DNA of 64,000 bases from an uncultured Gammaproteobacteria bacterium. GTDB lineage: Bacteria; Pseudomonadota; Gammaproteobacteria; JABCZS01. The position numbers were made by a program, and so were the translations under genes. Location: positions 96,001 through 160,000 of the forward strand of contig CAWKDC010000001.1 of assembly GCA_963848305.1 (NCBI GenBank), given 5' to 3'. Below the pieces are notes generated by a model. The model searched no databases, was not told the origin of the DNA, and saw nothing but the letters and a program-made list of their open reading frames with translations. This document shows, piece after piece, positions 1 through 64,000 of the stretch (its first letter is position 1; each line of letters opens with the position of its first letter).

Positions 1-528
1 GGATACCCTCTCGATATAGGCCGTCTACGCAGAGTTACAGAGATGGCGGCGGAAAAAGCGGGATGGGGCAGGCGTAAGCTCGGCCAAGGGAGCGGCCTCG
101 GCATTGCTGCACAACGCTATTCATTTAATTACTGCGCATCGGTCGTGGAAGTTGAAGTAACCGAGAAAGGCGACGTCCGGATTCCGCGCGTTGATACCGT
201 TGTGGACGCCGGTACCGCGGTTAATCCGGCCAACATCAAGGCACAATTCGAGGGTGCGGCGGTGTTTGGAACCAGCATCGCCCGAAGCGGAGAGATTACC
301 GCCACCAACGGCATCATTGACCAGTCGAACTTTTTCGATTACCCGGTAGCTCGCATCGACGAAGCGCCCTACCAGACGAACGTCTACGTCATTGACAGCA
401 ACGCTCCCCCGGCAGGAGTGGGGGAACCGGGAGTGTCGATCATTGCGCCGGCACTGTGCAACGCCATCTTTGCTGCCACCGGCAAAAGGATCAGAGAGCT
501 GCCGCTTTCGAAAAATCGTCTTGCGTGA
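1..528 (+). CDS. Xanthine dehydrogenase-family molybdopterin-binding subunit (IorB-like), C-terminal part; 5' end outside window
   Basis: Open frame from base 1 (GYPLDIGRLRRVTEMAAEKAGW); motifs VDAGTAVNP, QFEGA, PAGVGEPG, LCNAIFAATGKRIRELPL. Confidence 0.9.
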   Translation, partial: GYPLDIGRLRRVTEMAAEKAGWGRRKLGQGSGLGIAAQRYSFNYCASVVEVEVTEKGDVRIPRVDTVVDAGTAVNPANIKAQFEGAAVFGTSIARSGEITATNGIIDQSNFFDYPVARIDEAPYQTNVYVIDSNAPPAGVGEPGVSIIAPALCNAIFAATGKRIRELPLSKNRLA

Positions 529-553
529 GAATGGGGAGCAGCAGTTACCGCCT

Positions 554-1120
554 TTACGCAAAGTCCGGCGCCAGCTCCTGCAATTGCACCGGGGTGAGTT
601 TTTGTTCGGCCAGATATTTCGGGTGGTCAATGACAATCCTGGCCCCGCGCGGGAACGCCGCCATCTGTTCAGGACTAAGCTGGAATTTAATGTACTGGAC
701 GGCGCTGAGTCGATCGGTGGAGATCTGGCGGTCGTCGAACCGCGCTTGGGACCGCTGGCCGCCCGCTTCAAGCCAGATGTGATGTTCCAGTCCCAGCAGG
801 TTACGCAGCCAGAGGTCGCGTTCGGCGGGGGCTTCGTACTCAATCAGCAGGCATGCGGAAAGCTCACCGGCCGCAGGGATCAGGTCGTTGTAAGTCTTGA
901 CCTCATGGGCGATCTCGTGGGGATTTTGCAACCGCTCGATCCGCATCATTTCCTGAATCTGGTAGCGTACCGTGTCGCGATTTTCGAACAGAAAGGTCAA
1001 ATGCCCGCCCACGCGAATGCGGCGCCGATCCTTGAGGGCCATCATTTGGGGCCGCCACTCGGCGCGCATGATTTCGTAGTCGGCAATGTGTTTGATTTCA
1101 GAAACGTCGATCAATTTCAT
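554..1120 (-). CDS. DUF3501 family protein
   Basis: RRIRVGGHLTFLFENRDTVRYQIQEMMRIE and YNDLIP motifs; lies in the rubrerythrin/Fe-S oxidoreductase operon; ATG at 1120. Confidence 0.85.
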   Translation of the reverse strand: MKLIDVSEIKHIADYEIMRAEWRPQMMALKDRRRIRVGGHLTFLFENRDTVRYQIQEMMRIERLQNPHEIAHEVKTYNDLIPAAGELSACLLIEYEAPAERDLWLRNLLGLEHHIWLEAGGQRSQARFDDRQISTDRLSAVQYIKFQLSPEQMAAFPRGARIVIDHPKYLAEQKLTPVQLQELAPDFA

Positions 1121-1175
1121 AGATCGAATGCCTCCATAGAGCAATGGATGCAAGAGCCAAAAGGCCGAGCACCGC

Positions 1176-2507
1176 TCAGCCCTGCTTCGGCTCCAGGGGA
1201 TTAACCGGTTTGGCAAAGCCGTCCGCGCGGTAGGCGCGGGCCAGCACCTGAAGAGGATGAATCGGCCGCTGCCCGATCGCCTGCTGAAAGTGAATCGCCG
1301 CCAGCGGGCAATCGGTGGCCATCACTTTGGCCCCGACGGCCTGCATCTGGTCAAAGGCCTTCTTGCCGGTGAGCAGGGAGAGGGGGAAAAACTCCTTGCG
1401 CATCGCCCACGTGCCATCGTGGCCGCAGCATTGCTCCACCATCTTCACTGTCGTTCCGGGAATCAGGCGCATCAGGTCGCGGGAACGATAGCCGATATTC
1501 TGGGCGCGCAGATGGCAGGGCACGTGGTAGGCGACCAGCTCCGGCGTGCTGCGGAAATCGCGGTTGAACTTGCCCTCTTGTTTGAGTTGAAACAGAAACT
1601 CGCAGGGATCCATGGCGGCGGCCGCCACCTCGCGCGCTTCCGGCGTGCCTACCAGTTCGCCATACTCTTTGCGCATCATGTAAGAGCAGGTGGGATTAAC
1701 CGCCAGAACCTTCTTCCCTTCCCGGACGTACGGCAGCAAGGTCTCCACGTTCTGCCGCGCCAGCCGCTTGGCCAGCTCAATGTCACCCGCTTCCATGGCC
1801 GGCATGCCGCAACAATTCTGCTTCGGCAGGCCCAGGGCGATGCCGTTCCGGGAAAAAACTTCCATCAGGTCCTTGCCCAGGTCAGGATGGTTGTAGTTCA
1901 CAAAACAAGTACTGAAAAGCACAGCTTTGGTGGGATCGCCGGCGGGGGGCGGTTGCTTGCGGTACCAGTCTTCAAACAGCTCACCGTGGAATTCCGGAAG
2001 AAGCTTGTCCTTGTGGATACCCAGCCCGAATTGAAGCCCCGCACGCAGCAGCGGTTGACGGTTGGCCCAGTTGGCCAAGCCGGGAGTGAGCTTGGCCATT
2101 TTCCCCATCATCTCCGGCCGGGACAAAACGCGGTCACGCAGCGTGAGGCCGCGCCGCTTCTGCCGGACGGCGTGGGCGCGCGTGACCAGGCGCGGAAAGT
2201 CGAGCTGAAATTCGTGCTTGTCGTCGGGCGTGTAGGGGCACTTGACGTAACAAATTTTGCATTGAAAGCAATCGTCGAGGATCTTGTCCGTCTCCTGCGG
2301 CGTCAATTCAGCGTGATCACCCACCTGGCGGTCGAAAGCGTTGAACATGGCCGGGAACGAAGGACAAAGATTGAAGCAAAGGCGGCAGCCGTTGCAGATT
2401 TCGAAGACGCGCCGCAACTCCTGCCTCAAACCCTCGGCATCCCAGTAAATCGGGTTATTCGGATCGTATGTCAGGCTAGCGGTGGGCGCGCCTTTGATGA
2501 TATCCAT
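1176..2507 (-). CDS. Fe-S oxidoreductase (GlpC/HdrD-like, rubrerythrin-associated)
   Basis: Two CxxCxxCxxxCP ferredoxin motifs (CNGCRLCFNLCP, CFQCKICYVKCP) and two CCG domains. Confidence 0.9.
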   Translation of the reverse strand: MDIIKGAPTASLTYDPNNPIYWDAEGLRQELRRVFEICNGCRLCFNLCPSFPAMFNAFDRQVGDHAELTPQETDKILDDCFQCKICYVKCPYTPDDKHEFQLDFPRLVTRAHAVRQKRRGLTLRDRVLSRPEMMGKMAKLTPGLANWANRQPLLRAGLQFGLGIHKDKLLPEFHGELFEDWYRKQPPPAGDPTKAVLFSTCFVNYNHPDLGKDLMEVFSRNGIALGLPKQNCCGMPAMEAGDIELAKRLARQNVETLLPYVREGKKVLAVNPTCSYMMRKEYGELVGTPEAREVAAAAMDPCEFLFQLKQEGKFNRDFRSTPELVAYHVPCHLRAQNIGYRSRDLMRLIPGTTVKMVEQCCGHDGTWAMRKEFFPLSLLTGKKAFDQMQAVGAKVMATDCPLAAIHFQQAIGQRPIHPLQVLARAYRADGFAKPVNPLEPKQG

Positions 2508-2597
2508 GGGATCGGCTCCGGCAAAGCTGGGTTCGGTCAACACGACGGCGCGGACGCCGTCGTGTCGCCCTGTAGGTAATAAATACCGAATGTTATG

Positions 2598-3020
2598 TTA
2601 GGAAATGCTATCCAGACCTTTTTGGAATCGTCCCGCGTGGGATTTCTCCGCCTTAGCCAGGGTCTCAAACCAATCCGCGATTTCGGTGAAGCCTTCCTCG
2701 CGCGCGGATTTGGCCATTCCGGGGTACATGTCGGTGTATTCATGGGTTTCGCCGGCGATGGCGGCCTTGAGGTTATCCGATGTGTCGCCGATGGGCAGGT
2801 CGGTGGCGGGATCGCCTACGGCTTTCAGGTAATCCAGATGTCCGTGAGCGTGACCGGTCTCGCCCTCCGCTGTATCGCGGAACAACCCCGCGACATCCGG
2901 ATAGCCCTCGACGTCGGCCTGCTTAGAAAAGTATAAATACCGGCGGTTTGCCTGCGATTCGCCGGCAAACGCTGCCTTCAGATTCTCGTGGGTTTTAGTA
3001 CCCTTCAGATAAGTTGCCAT
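2598..3020 (-). CDS. rbr: Rubrerythrin, short form without rubredoxin domain
   Basis: [42 protein letters not shown] diiron motifs; AAGGAG RBS. Confidence 0.95.
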
Positions 3021-3057
3021 GATTCTAACTCCTTGTGATTGAGTATAGACTTCATCA

Positions 3058-3516
3058 TCAAATTAAAGCCTCAGGCTGCGGCGCGCATTGGCCGCAAAGA
3101 CCTAGGAAACTTACACTGTAGCCATCCACCCGGAAACCCCGGGGGAGGGTTTTGTTTAATTGCACAGGGGCCACACTATCCTCGGAAAGATCCAGGATCG
3201 TTCCGCAAGACCCGCAGACAAGATGATGGTGGGGGTCCAGATTGGCATCCAAACGCATCGTCTGGTCAGGAGTACTCATCTGCCTCAGCAGCCCCGCTTC
3301 AAGAAAGGTTTTGATATTCTTGTAAATGGTGGCGAGAGAAATGGAGGGAATCTCCTTGCGGACCTGCTCGAAAGTGTCTTCCGGGGTGGGATGCTGGTCC
3401 GTCCCAGCTAAAATGCGATAGATCACCCACCGCTGATGGGTCATTGCCAAGCCTCGTTCCGTGCAGCGGGAACGAAACAACTCCATCCGGAGATCGAACG
3501 TCTGTTGACCTATCAT
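3058..3516 (-). CDS. Fur-family regulator, probably PerR-like
   Basis: HPT, SLATIY, HHHLVCGSCG, GLCGQC motifs; first gene of a peroxide-defence operon. Confidence 0.88.
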   Translation of the reverse strand: MIGQQTFDLRMELFRSRCTERGLAMTHQRWVIYRILAGTDQHPTPEDTFEQVRKEIPSISLATIYKNIKTFLEAGLLRQMSTPDQTMRLDANLDPHHHLVCGSCGTILDLSEDSVAPVQLNKTLPRGFRVDGYSVSFLGLCGQCAPQPEALI

Positions 3517-3537
3517 TATCTAAGAACAAATCGTCAA

Positions 3538-3552
3538 CGATAATAATTATCG
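3538..3552. promoter_or_regulatory. Fur/Per box (7-1-7 palindrome)
   Basis: CGATAAT-A-ATTATCG, a perfect inverted repeat matching GATAATnATTATC, 21 nt upstream of the Fur-family start. Confidence 0.8.
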
Positions 3553-3850
3553 ACTACGCGTTAATCATGCGCCCTGCGCCGAATTTTTGCAATTGAATTC
3601 TTCAGGATAATGCCCCGCCGGGAGAGAAGGTTGGAGGAGATGGCGAAATCACCGCTTTTGCTTTGGGAAGCGCTTTACACTCTTGCTTGCGACACAACCA
3701 CCCACGCGCAATTACCCCTCACCCTTCATGGCGGGTCAAAGGCGCAGACTGCAGTTCTGGCAGCGTTGCCAAAACCCATCGCCTACTTACCCCCCGCAAG
3801 GGATGAGAATGATAACCGCGATCGGCGCGCACGAAGCAGCTTGGATAGTC

Positions 3851-4189
3851 TCAGTGCTTGGCAAGCTTGTCAGCCATCGAAAGCAACAGCCTTCGATTCG
3901 TGCTCGACATCGTCTCGAAAGACTTAATCAGCCTCTTGACCGGCTTGCCCAGGTTCACCTGATCGGGAACCTTAGGCGCGGACGGCTTTCCCTCACCCTG
4001 AAAGAGCAATTGGTACGGCTCCACTTCCAATGCCTTGGCAAATTTTTCCAGGGTTGTAAGCGAGGGGGCTGTGTATCCGCCTTCCACACGAGAGATGTAC
4101 GAGCGCAGGAGACCAGACCGCCGTTCGATGTCGCCTTGCGATAGACCTTTTACTTCACGTAATTGTCTTAATCGTTTCCCTACGTCCAT
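3851..4189 (-). CDS. XRE-family HTH transcriptional regulator
   Basis: VGKRLRQLREVKGLSQGDIERRSGLLRSYISRVEGGYTAPSLTTLEKFAKAL, HTH_3 pattern. Confidence 0.92.
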   Translation of the reverse strand: MDVGKRLRQLREVKGLSQGDIERRSGLLRSYISRVEGGYTAPSLTTLEKFAKALEVEPYQLLFQGEGKPSAPKVPDQVNLGKPVKRLIKSFETMSSTNRRLLLSMADKLAKH

Positions 4190-4195
4190 AGGCTG

Positions 4196-4241
4196 ATTAG
4201 AACAGAATCAGAACTTCATGTCAATCATATTAACTTAATAT
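4196..4241 (-). promoter_or_regulatory. Sigma70 promoter for a probably leaderless XRE mRNA, with adjacent palindromic operator
   Basis: Minus strand TTGACA (4224-4219), 17 nt, TCTAAT (4201-4196) with upstream TGn; ATG follows after 6 nt; ATATTAA-C-TTAATAT at 4227-4241. Confidence 0.6.
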
Positions 4242-4576
4242 TTTGACGCCTTACCAAATCCATCAAGATGCCTGACTTGTGCTTTCCGAAAAAGATAGCT
4301 CACAAGTGTCGATTCTTAAATCTCCAATTACTCCCCAACCGGGCGGTGACTCCTTGTATAAACGAAAATTCGCCTACTGCACACGCGAAAAACTCGAACT
4401 CTGCCTACAAATTTAAAACCAGTCACGGCTTGAGCGCGCCTTGCGTCGCCAACATCGAAGCGGTACACTGCGAGGCCCGCCGGCAGCTCGGGTCGGGCTC
4501 CAGCTTGGCGACCGCCCGAAGGAAAAGGAACGGGTGGCAGTCGGAATAAAAGGCTTTATATCAAGAGGAGGCACTT

Positions 4577-6652
4577 ATGGATCAGCCGTTGATGGGTCGT
4601 CGTCGTTTCTTGCAGTATTCGGGAGGTGGGGCCTTGATGATGGCCGCGGGGCTTCCGGAGGCCCGCGCTCAAGTGCAGAGTGCGCCAAGCGCGGTAGTAC
4701 TCGCTTATCGCATTTGGCCGGCCCACTGGGAGACCGATGAAGAGTTTGCGCGCTTGGTGGCTCTCTTCAAGGCCCACCCCCGCGCTGTTGACGAGATCAG
4801 CTTGTTCGATGAAACTTTCCCGCGGCGGGCTTGCGCTTCGCTGGAGCGGCTGGAGCAGGCCGCCGGGACGCTAAAACGGCGAATCGTGGAGCTTCATGGT
4901 TACGGCATTCGCAGTGTAGGTATCAATGTAACTTACACGATCGGCCACGGGGATGTGCCCGGTGCGTTCCTGCCGCCATTGTCCGTCCAGCCGGCGGTGG
5001 GGCATGATGGCACGGTGTCAGATGCTTGTGCCTGCCCCAACAGCCCGGAGTACCGTTCCTACATCAAGAAGCGCTATGCCCTGATGGCGCGCGCCAAGCC
5101 GGACTTCATCTGGGTGGACGACGACATGCGCATGAGTCACCACGGCCCTACGTACCCATGCTTCTGCCCCATCTGCCTGGGGAAGTTTGGCCATGGAAAC
5201 GACCGCGCAGCCCTGGTGGAACAACTCAACGATCCTGGCAATGGTGAATTGCGCCGTGCCTGGACGGAATTCTGCGCCGCTTCGCTGGAAGGAGTGTGCG
5301 TCGATATCCGCCAGGCGGTGACGGAAACCGATCCCACGATCAAGTTGGGTCAGATGACCATCGGGTACAGCCACAGTACTTATGCCGGCTATCCCATCGC
5401 TCGCCTGATGACGGCCCTAGGCGCGCAACGCGGCCGGCCCGGCCACGGCTATTACAATGACGAAACGCCGCGCGGGCTGCTGAGCAAATCATTCGACGTA
5501 GGGCGCGAAATTCGGGATTACCCACCCGAAGTCAAGACCATCGAGTACGAACTGGAGGACTACCCGTACATTTCTCTGGACAAAGCGGTGCGCACGACGC
5601 TCAACGAGTGTACTGCCGCTCTGCTGATGGGCTGTAACGGCATCGCCTTCAATGCCCTCAAAGAGTGCGCAGGAACGCTGGAGGATTATGAGCCCTTGCT
5701 GCGCGGAGTAGCAGCGGAGCGGCCGATCTGGGAAGCGCTACGGGAAGGCGCCGCCGGCTTGCCGCTGGCGGGCTTTTGGCCTGCCGATAACCGCATGCTG
5801 ATGGCCAATCGTAAAGTCGACGCCACGGGATGGTTCTGGGAGCAGGGAGTGTACGATATCCAACGTTCCAATCCTCTGGCGGAAATCGGTCTCCCAATGA
5901 ACCCCGACCCGCATTCGGCTTGCGGCATCCTGCTAGCCGGCAAAGTGGCGGAGGCCTTCAGCAGCGACGAATTGCGTGACATGCTACGCAAGGGGGTCCT
6001 GATGGACGCTTTCGCCCTCTAGGTCCTCTGGTCGCAAGGGCTGGGTGAGCTGACGGGCGTCAAACCCGGCGAGACATTTCCCTCCGGCGTCAGCGAGCGG
6101 CTCACCAGCCATGCGCTGAATGGCCGCTATGCGGGCGACGGACGTGACGCTTTGGTGGGGCCGCAGGACGGCGTCTGCAACCTGCTGCCCGTAGGCGAGG
6201 GGGTTGGAGACCTGGCGCACCTGGTGCGTTACGACGACGTGGATGTGGGGTCCTGTTTCTCGACGTTTACAAATTCGCTAGGTGGCCGCGTCGCCGTGGC
6301 CAGCTACGCTCCCTGGCAGCTCATGGGGCGCGGCGCCATGCGTCATCAATTGCTTGCCGTGGCCGACTGGTTGGCCGGTGGGCGGCTGCCCGTGCTGATC
6401 GAACCCATGGTACGCATCGCGCCTTTAGTGCGGTGCAGTCCGGATGGCCGACGAATTGCCGTGGTCTTGCTCAACACGGCGCTGGAGCCGAGCGGGCCAG
6501 TCACCTTGCGCCTGCGCGCGCATCCTCAGCGAGTGTCGCTGGTTTCGGCGGAGAGCACCAAGCTCTTGCCAGCCCGGCACGAAGGGAACGATACCCTATT
6601 GGATCTACCTTCCATCCCGGCTTGGCGGACAGTGGTTTTACTCGGGCGGTAG
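4577..6652 (+). CDS. Tat-exported hypothetical protein (glycoside hydrolase-like TIM barrel plus GATase-like domain), interrupted by an in-frame TAG at 6020-6022
   Basis: GRRRFL Tat motif; GAGGAGG RBS; WVDDDMR and CFCPIC motifs; ORFs 4577-6022 and 6152-6652 share a frame and read continuously across the TAG. Confidence 0.6.
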
Positions 6653-6789
6653 TGCCGCCCCGCACGCCTCTCCACAGGTTTCGCTCAGCGCGGCGCGGGA
6701 GCCCAACGGATCGGTAGTGGTGTCATTTGGAATCGGATCGCTTTCGAAGCGCCGTTTATACCCCGAAGGCGAATTCCGTCCTTATGACC

Positions 6790-7040
6790 AAGAAAGAGGT
6801 TCCCACGGAGCGCACAGAGATGGGCTCACAGAGAGCGCGGAGAACACCGTGGCTCCTCTCCGTATTGCAATATCGCAACTTCTCGTTTTTTGAGCGTCTC
6901 GTAGGGGCTGGGCTTGCCCTGCCCCTGTCATATGTCCATGGCGTGGGACGAGGGCAGGGCAAGCCCAGCCCCTACGAGACGCATGGTTTGCGGCCCCGCC
7001 ACGCTGCGAACTCTGCGTGAAACGCTCTTAAGCCTTCCTT
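6790..7040. repeat. MITE-like element, copy 1, with nested GTAG-type REP doublet
   Basis: Both ends match 22691-22927; internal perfect 31-bp inverted repeat at 6894-6924 / 6952-6982. Confidence 0.8.
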
Positions 7041-7100
7041 CTGTAGCGCAGGTCTCACTGGTTTTGACGGAGAGCGCCAAAACCTTACCAGCGAGGCACA

Positions 7101-8129
7101 CTACTGCGAAACAGCGGGCTGCTTCGTCGCGCGTTGGGCTTCCATCGCAAGCCACTCGAGCATAAACAGGGTGAGCGTTGACGCCGGCGCCTCGAGGAGC
7201 GAAGGAATCAAAATCCCAAGGTCCGAGCCCTCGGCGAGATCGCGGTCGTTGCTGTCCGTTAGGGAAAGCACGCGCGCGCCATTCATCCGCGCTTGGGCGG
7301 CGGAGCGGTGCAGGAGTTTCTTGATTTTCGATTGCGAACCGGAAAGAAACAAGATCGCGTCGTCACGCCGGGCGAAGTGGTCGAGTCCACTCCAAAACTC
7401 TGTGGCCTCGATGCCCTCTACCGGAAGGCCGGCTTGGTATCTCATCCGGCGCGCCGCCTGCCAGGCGGGATAGTGGTAAAACCCTCCCCCCACGATGCGC
7501 GCCATGGGGAGGCGCGCGACCTCTGCGGCAACCGATCGGACCACCGACGGAAGCTGCGTGAACACCCAATTGAGCTTTTCCGGTAGCTGATCAAAATCCG
7601 TTTGCACGGGGTCCCACCAAGCCTTGGGTTTTTTCAGCGCACGCATGGCTTCGAATGCCAGGAAATTGATGGCGGCATGCATACAAACCGTCACGCTGGG
7701 CGATTCCACATCCCCTTCTGCCCGCGTTAGGAAAACCTGGTCCGCCAATTTCACCAGCGGGCTATCGGGAGTATTGGCCAATGCCAGCAGCACGCAACCA
7801 TGCTCAAGCGCATCGAGGGCAAGTTCCTGGGCTTCCGGCCAATCTCCCGGGGTCGAAATCATGAGCAGCACCGAGCGCGGCTGCAGGAGGGAGCGAGCGT
7901 AACTCTGGAAAACCTCTACCGGGCGCGATACCACCGGTAAGCCGAGAAAGTATTCCAATGCATACCCAGCCGCTATGCCCAAGGCAGCGCACTCCCCCGC
8001 CCCGCAGACGTAGATGGGCCCATCGCCCCACCGGACCTTGCGCGCTACGGCCCCATATTCAGCGCGGGCCATATCCAGAGTCATGCGCAATGCGCCCGGA
8101 ATTTCTTGGATCTGCTGCCGGTTTGTCAT
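7101..8129 (-). CDS. SIS-domain protein (GlmS isomerase / FrlB-like)
   Basis: QQIQEIPGALR start, two SIS domains, LANTPDSPL, VGGG-YPA; catalytic motifs look degenerate. Confidence 0.75.
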   Translation of the reverse strand: MTNRQQIQEIPGALRMTLDMARAEYGAVARKVRWGDGPIYVCGAGECAALGIAAGYALEYFLGLPVVSRPVEVFQSYARSLLQPRSVLLMISTPGDWPEAQELALDALEHGCVLLALANTPDSPLVKLADQVFLTRAEGDVESPSVTVCMHAAINFLAFEAMRALKKPKAWWDPVQTDFDQLPEKLNWVFTQLPSVVRSVAAEVARLPMARIVGGGFYHYPAWQAARRMRYQAGLPVEGIEATEFWSGLDHFARRDDAILFLSGSQSKIKKLLHRSAAQARMNGARVLSLTDSNDRDLAEGSDLGILIPSLLEAPASTLTLFMLEWLAMEAQRATKQPAVSQ

Positions 8130-8149
8130 GAAAATCAACCTGGAAGATC

Positions 8150-8262
8150 AGAAGTTAGAAGTTAGAAGTTAGAAGCTAGGAGTTAGAAGGTGGAAGTCGA
8201 CTTCTCGCTTCTAACTCCTAACTTCTACGTTCTCTAACTTCTAGCTTCTAACTCCTGACTTG
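8150..8262. repeat. Heptamer (AGAAGTT-like) tandem array followed by inverted arms
   Basis: agaagtt x3, agaagct, aggagtt ... then aactcct, aacttct, agcttct; supplies the last codons and stop of the yihY-family gene. Confidence 0.85.
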
Positions 8263-9220
8263 TCCCTTCTAAATTCTCACTTTCAGCCGGTGCGGCCTCG
8301 GTTCGAGCGGTCACGTCCGAGATAAACCTGTGCGCCGAGAGGTGCGCGCCGAAGAGCAGAATCAGGGACCCCACATACGCCCAAAAGAGCAAAGTCACAG
8401 ACAACGCGAAGGGCCCATAAACCTCCCGAAAATGAACCATCGGTTTGGTCAGCGAGTAGATGACCCCTCCCACTTCCGTTAAAATTCCCGTGGCGATGGC
8501 AGCGGGGAGAACTCGGGCGACGGGAACCTTGCCGTTGGGCAGAAGGTAGTAGATCATGAAATAAATCGAAGCCACAAAAGGCACGGAGGCAACATCCATA
8601 ACGAAATTCGATACTAGCGCGACGAAGCTCCGGGAAGGTATCCAGCCCATCAGGAAATCAATCGCCGATTGTATGGGCGTAACCGCCATGATAAAGCTCA
8701 GGGCAACCATCCCGGAAACTATGGCGAGCACAAAAGACATGGCCTGATTATTCAGGAAACTGCGATTGCGCTTGAATCCCCACACTTTGTTGAGGGCAAT
8801 CTCGAGCGGAAGAAACACCCCCGAAGTGGTGAAAAGGAGCATCAACACGGATACCAACTGCAACCGTGGCCGGCCTTGAACTGCCGCCACCAGGTTACGA
8901 ATCACCGTTTCCGCTCCGGTGGGCAGGTGAACGTTCAGAAGCCGGACGACCATCAGGTAGGCCTTCTCCCAGTGCAGCCAACGCCGGCAGACAGCGAGCA
9001 AAATCAGCGCGAAGGGAAAAAAGGATAGATAGGCGTTGGCGGCAATCGAAAAGGCATAAGCATGCACTTCCGTCTCGAACAGATAACGGATGCTGGAGCC
9101 AAACAGGGCCCCCAGGTGGCTAGGTGTCAGGCTACGGCGCCGAAGTCTTTCCCAATCTTCCACCATCGCTTCTTTCCACATACCAAGACCCACCCGGGAA
9201 TTAGACGCTGCAACCCGCAT
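8234..9220 (-). CDS. YihY/virulence factor BrkB family membrane protein (start uncertain)
   Basis: AFSIAANAYLSFFPF, ALNKVWG, YYLLPN, YGPF motifs; about six TM segments. Confidence 0.88.
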   Translation of the reverse strand: MRVAASNSRVGLGMWKEAMVEDWERLRRRSLTPSHLGALFGSSIRYLFETEVHAYAFSIAANAYLSFFPFALILLAVCRRWLHWEKAYLMVVRLLNVHLPTGAETVIRNLVAAVQGRPRLQLVSVLMLLFTTSGVFLPLEIALNKVWGFKRNRSFLNNQAMSFVLAIVSGMVALSFIMAVTPIQSAIDFLMGWIPSRSFVALVSNFVMDVASVPFVASIYFMIYYLLPNGKVPVARVLPAAIATGILTEVGGVIYSLTKPMVHFREVYGPFALSVTLLFWAYVGSLILLFGAHLSAHRFISDVTARTEAAPAESENLEGTSQELEARS

Positions 9221-9583
9221 ACAAAAGAGGCGAAGTATAGATCATCGGCTCTCGAGTTGCCAGAAGTGTTGTTAGATGCAACTTGAAGCCTTCTCGTATT
9301 CACAGGCGCGGGCCGGGGTGAGAGTGCGTTCAGGGAGCTATTCGAACGCTAGGGAACGATTCCCTTGCTTGAGGCTTCCCCAATATTCCCGATAACTGTC
9401 GCCCACAAAGGTGCTTTTGAATGGTATAATATGCGTCTTCAGGGTTAGGACTTTTTAAGGAGAATGAGCACGGGGGCGCTCACATTGTGGCGCAAAGCGT
9501 ACCGCCAGTGTAGCGTCATGGCCAGGATGGCCATGGTAAACAGGAAAACACATTTTCCAAACGCAAAAATCGAGGAGCCCAAT

Positions 9584-10225
9584 ATGCGAAGGAAGAAAAA
9601 CTTGCGGGAACTTCCCCCCGAAGGCTTTTCGCGACGCGACTTCTTAAAGGGCGCGAGCATGGCGGTATCAACCGGTTTGCTGGCCGCGCCGGAAGTCAGG
9701 GCCGCGGCGCCGGAACATTCACCGGAGGTGCTGGGGCCGGGGGCTGTGCCGATTACACTCCAAATCAACGGCAAAGCGCACAACTTGCAGGTTGAGCCGC
9801 GCGTAACCTTGCTGGATGCTCTGCGCAATCAGCTTGACCTGACCGGCGCCAAGAAAGTGTGCGATCGCGGCGTCTGCGGCGCCTGCACGGTGATCATGGA
9901 TGGCCGTCCGGTGTATGCATGCAACGTGCTGGCCATCGAGGCGGAAGGCCACCACATTGAGACCATCGAGGGAATGGGGACGATGGGTGATCTCCACCCG
10001 GTAATGGCGGCCTTCGTCGACCACGATGCGCAACAGTGCGGATTCTGCACGCCGGGCTTTGTGGTGGCCTGCAAGGCCTTCCTGGACAAGCATCCCGATC
10101 CAACCCTAGAAGATGTGGAACACGGCCTGGGCGGCAACCTCTGCCGTTGCGGCACCTACGCGGGGGTTCGGGAAGCCGTTCTGGAAGCAGCCAAAACCCT
10201 GAAGGGAGGGCGCGCCAATGGATAA
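9584..10225 (+). CDS. (2Fe-2S)-binding subunit of a molybdo-hydroxylase with Tat signal (PaoA/YagT-like)
   Basis: SRRDFLKG Tat motif; CDRGVCGAC, QCGFCTPG, GNLCRCG; GAGGAG RBS. Confidence 0.92.
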   Translation: MRRKKNLRELPPEGFSRRDFLKGASMAVSTGLLAAPEVRAAAPEHSPEVLGPGAVPITLQINGKAHNLQVEPRVTLLDALRNQLDLTGAKKVCDRGVCGACTVIMDGRPVYACNVLAIEAEGHHIETIEGMGTMGDLHPVMAAFVDHDAQQCGFCTPGFVVACKAFLDKHPDPTLEDVEHGLGGNLCRCGTYAGVREAVLEAAKTLKGGRANG

Positions 10226-12381
10226 TTGCAAATATGATTGGCCGGCGGCCGGGGAACGCAGCCTGATCGGAAAGCGCATCAAGCGCATTGATGGGCCCGC
10301 CAAAGCGAGCGGCCGCGCCAAATACACCTACGACATTAACCGGCCCGGGCTCCTGATCAGCAAAATCTATCGCTCGCCTTACGCCCACGCGAAGATCACC
10401 GCCATTGACACTTCCGAGGCGGAAAAACTGCCCGGGGTGAAGAGCGTGCAGGTGGTTTTGGGCGTGGGGAAGGAAACCAACTGGGTGGGCGATGAAATTA
10501 TCGCCCTCGCCGCCGAGAGCGAAGATATCGCCGAGGATGCTCTCGGCAAAATCAAAGTGGAATTCGAGGAACTTCCCCACCTGGTCCTGGAAGAAAACCT
10601 GGAGCAAGCCGGCGACAATGCCAAGAAAGCAGGGAGCAAGACCGCCGGTGATCCCGCCAAGGCGTTCAGCGACCCCGACGTGGTGATTTCCGAGGGCTAT
10701 TACGGCATCGCAGACCATCACCCATTGTTGCCTGGAAGCCCATGGCAACGTGGCGGAGTGGACGGGCGAGAAACTGCTCACTTATTCCTCCACGCAGAAT
10801 GTCTCCGGGCTCCCGGGCCAAATCGGCCAGGCGCTGCGCGAGCAAGGGGTGAACGTTCCGGATAACAATATCGAGACCATTTGCAATTACATCGGAGGAG
10901 GATTCGGCAGCAAGTTCTCTCCCGACGAATGGGGCATCCATGTCGCGCAATTGGCGAAAACCACCGGCAAGCCCGTCAAGCTGATGCTCGATCGCAACAT
11001 GGAACTGGAAGCGGCCGGGGCGCGGCCCTCCGCCTACGCCCAAATCAAGGTGGCGGCGAAGAAAGATGGAACGCTGGTGGCGTGGGATTCCCATTCCTGG
11101 GGCACGGGAGGTCCCACCGGCACGGGGATGCCGCCCCTTCCTTACGTGCTGGAAATACCCAACGTCTCCACCCAGCACACTTCCGTCAGCACCAACACCG
11201 GACCCGCCCGCGCCTGGCGCGCGCCGGATCATCCGCAGGCAGCGGCGCTGACCATGTGCGCGCTGGAAGATTTGGCCGCCAAGCTCAACATGGACCCCAT
11301 CGAGTTTTTCTCCAAGAACGCCGACCTTTCGGCGGGACGTGGGAAAGTCTACCGGGAAGAACTTCAGAAAGCCGCCGAGCTCGCCGATTGGAAAAAGAAC
11401 TGGCACCCGCGGGGAGACAAAACCGCCAGGCCACATCAAGCGCGGCATGGGAGTGAGCATGCACACCTGGGGCGGACGCGGCCACAACAGCACTCTGCCT
11501 GGTCAGCATCCACCCTGACGGCTCGGTGGAAACCACCCTGGGAAGCCAGGACCTGGGCACGGGCACGCGGACGGCGATTGCCATGGTCGCGGCGGAAACC
11601 TTGGGGCTGCCGGTGGAAGCCATCACGGTCAACATCGGGGATAGCAAATTCCCTGCCTCGGGCCCTTCGGGTGGCAGCACGACGATCGGCGGCGTTTCGG
11701 CCTCCACGCGGCGCGGCTGCGGTGGATGCCCTGGACCAACTCTTTGCCGTCGTCGCTCCCGTGCTGGGCGTTCCGGCCGACCAACTGGTGGCGGTGGGTG
11801 GAAACATCCAGGCCAAGGGCGATGCTTCGAAGCAAATCTCTTGGAAGGACGCCTGCGCCAAGCTTCAAGTGAAAACCATTCAGGCCACGGGGAAGAATCC
11901 CGATGCGAGCAAGTGCAAGCTGGGGGATAGCGGCGTGGGCGGCGTGCAGATTGCCGACGTCTCCGTGGATACGGAAACCGGCCTGATTAAGATCAACAAG
12001 ATGGTGGCCGTGCAGGACTGCGGCTTGATCATCTCGATGAAAACCGCGGAGAGCCAGTGCTACGGCGCCTTGATCATGGGCATTACCTACGCGCTGTTCG
12101 AAGAGAAAATCATGGACCAGATCACGGGGCGCATGCTGAATAACAACATGGAGTTTTACAAGCTGGCCGGCATCGGGGACATCGGCGAACTGGTGGTCCA
12201 CATGATGACGGGCCCCGGCTATGACGAGCGCGGGACGATTGGCCTCGGCGAGCCTCCGGTGATTTCCCCCGGCGCCGCCATTTCCAACGCCGTGGCCAAC
12301 GCCATCGGCGTGCGCGTGCCGACCATCCCCTTGACTCCGGACAAAGTTCTGGCCGCACTCGCGAAAGGAGGGGTTGCCTGA
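10218..12381 (+). CDS. Xanthine dehydrogenase-family Mo-binding subunit; frameshifts near 10712, 11428 and 11712
   Basis: RIDGPAKASGRAKY, HCCLEAHG (shifted frame), GGGFGSK, WRAP, QDLGTG, SGGSTT, GLGEPP. Confidence 0.88.
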
Positions 12382-13361
12382 TGGAAGCCTTTGAATACGC
12401 TCGGCCGAAGTCGATCCAGGAAGCCATCAAGTTGCTCACGGGCACGGAAGGGGAAGCCCGCGCCTTGGCCGGGGGCACCGACCTCATCAGCTTGATGAAG
12501 GATGGAGTCGCGAAGTCCCCAGCGCCTGGTCAGCTTGCAACACGTCAACGAACTTAAGGGAATTTCCTTCCGGGGAGAGTCAGGGCTGCGCTTGGGCGCC
12601 GGCGTGACCTTGGAAGAGTTGATCGAGAACGCCGAAGTCCGGGAGCACTACCCCGCCCTGGTGCAGGCGGCGGAAGGGCGTTCGCAGCCCGCAAATCCGC
12701 AGCACGGGAACCGTGGGCGGCGACCTCTGCCAGCGCCCGCGCTGCTGGTACTATCGCGCCGGGTATGGATTGCTGGCGGTTTACAAGGGCAAGCCGCTGG
12801 TCCCCGATGGCGACAACCGCTACCACGCCATCCTGGGAAATTCCGGACCGGCTTATTTCGTCAGCCCCTCCAGCCTGGCGCCCATCCTGATTGCATTGGA
12901 CGCCAAGGTGAAGACTCCATGGCCCGCAAGGCGCGCGCGAACTTTCCGTGCAAGAGTTCTTTGTAACCCCCAAGAGCGACATGGAGAGCGAACACGCCCT
13001 GCAGCCCGGCGAAATCGTCACTGAAATCCTGGTGCCGCATCCAGGGGACGTGAAGATGGCGATCTACGAGGTGCGGCAGAAAGAAGCTTTGGACTGGCCC
13101 CTCGCCGCGGCTGCGGTAGTTCTGAAGCTCGACGGTGGCAGCGTGCAGAGCGCCCGCGTGGTGTTGGGACATGTCGCGCCCGTGCCCTGGCCCTCGCCTG
13201 AAGCGGAAGAAGCGTTGAAGGGCAAATCGGTGAATGAAGATGTGGCTTGGGAGGCGGGCAAAGCTGCGCTCAGCAAAGCCACGCCGCTTTCCAGGAACGC
13301 TTACAAAGTTCAACTGGCCCGCGTGGCCGTGAAGCGCGCCATCCTGCGCGCCGCGGTGTAG
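12381..13361 (+). CDS. Xanthine dehydrogenase-family FAD-binding subunit (PaoB/YagS-like); frameshifts near 12510, 12680 and 12915
   Basis: MEAFEYARP, AGGTDL, GGDLCQRPRCWYYR, LGHVAPVPW, PLSRNAYKV spread over three frames. Confidence 0.85.
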
Positions 13362-13431
13362 GGCCGAACAGCGTTCGGCCGAAGGTAGGGCCGAACAGCG
13401 TTCGGCCAGGGCGAGCGCCGCTCGCCCCTAC
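13358..13431. repeat. GTAG-type REP cluster (two direct copies plus one inverted variant)
   Basis: GTAGGGCCGAACAGCGTTCGGCC at 13358 and 13385; GGGCGAGCGCCGCTCGCCCCTAC at 13409-13431. Confidence 0.85.
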
Positions 13432-13449
13432 AACGAAGGGAGAGGCCTG

Positions 13450-13671
13450 ATGGTAACTGAACCGGTCCGTCAAATTGCCGAGCCCCAGGTGCAGTGCCGC
13501 ATGATCCGCTCCAAGTGGATGTTCATTGAGGCGGAACCTGACCCCACGGTTCCCCGCTCCGGCGCCAGTATCTGCTGGTGCGTGCACACCCAGAAGTGCA
13601 TGGGTCCGGATGGCCAGATCGTGACGCTGGAGGCTTGCAATTCAGAGCGGCCTTGTTTTGAAGCTATTTAG
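13450..13671 (+). CDS. Small Cys-rich hypothetical protein (73 aa)
   Basis: GGGAGAGG RBS; six Cys including CWC..TQ.C.GPDG...C...R.CF; in operon position. Confidence 0.7.
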   Translation: MVTEPVRQIAEPQVQCRMIRSKWMFIEAEPDPTVPRSGASICWCVHTQKCMGPDGQIVTLEACNSERPCFEAI

Positions 13672-13836
13672 CGGGGCTTTGGCTTGGGCGCCGATTTCCT
13701 GGCGGCGAAAGTGGTTACCTAGCTAATGAACGAAATTCCCTAGCGCAGTTGGCTCGGCGGGTTGAATCCCTGGGCCGAAAGGGATAAAATGTCCATGTGG
13801 CGTTATTTTGAAACCTGCCCCGTGGAGGGTCGGTTC

Positions 13837-14503
13837 ATGAGGAAAATCATTATCTCGATTGCAATTTGTCTGTTTCTGATTTCGGCTTCGGCGGTTCCCG
13901 GAAGCGCAGCCCTGAAGGGCGATTACATCGAAGCCCGCAGCGCGGACGTTTACACGGGCCCCTGCTTCGCGAATTCGGAAGTGGGTTTAACCGGCCAGGA
14001 AGCCATTCTGGCCTGGAAAGTTCAGGAAGGCGACTGGAAGGGCGATCGACCTGAGCGGACTGAGCGTGGTGGCGGTGGTCAGAGCCAAGGCCACGCTGGG
14101 CGATCCTTACCACGACCCTTATCCGGCGCGGTCCGTGCTGATTGTGGATTCCCGCGCCAGTGGCCACCAGCGTGAAGCGCTCGCCGCATTTGCCGCATCC
14201 ATGGCAGGCGGCCTGCTGGACCACGTGGTACGGGTGGAGACGGCGCCCATCCAGATGACGGTGGAGCATGGCGATCAACACGGCGCGGCCAAAGTGGTGG
14301 CAGGACAATTTGCCCGAATCGAGACGCGCAGCCTTTGCCAGGGCGATCACCTGTGCGGAAACGAAACGGTTTATTACCCGCCGCTGGTGGCTCTAGCCCA
14401 CTCCATGCCGGCCTTCACGCTGGACAGTTCGTTCTCCGGCCAGGGCCTGGGCGAAGTTTGGAAGAACGTGGACAAGCGCAGCGCCTTTGTGGGCAGCTTC
14501 TAA
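13837..14503 (+). CDS. Secreted DUF1326-like protein; frameshift near 14045
   Basis: Signal peptide; GDYIEARSADVYTGPCFANSE; HLCGNETVYYPPL; KRSAFVGSF; GGAGG RBS. Confidence 0.7.
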
Positions 14504-14611
14504 GCCACGCAGCTTTCCTTTGCACATCAGCCAAAAAAGCGGGAAACTTCCGAATGGGAGTTTCCCGTTTCGTGTTTATATCATCCAATAAGTGCTAAGG
14601 AGGCTTTGTCA

Positions 14612-15280
14612 ATGAAACTGCACCGCGTAGTTGGACTGGTCCTGGCGATTCAGCTCTGCGCGGCCTTGAGTGCATTCGGCCAAGGTAGTTACAAGGTTGA
14701 AGCGATTGGCGCTGCGCCGGCGGATGTACCGGCCCCCATCCAGAGCACTCTCGATACTCAGGGAGTGCGCGTCACCACCGACGGGGGCGCGACCGCTTTG
14801 CGAAGTATGGCTGCGCAAGACTCTCCCCACCAATGCGAGCCCCAACCCTGAGTCGGACATCCTCTATGGAGCGCTGACCGAGGGCGCCCTTCTGGGCGTT
14901 ATCCATTTCCCCAAGCCCACAACGGATTTCCGCAGTCAGAATATCAAAGCCGGGTATTACACCCTGCGCTTTGGCCTGATCCCCCAGGACGGAAACCATA
15001 CGGGCGTCAATCCTTATCGTGACGCCTTCGTGATGGGGCCTGTCTCCGCCGACCCGGGACCCGACAAAGTGCTTTCCTTTGACAGATCTGGTGAAGTTGA
15101 GCCAACAGGCTTCCGGAACTCCCCATCCCGGATTCCTGGTGGGTGCAACCGGTCAGCGGCGGCAGCCTTCCCTCCGTCGTCAAGGATGACTCGGGCAACT
15201 GGGACCTGCAAATTAAGGGACACACGAAAAGTGCTGACCTGCCCCTGGCGTTCACAGTAGTCGGCCATTGGCAAGGGTAA
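14612..15280 (+). CDS. Secreted hypothetical protein with several frameshifts
   Basis: AAGGAGG RBS, signal peptide; DFRSQNIKAGYYTLR, PQDGNHTGV..YRD, SGTPHP segments across frames. Confidence 0.6.
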
Positions 15281-15285
15281 GGCCA

Positions 15286-15620
15286 TTTTGGATTGGCGAT
15301 TTTGGATTTTGGATTACGGCGCCCGTGTCTCACCAAAATTTCGGAGTGCGGGAGCTTGGTCCCGCTTTTTCTACCGCTGACTTGTCAGCGGTTCGTGGTT
15401 CGCCGCGACGAGTCGCGGCGTGCAAAAGCGGCGACGAGTCGCCGCAGTCCGAAAGCTGGTAGCACCGCCTCGTTCTCCAAAATGGGACAATATCATTAGC
15501 CTTAGGTGAAACCCCCGGCGGGCCGAATGGTTCGACCCCTCCAGGGTTGGAGCTTGTTTCCGGATCACCTTTCCGCAGGTTTCGCCTGCGGCTAATGACA
15601 TTCTTCCCCTTCGGGGAGAC
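15286..15620. repeat. Cluster of palindromic repeats: TTTTGGA heptamers, a GGAG-type REP pair and a hairpin-rich element
   Basis: ttttgga units at 15286-15315; TTCGGAGTGCGG...CGCTTTT (15340-15369) is an imperfect inverted match to AAAAGCG...CCGCAGTCCGAA (15424-15453); further hairpins at 15500-15620. Confidence 0.7.
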
Positions 15621-15623
15621 CCG

Positions 15624-17448
15624 CTAATTCTCCGACGGCCTCTCGATGTGATCGATGACGAGGACTTCCACCGGGCCTTTTGTGGGTTCCAGCTTCAGCC
15701 CAAGCTGCTCCTGAATCATGGTGAAGATGCTTGGACCCGGAGCATTCGCATCCGGGCCTTCCTTCATGGCGGCCGAGGCCGTGGGCCCGCTGAGGTCCGT
15801 TGCTCGGTCTAAGGCGAGATCATACGTCCCACTCAACCCAGTTCGGTCCACTACCGGCCGACCGACGAGACTCGGGAGGTCATGCGCAAGCTGCCACATC
15901 GATGCGCCAGTCATAAACAGTGACCACGAATGGTGTTTCCCGTCACGATGTGGATTCGCTGGGTCGTTCGGATTGGAAAACGTGCCGGCAGGGAGCAACT
16001 TCGGCCCATTCTTCGCCACGACCAGAGCATAGATTTTCATTTCCCTGGTCTCGCGGTGGAGCGTCAGATGGCAACGATCCTCAAGTAGCGACCGCAGCAT
16101 GAGAACGGTTTGTTCGACACGCTGCTGTCTAGTCAGCTTCTCCAGTTGGTCCCACTGCGCATCGGCGATCTTGGCCTCAACGTTATAGGGCTGTTTATCA
16201 AACCAATCCGGCCCTCCCAAAATCTGGGCAGGCGGAGTCTGGTACGCGTACTCGACTAGGGCCTTCATCGTCGCATTCCTAGTTTGGAATCGGGCGGGAT
16301 GCTGATCATCAATCATATACCCCGGCTCTCCGGAGCGATTCAGCTTGATCGTTGCAACCTCGAACGATGGCAAAGGCCCACCGTTTGCTGGAGCAGCTTG
16401 CACATTGGCCGCCGGGGCGTTCAGCACACCAAACACCACAGGTCCGGCAACGGCTGCTAGACCGATCGTGGCCAACACCAGCTTTCTCCCAAAACTGAGC
16501 TTGTTTGCCATGCGCTCGGTCATGATACGGGTAATCCGATTCTTCAGATCAGCGCCGGTAACTCCGGACACACAGGCCAGCGGCGATTCCACACAGAATT
16601 CGCACGTCTTCAAAATGCTCTCGGCGTAGACCTGTCGATCGCTGCCTGCTTCCAGGACTTCTTCGTCGCAGGCGCGTTCGCGCTCATCCACCAGCCGCGA
16701 TCCCAACCACCAAACCAGCGGGTGAAACCAGAAGATGGCTTCCACCACCATGTGGATCGCTGCGGCCAGATTATCGCGGCGGCGCACGTGCCACACTTCG
16801 TGAGCGAGAATGGCTTCCAGTTGCGCATCGTCAAGGCGCTCGGAGATTCCCTTCGGCCAAACCAGAGCGGGCTTGACGATGCCGAAAATACCCGGTTCCA
16901 GAGTAGCCGGCGACAGGAACAAGTCGATGGGCTTCCGTATCTCCCAGGCGGCGCTCCACGCGGCGCAGCGCTTCCACTTCGCGCCCTTCCCCTAGGGGCA
17001 CCGCTTCCCGCAGGACTGCGGAAATCCGCCGCCAGCGCGCGCACCATACGAAGAGCACCACCACGAATCCGCAGAACCACATTGCCACCACGATTGCCGG
17101 AAACAGGTTCGCGAAGGTCGTGGAGTGAACAACTGGAGGAATCACCCGTGCCGCCGGCGGCGTGAAGGGCTGGCTGATCTGCTCCATGGCATAGAAGAAA
17201 CCCGGTTCCGTTGGTGCGACAAGGCGTGGCTTCGCCAGATGACTGCCAATACCAATCAGCAACGAAAACGGAATCAGGAATTTTACGGACGCTGCCAGCC
17301 AAAGCCCGTAGCGCGCCCGCGCGTGGTTCTTGCGCAAAACCAAGGTCAGCAATCCCGCGATGACAAGGCACAGCGTCGATTGCCACAAGTGATTGCCCAT
17401 TGCGGGCGCCGTGGCCGACCATATTGCCGACAAGTATTTGGGGATCAT
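15624..17448 (-). CDS. BlaR1-like M56 metallopeptidase fused to a TIGR03435 (DUF3738) domain; frameshift near 16930
   Basis: NHLWQST, HEVWHVRRRDNL, FWFHPLVWW, ERERACDE; SFEVATIK, VVDRTGLSGTYD, QEQLGLKL, IDHIERPSEN. Confidence 0.92.
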
Positions 17449-17497
17449 AGCTTGTCCTTTCTCTCCGGTTCTACTGTTGCGCTACCGCGAGCCGAAG

Positions 17498-17534
17498 AAC
17501 CGTAGGGCGCGGTTCGCGAACCGCCCCTACGGTT
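17498..17534. repeat. Single GTAG-type REP hairpin
   Basis: AACCGTAGGGCGCGGTTCGCGAACCGCCCCTACGGTT, near-perfect palindrome. Confidence 0.75.
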
Positions 17535-17550
17535 ACTTCCGGGAGGCCCG

Positions 17551-17925
17551 CTACTTTCTCGCCAGCTTGCGCAGGGTTTTCTCCGCTTCCTTCACATCCT
17601 CAAGCGTGAGTTTGCCGGATTCAATCAGGTGCGCCATCACGGGCTGAGTGCTCCCGCCGAACAGCGCCAGCAGGTCGTCGATCAGCCTCCGCTGCGCGGC
17701 ATCGCGCGAGATCGTCGCTTCAAAAATGTGAAAATTGCCGACCTTCTTGACGCGGCGCAGAGCCTTCTTCCCTTCCAGCCGATAAACGGTGGTTTGAATG
17801 GTGGTGTAGGCGGGCCGCTTTTTCTCGGGAAAGGCTTCTTGAATCTCGCGAATGGAGGCTTGCCCCCGCGTCCACAGCGTTTCCATGATTTGAAGTTCGA
17901 GCTTGGTGAGTCTGGGTTCGCGCAT
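17551..17925 (-). CDS. BlaI/MecI/CopY family repressor
   Basis: LTKLELQIMETLW, AYTTIQTTVYRLEGK; directly upstream of the M56 gene. Confidence 0.93.
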   Translation of the reverse strand: MREPRLTKLELQIMETLWTRGQASIREIQEAFPEKKRPAYTTIQTTVYRLEGKKALRRVKKVGNFHIFEATISRDAAQRRLIDDLLALFGGSTQPVMAHLIESGKLTLEDVKEAEKTLRKLARK

Positions 17926-17950
17926 TTGCTATCTCCTATATCTGTGTGTG

Positions 17951-17978
17951 AGTCTACTACGCGCATAGGTGATGTCAA
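17951..17978 (-). promoter_or_regulatory. Promoter with BlaI-type operator in the spacer
   Basis: Minus strand TTGACA (17978-17973), 16 nt, TAGACT (17956-17951); imperfect palindrome CTACGCGCATAG at 17957-17968. Confidence 0.6.
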
Positions 17979-18041
17979 GGTTTTTTTCGCGGAAGAAATC
18001 AGGGGATGCCGTGGGAATATCAGGAGACGAGCAAAAGCAAC

Positions 18042-18132
18042 CTCGCGCAGAGACGCTGAGACGCAGAGTTTTGCCTTAAACAGATGCCTGAACTTTCTTT
18101 TCCGTCTCTGCGTCTCAGCGTCTCTGCGCGAG
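18042..18132. repeat. 27-bp perfect inverted repeat built from 8-mer (CGCAGAGA-like) units
   Basis: CTCGCGCAGAGACGCTGAGACGCAGAG (18042-18068) / CTCTGCGTCTCAGCGTCTCTGCGCGAG (18106-18132). Confidence 0.85.
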
Positions 18133-18154
18133 ATTCCTTATTGTTTAACACCTT

Positions 18155-21020
18155 CTAAGGCGCGGGCAATCCGATGATGACCACTTGCCATCCATCGGAG
18201 GTGGGGGTGATGGAAAACTGGCTCTGGTAGGAACCGGGCGACGACACGCTTTCGAACACGGTGGTCAGATAATTCGGCGTTGAATTCGGATCGGTGATAA
18301 ATCCCGTCTGCGGAGTGAACGTGTGTGGGGCGTCCGAGTCCCCAAAGATCCAGCTCACCAGCAGCCCGGCCTTCGGGAGCGTGATGGGACTAGAGGTCGC
18401 ACTCGTCGTGTACGTGCCGGGGCTGGGACTGGTGATGGCGGAAGCGATGGGGGCCTGTGCAGTGTTTGAGCCTGCCACGGCCAGGAAATGCACAAAGATC
18501 GGCTCTTGGTTGTCCACCGTGATCGTGATCGTATCACCGGCCGGGCAGGACACGGGATTCTGGACGTAGTAGACCGTGCTCCGCATGTCGTAGAAATAGC
18601 CCACCCAGTTCGTGGGTCCGGCCAGGATGTTCCAGGTGTTTCCGCAGCTATCGGATACCGTCGGCTGAGCGATCGGCTGGCTGTAGAAGTTGTAATAATC
18701 TCCCAGGAACAGCAGGAGCGTAGAAGCTCCCGGATAGACAAACGGCCCAGTATCGTACGTGGTCGGGTAGGTTACCTGCGAAGCCGTTCCCCAGGCCCCC
18801 GATGACACCATCGTCGGTACGGGAGGATTCACCACGAGCGTGGCGGCTTTGCTGTGATTGGCGGAGTAATCCTCAAATCCCGCATAGACGTTCGGCGCGG
18901 CGTTATCCGTGCTCAGCAGGACAAACCGTATGGCCGAGGTGCTCGTCCACCCGGGCCGCGCGGTGATTTCATTAACGATGCTGGTCACATCGATGATGTG
19001 GGTGCAGGTGTTTTGGCCGTTGTTGTTCCCCTGGCAGCTTCCGTGAACATCGCCCGGTCCGGTGGTGGTGTAATCCGTGTAGGCCGTCGTATAGGGGACG
19101 TCCAGAGGCGTGTTACCGGTTGAACCACTGAACGAAGGCCCGTCGTCCTGCGCCACGCCGTAGACGCGGAAAGTGGAGCTCGTGCCGGGGCAAGGCGCTG
19201 ATCCGCAAACGGCACTGCTGGCGGACCCATCGCTGCTCACCAGTTGCAGGTAGGCGGAGCGGATCGTGTCACCTGACTTGACGCCGGTCGAGGGAAACCG
19301 GTAGCCGGTAACATAGGCCGTGGTCGTCCCCGCCCAACTCCCCACCAAATCCGCTCCCCCGGACGATGGCGTGCCATACCATACGCTGCCGTTTTGAAAG
19401 TAACCATCGTCGGCGTCAGTGGAAATCTGAATCGTGTGAGCAACCGGAGATTGTGTACCGCCGCCCGTAATCGTCAAGGTCAGTGACGCGGTCCCCGTGC
19501 CCGTGCTGTTCGTGGCGCTCAGCGTCACCGTGGAGGTGCCCGCCGCTGTGGGCGTGCCGGAAATCAGCCCGGTGCCGGTACTGACCGTTAACCCGGCGGG
19601 CAATCCCGCGGCGCCGTAACTGGTCGGCGTATTCTTCGCCGTGATCTGATAGGAGAAGGAGGCGCCCACCGTCCCGCTCGCTGTGGTCGCGCTGGTGATC
19701 ACCGGCGCTGCGGTATTCACCGGAAAGCTGAGCGTGGAGCTTCCTCCGCCCGACGCGGGATTCGTTACCACCACCGCATAACTTCCCGCCGTCGCCTGGT
19801 CCGCGGCGCTCAGCGTGATCGTCAAGGCGCTCGCGCTCACATAGGTGGCCGGGTGCGCCGCGCCGTTGTATGTCACCGTAGACGCTGATAGGAAGTTGCT
19901 CCCCTGGAGGGTCAGGGTGAGCGCCCCCGCCCCCACCGTCGAGGAGGCCGGCGAGAAACTACTGAGCGTTGGCGCCGGATTATTCACCAGGAAGTTCAGC
20001 GTCGACTTTCCCCCGCCCGGTGCGGGATTCGTTACCACCACGGCATAACTTCCCGCCGTCACCTGGTCCACGGCGCTCAGTGTGATCGTCAAGGCGCTCG
20101 CGCTCACATAGGTGGCCGGGTGCGCCGCGCCGTTGTATGTCACCGTGGATGTTGAGAGGAAATTGCTCCCTTGGAGGGTCAGGGTAAGCGCCCCCGCCCC
20201 TACCGTCGAGGAGGCGGGCGAGAAACTACTGAGCGTTGGCGCCGAGTTGTTGCCAACGCCGCCGAGGCTCACCGACTGTGGGCTCCCCGGGGCGTTATCT
20301 GCAAAGGTCAGAGTGGCGCTCCGCGTTCCGGTAACTGCCGGCGTAAAGGTCACACCGACCACGCAGGCGCCACTTGGTGCGACCGTAGCTCCCCCGCAGG
20401 TATCCTTGCTGATCGCAAAGTCGCTGGGGTTCGCGCCGCCGATCGTTACGGTCGAGACGGTCAGGTTCGCCGCCCCGTTGTTTGTCACCGTCTCCGTTTG
20501 CGCCGCACTCGGCGCTCCCACCAGTTGGCTTCCGAAGTCCAGGCTCGCGGCAGAGAGCGTGAAAGCCGAGGCGATGCCCGTCCCGCTGACCGGTATGATG
20601 TGCGGACTTCCCGCGGCATCGTCCGTGATATTTACTGATGCCGTGCGGTTCCCTGCCGCAGAGGGTTTGAAGGTCACAGTTGCAGTGCAGCTTGCTCCCG
20701 GCGCCAGCGAGACTTCCACACGTGTTGGTGAGAACAAAGTCCGCAGCATGGGGACCCGCCACCATGACACTGGCAATATTCAAAGTTGCGGTGCCACTAT
20801 TGGTCAAGGTGACGGTCCGAGGAGGGCTGGCCGTGCCTATGGGCTGACTATCGAACGTAATGGGCGCGCCACTGATCGTGACGTTGGCTGCTGAGACAGG
20901 AGGGGGCGTGACCGAGCCGCCCCCTCCTCCACAGGAAGCGAACAAAAGAACAGAAATGATACACTTGCCCACGAAAATCGCGGGGTTCGTGCAGCGCTTT
21001 GGATGCACTCTCGTTCCCAT
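18155..21020 (-). CDS. Surface lipoprotein with choice-of-anchor D (ASH), IPT/TIG and putative Ig domains; frameshift near 20712
   Basis: Lipobox LFASC-GGGG; two ASH-like repeats (TVTFKPSAAGNRTA); two IPT repeats; GLPAGLTVSTGTGLISGTP. Confidence 0.8.
19755..20243. repeat. Near-identical intragenic duplication with 267-bp period (IPT domains)
   Basis: 19755-19976 matches 20022-20243; APTLSSFSPASSTVGAGALTL...VVVTNPA occurs twice. Confidence 0.9.
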
Positions 21021-21397
21021 AAGTCAGAAGTCGATCTTGAGCAGGTTCAATCGCTAAGGGGGGCATTGCATTTCCCCTGCGGCACGCCGATCCTCAAGCA
21101 CATTGACAGCCTAGTAGCGCGCCGTATAAGTCCATTCAGGGCAACCCACCCGTTCGTCGCGAAACTCTTTCAACTCTCTATGATAATTTTAAAATTGACA
21201 CTAGTTATGATAGCGGAATTCTGTCCTGGATGGAAAGTCTGACTGCGAGAACAATTCAGGTTCGGAGTAATATTGATGTCGATATTGGCCAATACATTGT
21301 ATCCCCAGCAGAGGCAGATCCCTCTGCCGCTCTGGCGGGTTACTTTAGATAGGAAGGCTTCTTCGCCCGCACGTGCTGTGTGTGGCACGCGGAATGA

Positions 21398-22677
21398 TTA
21401 CAGGGGAGAGTGGAGGTCCCCGCCGGCATCGAACTCCGCGGGGAAGGGGCCTTCCGCCAATTTCCAATGTGCCGGCGAAGCGATTTGGTCTTTAATCGAG
21501 GAGGAAACAGCAATTCTATTAATACTCAGAGTATTTTCGATCCAGACGATTCGCTGAGTGGCGGGTTCGGGAGTTCCCAGGTGGCCCAGGGCCAGATCCA
21601 GGGCGGCACGGTCGGTGGGCAAGTTGAATGGGCAGGCGCGCGCCCGAGGGCGTAAGCGCGACGATGGCATTCAGGTAGGTCTTCTGGAAATCGATTTTGC
21701 GGAAAAGGCGCTCGTGGATGATGTCGGCAAATCCCATGCCCACGGCGTTGCCGCCGCTCTCCTCGGTGAGATCCCGAAGGAAAATCATCGGAATAGGTTG
21801 GGAGCATCTTCCGGCGGCATGCCCGGGCAACGGCCCACAACCTTCAGGTCCATGCCCGCGCCGCTGATGTTCTTGCCAATTTCATCCAGAATCAGCAGGT
21901 GGAGGTTCCGGAAGGGAATGCGCGGAATCATCTAGCGGGCCAGAGCAGGAGCATCGATTCGTCCAGCGCAGGAATTCCCGCGGGCAGGGCCGCGCGCACA
22001 TCGGCGATCTCGTGCATTTCATTTTCGGTCACTCGCCACACCAAATAAAATCTTGCCGCTCGCCAGGATTCTTCGCTGGAGACAGCGCGGATGGTGGGCT
22101 CGAATCCGTATTTCCAGAATTGCCGATGGCCTTCCGTTGGCGCCCTCGCGCTTGCCCAGTCCGATCGCCATCATTTTCAGGAGGCCGCTTTCGATTTTGC
22201 CAAAGTAATCGGAATGAGGCTTGACGCGGTTCATAACCACGATACCGTCGGACTCCCAGGCGTGGCGGTCCGCATAAATATTGAACCCCTGAGGTGTCTC
22301 CCCCACCACGACCGTTTCCATCGACGCGCGAATCTCGGCGCCGATTTCCGGTTCGGTAATTCCATACTCAGCCAGAATTTGGAGCTGGCCTTCGGCGGTG
22401 GCTCCCCCATGACTGCCCATGGAGGGAACACAAAGGGCTGCGCTCCCCGCTCCTTCAACCAGCCGCAAATGGTGCGCACAATTTCTTGAAGATGGGCGAT
22501 GCCGCGGCTTCCCACGGTCAGAGCGATGCGTTTACCTTGGAGTTTTCCCGCCTCCACACCGAGGCCGGCCAGCGCGGCGCACATGGAACCACTCAGGTCA
22601 TCGACTTTCGGGCGGCTGGGCCCCTTGCGCTCTAAAATATAAAAACTGGCTAAGGGTATGTGGTGGTTGTGTGTCAT
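21398..22677 (-). CDS. LarA/DUF362-like protein (lactate racemase N-terminal domain family); several frameshifts and a TAG near 21933
   Basis: VGSRGI, PSMGSHGGAT, NRVKPH, ESGLLKMMAIGLGK, DEIGKNISGAGMD, GNAVGMG motifs across frames. Confidence 0.75.
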
Positions 22678-22690
22678 GGCAGAATCGCTC

Positions 22691-22927
22691 AAAAAGAAGT
22701 TCGCACAGAGGGCACAGAGATGGGCTCACAGAGAGCACGGAGCAAACCCATGATCTTCTCCGTGTTCTCTCCAGAAGCTTCGCCCAAACGTGACACGGGC
22801 GTCCCGCCCGTGCAGGGGGCACGGCCAAGATGGCCGTGGCACGTCGCGCGAAACATCAGTTTCTGCCCACTATGGACCCGCCAGCGGCGGGCAGACACTC
22901 TGTGTGAAACGCTTTTAAGCCCTCCTT
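22691..22927. repeat. MITE-like element, copy 2, with a nested CGTG-type palindrome pair
   Basis: Ends match 6790-7040; inner CGTGACACGGGCGTCCCGCCCGTG...CACGGCCAAGATGGCCGTGGCACG at 22789-22843. Confidence 0.8.
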
Positions 22928-22949
22928 ATACCGGAATGTCAGTAGGCCC

Positions 22950-23950
22950 TTATGCGGCAAACGTTCCGCGGCATGCCGCAATGATTTCCTCTTCCGAGAC
23001 CATGACCGCCTTTTGCAGCGAGGGCGCAACCGGCATGGGGACGTCCCGGGTGCAGACCCGCTCGGGGGGCGCGTCCAGTTCTAAGAAGCACTCTTCCACC
23101 ACGCCGCCATAAGTTCCGCCGCATAACCACAGGTACGCGACCCATCGCTAACCACCACAAGGCGATTCGTTTTGCGAACGGATTGCAGGATGGTTGCGGA
23201 GTCCAGCGGTTTGAGCGTCCGGGGGTCGATCACTTCCACTTCAATCCCTTCCTTCGAGAGTTTCTCCGCCGCCGACAAGGCCAGCGTTACGGTGCGGCCG
23301 GTGGCTACGACCGTAACATCGCCGCCCGGGCGCTTGATGGCCGCAATACCCAGGGGCACCAGATACTCGCCCTGCGGAATCGGCCCGGTCAGTGAATACA
23401 GCATCCTGCTTTCGAGAAAAATGACCGGGTTGTTTTCCCGAATCGCGCTCTTGAGCAGACCCTTTCGCGTCCGCGGGATCTGACGGCATGACCACCTTGA
23501 GTCCCGGAACATGCACAAACCAGGCCTCCAGCGACTGCGAGTGCTGAGCGCCGAGTCCCACGCCCGTGCAGATGGGGGCGCGAATGACCAGGGGGATCGA
23601 GACCATCCCTCCGCTCATATACCGCAATTTGGCGGCGTGGTTCACGATCTGATCCATGGCAATCGTAATGAAATCCTGAAACTGCAATTCGATGACCGGC
23701 CTTGCTCCCACCAGCGCCGAACCTACGCCCGCCCCCGCAATCGCCGCCTCCGATATGGGCGTGTCAATCACCCGCTGAGGCCCAAATTCATCCAGCAGAC
23801 CCTTGGTGACGTTGAAAAGCCCTCCCATGCTGGCCAACATCTTCGCCGAGCACAAACACCAGTGGGTCGCTGCGCATCTCTTCCCGCAGAGCTTCATTGA
23901 GAGCTTCGACATACGACCTTACGTTGGCGATTGGAGTCAGGCGTAGACAT
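22950..23950 (-). CDS. 2-oxoacid/acetoin dehydrogenase E1 beta subunit; frameshifts, start approximate
   Basis: [49 protein letters not shown]. Confidence 0.88.
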
Positions 23951-24929
23951 CCTGGTCTGCACTCTCCGGGTCTGGCGTGGGGCTGCCGACTGCGAAGGCC
24001 GAGGCTTTCGCCACTTCTGCCTGTACCTCCGAATCAATTCGCTGAGTTCGTCTTGGGTGGCCCCTTGCGTCCGGAGCAAGAACTGGCAATAACGCGCGAT
24101 GGGGTCTTTGTGTTTCCATTCTTCAATTTCCTGGTTGGGGCGGGTTTCCCGGCGAGTAAAAATCGAGTGCGGCTCCCAACGGTAGCTGACGCATTCGATT
24201 AAGCGACGGTCCGGCGCCTGCGGTGGCGCGCGCCGCGGCGGCAGTGGCTGCGTCAAAAACCGCCTCGACATCATTCCCATCCACGCGCTCGCCGGGCATG
24301 CCGTAGGCCGCCGCGCGATTTGCGACGCTTCCCCCGGCTGTCGTTTGTTTAAAGGGTGTGCTGAGAGCCCAGAGATTGTTTTCGCAGATGAAGAGGACGG
24401 CAAGCTGATTGATTGCCGCGAAATTGAGCGCCTCGTGAAAGGAGCCCTGGTTGCTTGCCCCATCGCCGAAGAAACAGAAGACGACGCACTCAATTCCCTT
24501 CAGCCGCATGCCGAGGGCTGCACCCGCGGCGATGGGAATCCCTCCGCCCACAATGCCGTCGGCGCCGAGCATGCCGCGCGAGACGTCTGTTATGTGCATG
24601 CTGCCGCCCTTGCCACGGCAATAGCCATCCGCGCGGCCTAATACCTCAGCCATCATGCGACCGAGATCCAGACCGCGGGCAATCGAGTGACCGTGGCCGC
24701 GATGCGTGCTGGTAAGAAGATCGCCCTCCCGCATGGCCGAACAAGCACCGACGGCAATGGCTTCCATGCCGATATACTGGTGCGCCGTGCCGGGGATAAG
24801 GCCCTTTTTGTTATGCTCGTAAATCTCGCGCTCGAAGGCGCGGATCCGGCACATCTGGCGGTACCACTGGAGCCGCATCGCGGGTGAGATCATCGAATTG
24901 GAGGTTCGCGATTCCTGTCTTGCTGCCAC
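23937..24929 (-). CDS. TPP-dependent dehydrogenase E1 alpha subunit; frameshifts near 24200 and 24040
   Basis: STHRGHGH, GKGGSMH, FGDGASNQGSFHEALN, ENNLWA, VDGND. Confidence 0.9.
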
Positions 24930-25178
24930 GAGTCAACCACCCCTCAGAAATGTTGCTGTAGGAGCCCTGCACGTTACAATAGAGCAAACTGCACCACACC
25001 GAGTCCAGCTACAGGTCGATGGATTATCCCATCGGAGTTATACTGTCAAGCCAAAACAAAAACCGGTGGTGGATTAATTTGACGTAAAGGCGGCTTTACG
25101 CCGCCATCTGGCGAGGTAAACTCGCCGATGCTACACCAAATTCACCCACTACCGAAAATCTGGTGGCGGATCCCGAAC

Positions 25179-26000
25179 ATGCATGACCTTAAGAATAAAG
25201 TCGCTATCGTGACGGGAGGGGCCAGGGGTATCGGGCTCAGTGTTTGCGAAACCCTCGCTGGGGCCGGCTGCGCAGTCGTCATTGCCGACATTTCTGAAAA
25301 AAATGGGGGTGCGGCAGAGCTGAGTCTTCGTCATGCCGGTTACGCCTGCGAATACCTTTGGGTGGACGTGGCGCAGGAGGATTCGGTTCGAGCGATGGTT
25401 GAGGGTGTCCGGAAGCGCCATGACCGGATCGATATTCTCGTTTGCAGCTCCGGTGTGCCCGCTAAAGTCATTCCGACCATTCAACTGCCCTCGGAAGAAT
25501 GGATTCGTGTCCTGACCGTCAACCTTTTCGGGGTCTTTCTCTGCTGCCGCGAAGTGGGCGCCGTCATGGTGAAACAAGGTGGCGGGCGAATTATCAATAT
25601 GGCTTCTTTGAACGCCGTAAGTCCTCCCGCACTGACCGCGGCTTATAACGTGTCGAAGGCCGGAGTGGTAAGCCTGACCCAGACTTTGGCCCTCGAATTG
25701 GCGCCTTTCGGGGTCAATGTCAACGCCATCAGCCCTGGGCCCATCGTCGGGGATTTCAATGACGTGATCATGCCTCAGCGTGCCGCAACCCTGGGTATAT
25801 CCCAAGACCAGATGGTAGAGAAGATTCGGGCCTCGATTCCACTGGGACGATGGGGCACAACTGCGGACGTCGCCAATGCCGTGCTCTTTCTTGCCTCCCC
25901 ACAGAGTGATTGGATAACCGGACAAAACCTGATGGTGGCTGGCGGGCTTTCCGGCGTGGCCGCCTCGCCGCCCAAGGAAGTCATTCTTCAAAGATGGTGA
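25179..26000 (+). CDS. SDR family oxidoreductase
   Basis: TGGARGIG, YNVSK, VNAISPG, IPLGRWG. Confidence 0.93.
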   Translation: MHDLKNKVAIVTGGARGIGLSVCETLAGAGCAVVIADISEKNGGAAELSLRHAGYACEYLWVDVAQEDSVRAMVEGVRKRHDRIDILVCSSGVPAKVIPTIQLPSEEWIRVLTVNLFGVFLCCREVGAVMVKQGGGRIINMASLNAVSPPALTAAYNVSKAGVVSLTQTLALELAPFGVNVNAISPGPIVGDFNDVIMPQRAATLGISQDQMVEKIRASIPLGRWGTTADVANAVLFLASPQSDWITGQNLMVAGGLSGVAASPPKEVILQRW

Positions 26001-26050
26001 AGGCCGACTGCGGTGTCTGCAATTCCCACCGAACGTTTGTCGGCCGGTGC

Positions 26051-26302
26051 CAGCCCGCGAAGCGGGCGCGGTCATGTAGCCCACGGTGAAGCCGTGGGAG
26101 AAAGCCAGCATTAATAAATCTTCCGAAGAAGCCCCTGCAAGGGGCGGCATCCGGCCCGCTTCAGAGGAGGCTTCGCACCTCGATGCAGACTTACCGGTGG
26201 AAACCCCCGATGTCGCCCCTGACGGGGCTGGCGGATCTCCTCGCTGCTCCTCGACCCACGGCTGGCTCGCCGTGGGCATGACCGCGCCCGCTTCGCAGGC
26301 TG
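26051..26302. repeat. REPIN-like long palindromic element between convergent genes
   Basis: 26-bp terminal inverted repeat (26051-26076 / 26277-26302, one mismatch); internal paired hairpins CCCACGG..CCGTGGG and GCCCC..GGGGC. Confidence 0.8.
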
Positions 26303-26334
26303 AAGCCACCTGGCGGCGTAAAGCCGCCTCTACA

Positions 26335-27345
26335 TTACATTGCCCCAACTTCTTCAGGAACGGGTATTCCCTGAGGAAGTAGATTCTGCTTTTTCAGGTC
26401 TCGCCAAAATTCCGCTGGAATGGAATGACCCACGAACCGAAAGTTCTCTTCCACTTCAACCTCTGACCTTGCTCCGGGGACGATCGACGCCACCGCCGGG
26501 TGGCCGAATGGAAACTGGAGAGCGGCGGCCTGGAGAGGGACGGAATATTCCCGGCAAGTGTTTTCGATTTGCCGCACTTGTTCCAAAACCTCCGGACCGG
26601 CGGGAACATAGTTGTAGGTGGCCCCCGCCACCGCGCCCGTGGCTAGGATGCCGCTGTTGTACGGGCCGCCAATAATGATGCTGACGCCCTTTGCTTCGCA
26701 CAGAGGAAGGGCGTCCTTCAACGCGCTGTGATCGAGCAGAGAGTATCGTCCGGCCAGGAGAATGCAGTCAAAGTCGCCCGCTTGCACAAAACGGATGAGC
26801 GTCTCAACTTCGGTCGTGCCCACTCCCACTGCTCCAATCACCCGCTCCTTCCGGAGTTTGTCGAGCGCCACGTAGGCGCCGTTCATGGCCGCGTCGAAAT
26901 GATCGGTGGGGTCATGAATATGCAGAATATCAACGCGGTCCAGGCCAAGCCTGCGGAGGCTACCTTCCAGGGAGCGCATGACGCCATCGTAGCTAAAGTC
27001 GAACACCGGCTGGAGAGCGGGAGGATTGTCATAAGGGAAAAACATTTCCTGCTTGGCGCCGGGCGTTTGGGGCAGGAGCGCATATCCTACCTTGCTGGCC
27101 AGGACATACGAATCGCGGTTCCAACCCTCGAGTCCGCGCCTGTACCGTGACTCGCTCTTCCCCGCCCCGTAAAGCGGAGCCGTATCAAAGAAACCAATGC
27201 CGAGGTGCAAGGCGCGCTTGATGGTGTTCGTGGCCGTGTCTTCCGCCAGGTCATGAAAAAGTCCTCCCAACGCCGCCCCACCGATTCCCAATCGCGTCAC
27301 TTCTAAACGGGTTTTCCCCAACCGAACTTTCGCCAGCGGATTCAT
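26335..27345 (-). CDS. Aldo/keto reductase (D-threo-aldose 1-dehydrogenase-like)
   Basis: FDTAPLYGAG, SKVG, FDFSYDG, LHIHDP, LAGRYSLL, GGPYNSGIL. Confidence 0.9.
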   Translation of the reverse strand: MNPLAKVRLGKTRLEVTRLGIGGAALGGLFHDLAEDTATNTIKRALHLGIGFFDTAPLYGAGKSESRYRRGLEGWNRDSYVLASKVGYALLPQTPGAKQEMFFPYDNPPALQPVFDFSYDGVMRSLEGSLRRLGLDRVDILHIHDPTDHFDAAMNGAYVALDKLRKERVIGAVGVGTTEVETLIRFVQAGDFDCILLAGRYSLLDHSALKDALPLCEAKGVSIIIGGPYNSGILATGAVAGATYNYVPAGPEVLEQVRQIENTCREYSVPLQAAALQFPFGHPAVASIVPGARSEVEVEENFRFVGHSIPAEFWRDLKKQNLLPQGIPVPEEVGAM

Positions 27346-27382
27346 AGGACCTCCACCGCCCTGAACCTGTCAGCCTTAGCCC

Positions 27383-29017
27383 TCAGCGGAAAATGTAGTA
27401 CAAAACCGCCACCGTCACGGCGAGGCTGGAGGCGATCAAACGCGGGTCTCGCCAACCTCTGAACCGCTCCTGCGTAATGGCGGCCAGGGGGTGACTCCAC
27501 GTAAGGCCATCCACCGATTCGGGGGCCGGCGCCGGCGTGACGAGGCTTACCAGCACGTAGATGAGACTGCAAATGCAGAACAGCCACCACGCCTGCATCA
27601 TAAATGGAATACCCCAGCGGTGCGTAATGATCTTTTCCGTGCCGAACACCGGAAGATCCAGGATGAAGGCCAGCACTCCCAAGACGAAGCCCGAAGTTAG
27701 CGTGTACAACGAAGCTTCTTTCGTGCCTCGCCGCCAGAGCACACCCCAAAGAAATACCACGGTGATCGGCGGCGCCAGGTCAGCCGCAATAGCGTTAATC
27801 GCCTCGAAAATGCTTGAGAATCGTCCCCCCTGGGTCGACCATGCCATCGCCAGCAGCATGACGGCGACGGAACTGACCCGGCCAATGGTCAACTGCGCGC
27901 GGTCGGAAGTGCCGGGCCGTAACCGCCTTACGATGTCAACGGCCACCAGGGTGCCGGTGCTGTTGAAAGCGGCGGCGATGGCGCTCATCAGAGCCGCCAG
28001 AATAGCCGCAATGATCACTCCCCGCAATCCGGTGGGGATCAATTGCTCAATCAGCACTGGCAGCGTCTGATTGCTCGCGTTCCCGATGACGTTGTGAAAC
28101 AGCACATACGCAATGACGCCGGGCAGCACCAGCAGAAATACCGGCAGGATCTTCAGAAACCCGGCAAAAAGCGGCCCCCATTGGGCATCTTCGGAGCTGC
28201 GCGCTCCTAACACTCTTTGCACAATCGTTTGGTCCGTGCACCAATACCAGACTCCAAGGATGGGGTAGCCAAGCAGCACGGCATACCAGTCGAGGCCTGC
28301 CGAATCGTGCGTGTGCACCATCGATAATTGTTGCGGCCGCGCCGCAGCCCGGAACTGTTCGATAGAATGGAATCCGTGGGCAGGCAAAGCGGCAAGCGAA
28401 AACACCAGGAGCAACACGGCTCCAAGGATAAGAATGGCAGTATTAACCGTCTCGGTAATAACCACAGCTCGCAGGCCGCCGAGCACCGTGTAAATCCCCA
28501 CGATCGCGGAAATAATGACGACCGATGTGACCACATCGATGCCAAAAAAGCGTTTGAAAACTGCCGCACCAGCGTACAGGCTCATGCCAATGTGGATAAA
28601 TAAGGCGGCGACGATGGCCATAAAAGCCAGGAAGGTGCGGGACGCGGGACTGTAACGGCGCTCCAGAAATTCCGGCAAGGTCGCGATGCGAGTTCGAAAA
28701 TAAAATGGGGCGAACACCAATGAGAGCAGGATCAGCGTGTACGCAGCCATCCATTCGAAGTTTCCCCAAACCAGGCCTTCGTTGTAGCCCGATGCCGTAA
28801 GTCCCACAAGGTGGATGGTGGAAATGTTGGATGCAAACAATGCCGCGCCCACCAGCGGCCATGATAGTGAGCGGCCGGCGAGAAAAAAAACGGTTCCTGT
28901 AATCCTGATATGACGGACCGACAACAGGCCAATCGTCAGGATGCCGCACAGGTACAGCAGGATGATCGCGAGGTCGAGAGGCGGAAGGGTCAGGGTCGAA
29001 AGCACGACGTGGTTCAT
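27383..29017 (-). CDS. Sodium:solute symporter (SGLT/SLC5-like)
   Basis: FFLAGRS, FASNIS, TLPEFLERRY, GGLRAV, WYWCTDQTIVQRVL. Confidence 0.93.
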   Translation of the reverse strand: MNHVVLSTLTLPPLDLAIILLYLCGILTIGLLSVRHIRITGTVFFLAGRSLSWPLVGAALFASNISTIHLVGLTASGYNEGLVWGNFEWMAAYTLILLSLVFAPFYFRTRIATLPEFLERRYSPASRTFLAFMAIVAALFIHIGMSLYAGAAVFKRFFGIDVVTSVVIISAIVGIYTVLGGLRAVVITETVNTAILILGAVLLLVFSLAALPAHGFHSIEQFRAAARPQQLSMVHTHDSAGLDWYAVLLGYPILGVWYWCTDQTIVQRVLGARSSEDAQWGPLFAGFLKILPVFLLVLPGVIAYVLFHNVIGNASNQTLPVLIEQLIPTGLRGVIIAAILAALMSAIAAAFNSTGTLVAVDIVRRLRPGTSDRAQLTIGRVSSVAVMLLAMAWSTQGGRFSSIFEAINAIAADLAPPITVVFLWGVLWRRGTKEASLYTLTSGFVLGVLAFILDLPVFGTEKIITHRWGIPFMMQAWWLFCICSLIYVLVSLVTPAPAPESVDGLTWSHPLAAITQERFRGWRDPRLIASSLAVTVAVLYYIFR

Positions 29018-29170
29018 ATGCAAGTTCCCGTTTCCCTTGCTGTCCTGCCGTACGCTTCCAACCCCTCGGAAGTCATTGCAGCACTCATGACACGGGGACG
29101 CACCCGCCCTGATCGATCGCCGCACACACAGCGCAAAGTGCGGCTGACTGCAATGATCCGACGGCAAAAG

Positions 29171-30816
<1,646 letters not shown>

Positions 30817-30927
30817 GGTTGTTCCACCTCCGGTGTTTGTTTGCCCTTACAACCGCCGCTTGCCCCGGGCCCTATATTGGCAGACTACAGCAACATCGAA
30901 TCCGCGGCAACACGCATCTAATTCTAT

Positions 30928-31386
30928 ATGAGATCAGTGGCAACAAATCTGCGGCAACAGGGTAGGTATTGGATTCTCGCGGTGGCGCTCAGTTCCCTTT
31001 TCGCCTCAAGTCTCTGGGCCGCCCAAGCCAAGCCATTGACTGCGCTAGAGGGTAAATTGCTGACCACCCGGGGCGACTGCCCCCTGCTGAAAATAGGCGA
31101 CCGGGAGCAGACGCTGTCAGCCAACACTCCCTATCTTCTCCACACGATGCAGGATAAGCGCCTGGACGGCCGCGAAGTGCGACTGGAAGGCTTGTCGAAG
31201 CCGGATGGCTCCTTCGAGGTTCAGTGGCTCTACACCGTCCACGATGGCAAGCTCTTTAAGGTGCGGTACTTCTGCGCCACTTGCAACATTGTGGCCCTCG
31301 AACCCGGCCTCTGCGTCTGCTGCCAACAGCCCACTGAACTCCAGGAAATTCCTGTGGATCATGCGATAGGGTCATCGGGGCATTGA
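30928..31386 (+). CDS. Secreted hypothetical protein with C-terminal CxxC...CxCC motif
   Basis: Signal peptide; YFCATCNIVALEPGLCVCCQQP. Confidence 0.7.
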   Translation: MRSVATNLRQQGRYWILAVALSSLFASSLWAAQAKPLTALEGKLLTTRGDCPLLKIGDREQTLSANTPYLLHTMQDKRLDGREVRLEGLSKPDGSFEVQWLYTVHDGKLFKVRYFCATCNIVALEPGLCVCCQQPTELQEIPVDHAIGSSGH

Positions 31387-31465
31387 GCGCCTGAGCCAAT
31401 GAATGATTTGCTCATTAAATGACCCGATGGCTCGATGGCCCGATGGCCGGATCATTCAATGGGCC
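31369..31465. repeat. Degenerate octamer (GATGGCCC-like) array with inverted arm
   Basis: gggtcatc ggggcatt ... atgaccc gatggctc gatggccc gatggccg. Confidence 0.6.
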
Positions 31466-31532
31466 AGTTGACACCCTTCGCCGGCGGATGTTACAAAAGA
31501 AGTATCGCTGTTTTCAGCGCAGCAACCGAGAT

Positions 31533-31609
31533 GGTGGGTGTAGCTCAGCTGGTAGAGCGCCAGACTGTGGATCTGGACGTCGCGGGTTCGAACCCCGTCA
31601 CCCACCCCA
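31533..31609 (+). tRNA. tRNA-His (GTG)
   Basis: G-1, acceptor GTGGGTG/CACCCAC, C discriminator, encoded CCA; anticodon arm CCAGA-CTGTGGA-TCTGG; GGTTCGAAC T-loop. Confidence 0.97.
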
Positions 31610-31624
31610 AACAAAACACAACAC

Positions 31625-32713
31625 TTAACTGATTCCCAACTTCCCAACCCTTCGCTGTGACATCAATTGTGACATCACTGTGCCATCATTTTTCGCTAAA
31701 CGGCCGCCCCGCCGACTCCTACAGGCCGCCGTCCGGGCTTCCGATGTAGCCCCTTTACCAGAGTACATTCTCTGGTTGAGCTCCAGCGTCCAGGCTTTCC
31801 GGACATCTTCATCGACGTGCGCATAATACTTAAGCGTGGTCGTAATGGACTTATGTCCCATGATAGATTGAAGGGTAATTGGATCAACTCCCGACTTCAC
31901 CGCTGCGGTCCCGAAGCAGTGGCGCAGGAGCTTCCAATTGATCCCCTGGACCCCTAGCTTCGCACAGGCGTTCTTTAGATCCCGGCGAAGCAGGTTGTTG
32001 TACCGAACCGGCATATTGGAACCATCCCGGGTGCGTGCAGGAAACACCCACTCGTCATTGCTGGTGGGTTTGGAGATCTCTTTCCATGCCTTCAGTGATT
32101 GAGCCAGGGGCGGAGTCATATCAAGACGGCGACAAACCTGGTTCTTGGTTCCAACCAGGATATCGCCACCGCGGACGTGCTGAAGAATGTCAATGGTGTT
32201 ACTTGCGAAGTCGACGTGGGACCATTTCAGGCCTGTGATTTCCCCAAGCCGCCCTCCAAACGTCCGGATGCAATCGAACAGTATTGAACTTTTGATCGGC
32301 AGAAGCCTTGCTAGATTATCCAGGATCTCTTCTGGTGGAAGCTTTGGCTTAATGGGCGTCGGCTTGGCCGGAAGCTGGATGAACTTGCAAGGGTTGGTCT
32401 CAAGACCAACCACTTTCGTGAATTTCATCAGGTGACTGTACGGGCCACTCAGATAGTTGCGGATTTTATAGCTGTTCACGATTCCCGTGCCTTCTGACAG
32501 CATTTTATTGAACACGGGCTGGAGATCGTCGCGCGTGATGGCGGTGATAGGTCGATCCCCTATTGTCGGGAAAAGGTGCTTTGCGAATGCCAAGTTTTTG
32601 TCCTGGATCGTGCCGGGCGCCTGGGCATGGCTTTCCTCCAGTTCTTTCATCCAGCCCAGCCAGCACTCCCTCAAGGGTGATGGCTGAACTTCAGGTTCGG
32701 CAGGCTGTGACAT
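31625..32713 (-). CDS. Tyrosine recombinase/integrase next to tRNA-His; N-terminus possibly truncated
   Basis: GGRLGEITGLKW (R), TKN (K), KLLRH (HxxR box with His replaced by Lys), MGH, TTLKYY (Y). Confidence 0.9.
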   Translation of the reverse strand: MSQPAEPEVQPSPLRECWLGWMKELEESHAQAPGTIQDKNLAFAKHLFPTIGDRPITAITRDDLQPVFNKMLSEGTGIVNSYKIRNYLSGPYSHLMKFTKVVGLETNPCKFIQLPAKPTPIKPKLPPEEILDNLARLLPIKSSILFDCIRTFGGRLGEITGLKWSHVDFASNTIDILQHVRGGDILVGTKNQVCRRLDMTPPLAQSLKAWKEISKPTSNDEWVFPARTRDGSNMPVRYNNLLRRDLKNACAKLGVQGINWKLLRHCFGTAAVKSGVDPITLQSIMGHKSITTTLKYYAHVDEDVRKAWTLELNQRMYSGKGATSEARTAACRSRRGGRLAKNDGTVMSQLMSQRRVGKLGIS

Positions 32714-32726
32714 CAGCGTGACATCA
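31656..32726. repeat. TGTGACATCA direct repeats at both ends of the integrase gene (putative arm-type sites)
   Basis: Copies at 31656, 31668 and 31679 (TGTGCCATCA); copies at 32706 and 32717 (CGTGACATCA). Confidence 0.75.
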
Positions 32727-32739
32727 CTTACCACGGCCG

Positions 32740-33284
32740 GCGGCCTTCGCCACGCACCACATTTTTTTCCCGCCACGGCTTGAGGTCGTGGCTGAGCAAT
32801 AAGATCCGCGCCGTCTCCCGGCCCACCTGGGGCACCAGTTTGCGTTTGACGGCCTGTTCGGCGACCAAACGGATGGTCCAACGGGCGTAACCTTCCGGCG
32901 GCGGGCCACAAACCATGGCAATGATCCGCTGCTTCTGCGGTTCGTCCAACAGTTGCTCGGCACCCCGCCCTTGCCGCTCGTAAAGCGCACCCGACAACCC
33001 GCCACGCCTATATCGGTGGCTGATCCACCGCACCGCCTGCGGGGTCAGATGCACCAGTTTGGCTACCGCCGGCGCGGTCAAGCCCGCCGACAACTGCTCC
33101 AAGGCGAGGGCCCGCAGGACCACGCACACCTGCTGAATCCCGGCTCGCAAAAGTTGCCGAAGCTGCTTCTGATCTTCGGCCGATACTTTCACCTCAAGGG
33201 GGCGTCGCGACATGCCCCCGTATAGACCCAAGGATTTCCCAAAAACAAGACATTATAGAATCTTTTCATGCAGTCAAAGACCTA
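32740..33284 (-). mobile_element. Truncated IS630-family element (HTH ORF plus slippery site; DDE domain missing)
   Basis: MSRRPLEV...CGPPPEGYARWTIRL...HDLKPWREK, then GGGAAAAAAA into MWCVA; putative end (C)TAGGTCTTTGACTGCATGAA beginning with TA. Confidence 0.85.
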
Positions 33285-33415
33285 GGGCATTGGACGCGTT
33301 CGGGCCCTCGACGGGTCGCGCTTTGGAGTGGGTTAGGCTCGGATCTGAAGTATCTGGACAGGGAATTGGATTATACTGCCGTTTAGAATACGATGGACTG
33401 CTGGGGAAAAACACG

Positions 33416-34513
33416 ATGGGGGCTCAGCCAGCGAAACTTGGTCCCAGAAAAGTAGGATCGTTGGGTAGCAGGCCGCTGCGAAATTTGGCCGTCGCTGGCC
33501 CTGCCGTCGTTTGGGGCGTGCTTCTTTTAATATTACTCTGCTCACCCCTAGTTTTGGCAACCCAGGAGGGCGGCAACTTTGCGGCCGCGGAGAAGTTGTA
33601 TGCCGCGGGGAAAGTCTCCGAAGCAGAGGCCCTTTATCAAACGATTGGGAGTGAGGATCGGAATTTCGCCCAGGTGCTCCGGCGTCTGGGGGGAATTTAC
33701 TATTTAAGCGGTCGCCTGGGGTTGGCCGAGGAAAAATTCGCCCGTTACGCCAACCTGCAGAACTCAGCCGAAGCCTACACCTTGTTGGCAGGGGTGCAGT
33801 TTGACCTTAAGAAGTTCGATCCCGCCGTAGCTTCGGCCGAACACGCTATTCGTCTCGACCCCAGTTTTTACAAGGCTTTTACCGCGCTGGGGATGATTCT
33901 TGCCGCCGCGGGCGATTGGCCCGGCGCGGAAAAGGCGTACCACGAGGCCCTGCGTTTGAACGAAGGAGACGCCGATACATGGTTCTTAATCGGGCGCGGC
34001 TACTTCTCGCGCAACGACTTCGAGAAGGCCCAGAATGCCTTCGAGGAATCGCTCAAACGCAGTCCACAGCAAGTCCGCAACTATACGAATCTCGCCCTGG
34101 CACTGGAAGCCATGAACCAAGATGATGCGGCAGAAAAAGTACTGCAGCAGGGTACGCAAGTCGGTGAGGCCCAGGGGCGGCCTGATGTCACGGCGGCGGT
34201 GAATTACGGAATTTTTCTCTTGGAGCACGAGCGTAACGCAGAAAGTATGAGTGTTTTGGGCCAGGCCATCAAGGCGTCACCTCAAGATGCCGAGGCCCAC
34301 TACCAACTCGCCCGTTGCCTATTCCGCATGAAGCACTTTGAGGAGGCCGCGGCAGAAGGAGAGGCGTCCGTGCGCCTGAGCGGTCCCAACTATAAAGTGC
34401 AGTATTTGCTGGCACGGATCTACACCGCGCGGGGCGACACCGCGAATGCGGCGCGTCATGCTGAAGAAGCCGCCCATCTTGCCGACCAGAAACTCGCCTC
34501 GAGTAAGGAGTAG
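33416..34513 (+). CDS. Tetratricopeptide repeat protein
   Basis: Multiple TPR units (AFTALGMIL, DTWFLIGRGY, EAHYQLARCL); hydrophobic N-terminal segment. Confidence 0.88.
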   Translation: MGAQPAKLGPRKVGSLGSRPLRNLAVAGPAVVWGVLLLILLCSPLVLATQEGGNFAAAEKLYAAGKVSEAEALYQTIGSEDRNFAQVLRRLGGIYYLSGRLGLAEEKFARYANLQNSAEAYTLLAGVQFDLKKFDPAVASAEHAIRLDPSFYKAFTALGMILAAAGDWPGAEKAYHEALRLNEGDADTWFLIGRGYFSRNDFEKAQNAFEESLKRSPQQVRNYTNLALALEAMNQDDAAEKVLQQGTQVGEAQGRPDVTAAVNYGIFLLEHERNAESMSVLGQAIKASPQDAEAHYQLARCLFRMKHFEEAAAEGEASVRLSGPNYKVQYLLARIYTARGDTANAARHAEEAAHLADQKLASSKE

Positions 34514-34530
34514 CGCCGTCCCGGGAGTCG

Positions 34531-36258
34531 CTACTGGGGTTCGGTCACCGTTAGAATCTGATCGGCCGGGATACTGGTAAGTTCCTGCCGCGCACCGCTG
34601 GGCCAGCGGATTTCCAGGCGTTTGACCACCGCATCGCGTCCCAGTCCGAAATGCACGCGCCGGTCGCTCGATCCGGCATAGCCCACGCTAGTCGTGACGT
34701 GGTTGTACTGGGTCCCACTCTCCGTCTCGACTCTTAACTCGGCGCCAATTCCGTCGCGATTACTGCGCGTCCCGACGGTTTTCACCAGAAGCCAATGATT
34801 TTCCTTGGCGGAGATATTTTGGAGTATTTGCGCCGGCGCTCCTAAGGCGGAAACCGCCAGATCGATACGCCCGTCATTATTCAAATCACCAAAGGCACAG
34901 CCGCGGTGCGCCAGGGGCCGCTCGAAATCCTGACCGGCATCGGCTGAGCCGTCCATGAAGCGACCCTTATCGTTCAGGAAGACCGCGTTGGGTTGCCGGA
35001 AAGGGACATTCATCTGCTCCAGCTCGATTTTGTCGTTCACGTGAGAATTGACCGCCACCAAATCCTTCCAACCGTCATTATTCATATCGTAAATCCCATT
35101 ACTCCACCCGCTCAGGAAGAGGCTCCAGCGCGCGAGCAAACTTGGATGAGTGAAATCGTCAAAGATCCCATGGCCCTCATTATGAAAATAAGAAAAGGTC
35201 TCATTGGAGATTGCGGTCACGAACAGGTCAGGCTGCCCGTCATTGTCCACATCTCGGAAATCGGTGCCCATGTAAGATAGGGCGGCACCGTCACCATTAA
35301 AGGCCACTCCTGCCTGCAGGGCCACTTCGTTAAAAGTGCCGTTACCGTTGTTGTGGAACAGAAAATTACGCGTTGTGTCGTTGGCCACAAAGACGTCCGG
35401 GTAGCCGTCATCGTCGTAGTCGGCGAACGATACCCCCATGCCTTTTCCCAAATGTGCGCGAATACCGGAGGAATCCGAGACGTCCGTAAACGTTCCATCG
35501 CGGTTATTATGATAGAGCATATTGGGCAAGGGCTGAAATTCTGAAGGATGACAGTAGACTCGGGAACCCCTCCGGGAGGCGGAGCAATAGGGATTCTCAT
35601 CGAGATTCCAGGCACAGTAGTTGACCACAAAGAGGTCGAGCCAGCCATCGTTGTCGTAATCAAACCAGCCCGCGGCCACCGACCAGGTTTTTCCTCGCTG
35701 CGGGTCGAGCCCAGCGACGCCGGCGCGGGCAGTAACGTCGGTGAACGTTCCATCGTGGTTATTGTGGTAGAGGATGTTTCGATTCACCCCGGTTACGTAG
35801 AGGTCTTCCCAGCCATCATTGTCATAGTCGGCCGCGGCAACCCCCATCGAGTAGCCTTCGCCTTTCACGCCGGCTTGTTCGGTCACGTCGGTGAAGGTGC
35901 CATCTCCGTTATTTCGGTAAAGACGATTCCAGTATTGTGGCCCGGTCTTTTGAAGTTCAGGAATGTGGGCCCCATTGGCAAAGTAGAGGTCCGGCAGGCC
36001 ATCATTGTTATAGTCGAAAACGGCCACACCCGCGACCATGGGCTCGATCTGATATTTATAGGGCGTCGCGCAATTGTCGAGCACAAAATGCACGCCGGCG
36101 CTTGCGGCAATGTCCTTAAATCTGACCGTAAGAGCTGAACCTGGGGGGGTGGCTTCCCGGCGCGGTGGCAGTGCCCCAAAAGTCAGAATTAGTGCACCCA
36201 CCACAGAAGCTACTAACGTCCAGGTGAATTTTAGTGGCCCGCCGTACCAACGCTTCAT
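34531..36258 (-). CDS. CRTAC1 family protein (FG-GAP/VCBS repeats plus ASPIC/UnbV domain)
   Basis: Repeated DYDNDGWLDL / NNGDGTFTDV; C-terminal SNRDGIGA, VHFGLG, IRWPSG. Confidence 0.95.
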   Translation of the reverse strand: MKRWYGGPLKFTWTLVASVVGALILTFGALPPRREATPPGSALTVRFKDIAASAGVHFVLDNCATPYKYQIEPMVAGVAVFDYNNDGLPDLYFANGAHIPELQKTGPQYWNRLYRNNGDGTFTDVTEQAGVKGEGYSMGVAAADYDNDGWEDLYVTGVNRNILYHNNHDGTFTDVTARAGVAGLDPQRGKTWSVAAGWFDYDNDGWLDLFVVNYCAWNLDENPYCSASRRGSRVYCHPSEFQPLPNMLYHNNRDGTFTDVSDSSGIRAHLGKGMGVSFADYDDDGYPDVFVANDTTRNFLFHNNGNGTFNEVALQAGVAFNGDGAALSYMGTDFRDVDNDGQPDLFVTAISNETFSYFHNEGHGIFDDFTHPSLLARWSLFLSGWSNGIYDMNNDGWKDLVAVNSHVNDKIELEQMNVPFRQPNAVFLNDKGRFMDGSADAGQDFERPLAHRGCAFGDLNNDGRIDLAVSALGAPAQILQNISAKENHWLLVKTVGTRSNRDGIGAELRVETESGTQYNHVTTSVGYAGSSDRRVHFGLGRDAVVKRLEIRWPSGARQELTSIPADQILTVTEPQ

Positions 36259-36514
36259 TGCGGTGGAGCTCCAGGGCGTGGGTTTTGACAGCACAGTTTC
36301 AACAGCAGCAAATCGCTAAGCCTATGCATGGCGGCACATGTCCAAGCCGGGAAAAAGCGCCGAGTGCTGGGTCCTACATACAATTATGTTCTGAGGCCCC
36401 GTGGCCCTATGGTCCCACAGCAATCTTCCTCCGTCAACGCTATCGAATGGTCCGCATGGACCCGCTTCTTGAGTAATCACTTTATCCGCTCAATCTGGCG
36501 GGCGGAGGCGGCAG

Positions 36515-36533
36515 TTCGACAGTCGAATAAAGA
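36515..36533. promoter_or_regulatory. Putative operator TTCGAC-A-GTCGAA followed by TAAAGA
   Basis: Perfect palindrome upstream of the IclR-HTH regulator; near-identical copy at 37764-37782. Confidence 0.65.
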
Positions 36534-36571
36534 GGCGCTATAGTGGACACGACGCGCCCGGGAGGTGGTAC

Positions 36572-37687
36572 TTGGATCAGGATGGCATTGAAAGACGTTA
36601 CTTCGTTGAGGCGGCAGCGAAGGTCTTGGACGTACTGGAGAGCTTTGATACCGGCGAAGACGAACTTACGGTCACCGAAGTTGCGCGGCGCGCTAGCGTG
36701 ACCTACTCTTCGGCATTCCGATTACTGTATACCCTCGAGAAACGCGGGTATGTGATGCGGCGTCTTGGGGGAAAGAAGTTCGTTCGTACCCCGGCCCGAA
36801 AACGATATCGGATCGGGTACGCTGCGCTCGACAACTCGATGAAGTTCTGTGCCAATGTAACGCGGAGCATGGTGTTGGCTGCCCGCAATTATGGTATTGA
36901 CCTGGTCGTGAAAGACAATGAGACGAGCCCACCGAAGACGCTGGCGAACCTCGACAGCCTGCTGGAAGAGGGAATTCATCTGCTGATTGAATATCAGGCA
37001 AACGAGGCAGTTGCGCACCTGATCTCCACGAAATGTCATGAAGCTCAAATCCCGGTCATCGCGGTCAATTTCTCTTTGCCCGGAGCCTATTATTTCGGTG
37101 GAAATAACTACTTGGCAGGCAAATTGGCTGGCCAATTCTTGAGTGAATCTGCCACCGGGATCGCCCAAAAGGGAGCAAACAAATTCCTGATTCTTCCGGG
37201 CAAGGGCATGGGCTCAACGCAGGAAACACGGGTAACCGGTATCCTCGATGGCTTGCGGCAGAGCCTTCCCCGGCTGCCTAAAGCCGACATTCTAACCGCC
37301 GCACCAGGCTTGACAACCCACGATGGTTATCGCGCCACCAAGGACTGGCTTCAACCCCTTGCCGGTTCCTCGAAAAAGATGAAGATATTGATTGCTGCTT
37401 TGACAGATCCTTTGGGCATCGGAGCGGCGCGGGCGATTGCCAAGATGGGAATGGGCGATAGAACATGCATTGTAGGACAGGGGGGCGGCGACGACGCCCG
37501 GCAATACCTGCGGCTGGGAAGATCCTTTAAAGCCACGGTGGCTTATTTCCCCCATACCTATGGCGGGCGTGTGATGCCACTGGCTTTGAAAGTTCTCGCC
37601 GGCGATAAAGTGCCGTTAATCGCCTACACCGATCACGTTGTCCTGACCGAACAGAACCTGCCTGAGTATTATCCCCCTTGCGTGTAG
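36572..37687 (+). CDS. Regulator: IclR-type HTH fused to a periplasmic-binding-protein-like sugar-sensing domain
   Basis: VLDVLESF..ELTVTEVARRASVTYSSAFRLLYTLEKRGYV; GAYYFGGNNY, VAYFP; GGAGG RBS with TTG start. Confidence 0.8.
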   Translation: MDQDGIERRYFVEAAAKVLDVLESFDTGEDELTVTEVARRASVTYSSAFRLLYTLEKRGYVMRRLGGKKFVRTPARKRYRIGYAALDNSMKFCANVTRSMVLAARNYGIDLVVKDNETSPPKTLANLDSLLEEGIHLLIEYQANEAVAHLISTKCHEAQIPVIAVNFSLPGAYYFGGNNYLAGKLAGQFLSESATGIAQKGANKFLILPGKGMGSTQETRVTGILDGLRQSLPRLPKADILTAAPGLTTHDGYRATKDWLQPLAGSSKKMKILIAALTDPLGIGAARAIAKMGMGDRTCIVGQGGGDDARQYLRLGRSFKATVAYFPHTYGGRVMPLALKVLAGDKVPLIAYTDHVVLTEQNLPEYYPPCV

Positions 37688-37721
37688 CTTCTAGATCACT
37701 CCCACCTTGGACCGAGTCCTC

Positions 37722-37782
37722 TTCAAACAGCGAATAAAATGGTCCCTCAATGGTCAACTCATCTTCGACCATCGAATAAAGA
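37722..37782. promoter_or_regulatory. Two further operator-like sites upstream of the catabolic operon
   Basis: TTCAAACAGCGAATAAA (37722) and TTCGACCATCGAATAAAGA (37764). Confidence 0.6.
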
Positions 37783-38012
37783 AGGATATCGGCCTTCACA
37801 AACCTTGACTCGGTCCACCGAAATGCGTATAAGAGGTCGGGGCGATACCGAATTCAAAACTCAAACGTGTGGGGAGCGTCATGGTTATGCGGCTTGCGCT
37901 TTGGTTGTGCGCTTAACTTGGCAAAGTTGCGCAGCGCACGTGGAAATAACCCACCTCTAGCTTCGTAGCGAACCACCCGGCATTGAATCAGGCTACAGAA
38001 GGATGGAAAACG

Positions 38013-39494
38013 ATGAAGCGCGTCGACGGGCTGGAATATGGCAAGGAAAGCTGGCACTTGGACGTGCCGGATGATGCGGTTGTTTTTGAGCATCCGGCGC
38101 CACAACAGGTTCATCTCTCTCTAAGCAATCCCTCCGAGAAACTCCAAGAGACACTTCAACACCCTCTGGGTATGCCGAGACTCGATCAGTTGGTTGACCA
38201 CACTTCGCGTGTGTCAATCACCATGAACGACTGGATGGGCGGCAGCCTTTACGCTGCACCTGCCGTGCTTAGCATTCTTCGCCAGGCGGGCGTGAAGGAT
38301 GGAAACATCCGAATGATGGTAGCAGGAGGGACGCATGCCAAGGTGACGCGGGGCGAGCTTGTGGCTTCGAGGTTGGCACGTTGGATTACTGGCAACAAGC
38401 CGCCCTTCCCGGATGCGTGCCGCATTCTTCCACCTGAATTGATCACTGAATGGTCAGGCGGTCATGAGCGCATCGAGAGGCATGATTCGACGGATCATTC
38501 GCGCCTGGTCAACTTGGGGGTATCCGAGTGTGGCGACTTAGTGGAAGTAAACAAGATCCTGCTGGAAAGCGATTTAATTGTCCACCTGGGCTGGGGACCG
38601 CTGCCGCTGTCGCCTTTCGGGGGGTTCCTGGGGACCGGTTTGGCGATCGGATTATCGAGTGACCGCTCAATCCTGCCTCGCCATTCTCCAAGCCAAATTA
38701 ACCATCCGGATAGCATCGCCGCAGATCCTCATCAGCAACTCTACCAACGGCATAAGCTTGCAGTTATGGACAAGATTGAGAAGTCCATTTCAGCGAAGAT
38801 TTTCTATATCGATCCTTTCATCAATGTGGACGTACAGTTCGCATATGGGTGGTGGGCGGGAAACTGGCGTGAGCTCCGGGAGAAACAGATTGCGGTTGCA
38901 TCGGAAGAGTACGTGGTGAAATTACCACGCGGCGCCGACATTCTAGTTTTGGGTTGCCCAGGGTACATGTTGCACGGGGAAACCTCCAATCCCATGATCG
39001 CTTTAACCCACGTCGCCAACACGATGCGGGGCTATTTACCTCCTAATCCCGTATTGCGAAAAGGCGGAGTCGTAATTATGACCACTCCCGGCAACGGGAA
39101 CTTTGATGAGCGCTATCGGCCCTCGGACCGCGAGGTGCTCGAACATTATGCTCATGTGGGTCGAAATGTTGACGATCTATTTGACCAATATGCGGAAGAG
39201 TACCTCACTCGCGAGGACCTGTTGTATAAATATCGCCACTGCTATGGTTTTCATCCCATCCATCCATTTTGGATTCTGGCATCGACACAGTATGTCTTCG
39301 ATCATGCGTCGAAGGTGATTTATGCGGGGGCGAAAGAATCTGAGATGAGTCGCCAGTTGGGAATAACGGTTGTTCCTGATTTGCAGGCCGCGTGGCAGAT
39401 GGCTGTGGCTGAAACTGGACCTCAACCGGAGGTCACAGTACTTCCCAACTCGTCCAAACGACTATATACGATATTCGATATCGCCGAACCCTAG
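38013..39494 (+). CDS. LarA-family (lactate racemase domain, DUF2088) protein
   Basis: LQHPLGMPRL, VAGGTH, ERHD, LVNLG...VEVNK, ADILV, KGGVVI. Confidence 0.78.
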   Translation: MKRVDGLEYGKESWHLDVPDDAVVFEHPAPQQVHLSLSNPSEKLQETLQHPLGMPRLDQLVDHTSRVSITMNDWMGGSLYAAPAVLSILRQAGVKDGNIRMMVAGGTHAKVTRGELVASRLARWITGNKPPFPDACRILPPELITEWSGGHERIERHDSTDHSRLVNLGVSECGDLVEVNKILLESDLIVHLGWGPLPLSPFGGFLGTGLAIGLSSDRSILPRHSPSQINHPDSIAADPHQQLYQRHKLAVMDKIEKSISAKIFYIDPFINVDVQFAYGWWAGNWRELREKQIAVASEEYVVKLPRGADILVLGCPGYMLHGETSNPMIALTHVANTMRGYLPPNPVLRKGGVVIMTTPGNGNFDERYRPSDREVLEHYAHVGRNVDDLFDQYAEEYLTREDLLYKYRHCYGFHPIHPFWILASTQYVFDHASKVIYAGAKESEMSRQLGITVVPDLQAAWQMAVAETGPQPEVTVLPNSSKRLYTIFDIAEP

Positions 39495-39588
39495 ATGGCT
39501 TTACAAGGTGGACCATGGTACGGCCCCGAGGTCGTTGAGCGATTTTCAGGAGGAGTGATTGAATAGAACGGGGCGGAGGTAAGCACAT

Positions 39589-40395
39589 ATGTCGGTCAAG
39601 GGTAAGGTTGCTGTCGTAACCGGCGGCGGTCAGGGGATTGGGCGAGGAATCGCCCTCCGATTGGCCTCTAAAGGTGCAGACATTGGGATTGCCGACAGGA
39701 ATCTTGAAACAGCGACTGCCGTGGGCGAGGAAATCAGAAAGTTAGGGAGAAAAGCTGTAGCGGTTAAAGTGGACACCTCGGTTTGTTCTGAGATTCCGTC
39801 AATGGTGGAAAGAATGATCCAGGAATTTGGCCAGGTTGATATCTGGGTGAACAACGCTGGGATCATGCAAACGAAAGCGCTGCTGGAAATCACGGAGGAA
39901 GATTGGGACAGAATGATAGACGTCAATGCCAAAGGAACCTTCTTTTGCACTCAGGCGATCGCCAAGCACATGGTCAAGCGGGGTTCCGGACTCATCGTCA
40001 ATATCACCTCGGGTCAGAGAGCGAGGCCCATGGCGGGACACTATGCAGCAAGCAAGATGGCTGTTGATATCGGGACGATGACCGCGGCCCTAACTCTGGC
40101 TCCCTATAAGGTTCGTGTCAACGCCATCGATCCCGGTATTGTTATCACCCCCATGTGGAATCAGATGGACGAGGATCGGGTCCGGCTGTTTGGTGTCCCT
40201 CCAGGAGAGGCGACGAAGAGATGGGTGGCGCAGGTTCCCACCGGAAAGATTACGATCCCCGAAGAGGTCGGGGGAGTTATAGCCTTTCTGGCCTCTGATG
40301 ATGCAGCCAATATTACGGGGCAGATCATTCGGCTAACTGGAGGAACTGACCTAGCAACTTTTGAGAAGTCTCAAGAAAAAGACAAGAAGTCATAG
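39589..40395 (+). CDS. SDR family oxidoreductase (polyol dehydrogenase-like)
   Basis: TGGGQGIG, NNAG, YAASK, VNAIDPG. Confidence 0.93.
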   Translation: MSVKGKVAVVTGGGQGIGRGIALRLASKGADIGIADRNLETATAVGEEIRKLGRKAVAVKVDTSVCSEIPSMVERMIQEFGQVDIWVNNAGIMQTKALLEITEEDWDRMIDVNAKGTFFCTQAIAKHMVKRGSGLIVNITSGQRARPMAGHYAASKMAVDIGTMTAALTLAPYKVRVNAIDPGIVITPMWNQMDEDRVRLFGVPPGEATKRWVAQVPTGKITIPEEVGGVIAFLASDDAANITGQIIRLTGGTDLATFEKSQEKDKKS

Positions 40396-40476
40396 TGTAA
40401 ATTTCCCTTGGACGTCGTCAAGGGTGGATTTGAAGTGAAATTCGGTCTTTGGGGCTGCCAAGCCCGGGGTGATTTG

Positions 40477-40932
40477 ATGATTAAAGGAATGCATCACGCA
40501 AACGTCGTGGTCTCCGACATGGAAAGAACCAAGAAGTTCTATACGGAAGTTCTCGGTTTCGCGATAGCGCTCGAGGCCTCCATCGACGACATGGAATTCG
40601 CTCGTGGCGTGGGTTCTCCAGGAACCAAGGTTCAGGCTACGTTCTTTGCTGTGCCCGGAACCCCCACTTTGATCGAGACGTTTCAATTCTTGAGTCCATC
40701 GAGCCGACCGGTAGCCGCGGATTCCAAACCTACCGACATGGGGGTGGGCCACATCTGCTTTGAAGTGGATGACATCGACAGGACCTACCAGGAGCTTCGC
40801 AGCAAAGGTGTCGAGTTCGCTTCGACTCCCGTTACGATTTCTCCCGATCATCCAAAGGCAGGGGGAATTCGGTGGTGTTACTTTTACGGTCCCGACGGAG
40901 AGCGTTTGGAAATCCTTCAGGCGCCCAAATAA
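40477..40932 (+). CDS. VOC/glyoxalase family protein (epimerase-like)
   Basis: HHANVVVSDME, GHICFEVDDID, YGPDGERLE. Confidence 0.9.
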   Translation: MIKGMHHANVVVSDMERTKKFYTEVLGFAIALEASIDDMEFARGVGSPGTKVQATFFAVPGTPTLIETFQFLSPSSRPVAADSKPTDMGVGHICFEVDDIDRTYQELRSKGVEFASTPVTISPDHPKAGGIRWCYFYGPDGERLEILQAPK

Positions 40933-40977
40933 GTTCGATCGAGTAGCTATCTTGGGTAATCGCGGAGTTCACCGACG

Positions 40978-42066
40978 ATGCCAATAAAAATTGGCGTTAT
41001 AGGAATTGGCTGGTGGGCAGTAGAGAACCACATCCCTATGCTCCAGGCCCTGCCTGACGTGGAAGTAACCTCCATCTGCGGGATCGGGCAGGAAAAACTC
41101 AAGAGTGTTCGGGAGCGATTTGGAATTCGTGTCGGCACAGAAGATTATCGGGAACTTCTGAATGAAGAAAGGCTGGACGGAGTGGTGGTGAGCTCCCCAC
41201 ATCAGTTCCACTATGAACACAGCACCGCAGCGCTGGAGCGTGGAATCCACGTGCTCTGTGAAAAGCCAATGACGTTGAGAGCGTCAGACGCGAATCGCAT
41301 GGTGGAATTAGTCGAATCAAAGCGGCTACACTTCTTGATTCCCTACGGATGGAGCTATACAGACTTTGCAAGTTTTGCGCGCGAGCAGGTTCTGGGGGGA
41401 AGAATCGGAAAAATCGAGCAGGTACACTGTTATATGGCGACAGCGACCCGTGAAATCTTCAGTGGGGTTGGCGCATGGTTCACGGCAGAGGCCGTTCTCA
41501 AACCGGAGACGGCCACTTGGAGTGATCCGGCCGTGGGCGGAGGATTTGCTCACGGGCAACTCACTCATCTTCTGGGGTTATTGCTTTGGATTACGGAGCT
41601 CGAGCCAGTTGAGGTGTTTGCGTTTGTCGGAAGGTCCGTAACGGGTGCCGACGTGTTTGATTCATTCGTTTGCCGTTTCAAAGGAGGTATTACGGGAACC
41701 ATAAGCGGCACCGGTGCTCTGCCTCCACCCTCACCCCACGAGCTAGATATAAGGATTTTTGGAAGCGAAGGGATGCTCCATTTGGATATCGAAAGGCCAA
41801 GACTCGAAGTGCGGCGCGGCGACGGGCATAACTACTCTCTCCCCATGAGCATTAGGTCTGGGTTCTACGCGTGTCTTGAACCTCTACGAGTTTTCGTGGA
41901 CTTGATAAAAGGTAAGCCTGTGGAGAACCGGTCACCGGCTTGGTTAGGAGCCCGGGTCGTGGGGATTCTTGAGGCGAGCCTTCGCTCGGCCGCCACGGGT
42001 AGGCCGGAGGTTGTATATCGCCCTCCAAGGATTGCAGAAGATCGGATGGTGATGCCAGGAAGCTGA
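40978..42066 (+). CDS. Gfo/Idh/MocA family oxidoreductase
   Basis: IGVIGIG, SSPHQFH, HVLCEKP, GQLTH. Confidence 0.92.
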   Translation: MPIKIGVIGIGWWAVENHIPMLQALPDVEVTSICGIGQEKLKSVRERFGIRVGTEDYRELLNEERLDGVVVSSPHQFHYEHSTAALERGIHVLCEKPMTLRASDANRMVELVESKRLHFLIPYGWSYTDFASFAREQVLGGRIGKIEQVHCYMATATREIFSGVGAWFTAEAVLKPETATWSDPAVGGGFAHGQLTHLLGLLLWITELEPVEVFAFVGRSVTGADVFDSFVCRFKGGITGTISGTGALPPPSPHELDIRIFGSEGMLHLDIERPRLEVRRGDGHNYSLPMSIRSGFYACLEPLRVFVDLIKGKPVENRSPAWLGARVVGILEASLRSAATGRPEVVYRPPRIAEDRMVMPGS

Positions 42067-42356
42067 GCAGCCGTTTTAGTCGTCGGAAAGAGAAATCCTC
42101 CCAGTACGCCTTTTTATACTGTTTTTTGCGTCGGGCTAGCGATAGCGAAGAGTGTTTCGTTGCCGCACAGGAGGGTAGGCGAATAAGAGAGACCAAGTGC
42201 GCATGGGTTCGGTGCGTGAAGGGATTCATTGGGTGGGCCACTTACGGTTCGGCTGGATTGCCCTACTGAAGTCCTCACGAAATGTCGCCCCAGGCACGAG
42301 CACAGATCCCAAGGCCAACGGTAGTACAGACTCCCAAATTTACAAGGAGGTCGTCG

Positions 42357-43521
42357 ATGAAGGAATGTGTGAAAGTTTTCCTCTCCATCGTTTTTTGTAC
42401 CGGTGCCCTTTTGCTTTCGAGCGCGACCGAGGCATTGGCCCAGACGAGCACGGGAACCGTTCTTGGCGTTGTGTCAGACCAGTCGGGGGGTGCCGTTCCG
42501 GACGCGGAAGTGGCACTTGTATCGACAACGACGGGTGTTAAGCGCACGACTGAGTCTCTCCAAACTGGAAACTACGAGTTTCCCTTGGTGGCGCCGGATA
42601 CGTATCAACTCACGGTAACCAAGTCAGGTTTCAGCACAGCCGCCTTCAACAATGTTGTCGTAAGAGTTAACGAGACGTTCACCCAAAACGTGGAAATGAG
42701 CGTTGGCAGTACAACGCAGCAAGTTACGGTCACGGCGGATGTGGCGAAGGTTGATACGAGCACGGCGACGCTGGGGGCCGTTACGGGGTATACCCAGATC
42801 ACCACTCTTCCCATTCTGGGCCGGAGTTTCCTCGCGCTAGCGACACTTTCCGCCGGGACGGTGGTCGATTATCCGGGAAGCTGGACGGGCACTTTCTCGG
42901 GCGGCCGGTCGGATATGGCGGTTGGCGTTTCGGGCGCCCAGGATTTCTTCACCACCAACCTGATCGACGGAGTGCCGACCAAGAGTCCGGAGTATGGCGG
43001 CATTGGGTACCAATTACCCCTGGAGATGATCGACGAATTTAACATCCAGCGTGGCTATTACTCCGCCAAATACCCGGGACCGGGCGTGGTCAACATCGCG
43101 AGCCGCTCGGGAGCGAATCAAATTCATGGCGTTGCCTGGGAAACCATCCGCAACAACGTCTTGGACTCGCGCAGCTTTTTCGATCAGAACATACCTCCCT
43201 TGCGGCAGAACCACTTCGGCGGGGCGTTCGGTGGAGCGATCAAGAAGGACAAACTCTTCTATTTTGGCAATGTACAATTTGTCCGCGACGTGATCGGGAG
43301 CACGCTCCTGGGATCTGTGCCCACGGCCTCCGAGTTGCAGGGAAACCTCTGCGATATCCCCGCCATCTCGCTCACCAATCCATTCACTGGCGGAGCTCTG
43401 TCATGTGTTATTCCCCAGGGCAATTTCGATCCGTTTGCCACGAAATTCATCGCCTTGGGATCCAGGGCCATTCCGCCCCCCACAACGTCGGGTCCGGCAG
43501 GAAGCATCAATCGTATCATCA
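42357..43521 (+). CDS. TonB-dependent receptor (carboxypeptidase-regulatory N-domain, Oar-like), truncated at the junction
   Basis: AAGGAGG RBS, signal peptide, TGTVLGVVSDQSGG, SGANQIHG, RQNHFGG, KDKLFYF; only about 390 aa of a type normally above 1000 aa. Confidence 0.88.
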
Positions 43522-44211
43522 CGATTAACAGACGATAACGCTTTGATCAACCGCATGGGTTTTCCCAATAAAGGCGTTGATCACCTTGTACAGCGACTTT
43601 CAACGCTTAAGCAGCGCCCTGTCCTGGGTATTAATATTGGCAAAAATGCAGCAACCTCACTAGAGGATGCCATTCACGATTATACTCACTGTTTAACGCG
43701 TGTTTATCCATACGCTGATTACGTTGCAGTGAACCTGTCTTCCCCCAATACCCCAGGATTACGCGAACTTCAGGGAGGGCGTTATTTGCCTGGTCTTTTG
43801 TCCGCCCTCAAAGCAGAGCAGGCCAGATTGGCAGATCAAACAGGGCGCCATGTCCCATTGGTCGTTAAAATCTCACCTGACCTCGCAGACTCAGAGGTGG
43901 AGGATATCGCACATATGCTTTTAGAAGCCCGTATAGAGGGTGCAATAGCGACCAATACGACCTTGTCTCGTTCAGGGCTTCATAAATCACTTGATCAGGC
44001 AGGGGGATTGAGCGGGGCACCTTTATTTTCTGCCTCTACTCACGTATTATCTCTCTTGAAAAAGGCGGTTGGGGATAAAATCGCTCTCATAGGCGTCGGG
44101 GGAATCATGGGTTCACAGGATGCCCAAGCCAAGTATGCGGCCGGCGCAGATTTGATTCAGGTCTACACAGGGCTCATTTACCAGGGTCCAGGCATGGTCA
44201 AAACCCTCTAA
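43522..44211 (+). CDS. pyrD: Quinone-dependent dihydroorotate dehydrogenase, 5' part missing
   Basis: INRMGF, GINIGKN, NLSSPNTPGLR, VKISPDL, ATNTT, GGLSG, GVGGI. Confidence 0.95.
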   Translation, partial: RLTDDNALINRMGFPNKGVDHLVQRLSTLKQRPVLGINIGKNAATSLEDAIHDYTHCLTRVYPYADYVAVNLSSPNTPGLRELQGGRYLPGLLSALKAEQARLADQTGRHVPLVVKISPDLADSEVEDIAHMLLEARIEGAIATNTTLSRSGLHKSLDQAGGLSGAPLFSASTHVLSLLKKAVGDKIALIGVGGIMGSQDAQAKYAAGADLIQVYTGLIYQGPGMVKTL

Positions 44212-44481
44212 TCTTCCAGAATGTCTTTAAAGTTTGTGAGACATTGTCCATTTTGTGCCATCCTTTTAGCTAAAGTTGGCAATCTTCATTGATTTGAAAT
44301 TTTCAATATGTTAATTTGGCTCTATCGAAGTGCAATCATTTTGTAGGTTGTGAAAGGTTAAAGCTTACAAAATCAATGTGCTAGCGATGTTTGAGTCATT
44401 TTGATCGTAGTTTGCTTCTTAACTTGTGTTGGTTGCAGAATACTGTTAAAATACCCAGACCTGGCACTTAACGGTGCATGT

Positions 44482-44510
44482 AGGGTCTACTACCCTTGCG
44501 GGGGAGTAGA
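44482..44510. promoter_or_regulatory. Palindrome/hairpin upstream of the TetR gene (possible operator)
   Basis: AGGGT-CTACT-ACCCT overlapping an alternative stem TCTACT...AGTAGA. Confidence 0.4.
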
Positions 44511-44542
44511 GAGAGGTTTTACTTAGAAATAGGAAGTGTCAT

Positions 44543-45155
44543 ATGCCACGCAAAACAGACAAACGCCAACGCCTGATTCAGGCTGCCAAGAAACTCATCC
44601 GTAGACAAGGTTTTCACTTAACAACCTTGGCTGATATTGCTCAAGAGGCAGATGTGCCGTTGGGTAACGTTTATTATTACTTTAAGACCAAAGAAGCGAT
44701 TGGTGAAGCTGTGATTGCCGATATTTCACGCAGTTTGAATGAGTTGATCACCGCCTGGGACGAGAATGCTGATCCCCGCGATAGACTGTTTGCTTTTGTC
44801 CAAGAAGAAGTCTCCAATGTCGAAGAAACAGCCCGTTCCGGCTGTGCCATTGGTGGACTTTGCCAAGAATTGGCAAAACAGGGCGGTCGCATTGGCCGAC
44901 GCTGCTGCCAAATTGATGAGCGACACCATTGCTTGGGCGGCTAAGCAATTTCATTCCTTGGGTATGGGCGATGCCTCAGGTGACCTGGCCAACCAATTCT
45001 ACGGAATGGTTCAAGGGACAGCCTTGTTGACGAACACGTTTAAAGAGCCAAAGTTGATGATCAACTTGAGCCAATCTCTCCGTGTTTGGTTGGACAAGCA
45101 TGTTGCGAAAGGTAAGGCAACTGCACCTATGGCTATTAAAGAAGAAGTGGCTTAA
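44543..45155 (+). CDS. TetR/AcrR family regulator (LmrA/NemR-like); frameshift near 44885
   Basis: GFHLTTLADIAQEADVPLGNVYYYFKTKE; GCAIG; C-terminus continues in the ORF ending at 45155. Confidence 0.88.
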
Positions 45156-45175
45156 ACTCCCTTTTTCAATGTTAG

Positions 45176-45202
45176 AAAAAACGCGCTCAAGGCGCGTTTT
45201 TT
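45176..45202. terminator. Bidirectional rho-independent terminator
   Basis: AAAAAACGCGC-TCAAG-GCGCGTTTTTT between convergent genes. Confidence 0.85.
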
Positions 45203-45224
45203 CTTTTTCCATTTCTACCACTTG

Positions 45225-45479
45225 CTAAGGCCAATTATTAAATAGCTTTCTGGCAACCTCGTGTTGCGGTTGTTGGGGTACTGCGTGACTAAACAATAAT
45301 GGCTGAGCAGGCACCCAAACGGCAATATTCTCTATGTCATCATCGTCAACATCTTGGACGTGAAAACCTACTTTTCTGGGTGCACCTGGTACAACCAGCG
45401 TTCTTGCTGGTTGAGCAGGTGTTGATGGAACGTTGGCATTCATTGCTGCTAGCCCAGCGTTATTGTTCGGATTTATCAT
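45225..45479 (-). CDS. Small orphan protein (84 aa) with TP, PGAPRK and RKLF linear motifs
   Basis: Strong AAGGAG RBS 6 nt before ATG; terminator directly downstream. Confidence 0.75.
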   Translation of the reverse strand: MINPNNNAGLAAMNANVPSTPAQPARTLVVPGAPRKVGFHVQDVDDDDIENIAVWVPAQPLLFSHAVPQQPQHEVARKLFNNWP

Positions 45480-45604
45480 ACAAATCTCCTTACTGAAACA
45501 AAGTATTTACTGATACTACTAAGAAATGTTAGTTACTGCACCAATCATACCTTATGACTATAGTCAGGAGATCAGATTTATACAAGTCCAAAGGATAATT
45601 CTTT

Positions 45605-46087
45605 TTAATGATTCCTTTTATCCACTCTAGGTCGTTTAGCAGGCTTCTCTGGTCTGGAAGGACATGTTGGCTGAATGTATTTGGGTACAGGTGTGCTGAC
45701 AGCGAACTGAATCATATTCATGAGATCTTCTTTATGGCCTTCCAGATGAGGGGCATTGAAGATTTGAGCGATGGCATGCTTAATCAAGGCGTTGCTTATT
45801 CTTGGATTTGTTTTAACAGGTTCTAAACGCAATGGCGCGTTCTCAGCATCTACCAACATAGAACCTAAGGATAGCGTGCCTAACCCATTGACCATCAGAT
45901 GATTGATCAACGTAATTAATTGATTTCTGTATTCTTTTGAAACCTGCATGTCAAGATGGAGGCACTGGCTGTCATCTTGCCAGATACCAATTTCTTGATC
46001 GCCTTGAACATAGTTAACTTGTCGTGCGACACTGGGCGACTTCTCATCTGTTAACGTCAAATCGCCGATTTTGTCCCATTGTTTCAT
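45605..46087 (-). CDS. Orphan protein with C-terminal NLS-like basic motif
   Basis: GGGGG RBS before ATG at 46087; ends CPSRPEKPAKRPRVDKRNH. Confidence 0.7.
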   Translation of the reverse strand: MKQWDKIGDLTLTDEKSPSVARQVNYVQGDQEIGIWQDDSQCLHLDMQVSKEYRNQLITLINHLMVNGLGTLSLGSMLVDAENAPLRLEPVKTNPRISNALIKHAIAQIFNAPHLEGHKEDLMNMIQFAVSTPVPKYIQPTCPSRPEKPAKRPRVDKRNH

Positions 46088-46180
46088 ATTGACCCCCAAA
46101 CTGCTTAATAACCACTATAAAACTGATGGCTATCTTACCCTTCATTTTTTAATAAGTCAAATAAAAAATGTTAGGTAAAT

Positions 46181-46369
46181 TTATGCCAACGCCGTCTGTT
46201 TGAGGATGATTTGGATGACAAGGCCTAGACTTGCGATGAAAATGAGGATAAATATAACCCCTACAAGCACGTAAGGCCATAATTTTGTTTGAGAAAAGTC
46301 TTTATGGGCTGCATTTGCAGGGTGCACGCCGAGCATTGCACTCAAAACACTTTTAACGATATCCCACAT
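46181..46369 (-). CDS. DUF2970 family small membrane protein
   Basis: KSVLSAMLGV, KDF, then a TM helix. Confidence 0.75.
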   Translation of the reverse strand: MWDIVKSVLSAMLGVHPANAAHKDFSQTKLWPYVLVGVIFILIFIASLGLVIQIILKQTALA

Positions 46370-46371
46370 GA

Positions 46372-47144
46372 TTAGCGCTCCAATTGTCGTTCCATGTCAG
46401 TACGTACCCGAGACATCAAGGCATCCCGGCTGTTAGTGCCTGTCCCCATTCCTTGCGTATCAATCGGCTCCCCAACAGTGACGGTCACAGTTTTGCCAGC
46501 AGAGAAATCCCATGTCTTGGCAGGCAAAATATCATGGGTGCCATGGATGGTCATCGGGATAATGATGGCCTCGGCTTCAAGGGCCAATATGAAAATCCCC
46601 TTTTTGAAGGGAAGAAGTTCACCTGTGCGAGAACGGGTTCCTTCTGCAGCGGCCCAGATCACAATGCCACTTTCCATGAGTTTTTTCGCTGCTTGTAGAG
46701 CAGATAGGGCATGATGACGGTTTTGACGGTCGATTTTGATGTACTCATGCTTCGTGAGCGCCGCCAAAAAAGGGAATATCGAATAGTTCCTTTTTTGTGA
46801 TCATACGAATACTATAAGGAAGGGCCGCATACACGGCAGGGATATCAAAGTGGCTGGCATGGTTGGAAATGAGGATATAAGGGCGACCTGGGATCAGCGC
46901 GGGTGGTGTCCCTTTCACTTGCAAATGCGCGCCGACAGCGGCGAGCATTTGCTGCCCAAATTCCTTGGCAAGCGTATCAGTACGTTCGCGGTTATTGCGA
47001 CCGGCCATATTCATATAAATGCTTTTCACCAGCATTTTGCAAAATACAAAAAGCGAGGCAAGGGCAAGGTATGTGCGTGTTTGTTTAATCATATACGTAT
47101 AGTACCACAACAGATATGAGTAAATGCGACCATTTTGACGACAT
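46372..47144 (-). CDS. plsC: 1-acyl-sn-glycerol-3-phosphate acyltransferase; frameshift near 46760, start uncertain
   Basis: NHASHFD, KKELF, IDR, EGTRS, PFKKG motifs. Confidence 0.85.
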
Positions 47145-47145
47145 C

Positions 47146-49101
47146 TTAAAGCGCCTGAATCGGTTTCAGCAAGTTTTTCAAACGGGCGGTTTTCTGGCTC
47201 AGGCGATCCTCATAAATCATGCGGTAGATTAGCACGCTCTTCACGTATTCACGGGTTTCATAATAGGGAATATTTTCAATCCAAATATCAGGATCCATCG
47301 TCACATTCTTAGGGGGCAACCATTGGTAGACGCGGTGTGGGCCTGCATTGTATGCCGCTGTCGCAAGGATCATGTTCTGATCGAGCAGTTGATACAGCTC
47401 GTTCAAATACGCGGCGCCCAAATGAATGTTTTTGGTAGGTGAAAGTAATTGAGTCGGAGAAACTGCGGCTTCGCGTAATTTCCGTGACGTTTGTTTGGCA
47501 GTCATAGGCATGAGTTGCATGAGCCCCATGGCGCCAACAGGGGAGCGTGCATCCGGCATGAAAGCACTCTCGCGGCGCGTGATCGCAAAGACCCATGCGG
47601 GGCTCAGGCCTTGACGTTTGGCTTCATTCAGCACAATGTCTTTATAGACGACAGGAAAGCGGACTTTCGTGTTATTGCGGTTTTCGGCGCGTGAGAGTGT
47701 GAAAATAGCGCGATCAAACCAGCCCTGGTTATAGGCAATTTGTGCCGCTGTTTGCATGCCTGCTTCATTCATACGCGTAGTCACATAATCCCATTCGATC
47801 CGTGCGGCATCAATTTGTTTCAAACGATAAAACTCGAGGGCGCGTGCAATCCCGGGGTTTTGTTTCACTTTATTGATATCAACATCAGTGATTTTCGGCG
47901 TGGGAAGATTGAGCGGGTAGGGTGCATTGTAGAGATCACTGGCAAAAAAGCCTTGGAATAAACGTTCCTTGCTCACTGCTTCGAGATAGGGTTTCGCTGC
48001 AGCGGGATTTCCAAGCTTGATGAGTCCACGTGCATACCAATATTGCCAAGCAGAATCCTTTCGCATCGCGAGTGGCATATTTTGAATATAGGTGACCACG
48101 TTTTTCCAATTCCCATCCCATAAGGCGTGACGTACACGCCATTCATGAAGGTCCGTGGTGAAAGATTCAGGCTTGAGTTTGGCGTACCAGGTCGCCGCAT
48201 CAGGATCATGCTCAGTGGCCGCTTCCAAAGCGAATGCCCCATAAATGCGTTGTTTCTCTGTTTCAGTGAAGTAACCGGGTTGATTGATTTTGTTGAATGC
48301 TTTGACAGCTACATCGAGATCACGCCGCGCGAGCCTCGTCAACCCATAAACTTGAATGTTGCGCAGCGAGGCTTGGCCTTGATTGAATAAACGTGTTGAT
48401 GTCACGAGTTGTGGATCACGCGCGACACTGAGCCATGTATTGACATAAGGTTGTTCATTTGCAGGCAAGTATTTTCGCAAATGACTGGCGAGACCATATT
48501 GTTTCGCATCTATGGCCAGTTGAATCCGCTGCCACACGAGTGGCTGCGTGAGCCGTCCTGCCTTGATCCAGGTTGCCATAGGACCATTGCACGTGTCAGG
48601 CCGTGATTGTCCGTACAGCCAAATGTCTTTCACATCATTCAGGGCAGTCATGTCTTTGTTTCGTAAACGCACCGCGAGTGCCGTGCATTGCAATTCAACA
48701 TTACCCATGTCACGGTATTCAGCCAAAAAAAGTTTATCATTGGCAGGTTTGTTTTCTTTTTCCAGCTTCGTTAGCCAGAACTCTCGTAATCTCTTTTCGA
48801 GCAGTGTGCCCTTTTGTTCAGCCAGAAATGTATCAATTTCTGTTTGGTTGACTTTTTTTTGAGTGATATCTAATTTGAGCTTTTCAAATTCTAAGTAATC
48901 GTAGAGAGGATAACCCGTTTTCTCAAGACGATCTTTCAGTGTGTAAAACGTGCTGATCTTGCCACTACGCAAAGCTGAAAACGCATCTTTATAAAGTTTA
49001 TTCTGAGCGTCAATGTTCGACCCTGTGAACGAGGCGATAGGCAAAAGCAGCACAGATAGGATGCAGCATAAACGAAAAACAAATCGAACAGACATTGACA
49101 C
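47146..49101 (-). CDS. slt: Soluble lytic murein transglycosylase (Slt70-like)
   Basis: WQYWYAR, RRESAF, GAMGLMQLMP, AAYNAGP, IPYYETREYVK. Confidence 0.93.
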   Translation of the reverse strand: MSMSVRFVFRLCCILSVLLLPIASFTGSNIDAQNKLYKDAFSALRSGKISTFYTLKDRLEKTGYPLYDYLEFEKLKLDITQKKVNQTEIDTFLAEQKGTLLEKRLREFWLTKLEKENKPANDKLFLAEYRDMGNVELQCTALAVRLRNKDMTALNDVKDIWLYGQSRPDTCNGPMATWIKAGRLTQPLVWQRIQLAIDAKQYGLASHLRKYLPANEQPYVNTWLSVARDPQLVTSTRLFNQGQASLRNIQVYGLTRLARRDLDVAVKAFNKINQPGYFTETEKQRIYGAFALEAATEHDPDAATWYAKLKPESFTTDLHEWRVRHALWDGNWKNVVTYIQNMPLAMRKDSAWQYWYARGLIKLGNPAAAKPYLEAVSKERLFQGFFASDLYNAPYPLNLPTPKITDVDINKVKQNPGIARALEFYRLKQIDAARIEWDYVTTRMNEAGMQTAAQIAYNQGWFDRAIFTLSRAENRNNTKVRFPVVYKDIVLNEAKRQGLSPAWVFAITRRESAFMPDARSPVGAMGLMQLMPMTAKQTSRKLREAAVSPTQLLSPTKNIHLGAAYLNELYQLLDQNMILATAAYNAGPHRVYQWLPPKNVTMDPDIWIENIPYYETREYVKSVLIYRMIYEDRLSQKTARLKNLLKPIQAL

Positions 49102-49166
49102 AGGAGCCCCACTGAAAATATGGTCACACTACTAGGATACACGTATTGTATGATAGTGTGGTCTGA

Positions 49167-49448
49167 TTAATGTATCAAGCCCCAAACGTCTTCTTCGTCT
49201 TGAATAATAGTTGGGTCTGATTCATCCACTTCATTTGCTTCAATTTCATAGGGAGCCGACCAGTCTTCAGGTTCAGGAATTTCATCCAGCTGTAATAAAT
49301 GCCAGCTGTCCATGTCATATTCACTGACTGCGCCATCGACATATTGTACTTCGATGTCTGCATTGTCTTGATCGAGTGCCACAACCTCGAACATTTCACC
49401 TGAATCATTATTGAGGTACCAGGAGCCTATTTCTGGATATGCAAGCAT
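49167..49448 (-). CDS. Small acidic conserved protein (DUF6763-like)
   Basis: PEIGSWY, FEVVA, IEVQYVDG, PEDWS; GGAGG RBS. Confidence 0.65.
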   Translation of the reverse strand: MLAYPEIGSWYLNNDSGEMFEVVALDQDNADIEVQYVDGAVSEYDMDSWHLLQLDEIPEPEDWSAPYEIEANEVDESDPTIIQDEEDVWGLIH

Positions 49449-49646
49449 GATAACCTCCAACTGATATCCAACTAACTTCTACCTTAAATATAGCACAAAT
49501 TTGAGATTGCTCCATCTTTGCAACCTGTTGAAAAACTGAACAGTTTACAAATTCATGTGCTTTTTTGAGGATTTCAAGCGCTTCAACCTTGACCTGGTGC
49601 CATTAGTGTGCGATAACACACAGTAACTTTTGATAAGGATTGAATC

Positions 49647-52034
49647 ATGGACTTGCTGCTATGGATTGTGGCGCTTATCGCCGTCCTGGGGTTGGGATTT
49701 TCTGGCGCATCCTCGTGGGTATGGACAGGCACATCCGGCGCTGTTTTATGCTTACTGACCGTCAATAATGTCTTATCATGGCCACTTCTGATCTTTTTCT
49801 GGCCAATCTGGGTCGTGACTGTGTTGTTTTGTCACGTGTCTGCATGGCGTGTTCGTTTTTTCACGAAGCCCATTGCGCGTTTTGTTAAAAAACAATTGCC
49901 CCCCATTTCTGATACAGAGCAAGCAGCGATTGATGCAGGAGATATTTGGTGGGATGCCGCTTTGATGCGGGGGACGCAATCATGGGACGATATTGCTGCA
50001 TTTGATGTGCAAAAACTCACCATTGAAGAATTGGCATTTCTCAATCAACAAGTCGATGCGTTGTGTAAACTTGTGGACAAATGGATGCAAGACAATTCAC
50101 GTCAACATAGTGAAGCTGTCTGGGCGTACATTAAAAGAGAAAAATTTTTCAGCATGATCATCCCTAAGCAATATGGTGGATTGGGATTTTCTGCGTATGC
50201 GCAATCATGCATATTAAGTAAAATTGCGACCAAAGATATCAGCACAGCAGTCACTGTCATGGTTCCCAATTCATTAGGTCCCGCGGAATTATTGCTACAT
50301 TATGGAACGCCAGAGCAACAATCCTTTTATTTGCCTCGTCTAGCAGATGGCACGGACATCCCATGTTTTGCATTAACATCACCCGATGCTGGCAGTGATG
50401 CGGGTGGTATGATCGATCAAGGGATTATCATGGAAGGCATGCACGAAGGGAAAACAGTCCTGGGCATTTCATTGACCTTCAATAAGCGTTATATCACGCT
50501 CGCTCCTGTTGCAACAGTGGTTGGTTTGGCGTTTAAATGTTTCGATCCCAAACATCTCATCGGTGATCGTGTTGAATGCGGCATCACTGTCTGTTTATTG
50601 CCTTCTTCACATCCAGGCTTAATGATAGGCGATCGACATTATCCGATTGGCGGTGCTTTTCCCAATGGCAGCGTACAGGGTAAAGAGGTTTTTATTCCTA
50701 TTGATTGGGTTGTGGGTGGACAAGCGTTTGTGGGCCAAGGCTGGCGTATGCTCATGGAATGTTTGGCTGCAGGACGAGGCATTTCATTGCCAGCATTGGC
50801 CAGTGCGAGTGCGAAATTGGCTGATTTGTCGACAGCTTGTTATGGTCGAGTGCGGCAGCAATTCAGAGTTTCTATCGGCGCTTTTGAAGGGATTCAATCA
50901 GGCATGGCAGAGATAGGCGGTATTGCTTATTTGCTTGAAGCCATGCGCACAATCACATCCAGTGCGATTTCATCAGGGATCAAGCCCGCTGTTGTCTCCG
51001 CCATTGCTAAATATCACATGACAGAACTTGCCCGTGTTGCGATGACGCATGCGATGGATATTCATGCAGGTAAAGGGATCATGCTTGGACCAAAAAATTA
51101 TTTAGCCAATACGTACGTGAGCATGCCTGTCGCCATCACGGTAGAAGGCGCAAATATTTTAACCAGAAATTTAATTATTTTTGGACAAGGGGCGATACGA
51201 TGCCATCTTTATTTATTGAAAGAAATGAATATGGCTGCAGCACCTGTGCTCGATGTGAAAGCATTTGATCGCGTGTTACGTGATCATGTGCATTTCGGTA
51301 TTGAGCGTTTTTTCAAAACGTTAGTATTGGGATTGCTTGCAGGACATGGATCGCACACATCATCGAAGTTAGGATTTAAAAAAACGCAGCAAGCTGTTTC
51401 TCGTATGAGTGATGCACTGGCTTTTGTCTCAGACATCACATTCCTATTGTTAGGTGGTCAATTAAAGCGAAAAGAATATTTGTCGGCAAGGCTGGGAGAT
51501 GTGCTGAGTTATTTATACATGACAACCTGCGTGATCAAGTATGCATCAACCATTGAGAATGACTCCCCGAAAGCGGCTACATTTGCAATGGCGTATTGTT
51601 TAAATAAAATTCAAATGGCATTTGACGCTTTTTTTGATAACTTCCCCATCAAATGGATTGGCAAGTTATTGAGGTTTATTGTCTTTCCATTCGGACGATC
51701 TTATCGCTATCCTTCTGATCAACTCTCCAGTGAACTCGCGAAAGAGATGATGGGCTCATCATTTAAGGAACCCATGTGGGAATCATTTTATGTTGGTGAC
51801 GATCACGATAATTTAGGCGTCGTCAGGGCTGCAGCCGAATTGGATGCTGCAATGCATGAGCAAATTCGAGCTGTACGCCATCTGCGTCTTGACAGTGTAT
51901 TGCCACAAACTTTTCGAGACAAATTAGCAGCGGCAGTTGAAGCGGGCACAGTGAGTGAATCAGATCATCAGCATTTATTACGTTATTGCGACCTGGTTGA
52001 AAAATCAATCGCTGTAGATACTTTTTCAACTTAG
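49647..52034 (+). CDS. fadE: Acyl-CoA dehydrogenase (long FadE type)
   Basis: LPPISDTE, VPNSLGP, PCFALT.P.AGSDA, KRYITLAP, ITVEGANILTR. Confidence 0.93.
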   Translation: MDLLLWIVALIAVLGLGFSGASSWVWTGTSGAVLCLLTVNNVLSWPLLIFFWPIWVVTVLFCHVSAWRVRFFTKPIARFVKKQLPPISDTEQAAIDAGDIWWDAALMRGTQSWDDIAAFDVQKLTIEELAFLNQQVDALCKLVDKWMQDNSRQHSEAVWAYIKREKFFSMIIPKQYGGLGFSAYAQSCILSKIATKDISTAVTVMVPNSLGPAELLLHYGTPEQQSFYLPRLADGTDIPCFALTSPDAGSDAGGMIDQGIIMEGMHEGKTVLGISLTFNKRYITLAPVATVVGLAFKCFDPKHLIGDRVECGITVCLLPSSHPGLMIGDRHYPIGGAFPNGSVQGKEVFIPIDWVVGGQAFVGQGWRMLMECLAAGRGISLPALASASAKLADLSTACYGRVRQQFRVSIGAFEGIQSGMAEIGGIAYLLEAMRTITSSAISSGIKPAVVSAIAKYHMTELARVAMTHAMDIHAGKGIMLGPKNYLANTYVSMPVAITVEGANILTRNLIIFGQGAIRCHLYLLKEMNMAAAPVLDVKAFDRVLRDHVHFGIERFFKTLVLGLLAGHGSHTSSKLGFKKTQQAVSRMSDALAFVSDITFLLLGGQLKRKEYLSARLGDVLSYLYMTTCVIKYASTIENDSPKAATFAMAYCLNKIQMAFDAFFDNFPIKWIGKLLRFIVFPFGRSYRYPSDQLSSELAKEMMGSSFKEPMWESFYVGDDHDNLGVVRAAAELDAAMHEQIRAVRHLRLDSVLPQTFRDKLAAAVEAGTVSESDHQHLLRYCDLVEKSIAVDTFST

Positions 52035-52054
52035 CATTGATTGAGGAGTCAATT

Positions 52055-53350
52055 ATGTTTTCCAAGCGAGATGTGTATATTGTCGATGGAGCGAGAACCC
52101 CTTTTTTAAAAGCAAAGACTGCGCCGAATCCCTTCTCAAGTTGTGATTTGGCGGTAGCTGCAGGGCAAGCATTGTTGATGCGTCAGCCATTTTCACCTCA
52201 TCATATTGATCAGGTGATAGTCGGTTCAACCATTCCTAATCCTGATGAAACCAATATTGGGCGCATGGTTGCACTGCGGGTGGGCTGTGGAGACAGTGTG
52301 CCAGGTATGACAGTGATGCGTAATTGTGCTTCTGGGTTGCAGGCATTGGATACAGCGGCTTGTCAAATCATGTTAGGTAAAAGCAACCTCGTTTTAGCAG
52401 GCGGTACAGATGCCATGAGCCAGGCTCCGTTGCTGCTGAATGAAGAAATGACGCGTTGGTTGTCCTATTTTTTTGCGGCTAAATCACCTGTTGAAAAATT
52501 AAAATTGATCACACAGTTGCGTCCACGCTATTTTGCGCCCGTGATCTCCATTTTGAGAGGGCTGTCAGATCCAGTCGTTGGGATTTCTATGGGACAAACA
52601 GCCGAAAATGTGGCTTTTGAATTTAATATTGATCGACTGGCGATGGATGAATATTCACTGCAAAGTCATCAGCGTACAGCGAAAGCGCAAGATGAGATGA
52701 TGTTTCCTGAAATCGTGCCCATTTGTGATAGCCGTGGGAAGACATATACGTTTGATGATGGTGTTCGACGTGATAGCTCGTTGGAAAAGCTTGGTAAATT
52801 AAAACCTTATTTTGACAAAAAATATGGGCAGATCACCGCAGGTAATAGTTCTCAGATTACTGACGGCGCTGCCATGTTAATTCTGGCAAGCAAAGAGGCT
52901 GTTCAAGAGTATCAATTACCCGTCATGGCAAGAATAGTCGATTGTCAATGGTCTGCGTTAAGTCCCGCATACATGGGTCTCGGCCCTGCTTATGCCATTG
53001 CGGCCTTATTACAAAAGCAAAAGCTGGCACTTAAAGATATCGATTATTTTGAAATCAATGAAGCTTTCGCAGCGCAAGTCATTGGCTGCGTTCTTGCATT
53101 AGACAGTGACACCTATTGTCGTGAAAAATTAGGCTTGCCTGGTGCGTTAGGACTGATCGATCCACTTCGTATGAATATTCATGGTGGGGCGATTGCCGTT
53201 GGTCATCCGGTCGGTGCAAGTGGTGCACGCCTTGCGTTGCACATGGCTCATATCTTGAAACGACAAAAAGCCAAGTACGGTATTGCGAGTTTGTGCATTG
53301 GGGGAGGCCAAGGTGGCGCCATGCTGATTGAATCAGTGGAAGGAGTATAA
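52055..53350 (+). CDS. Acetyl-CoA C-acyltransferase (FadI/YfcY-like thiolase)
   Basis: NCASG, NEAFA, GHPVGASG, CIGGGQG; insertion typical of the FadI type. Confidence 0.92.
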   Translation: MFSKRDVYIVDGARTPFLKAKTAPNPFSSCDLAVAAGQALLMRQPFSPHHIDQVIVGSTIPNPDETNIGRMVALRVGCGDSVPGMTVMRNCASGLQALDTAACQIMLGKSNLVLAGGTDAMSQAPLLLNEEMTRWLSYFFAAKSPVEKLKLITQLRPRYFAPVISILRGLSDPVVGISMGQTAENVAFEFNIDRLAMDEYSLQSHQRTAKAQDEMMFPEIVPICDSRGKTYTFDDGVRRDSSLEKLGKLKPYFDKKYGQITAGNSSQITDGAAMLILASKEAVQEYQLPVMARIVDCQWSALSPAYMGLGPAYAIAALLQKQKLALKDIDYFEINEAFAAQVIGCVLALDSDTYCREKLGLPGALGLIDPLRMNIHGGAIAVGHPVGASGARLALHMAHILKRQKAKYGIASLCIGGGQGGAMLIESVEGV

Positions 53351-53352
53351 AG

Positions 53353-55392
53353 ATGAAAACATTGAAACAGTATCAACATTGGAATTTGAAAACTGATAAG
53401 CATGATATTCTGTGGCTTTATTTCGATAAAAAAGGGGAAAGCGCCAATACCATTAATCATGAAGTGCTGGATGAATTAGCTGATATTTTTGCAGATTGTA
53501 TAGCACATCCTCCAAAAGGGCTTGTGATTGCATCTGCCAAGAAATCTGGTTTTATTGCGGGTGCTGATGTCAGAGAAATACAACAATTAAATTCATCAGA
53601 TAAAGTTGTTGCCTTTTTAGAAAAGGGGCAAGCCGTATGTAATGCTTTGTCAAAATTACCGTGTCCAACACTTGCTTTCATTCAAGGGTTTTGTTTGGGC
53701 GGTGGATTGGAATTATCTCTATCTTGTGATTACCGCATTGCAGAAGATCGTCCGGACACCAAGATAGGTTTACCAGAAATTTTATTGGGGATTCTCCCCG
53801 GTTGGGGCGGTACAGTGCGCTTGCCGCGGTTGATTGGTTTCCCGAATGCAATGGACATGATTTTAACTGGGAAAACATTAAGTGCCAAGGCTGCAAAGGC
53901 GGTAGGTGTTGTTGATGAATGTTTGCCAGAGCGTGTCATGACATTGGCAGCAGTTAATATTCTTTTGAATAAGCCGTCTAAACATAAAGCACCTGTTTAT
54001 CATATGTTGTTTGATTTGAAACCTATGCGCATGTTGTTGGCCAGTTATTTGCGTCGAGAAGTGGGGAAACGTGCCTCTCGAGAGCATTATCCTTCTCCCT
54101 ATGCCGTGATCGATAATTTTGAAGCTTATGGTTCATCTAATGCTGGTTTTAAGGCGGAGATTAAATCCCTCTCTCATATTTCTGGTGAATCCACTGCGCA
54201 GAACTTGATCCGAATTTTCTTTTTGCAAGAAAAGTTAAAAGAAGCAGCAAAACAAGTTAAATTTAAAGCACAACACGTGCATGTCATTGGCGCTGGTACC
54301 ATGGGTGGAGATATCGCGGCGTGGTGTGCGATGCAAGGAATCCGTGTCACACTCCAAGATACTTCGATTGAACGCATTGCGCTTGTGGTTAAAAAGTTCA
54401 GTGATGATCTGAAGAAACGTGTCAAAGATCGTATTAAAATCATGCACTATCGTGATTTATTGACGCCTGATCTCAAGGGAGACGGTATCGCATTTGCAGA
54501 TGTCATCATTGAGGCGGTATTTGAAAATCTCGATGTGAAACAAACTATTTTCAGGGATGTTGAATCGCGTGCAAAACAAACCGCCATTTTGGCCACGAAT
54601 ACATCCAGCATTCCGTTGGATGACATCAATACAGTGATGAGCAATCCATCTCGTCTTGTCGGGATACATTTTTTCAATCCCGTCTCAAAAATGCAATTGG
54701 TTGAAGTGATTCATGGCAATAACACTGATGCGAATGTATTATCACAAGCAGCAGCTTTTGTACTGCAGATCAAGAAATTGCCTTTATCTGTCAAATCTGC
54801 GCCAGGTTTTCTGGTCAATCGTTGCTTAACACCGTATTTGCTTGAAGCAGTTGCATTGCTCGATGAAGGCGTTCCACCCGCTGTCATCGATAAAGCAGCG
54901 GTTGATTTTGGCATGCCCATGGGGCCGATTGAATTGGCTGATGTGGTAGGGCTTGATATTTGTTTATCGGTAGCAGAACATTTAAAAGGTAAAATTGATA
55001 TCACGATCCCTGAGGTGTTGGTAAATAAAGTTAAATCAGGACTTCTTGGTAAAAAAACAGGCAAAGGTTTTTATCAATGGCATGGCAGCAAATGCATCAA
55101 GCCTGCTGCGGCTCATCTTTCAGAGAAGTTATCTGAGGATATCATTCAAAATCGTTTGGTTTTTCGTTTATTGAATGAATCCATGGCGTGTTTAAGGGAG
55201 CATATTGTTAATAACGCCGATCATCTCGACGCAGGCATTATTTTCGGCACCGGTTTCGCGCCATTTCGTGGCGGGCCTATGCATTATGCACAAACCATTG
55301 GTTACCCACAAATAGTTGAAGCATTGAATGATTATGCAAAAGCGTATGGTGATAGATTCACTCCTGATGCAGGATGGAAGGGCGGGCAATAA
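53353..55392 (+). CDS. Enoyl-CoA hydratase / 3-hydroxyacyl-CoA dehydrogenase (FadJ/YfcX-like)
   Basis: FIAGAD, GGGLE, GLPE, GAGTMG, TNTSS, GIHFFNP. Confidence 0.93.
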   Translation: MKTLKQYQHWNLKTDKHDILWLYFDKKGESANTINHEVLDELADIFADCIAHPPKGLVIASAKKSGFIAGADVREIQQLNSSDKVVAFLEKGQAVCNALSKLPCPTLAFIQGFCLGGGLELSLSCDYRIAEDRPDTKIGLPEILLGILPGWGGTVRLPRLIGFPNAMDMILTGKTLSAKAAKAVGVVDECLPERVMTLAAVNILLNKPSKHKAPVYHMLFDLKPMRMLLASYLRREVGKRASREHYPSPYAVIDNFEAYGSSNAGFKAEIKSLSHISGESTAQNLIRIFFLQEKLKEAAKQVKFKAQHVHVIGAGTMGGDIAAWCAMQGIRVTLQDTSIERIALVVKKFSDDLKKRVKDRIKIMHYRDLLTPDLKGDGIAFADVIIEAVFENLDVKQTIFRDVESRAKQTAILATNTSSIPLDDINTVMSNPSRLVGIHFFNPVSKMQLVEVIHGNNTDANVLSQAAAFVLQIKKLPLSVKSAPGFLVNRCLTPYLLEAVALLDEGVPPAVIDKAAVDFGMPMGPIELADVVGLDICLSVAEHLKGKIDITIPEVLVNKVKSGLLGKKTGKGFYQWHGSKCIKPAAAHLSEKLSEDIIQNRLVFRLLNESMACLREHIVNNADHLDAGIIFGTGFAPFRGGPMHYAQTIGYPQIVEALNDYAKAYGDRFTPDAGWKGGQ

Positions 55393-55393
55393 C

Positions 55394-57736
55394 ATGAAGA
55401 ACATTCAGTGGCACGTTGGATCTGTTGCTGTTTTGGGTGCCGGTGTCATGGGCGCGAAGATTGCAGCATTATTTGTCAATGCAGGTTTTCCAGTTCTTTT
55501 GTTTGATCTCGCTGCAGGTGACAATAGGAATATGCTGGCAGAAGATGCTATTCGTGGTTTGCTCACGACACATCCCCCTGCATTGGTTGATCCTGCTTGG
55601 TCAAGGTACATTACGCCCGCCAACTATGAAACAGATTTAGATAAGCTAACATCCTGTAGTTTGATTATTGAAGCGATTGCTGAAAGATTAGATTGGAAAA
55701 AAGATTTATTTTATAAGATTGAATCCTTTATTTCTGAACATGCAGTATTGGCGACGAATACTTCAGGTCTCAGTATTGAGGCATTGTCAGAAGTTTTGCC
55801 ATCATCTTTGCGTTCAAGATTTCTGGGTTTGCATTTTTTCAACCCGCCACGTTATCTGACTTTGGTTGAAATGATTCCATCAACGCATACAGATCCTGAA
55901 TTGCTCGATCAACTTGAAACTTTTTTGACAATTTACCTCGGTAAAAATGTGTTGCGGGCATTTGACACGCCTAATTTTATTGGTAATCGCATGGGCGTTT
56001 TTTCGTTATTAACTACGTTGCACCATGCTGATGCATTTGATTTGCGTTTTGATCTGGTGGATGCATTAACGGGTACGTTGATTGGTCACCCTAAAAGCGC
56101 CACCTTTAGAACCTTGGATCTCGTCGGGTTAGATACATTCGCGCATGTTGTCACGACAATGGCGCGTGATCTGAAGCAAGATCCCTGGCATGCCTTGTTT
56201 AAAGTTCCAGATTGGATGAAAAAATTAATTGATAAGGGTGCTTTAGGTGAGAAATCAGGTGCAGGTATTTATAAGAAAGACAAAGGGGAATTATTCGTTT
56301 ATGATGTGAAAGATGGCACTTATAAAAAGGTTGCTGCTCAACCCAACCGTGACATCACTGATGTGCTGAAAGATCATAAAAAACCCTGTGCTTTAAAAGT
56401 AGTGTTTAACAAAAAACACCCTGAGGCTGAGTTTCTATGGGCCTATCATCGCGATGTTTGGCAATATGCTGCACATCATTTGAAGGATATTGCACATAAT
56501 GTTCGTGATGTTGATTGTGCCATGAAATGGGGTTTTGCTTGGCTACAGGGTCCTTTTGAATCTTGGCAATCTTTAGGCGTCAATGATATCGCGCAGAAAA
56601 TAGTGGATGATCCGGCATCAATGGATGTGCCTGGTGTCGGTGTTTTACCTGAATGGATTTCTTTATTGGAAAGTCAATCATTTTATGTTGATCAGACATC
56701 CTATTCTGCCCAAACAATGTCATATCAACCTCCCTCAACATTGCCTGTCTATCGACGCCAACATTTCATCATATCCAAACCAATATACGAAAATGATTTT
56801 GTCGAGATGTGGCATCACGACAATGATGTTTTTGTCTTAAGTTTTAAGTCGAAACTGGGATCGATCAGTCAGGGCGTCTTGTCAGGTATTACACGTTGTG
56901 TGGAACTTGCGTCAGAGAATGCTGCGGGACTCGTGATCTGGCAACGGCAAAGTCCTCAATTTTCTGTCGGGGCAGATATCCGTGAATTTTTGGATTCCAT
57001 GCAGAAAAAGCAATTTTCACAAATCGAACAGACGCTGAAAAACTTTCAAGACATGTGTTTATTAATACGTTACTCACGTATTCCTGTTGTTGCTGCATTG
57101 AAAGGGTATGTGTTCGGTGGAGGCTGTGAATTGGCGATGCATTGCGATAAACGTGTTGCAGCGCAGGAAACCTACATGGGGTTGGTAGAAGCGGGTGTCG
57201 GTTTATTGCCAGGTGGCGGCGGCTCGAAGGAGTGGGCGTTGCGTGCCAGTGATAATGCGCCCCAAGATCCTATGTTTTTGTTAAAGGGTTTTTTTGAACA
57301 AGTTGCTATGGGCAAGTCCAGCGACAATGCAAACATGGCTCAAAAAATGGGTTATTTATTACCCGCTGATCCCATTATCATGAACCCAAATGAATTATTA
57401 TTTGTAGCAACGCAACAAGCGATCACAATGGCGCAATCAGGATATTGTCCTCCACGTCATCCTCACATTAAAGTCGTTGGCGAATCAGGTTGGGCTGAGT
57501 TTGAAACGCAATTGGTGAATATGGTCGAAGGGAAATTTATTTCTCCTCACGATTATGCAGTGGCACATCATATTGCAAAAGTGATGTGCGGTGGCATGAT
57601 TGATACAATGAATGAAGTGGATGAGCAGTGGATGTTGCGGCTGGAGCGTGAAGGATTTGTTGAACTTGCGCAAACACCTGAAACGCAAGCCAGAATTGCC
57701 CACATGCTTGAAACAGGTAAACCGTTGAGGAATTAG
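55394..57736 (+). CDS. 3-hydroxyacyl-CoA dehydrogenase / enoyl-CoA hydratase (FadN-like, reversed domain order)
   Basis: GAGVMG, TNTSG, HFFNPPRY, GGGCE, GLVEAGVG, TGKPLRN. Confidence 0.92.
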   Translation: MKNIQWHVGSVAVLGAGVMGAKIAALFVNAGFPVLLFDLAAGDNRNMLAEDAIRGLLTTHPPALVDPAWSRYITPANYETDLDKLTSCSLIIEAIAERLDWKKDLFYKIESFISEHAVLATNTSGLSIEALSEVLPSSLRSRFLGLHFFNPPRYLTLVEMIPSTHTDPELLDQLETFLTIYLGKNVLRAFDTPNFIGNRMGVFSLLTTLHHADAFDLRFDLVDALTGTLIGHPKSATFRTLDLVGLDTFAHVVTTMARDLKQDPWHALFKVPDWMKKLIDKGALGEKSGAGIYKKDKGELFVYDVKDGTYKKVAAQPNRDITDVLKDHKKPCALKVVFNKKHPEAEFLWAYHRDVWQYAAHHLKDIAHNVRDVDCAMKWGFAWLQGPFESWQSLGVNDIAQKIVDDPASMDVPGVGVLPEWISLLESQSFYVDQTSYSAQTMSYQPPSTLPVYRRQHFIISKPIYENDFVEMWHHDNDVFVLSFKSKLGSISQGVLSGITRCVELASENAAGLVIWQRQSPQFSVGADIREFLDSMQKKQFSQIEQTLKNFQDMCLLIRYSRIPVVAALKGYVFGGGCELAMHCDKRVAAQETYMGLVEAGVGLLPGGGGSKEWALRASDNAPQDPMFLLKGFFEQVAMGKSSDNANMAQKMGYLLPADPIIMNPNELLFVATQQAITMAQSGYCPPRHPHIKVVGESGWAEFETQLVNMVEGKFISPHDYAVAHHIAKVMCGGMIDTMNEVDEQWMLRLEREGFVELAQTPETQARIAHMLETGKPLRN

Positions 57737-57739
57737 AAG

Positions 57740-58933
57740 ATGCATTCAGACGCATACATTGTTGCTGCCACTCGCACGCCTGTGGGCAAAGCGAATAAAG
57801 GTGTGTTCAAACACACGCGACCCGATGATTTGTTGACCCATGCGATCAAATCATTGGTGGCGCTCAATCCTCAAGTCGATCCTAATGAAATTGCTGATGT
57901 GGTGATCGGCTGTGCGATGCCAGAAGCAGAGCAGGGGATGAATGTGGCACGTATTGCCACTTTGCTCGCAGGTTTGCCGGTGGGTGTTCCTGGTGTCACC
58001 GTGAACCGATTTTGTGCATCAGGTATTCAATCGATTGCAATGGCAGCAGCTCATGTTCAACTTGGCCATGTCGATTGTGTGATCGCAGGTGGTGTGGAAA
58101 GCATGAGCTTTGTGTCGCTGGGTGGTCGAGAGTTAAAAACAAATCCACGCATTTTTATCCAGGATGATACCGTATCGATAGCTTATGGCATGGGCTTAAC
58201 AGCTGAGCGTGTCGCAGAAAAATGGCATATTTCTCGTGAGCGTCAAGATGCTTTTGCATTACAAAGTCATCAACGTGCGGTTGCAGCGATCAACATTGGT
58301 GCTTTCAAAGATGAAATTTCACCGATTTGGGTAGACACCCGCACGGCGAATCTTCAGCATCAGTGCATTGACATCTCACACCAACAAGTTTCAGTAGATG
58401 AAGGTCCCCGCAAAGATACCACTTTGGAACGTCTCTCTCAATTGAAGCCTGTTTTCATGAGAGGCGGCACAGTCACTGCAGGAAACAGTTCACAAATGAG
58501 CGATGGTGCTGCTGCCGTCATGATTGTCAGTGAATCATTCATGACATCGCATCAACTCAAACCCCTGGGCATCCTCCGTGGCTATGCTGTGAAAGGGGTG
58601 TCTCCTGAATATATGGGTATTGGTCCTGTGGAGGCGATCCCTGCTGCATTGAAACAGGCTGGTCTAACATTGCAAGACATGCAATGGATAGAGTTAAATG
58701 AAGCGTTTGCGGCGCAGTCGTTGGCTGTGATGGATACAATCGGTCTAAATCCAGCGATCGTGAACCCCCTCGGCGGCGCGATTGCATTGGGGCATCCACT
58801 GGGTGCAACTGGGGCGATCAGAACAGCCACTCTACTGCATGGCATGCGTCGTCAGAAACTGAGATACGGAATGGTCACAATGTGCATTGGCACTGGGATG
58901 GGTGCCGCTGCGGTTTTTGAAGCCTTATATTAA
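57740..58933 (+). CDS. Acetyl-CoA C-acyltransferase (FadA-like thiolase)
   Basis: RPDDL, NRFCASG, NEAFA, GHPLGATG, CIGTGMG. Confidence 0.93.
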   Translation: MHSDAYIVAATRTPVGKANKGVFKHTRPDDLLTHAIKSLVALNPQVDPNEIADVVIGCAMPEAEQGMNVARIATLLAGLPVGVPGVTVNRFCASGIQSIAMAAAHVQLGHVDCVIAGGVESMSFVSLGGRELKTNPRIFIQDDTVSIAYGMGLTAERVAEKWHISRERQDAFALQSHQRAVAAINIGAFKDEISPIWVDTRTANLQHQCIDISHQQVSVDEGPRKDTTLERLSQLKPVFMRGGTVTAGNSSQMSDGAAAVMIVSESFMTSHQLKPLGILRGYAVKGVSPEYMGIGPVEAIPAALKQAGLTLQDMQWIELNEAFAAQSLAVMDTIGLNPAIVNPLGGAIALGHPLGATGAIRTATLLHGMRRQKLRYGMVTMCIGTGMGAAAVFEALY

Positions 58934-59368
58934 TGGTTGTAAGGGTATATTCTGGGGGGGGGTAATATCAGGATTATCATCTTTCGTAGTGCATAGCTTA
59001 TAGGTATTCCAACCGAATGTTAGCGTTGATGCGCCCAATAGCCCACCCCACGCGATACTGAAGAAACTATCGTCTATCTCACTGGCCAATCCAAAGCCGG
59101 CTCCCAGGATCATCAACGCACTGCCGAGCAAGGATATAAGGTGTAGAGCAAGGAAACTTTTGGTGTGAGTGTCGACAGAGATCATATGAAAGAGCGATTG
59201 TATAAGGGTATGCGATAGCATACATGCCGTCCCTATGAACAAGGGTGTTATGATTGCAGGATCATCAAGGTTCCAGGCATGAAAAGTGAAAATAAGTGCT
59301 GCGGTATCTATCACTGCCAACGTACCAAGTTCAATTTTTTGGGTAGTCAGGTGATCTGTGTTTCTCAT
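58925..59368 (-). CDS. Orphan membrane protein with about four TM segments
   Basis: Four hydrophobic stretches; AAGGA RBS; convergent 9-bp overlap with the thiolase gene. Confidence 0.6.
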   Translation of the reverse strand: MRNTDHLTTQKIELGTLAVIDTAALIFTFHAWNLDDPAIITPLFIGTACMLSHTLIQSLFHMISVDTHTKSFLALHLISLLGSALMILGAGFGLASEIDDSFFSIAWGGLLGASTLTFGWNTYKLCTTKDDNPDITPPQNIPLQPLI

Positions 59369-59487
59369 GCTATTTTCCTTCAATCTAATGCTTGGAAGGA
59401 TACCACAGAAATAAGTAAGGAAGAAAGCTTTTACAGGGGGGAGATTGACACCCCCCGGTGTATATTGGTGTATAATTTGATGCTATC

Positions 59488-61252
59488 ATGCTGATGAGGT
59501 ACATATTGAAACCGTCCGACTGGTCAACCTACACCCGCCTTTTTACCTATGTTAAACGGTATTGGGGTCTTTTCCTCATTGCTGGGGTTAGCTCTGCCCT
59601 CTATTCCGCCGTGGATGCGGGGATGATCAAGCTCCTACAACCCTTGGTGGACGACGGTTTTGTGGCCCAGGACCCAGGCTTCATTAAAATGATACCTATT
59701 ATATTGCCCCTTGTATTTTTGGTGCGTGGGGTACTGAGCTTTGGGTCCGACTATAGTTTGGCCTGGTTGTCTCGAAAAGTGGTCATTGCCGTGCGTCAGG
59801 AATTGTTCAACCATTATCTCAAATTACCTGCGACATTTTTCGATCGATATTCATCAGGAGAATTATTATCCAAGCTCACCTTTAATGTGGAGCAAATTTC
59901 AAAAGCCTGCACTGATGCGATTTTAGATTCAGTCCGTAATGGCTTTTTGGTGCCTATTTTTGCTCGGTGTGATGGTGACAATCAGTTGGGAATTAACCGC
60001 GTGGTTTTTCATCAGTGCCCCGGTGCTGTATTTATTGTTTGCGATGTCCAGTTATCGATTGCGAAAATACAGTCATGATATTCAGGGTAGCATGGGACAC
60101 ATGACCCATGTCGCCGAGGAAAATATCACAGGTTACCGTGAAGTGAAAATATTTGGTGGCGAAGCGTATGAGCGCCGTCAATTTGAACAAGCAATGGAAA
60201 AAAACAGAAAAGTGGAAATGCGGTTGCAACTCACTAAATCTGTCAGCGTACCTTTGATTCAGTGGGTGGGCGGCTGCGCATTGGCATTCACGTTATTCAT
60301 TGCGACAAGCTCTGAAGGTGGAATCACGTTATCTGCCGGTGGGTTCACAAGTTTTGTCTCGGCCATGTTAGCATTGCTCAAGCCCATTAAAGAATTAACA
60401 TCGGTCAATAGTAAAATACAACGTGGGATTGCTGGCGCCCAAAGTATTTTTGCAACGCTTGATATACCCGCTGAAAAAGACACTGGTACGGTTGTGTTGA
60501 ACCGTGCAAAAGGACATATCCAGATCCAGGATTTATCATTCCAGTACACACCTGCGCACGATCCCGTTTTGCAGCATATCAACCTAACGGTTGAGCCTGA
60601 AATGCATGTGGCTATCGTGGGTAAATCTGGCAGTGGCAAAACAACTTTGGTGAATTTGCTGCCGAGATTATATGAATTTGATACTGGAGCCATCATGCTG
60701 GATGGTGTCTCTATTCGTGATATTGAGATCAAATCATTGCGACATCAATTTGCGATCGTGTCCCAGAACGTGACTTTATTCAATGACACGATTGCACGTA
60801 ACATAGCGTATGGAGAAACGGACATCGATGATGCACGAATGCTTTTGGCGGCTGAAATGGCCTTTGTCACCGAATTTTCAGATAAATTTCCTGATAAATT
60901 AAATACCTTGATCGGTGATGACGGGGTATTATTATCAGGTGGTCAGCGGCAACGTTTAGCAATTGCCCGTGCTATTTATAAAAATGCACCGATTTTAATT
61001 TTGGATGAAGCCACTTCCGCGTTGGATTCTGTTTCAGAGCGTAAAATTCAGGATGCACTCGAAGCGTTGATGAAAAATCGAACGAGCATTATCATCGCAC
61101 ACCGGCTTTCAACCATTGAAAATGCCGATAAAATTGTGGTGATGGATCAGGGGCGTATCATTGAAGAAGGTACGCATGCTTCATTGTTGTCGAATGGTAA
61201 GATTTACAAGCAGCTTCACCAATTACAGTTTAGCGATGAAAAAAATGTTTGA
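59488..61252 (+). CDS. msbA: Lipid A export ABC transporter; frameshift near 59945
   Basis: TM domain, GKSGSGKT, LSGGQRQR, ILDEATSALD, IAHRLST; directly upstream of lpxK. Confidence 0.95.
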
Positions 61253-62176
61253 AAAAGCGTGGGCGCAGCGCTCGTCGTGGCTCGTCTTGATGATACCATT
61301 ATCATATATTTATGGCGTTTTGCAATCTTTGCACCGTCAATTGTATGAATGGGGTTTTTTAAAAAAAATATCGTTTGATATCCCTGTGATTGTTGTCGGG
61401 AATATTTTTGTCGGTGGCACGGGCAAAACACCCACCGTGATTGCTTTGGCTAAACAATATTTATCTGAAGGGAAAAGGGTAGGGGTGTTGTCGCGCGGAT
61501 ATGGTGCACGCGCATCGCATTATCCTATTCTCGTGAAACCGACCGATGATGTGAGTCTAGCAGGAGATGAACCTTTACTGATTGCTGAAAGTACCCAGGC
61601 AACCGTGGTGTGTGATCCTGATCGCGTTCGTGGCGTACGCTATTTAATGGAGCTTGGGTGTGATATGATTATCTGTGATGATGGGTTACAACATTATCGC
61701 TTAAAACCTTCGAAAACCATCGCCCTGCATCCTGCTGATTGGGCGGGTTCTCCCTATTTATTACCTGCGGGTTCCTTCCGAGAACCCCTGTCTCGTTTGA
61801 AATCATTTGATCAAGTGATTATGATGGATGATTCGAAGCGGCAGCTATATTGTCGTGATGCGGACGGTCATCCAGTCAATTTCGCTGAATTGCCTCATGA
61901 TTTGCATGTGGTTGTCGGGATAGCGCAGCCGGAGCGATTGTTTCGTTTTTTAGATACTTTATCGATCCGATATGAAAAACATATTTTTCCTGATCATTAT
62001 TTGTTTAGACCTGCAGATTTTTTGAGTATCCCTGGCCCATATTAATGACCGAAAAAGATTGGGTGAAGTGCCGTGTATTTTGTAATGACGCATATATTCG
62101 CTCGTGCGTCGAAGACGTATCTTTTGTACGGGAAGTCTATATTATCGGGTATCATGTGAACCTGACGGCGGAGTGA
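61236..62176 (+). CDS. lpxK: Tetraacyldisaccharide 4'-kinase; frameshift near 62038
   Basis: VGNIFVGGTGKTP, SRGYG, GDEP, DDGLQH, FPDHY, MTEKDWVKC (shifted frame). Confidence 0.93.
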
Positions 62177-62221
62177 ATTTCAATTTATGCATTATGTTTG
62201 AACGTCTGCATGTTGAGCATT

Positions 62222-62260
62222 AGCCCCCATTTGCCACCTGCGGCGGCTACATGGGGGGCT
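62222..62260. terminator. GC-rich hairpin between convergent lpxK and rne
   Basis: AGCCCCCAT ... ATGGGGGGCT stem; no clear U-tract. Confidence 0.35.
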
Positions 62261-62307
62261 CTGCCTCTAACGCCTCTGCGAGGATGAAGAACAACCCATA
62301 TTCCGTA

Positions 62308-64000
62308 TCATTTATTATCCGTCGTCGCATTTTCACCTTTATTGCGATGATATGGGCGCAGATGATTGGCGCGACGTCTCGAAAACTTGCGTTCTTGAGG
62401 GCGTTGCTCTATCTCGCCCAGATTGCCAGCTTCATCAGCGGGGGCGTCTGATTGGATAACGGGCTGTGTGTCAGATGCGGCTTGCGCAGCAGCTGCATTC
62501 ATCGCTGTCACGTCCATCAACGTCGTTTCCTGCATCAACGGGCTGTTGATTTTAGGCACTTTGCGTTCACGGGGTGCGCGAGGCGCGGCTTTCGCCACAG
62601 GAGCCAGGGCTACTTCTACAACCGGTGCTTCATGATGCACAACAATCTCAGGTTCATCCATCATTGCTACAATGGGTGAAGGCATAGGTGTTTCATGTTT
62701 CACGAAACGGGGTGCCACTTCCCCGTCTTCTGCAAACGTATCAATGCGGGGTTGACGATCATGATCCTGACGCTTACGACGATGACCGCCATGTCCGCGA
62801 CCACGTGAGTGTTCATGACGTGGTGCGCCGGCAGCCTGACGTTCCATGGGTGAGCGGTGGTCGATATCGGGCGGTTGAATATCCAATGCGTCGATATCGT
62901 GCAGATCATCATGCTCCTCATTCATCGTCAGTGGTGCAGGCATGTCATCAAAGCGAGGCTGAGCGTCTGGGGCGCGACGGCCATCATGGCGACGCCTGTC
63001 CTGTCCAATACCGCGACGGTTGCCTTGTTGTGGGTTTGACTCATCTTCACGCACTTCATGACGTGGTTCTTGACGCACATCTTGACGGGGTGCACGGTTA
63101 TCGCGTCGATTATCCCGTGCCTCGAATTCGCCTTCAGGACGGGGCGCGCGACTATCGCGTCGATTATCCCGTGCCTCGAATTCGCCTTCAGGGCGGGGTG
63201 CGCGATTATCGCGTCGATTATCGCGACGACGTCCATAACGACCACGTCCGCCAGAGCGTTCGCTGCGTTCACCGCCTTCACGGCGTTCTTGACGTTCGCC
63301 TCGTTCACCTGATGATGCAGTAGTTGGACGTGTTGTGGCAGGCGCTTCATCTTCCTTTTCAGCTTTGAACACTGATTTGAACAGTTGAGAAATGCCATTC
63401 ACAGACTTTTGAATCAAGCTCTGCTCACGGGGTTTCACATCTGACAAGAATTGGACGACCGGTGTTTGAGGGGCTTGACGTAAAGGTTGAACATGGGTGT
63501 TTTGTTCAATAGAACGGGTGCCCATTTCCCTTGCCATTTCGAAACTGGAAGCATCGCTCATGGTGGCGCTTTCATTTTCGCGTATACGTCTGATTTGATA
63601 ATTGGGTGCTTGAATTTCAACCACAGGCATCACCACCACTTTCCTGCCGTGACGGGCTTCAAGTGCAGACAACATATTACGTTTTTCATTCGTTAAGAAT
63701 GTGGCGACATCGATAGGCAAGGCAGCATATACAGCGGCAGTGCCTTCTTTCATCGCTTCTTCTTCAATCAAGCGAATGATAGAGAGTGATAAAGACTCAA
63801 TGCTGCGAATGGAGCCTTGGCCACTGCAGCGTGGGCAGGGCTCTTGCACAGATTCGCTCAGGGATGAACGTAAACGTTGACGGGACATTTCGAGCAGGCC
63901 AAAGCGTGAAATGCGGCCAATTTGCACACGCGCCCGATCCAAGCGCATTGCATCACGGAGGCGATTTTCCACTTCACGTTGATGAGAGGTCGCCATCATG
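62308..64000 (-). CDS. rne: Ribonuclease E, C-terminal part; 5' end outside window
   Basis: DRARVQIGRISRFGLLEMSRQR, CPRCSG, amphipathic membrane-targeting helix, Arg-rich disordered tail. Confidence 0.96.
   Translation of the reverse strand, partial: MMATSHQREVENRLRDAMRLDRARVQIGRISRFGLLEMSRQRLRSSLSESVQEPCPRCSGQGSIRSIESLSLSIIRLIEEEAMKEGTAAVYAALPIDVATFLTNEKRNMLSALEARHGRKVVVMPVVEIQAPNYQIRRIRENESATMSDASSFEMAREMGTRSIEQNTHVQPLRQAPQTPVVQFLSDVKPREQSLIQKSVNGISQLFKSVFKAEKEDEAPATTRPTTASSGERGERQERREGGERSERSGGRGRYGRRRDNRRDNRAPRPEGEFEARDNRRDSRAPRPEGEFEARDNRRDNRAPRQDVRQEPRHEVREDESNPQQGNRRGIGQDRRRHDGRRAPDAQPRFDDMPAPLTMNEEHDDLHDIDALDIQPPDIDHRSPMERQAAGAPRHEHSRGRGHGGHRRKRQDHDRQPRIDTFAEDGEVAPRFVKHETPMPSPIVAMMDEPEIVVHHEAPVVEVALAPVAKAAPRAPRERKVPKINSPLMQETTLMDVTAMNAAAAQAASDTQPVIQSDAPADEAGNLGEIEQRPQERKFSRRRANHLRPYHRNKGENATTDNK
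63099..63222. repeat. 54-bp tandem repeat (about 2.3 copies) in the rne scaffold
   Basis: 18-aa unit RRDNRAPRPEGEFEARDN; units start at 63099, 63153 and 63207. Confidence 0.9.

Follow-up and report, generated by a model that had tools for sequence, protein, structure and literature searches.

Gene, neighbours and source genome

P0001, an 84-aa ORF, occupies positions 45225–45479 of the minus strand (stop codon included) in the 64,000-nt window, the whole stretch of DNA that was analysed, and translates without an internal stop. Its ATG is preceded, at a distance of 6 nt, by a Shine-Dalgarno sequence read as AAGGAG (45486–45491, minus strand). A two-way intrinsic terminator (45174–45204), common to P0001 and the convergent TetR gene on the plus strand, lies 20 nt past the stop codon. 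The terminator is palindromic and has a 14-pair stem with 6 G-C pairs, a T-run and A6/T6 flanks. The intact frame with its ribosome-binding site and terminator, on which the original prediction was built, is thus present as described.

Upstream and co-directional with P0001 lies a 164-aa orphan ORF (45605–46099, minus strand). Its codon score, 0.126, falls inside the gene range, and its Pro-rich, basic tail of the KRPRVDKR type looks NLS-like by eye. The two frames are 125 nt apart; stops are present in all three frames of this gap, and P0001 is therefore not a frameshifted tail of the 164-aa ORF. P0001 is probably made from one two-gene transcript with this upstream orphan. A sigma-70-like site, TTGACT-17-TAAGAT (46132–46160, minus strand, 9/12 hexamer matches), stands 5′ of the 164-aa ORF and is a candidate promoter for such a transcript; because positions 44300–46400 hold 2 sites of this kind against 3.9 ± 1.9 in shuffles, it counts as a consensus match only. 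A PmrA-type regulatory box was not found anywhere in the window when up to 3 mismatches were allowed.

Codon usage is the weak point of the gene call. The score of P0001, 0.028, is atypical for the genome and lies between real genes, whose windows score 0.176 ± 0.068 with 1.5% of them lower, and spurious antisense ORFs, of which 20% of 376 score as high. The Shine-Dalgarno sequence, the terminator, an independent twin of the same length and a relative that keeps the frame identify P0001 as a genuine gene. The twin, P0002, comes from another metagenome and is identical at 83 of 84 residues (99%), the single change falling in the x7 spacer of the block discussed below; the same length in another source confirms the 84-aa length of P0001. 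The relative, a contig (X4) that is ~95% identical, matches positions 45458–45592 and then diverges within the body of the ORF; over the 30 letters shown it keeps the P0001 frame, with 19 letters alike by eye. The contigs aligned to the window leave 45160–45430 uncovered, and none of 12 sequencing runs listed was an RNA run holding the sequence. The assembly shows indel errors.

P0001 has no Pfam (E ≤ 0.1), NCBIfam or PHROG family, nor has the 164-aa ORF. A word-index protein search with P0001 gave 32 candidates, of which the twin P0002 alone reached E ≤ 10, and a 'longer' search gave none among 830 candidates. With this twin as the single close relative, the orphan status claimed at the outset holds. 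An exhaustive phmmer search of 1.84 billion representatives yielded three proteins at E ≤ 0.001. P0003 (2,925 aa, 13 stretches, IQ motifs) was rejected as a relative: P0001 matches only an acidic/aromatic stretch of its long tandem repeat, a likeness that we treat as compositional or repeat-inflated. PDB sequence searches at E ≤ 10 with P0001 and with P0004, introduced below, gave chance rows only (E ≥ 1), and the ESM Atlas placed P0001 in low-recognition, unnamed clusters and offered no usable match for its 164-aa neighbour.

P0001 is fast-evolving. It was found in neither of the two same-genus genomes nor in any of the nine others of the family, and the 164-aa ORF occurs in 1 of 12 family genomes (G000 only). 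The slot between the DUF2970 and TetR genes holds unrelated ORFs in G001 and G002, that of G001 being a 286-aa ORF. The idea of a split gene was rejected: this 286-aa ORF has no similarity to P0001 (z −1.6) and no significant similarity to the 164-aa ORF (z 1.1; BLASTP E 0.069), and the stops in all frames of the intergenic gap oppose the idea as well.

The genome in which P0001 resides, that of an uncultured gammaproteobacterium, bears a Dot/Icm type IVB system, as an effector gene would require: IcmL (186 bits), IcmK (split, 157 + 113 bits) and IcmS (50.5 bits) were found together with a DotB-type ATPase (T2SSE), T4SS_TraI (DotC-type), TrbI (DotG-type) and DotM_C. The look for Dot/Icm genes that the original prediction proposed was thus positive, and its guess of a Legionellales-like bacterium agrees with them in this checkable part. 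Dot/Icm C-terminal translocation signals are often Glu-rich. The last 30 residues of P0001, judged by eye, contain a single Glu and no Glu-rich block, and P0001 has no secretion signal recognisable by eye.

Motifs of P0001 and their recurrence in giant-virus-type proteins

P0001 is dominated by Pro (11 of 84 residues), Ala (11), Val (10) and Asn (9). AlphaFold2, run on the single sequence, gave a model with a mean pLDDT of 51.3 and a pTM of 0.16, whose sole helix is short and C-terminal (residues 72–81); the result is compatible with intrinsic disorder, but single-sequence models are often poor. The named motifs all occur in the order stated at the outset, here with their residue numbers: STP (19–21), VPGAPRK (30–36), DVDDDDIE (43–50) and VARKLF (75–80). 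The first lies in P18-S-T20-P21 (45417–45428, minus strand), a proposed Cks-type priming site of the form [FILPVWY]-x-T-P. The second belongs to the conserved core V29-V-P-G-A33-P-R-K36 (45372–45395, minus strand), in which A33-P-R-K corresponds to an optimal CDK consensus with Ala as the acceptor, a proposed pseudosubstrate; the core fits PxxPxK, the consensus of class II SH3 ligands, equally well. The acidic run (45330–45353, minus strand) is absent from the viral relatives and looks, by eye, like a ~12-residue insertion relative to repeat 1 of P0004. Two hydrophobic motifs follow, the LxF-type L61-L-F63 (45291–45299, minus strand), 28 residues past A33, and the RxLF-type R77-K-L-F80 (45240–45251, minus strand), 44–46 residues past A33 and inside the only predicted helix.

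Chance was gauged with 4,606 windows of 84 aa from the 1,086 long ORFs of this genome. TP occurred in 23% of them, PxxPx[KR] in 1.6%, an acidic run of four in 0.8% and [RK]xLF in 3.8%; P.AP[RK]K was present in one window and all four motifs in order in none. Among 200,000 composition-matched shuffles of P0001, TP, PxxPx[KR] and RxLF came together at a frequency of 1.65e-4, and all four never did. These figures are post hoc, since the motifs were picked after being seen, and the stronger argument is that the block turns up independently in further proteins. Within this genome, the pattern [FILPVWY].TP.{10,14}AP.[KR] has no match in the 1,086 long ORFs (434,539 aa) and two in the set of 4,325 ORFs that are 60 aa or longer, one of which is P0001. 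A DNA pattern for TP-x7-VVPxAPxK was matched in 1 of 12 genomes of the order and 1 of 401 of the class, in both cases G000 only, and its reversed control in none.

The block P-S-T-P-x7-V-V-P-G-A-P-R-K recurs in the P0004 family, in 2–3 tandem copies, and in L031, an ORF of a giant-virus MAG; the motif search in giant viruses that had been proposed was therefore rewarded. P0004 was retrieved by the exhaustive phmmer search at a whole-library E of 2e-5, in 3 stretches. BLASTP aligns it to P0001 with 14/20 identities, and the Smith-Waterman score is 74 against 26.8 ± 4.6 in 500 shuffles (z 10.3). By these alignment scores, the likeness of the block in P0001 and P0004 is not a chance match.

P0004–P0009 (139–170 aa, on AT-rich giant-virus-type contigs) share with P0001 the arrangement [PV]-x-T-P-x7-V-V-P-x-A-P-x-K, which in both is followed by QDV...VP..LF. 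The viral proteins carry 2–3 tandem units with very basic linkers and lack the acidic run, whereas in P0001 there is a single unit and the tail is unrelated. The disordered part of the family consists of this three-part unit in its 2–3 tandem copies. P0004–P0009 also have a short C-terminal alpha/beta element (in a low-confidence model, mean pLDDT 40), and P0001 has no counterpart of P0004 residues 118–170. Nothing usable was found in Pfam, NCBIfam or PHROGs for P0004, the L031 and L035 ORFs or the 286-aa ORF of G001. The genomic surroundings of the relatives resemble those of eukaryote viruses: both L013 and L014 are gene-dense, with ~20% GC, and encode ACBP, RING, rhodopsin, a photolyase-related protein and DUF5654; the contig name of L031 labels it as part of a giant-virus MAG, and its neighbours are M13 peptidase, OTU and PCIF1_WW.

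In the alignment of the viral family (A2), T-T-P and V-V-P-x-A-P-x-K are the columns that do not vary. The Ala in the acceptor-like position, the Pro at +1 and the Lys at +3 are constant, and the G/D and R/K positions vary; at the level of sequence, this is the pattern that S/T-P-x-K/R predicts. Thr and Ala stand 13 residues apart in P0001 and P0002, and likewise in the 20 repeats of P0004–P0009 save one (12); a manual count gives 13 for L031 as well, so that three unrelated protein contexts keep the TP-to-AP spacing. In L035, TP stands just 7 residues before the Ala. The LF motif is placed less regularly, following the Ala by 15–20 residues in the viral repeats and by 28 in P0001; only one of the three in P0004 is a true RxLF (RELF), and in L031 no clear LF follows the block. 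The expected conservation of the motifs is accordingly partial: the viral relatives keep the TP and the VVPGAPRK block, but not the acidic run or the RxLF, in place of which they have only an LF 15–20 residues past the block.

Further scans gave 175 pattern matches to the block in genome contigs and 69 matches to the P0004-family alignment in viral contigs, with no confirmed relative in either set. With the final R-K dropped, TP-x7-VVPGAP matched 18 stretches of viral contigs, all of them except L031 being Pro/Ala linkers or off-frame; a version with an out-of-frame spacer gave 23, and the relaxed pattern is therefore at chance level. Five other motif readings of P0001, considered by eye, were dropped because the viral relatives do not keep them: a histone H3 tail mimic (xQxAR......APRK), an APC/C D-box, a PP1 RVxF motif (KVGF), a WDR5 Win motif (ART) and a classical NLS.

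P0001 might instead be a lineage-specific internal small protein, or a young, drifting or dying ORF in a variable slot, with no host function and a viral likeness that stems from a horizontally moved or chance fragment. The codon score between real genes and spurious ORFs, the failure to find P0001 in the 11 other family genomes, the unrelated ORFs in the slot of G001 and G002, the indel errors of the assembly and the lack of a secretion signal recognisable by eye would all fit. Such an origin accords poorly with the strong Shine-Dalgarno sequence and terminator and with the same length in an independent metagenome; a protein-level likeness of E 2e-5 and z 10.3 is not expected of a non-coding stretch, and the spacing is conserved in three unrelated protein contexts. 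We consider this explanation unlikely.

Spacing rules of cyclin-CDK-Cks complexes and a proposed decoy model

Published work describes how CDK complexes read spaced linear motifs. Cks1 binds phospho-Thr only, acts in the N-to-C direction and has an optimal window of 12–16 aa; from T4 to S17 of Dna2, '13 residues' is called the 'ideal distance', and EP does not bind Cks1 (PMC9385143). The CKS motif is [FILPVWY]-x-T-P, and its enrichment peaks 13–18 aa upstream (bioRxiv 10.1101/2025.07.04.663185). For the distance from a site to a cyclin-docking motif the optimum is 20–40 aa, and Cdc6 is a low-nM inhibitor of M-CDK that works through an LxF motif and primed TP sites to which Cks1 binds (PMC6620034). 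The optimal CDK2 peptide is HHASPRK, and an 'AP' pseudosubstrate loop of separase occupies the CDK1 active site (PMC9906319).

As read from its sequence, P0001 has a layout that matches these rules. P18-S-T20-P21 has the form [FILPVWY]-x-T-P with Thr rather than Ser, and this Thr is invariant in the viral alignment. The presumed active-site element lies 13 residues C-terminal of T20, inside the 12–16 window, and A33-P-R-K36 follows the optimal consensus S/T-P-x-K/R with Ala at the acceptor. The hydrophobic motifs agree less well with the 20–40 window: LLF, at +28, is inside it, RKLF, at +44 to +46, is outside, and the viral LF, at +15 to +20, is at or below its lower edge. The LF motifs of P0001 and of the viral family are also a loose fit to the cyclin-docking consensus, and the TP site itself, TPAQ, is a minimal and not an optimal CDK site. 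The fit to the spacing rules is post hoc because the model was fitted after the motif had been seen.

From this layout we infer a possible chain of events. P0001 would be delivered into a protist host, where a host CDK or another proline-directed kinase would phosphorylate T20 of P-S-T-P. Phospho-T20 could then dock in the phosphate pocket of Cks, which would put A33-P-R-K36, 13 residues downstream, in the CDK active site; as an optimal substrate with a non-phosphorylatable Ala, this segment would act as a pseudosubstrate. L61-L-F63, R77-K-L-F80 or both might grip the hydrophobic patch of the cyclin, and the outcome would be that the host CDK is inhibited or retargeted. That P0001 mimics host motifs in some broader sense appears rather likely; that it is specifically a decoy of host CDK, translocated, primed through Cks and acting as a pseudosubstrate, is a tentative proposal, plausible but short of probable. 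The cyclin-CDK mimicry of the original prediction thus gains a sharper basis in the published spacing, while its RxL is not conserved in the viral relatives and the two same-genus genomes hold no homologue.

The same core would also suit a host-directed motif carrier of another kind, in which VPGAPRK is a class II SH3 ligand, for instance of endocytic or actin-regulating adaptors, the TP is a phospho-switch and CDK is not involved. P-x-x-P-x-K is invariant in P0001 and the viral family, the equivalent plant motif is called a 'typical PXXP structure' (PMC7389639), viral hypervariable regions employ SH3 ligands of this type, alphavirus nsP3 binding CD2AP/SH3KBP1 (PMC5977219), and Dot/Icm genes are present. 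This reading leaves unexplained why the residue is Thr and never Ser, why Pro or Val precedes it at −2, why Thr and Ala stay 13 residues apart (12 in one repeat) and why the Ala is invariant while the adjoining G/D varies. We give it a minor share of the probability.

LxVP is a docking motif for calcineurin (PP2B), and L28-V-V-P31, beside a phospho-TP, could make P0001 a calcineurin decoy in the manner of ASFV A238L. [LIM]-V-V-P is found in P0001, in each repeat of the P0004 family and in L031, and a large DNA virus protein does block calcineurin through PxIxIT and LxVP (PMC3582496). No PxIxIT-like motif was seen by eye in P0001, and docking on calcineurin would account neither for the invariant A-P-x-K nor for the fixed T-to-A distance, which makes this possibility quite improbable.

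Known inhibitors and wider meaning

The closest functional parallels to the CDK decoy model are phospho-primed, Cks1-dependent inhibitors of mitotic CDK with LxF cyclin docking, the N-terminal tail of Cdc6 and Swe1 of yeast (PMC6620034). The Cdc6 tail and P0001 are alike in being disordered, in a TP that must be Thr and is bound by Cks1 upon phosphorylation, and in a hydrophobic LxF-type motif downstream for the hydrophobic patch of the cyclin, the corresponding steps for P0001 being conjectural; the outcome for Cdc6 is inhibition rather than turnover, as proposed for P0001. They differ in that Cdc6 has no Ala-for-Ser/Thr pseudosubstrate and needs other parts of the protein for nM inhibition, and they have no sequence homology. 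Loop L1 of separase, in the separase-CDK1-cyclin B-CKS1 complex, places an 'AP' mimic of a CDK site in the active site while other motifs touch the cyclin (PMC9906319), which resembles the arrangement proposed here. Its sequence is APxxxxR within a large folded protein, whereas P0001 would offer A-P-R-K, with exact optimal spacing, in a free bacterial peptide of 84 aa.

The Kip/Cip proteins p21 and p27 have RxLF-type cyclin docking, as R77-K-L-F80 of P0001 may have; in p27, RxL stands N-terminal of the kinase-binding part. P0001 has no Pfam match to the Kip/Cip CDI domain (E ≤ 0.1) and lacks the CDK-binding beta-hairpin and 3-10 helix region of these proteins. The p27 RXL docks on cyclin A (PMC9906319).

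The plant SIAMESE/SMR inhibitors are small, as P0001 is, and have in motif A a conserved Thr that they require, with a Pro-rich PxxP motif and basic residues after it; T20-P21 and VPGAPRK of P0001 stand in a comparable order. The spacer between TP and the Pro-rich motif is longer in SMRs than in P0001, whose block, TP-x7-VVPGAPRK, is compact. The consensus CPPAPRK for the SMR Pro-rich motif, which the original prediction took as established, was not found in the literature searched. The SMR family is plant-specific and defined by motifs A, B and C; the motif A Thr (T35 in SIM) is its most conserved residue and is essential for function, and the phosphomimic T35D is functional (SIM paper). Because T35D works whereas EP fails to bind Cks1, the plant analogy is not straightforward support for a Cks mechanism. 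Of motif A, a 10-residue consensus, the comparison covers the TP, to which T20-P21 may correspond, and VPGAPRK has the PxxP form attributed to motif B in the maize SMR, a 'typical PXXP structure' described as adopting PPII helices to interact with proteins (PMC7389639). Motif C, the cyclin-binding consensus EIERFF (PMC10904545), has no similar string in P0001, where the nearest is D-I-E-N-I-A at 47–52, with no FF.

The absence of motif C leaves membership of P0001 in the SMR family, as its likeness might have suggested, without support. A true SMR gained by horizontal transfer would share the order of a TP motif and a Pro-rich PxxP with basic residues, and a Thr like the one on which SMR function depends; it would also be expected to carry motif C, since A, B and C together define the family. 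P0001 further has no family match and a more compact block, and in contrast to the plant-specific SMRs its gene is bacterial and its other relatives lie on virus-type contigs. We judge such a transfer very improbable.

ASFV A238L, which targets calcineurin, and Legionella LpPIP, which recruits PP1, are proteins of intracellular parasites that use short docking motifs, as P0001 may do. Their motifs and targets are different, and both are experimentally proven, the role of P0001 being a prediction from sequence. It is possible, though on balance doubtful, that intracellular parasites of protists as unrelated as a type IVB-secreting bacterium and giant viruses have come to share a compact three-site decoy, by its spread or by two separate origins.

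Bacteria are known to disturb the host cell cycle indirectly; a protein of a bacterium or giant virus that blocks the active site of CDK in the manner of a pseudosubstrate is not known to us. A literature search for pseudosubstrate CDK inhibitors with RxL gave no pathogen protein by title or start of abstract, and the strings PGAPRK and VPGAPRK were not found in the literature searched. If the decoy model is true, P0001 would be a natural 84-residue peptide that reads the CDK 'multisite phosphorylation code' as an inhibitor, and the first case of a pathogen encoding a direct pseudosubstrate inhibitor of cyclin-CDK-Cks; T20, A33 and the LF motifs would offer a simple handle on protist cell-cycle takeover. 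It would also hint that the pair of motifs A and B in plant SMRs works likewise, and would show that giant viruses have linear-motif modules in common with secretion-system bacteria that live in hosts of the same kind. Should the decoy model fail, the locus would still illustrate clearly how a slot for orphan genes varies in a lineage that bears Dot/Icm.

The 84-residue gene and its variable slot

P0001, the 84-aa protein under study, is encoded by an uninterrupted ORF of 84 codons on the minus strand (45225-45479). The original prediction had described a strong ribosome-binding site and a terminator, and both are in place: a Shine-Dalgarno sequence, AAGGAG (45486-45491, minus strand), lies 6 nt before the ATG, and a palindromic terminator (45174-45204, both strands) lies 20 nt past the stop codon and serves the convergent TetR gene as well. 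The listed motifs are likewise all present, STP at residues 19-21, VPGAPRK at 30-36, an acidic run at 43-50 and VARKLF at 75-80. P0001 contains 11 P, 11 A, 10 V and 9 N among its 84 residues. Its low-confidence AlphaFold2 model (mean pLDDT 51.3, pTM 0.16; one short helix, residues 72-81) is compatible with disorder, single-sequence models being weak evidence. Codon usage is atypical: the score of 0.028 falls between the two reference sets, 0.176 ± 0.068 for real genes and -0.036 ± 0.076 for spurious ORFs; the GC content of the ORF, 46%, equals that of the genome. A twin of the same length from another metagenome, P0002, matches P0001 at 83/84 residues, and because its source is independent the ORF is trustworthy despite the indel errors of this assembly.

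A co-directional 164-aa ORF (45605-46099, minus strand) lies upstream, preceded by a promoter-like site (46160-46132, minus strand). The 125-nt gap between the two ORFs has stop codons in every frame, so the P0001 ORF is a separate gene. No terminator was found in this interval, which, together with the promoter-like site, suggests that the two ORFs are co-transcribed. The 164-aa orphan, probably a partner on the same transcript, has no family match, and a search of the family's 11 other genomes did not find it. Its C-terminal tail is Pro-rich and basic (V-S-T-P ... KRPRVDKR) and resembles a nuclear localisation signal.

Word-index protein searches with P0001 returned only the twin. The order as sampled comprises 12 genomes, all of one family; P0001 was not found in either same-genus genome (G001 and G002) or in any of the nine other same-family genomes, and 29 further genomes of the class yielded no significant match (best E 0.058, short off-target frames). 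The gene order in G001 is Slt, plsC, DUF2970, a 286-aa ORF and TetR; in the source genome, G000, the 164-aa and 84-aa ORFs occupy the slot held by the 286-aa ORF, an Ala/Pro-rich orphan (L026:3752-4612). This orphan has no detectable relation to P0001 (z -1.6) and no significant similarity to the 164-aa ORF (z 1.1), and the slot between DUF2970 and TetR is therefore variable. In G002, DUF2970 is followed by a 58-aa and a 154-aa ORF on the opposite strand (L027:3155-3916). The slot is thus a hot spot of lineage-specific genes that differ per species of the genus. In a ~95%-identical relative, represented by a contig from metagenome run X4, the intergenic region and the first P0001 codons match and the body of the ORF then diverges, which points to fast evolution of P0001.

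Recurrence of the block in virus-type proteins

An exhaustive phmmer search with P0001 against 1.84 billion representatives (E ≤ 0.001) gave three matches, the twin, P0003 and P0004. P0003, a eukaryote-type protein of 2,925 aa with repeats and IQ motifs, was dismissed, as it matches only via a repeated acidic stretch. P0004, a giant-virus-type repeat protein of 170 aa (E 2e-5), matches residues 17-38 of P0001 three times, with 14/20 identities in BLASTP and a local score of 10.3 SD over 500 composition-preserving shuffles. Its relatives P0005-P0009 (139-170 aa) carry two to three repeats apiece. In the alignment of the viral family, the columns that never vary are T-T-P and V-V-P-x-A-P-x-K; the Thr of the block is never Ser, and Pro or Val stands at -2.

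The P0004 loci, L013 and L014, are gene-dense on both strands, have ~20% GC and encode an acyl-CoA-binding protein (ACBP), a RING finger, a rhodopsin, a photolyase-related protein and DUF5654; the rhodopsin at L014:2017-2715 is of microbial type (Bac_rhodopsin, 90 bits). No capsid gene was seen on either contig. From the gene content we infer a giant virus of a protist. Rhodopsin-bearing giant viruses of marine protists are reported to carry gene sets of this kind, in which rhodopsin accompanies RING, photolyase-related, DUF5654 and ACBP genes.

When viral contigs were scanned with a DNA pattern for VVPGAP[RS]K, 14 stretches matched, 10 of which encode VVPGAPRK in some frame and represent 7 distinct sequences. 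TP lies shortly upstream in two of these seven (L031 and L035), both surrounded by eukaryote-type genes. L031, whose contig name carries a giant-virus MAG label and whose neighbours include M13 peptidase, OTU and PCIF1_WW, has the sequence P-S-T-P-x7-VVPGAPRK, spaced as in P0001; in L035, which neighbours UCH, RING and Xlink genes, TP is just 7 residues ahead of the Ala. The search of giant viruses proposed with the original prediction was thus productive, recovering the TP-x7-VVPGAPRK block in both the P0004 family and L031. The extracellular link (Xlink) domain protein at L035:489-1595, on a 63-kb viral contig, adjoins a UCH deubiquitinase and a RING protein; such an animal-type domain is unusual on a large DNA virus contig.

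Among prokaryote genomes the block is rare. Scanning one genome per species, 185,579 species in all, yielded 175 matches to the pattern, none of them confirmed as a relative. A looser DNA pattern, TP-x7-VVPxAPxK, is present in one of the 12 order genomes and one of 401 class genomes, G000 only, and its reversed control in none of either set. That the block should connect giant viruses with a bacterium that has a secretion system is unexpected.

Spacing of the block and a candidate mechanism

The A-P-x-K element corresponds to the optimal CDK consensus S/T-P-x-K/R with Ala as acceptor. In P0001, A-P-R-K is the S-to-A version of HHASPRK, the optimal CDK2 peptide; consensus and peptide are given in PMC9906319. 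Thr and Ala are 13 residues apart in P0001, P0002 and every viral repeat except one (12), and also in L031 (manual count). According to PMC9385143, Cks1 recognises phospho-Thr only and promotes action at sites C-terminal to the primed Thr, with an optimum of 12-16 residues, and for Dna2 the paper speaks of '13 residues ... ideal distance'; bioRxiv 10.1101/2025.07.04.663185 gives the Cks motif as [FILPVWY]-x-T-P and places the strongest in-vivo enrichment at 13-18. Cyclin hydrophobic-patch motifs are described as most effective when they follow the site, on its C-terminal side, by 20-40 residues (PMC6620034). P0001 carries L61-L-F63, an LxF form, 28 residues past A33 and R77-K-L-F80 44-46 residues past it; LF follows Ala by 15-20 residues in the viral repeats. 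The Thr, the A-P-x-K element and the Thr-to-Ala distance agree with these published rules, a fit made after the motif had been seen. A regular expression combining a Cks-type TP with a spaced A-P-x-[KR] matches 0 of 1,086 long ORFs in G000 and 2 of its 4,325 ORFs of ≥60 aa, P0001 among them; P0001 alone remains when a downstream LF is also required.

The presence of Dot/Icm genes in the source genome, a check named in the original prediction, was borne out by a type IVB cluster encoding IcmL, IcmK, IcmS, a DotB-type ATPase, a DotC-type lipoprotein, a DotG-type TrbI domain and DotM. A Dot/Icm-type signal is not obvious by eye at the C-terminus of P0001. Judged by its sequence, P0001 would be a pathogen protein made of host-mimicking linear motifs. 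That it is a host-directed carrier of such motifs seems rather probable. More specifically, and tentatively, P0001 may be translocated into the host and, once primed through Cks, act as a pseudosubstrate decoy of host cyclin-CDK-Cks. Published precedents are yeast Cdc6, a low-nM inhibitor of mitotic CDK that relies on LxF and on primed TP sites bound by Cks1 (PMC6620034), and separase, a loop of which places 'AP' as a pseudosubstrate in the CDK1 active site (PMC9906319).

Several points weaken the decoy proposal, among them the post hoc nature of the fit, the atypical codon usage and the want of an obvious C-terminal signal. In addition, the match to LF motifs is loose, with distances partly outside the optimum, and L031 is without a clear LF. 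The block itself also allows other partners, since PxxPxK is equally the form of a class II SH3 ligand and L-V-V-P matches the calcineurin LxVP form. The CDK decoy is nonetheless a specific mechanism that is cheap to test.

The initial idea of a host cyclin-CDK mimic survives in part, favoured by the Dot/Icm genes, the recurrence of the block and the spacing fit, but not in its comparison with the plant SIAMESE-RELATED (SMR) CDK inhibitors, if taken as membership. Three motifs, A, B and C, define the SMR proteins: motif A carries a conserved, required Thr (SIM study), motif B is Pro-rich (PMC7389639) and motif C is EIERFF (PMC10904545). P0001, in contrast, lacks motif C, and the string 'CPPAPRK', ascribed to SMR proteins in the original prediction, was not found in the literature searched; SMR membership is therefore not supported. 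P0001 may nonetheless work in an SMR-like way. In SMR proteins the Thr of motif A precedes A/P-P-R-K in motif B by ~17-18 residues. This distance would fall within the 13-18 window of bioRxiv 10.1101/2025.07.04.663185, which is a lead, not a result.

Assembly and genomic context

The G000 assembly comprises 1.89 Mb in four contigs and is 92% complete, and the window corresponds to G000:C1:96001-160000. The closest named relative, with 73% identity in the Slt protein, is an uncultured Gammaproteobacteria bacterium. The first ~139.5 kb of contig C1 (G000:C1:1-139,500) have 54-60% GC and the remainder ~46%. The switch, at ~43,520-43,543 of the window, separates a truncated TonB-type outer-membrane gene from an N-terminally truncated dihydroorotate dehydrogenase gene. 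Metagenome runs that share parts of the window carry the labels wetland, soil and sediment. Contigs of four runs, X1-X4, cover scattered pieces of the window; none bridges the switch, and one X3 contig continues into unlike sequence at 43,520. The switch probably marks a place where sequences of two organisms were joined into a chimeric assembly, with the P0001 ORF 1.7 kb within the 46% GC part.

The TetR gene (44543-45155) is split by one extra base at 44889. A pseudogene reading was rejected in favour of an assembly indel error: the base is missing in all three other runs covering the place, and TetR is intact in G001 (200 aa). Two overlapping frames each also make up plsC (46372-47110), an msbA-type ABC exporter gene (59488-61252) and icmK (G000:C1:920666-921368), which are single ORFs in relatives (plsC, 247-248 aa in G001 and G002); these splits are probably further indel errors of the same assembly. 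Elsewhere in the window (49647-58933), genes for an acyl-CoA dehydrogenase, a thiolase and a multifunctional FadB-type enzyme are followed by those for a further FadB-type enzyme and a further thiolase, and two consecutive fatty-acid beta-oxidation sets are notable for a 1.9-Mb host-associated genome.
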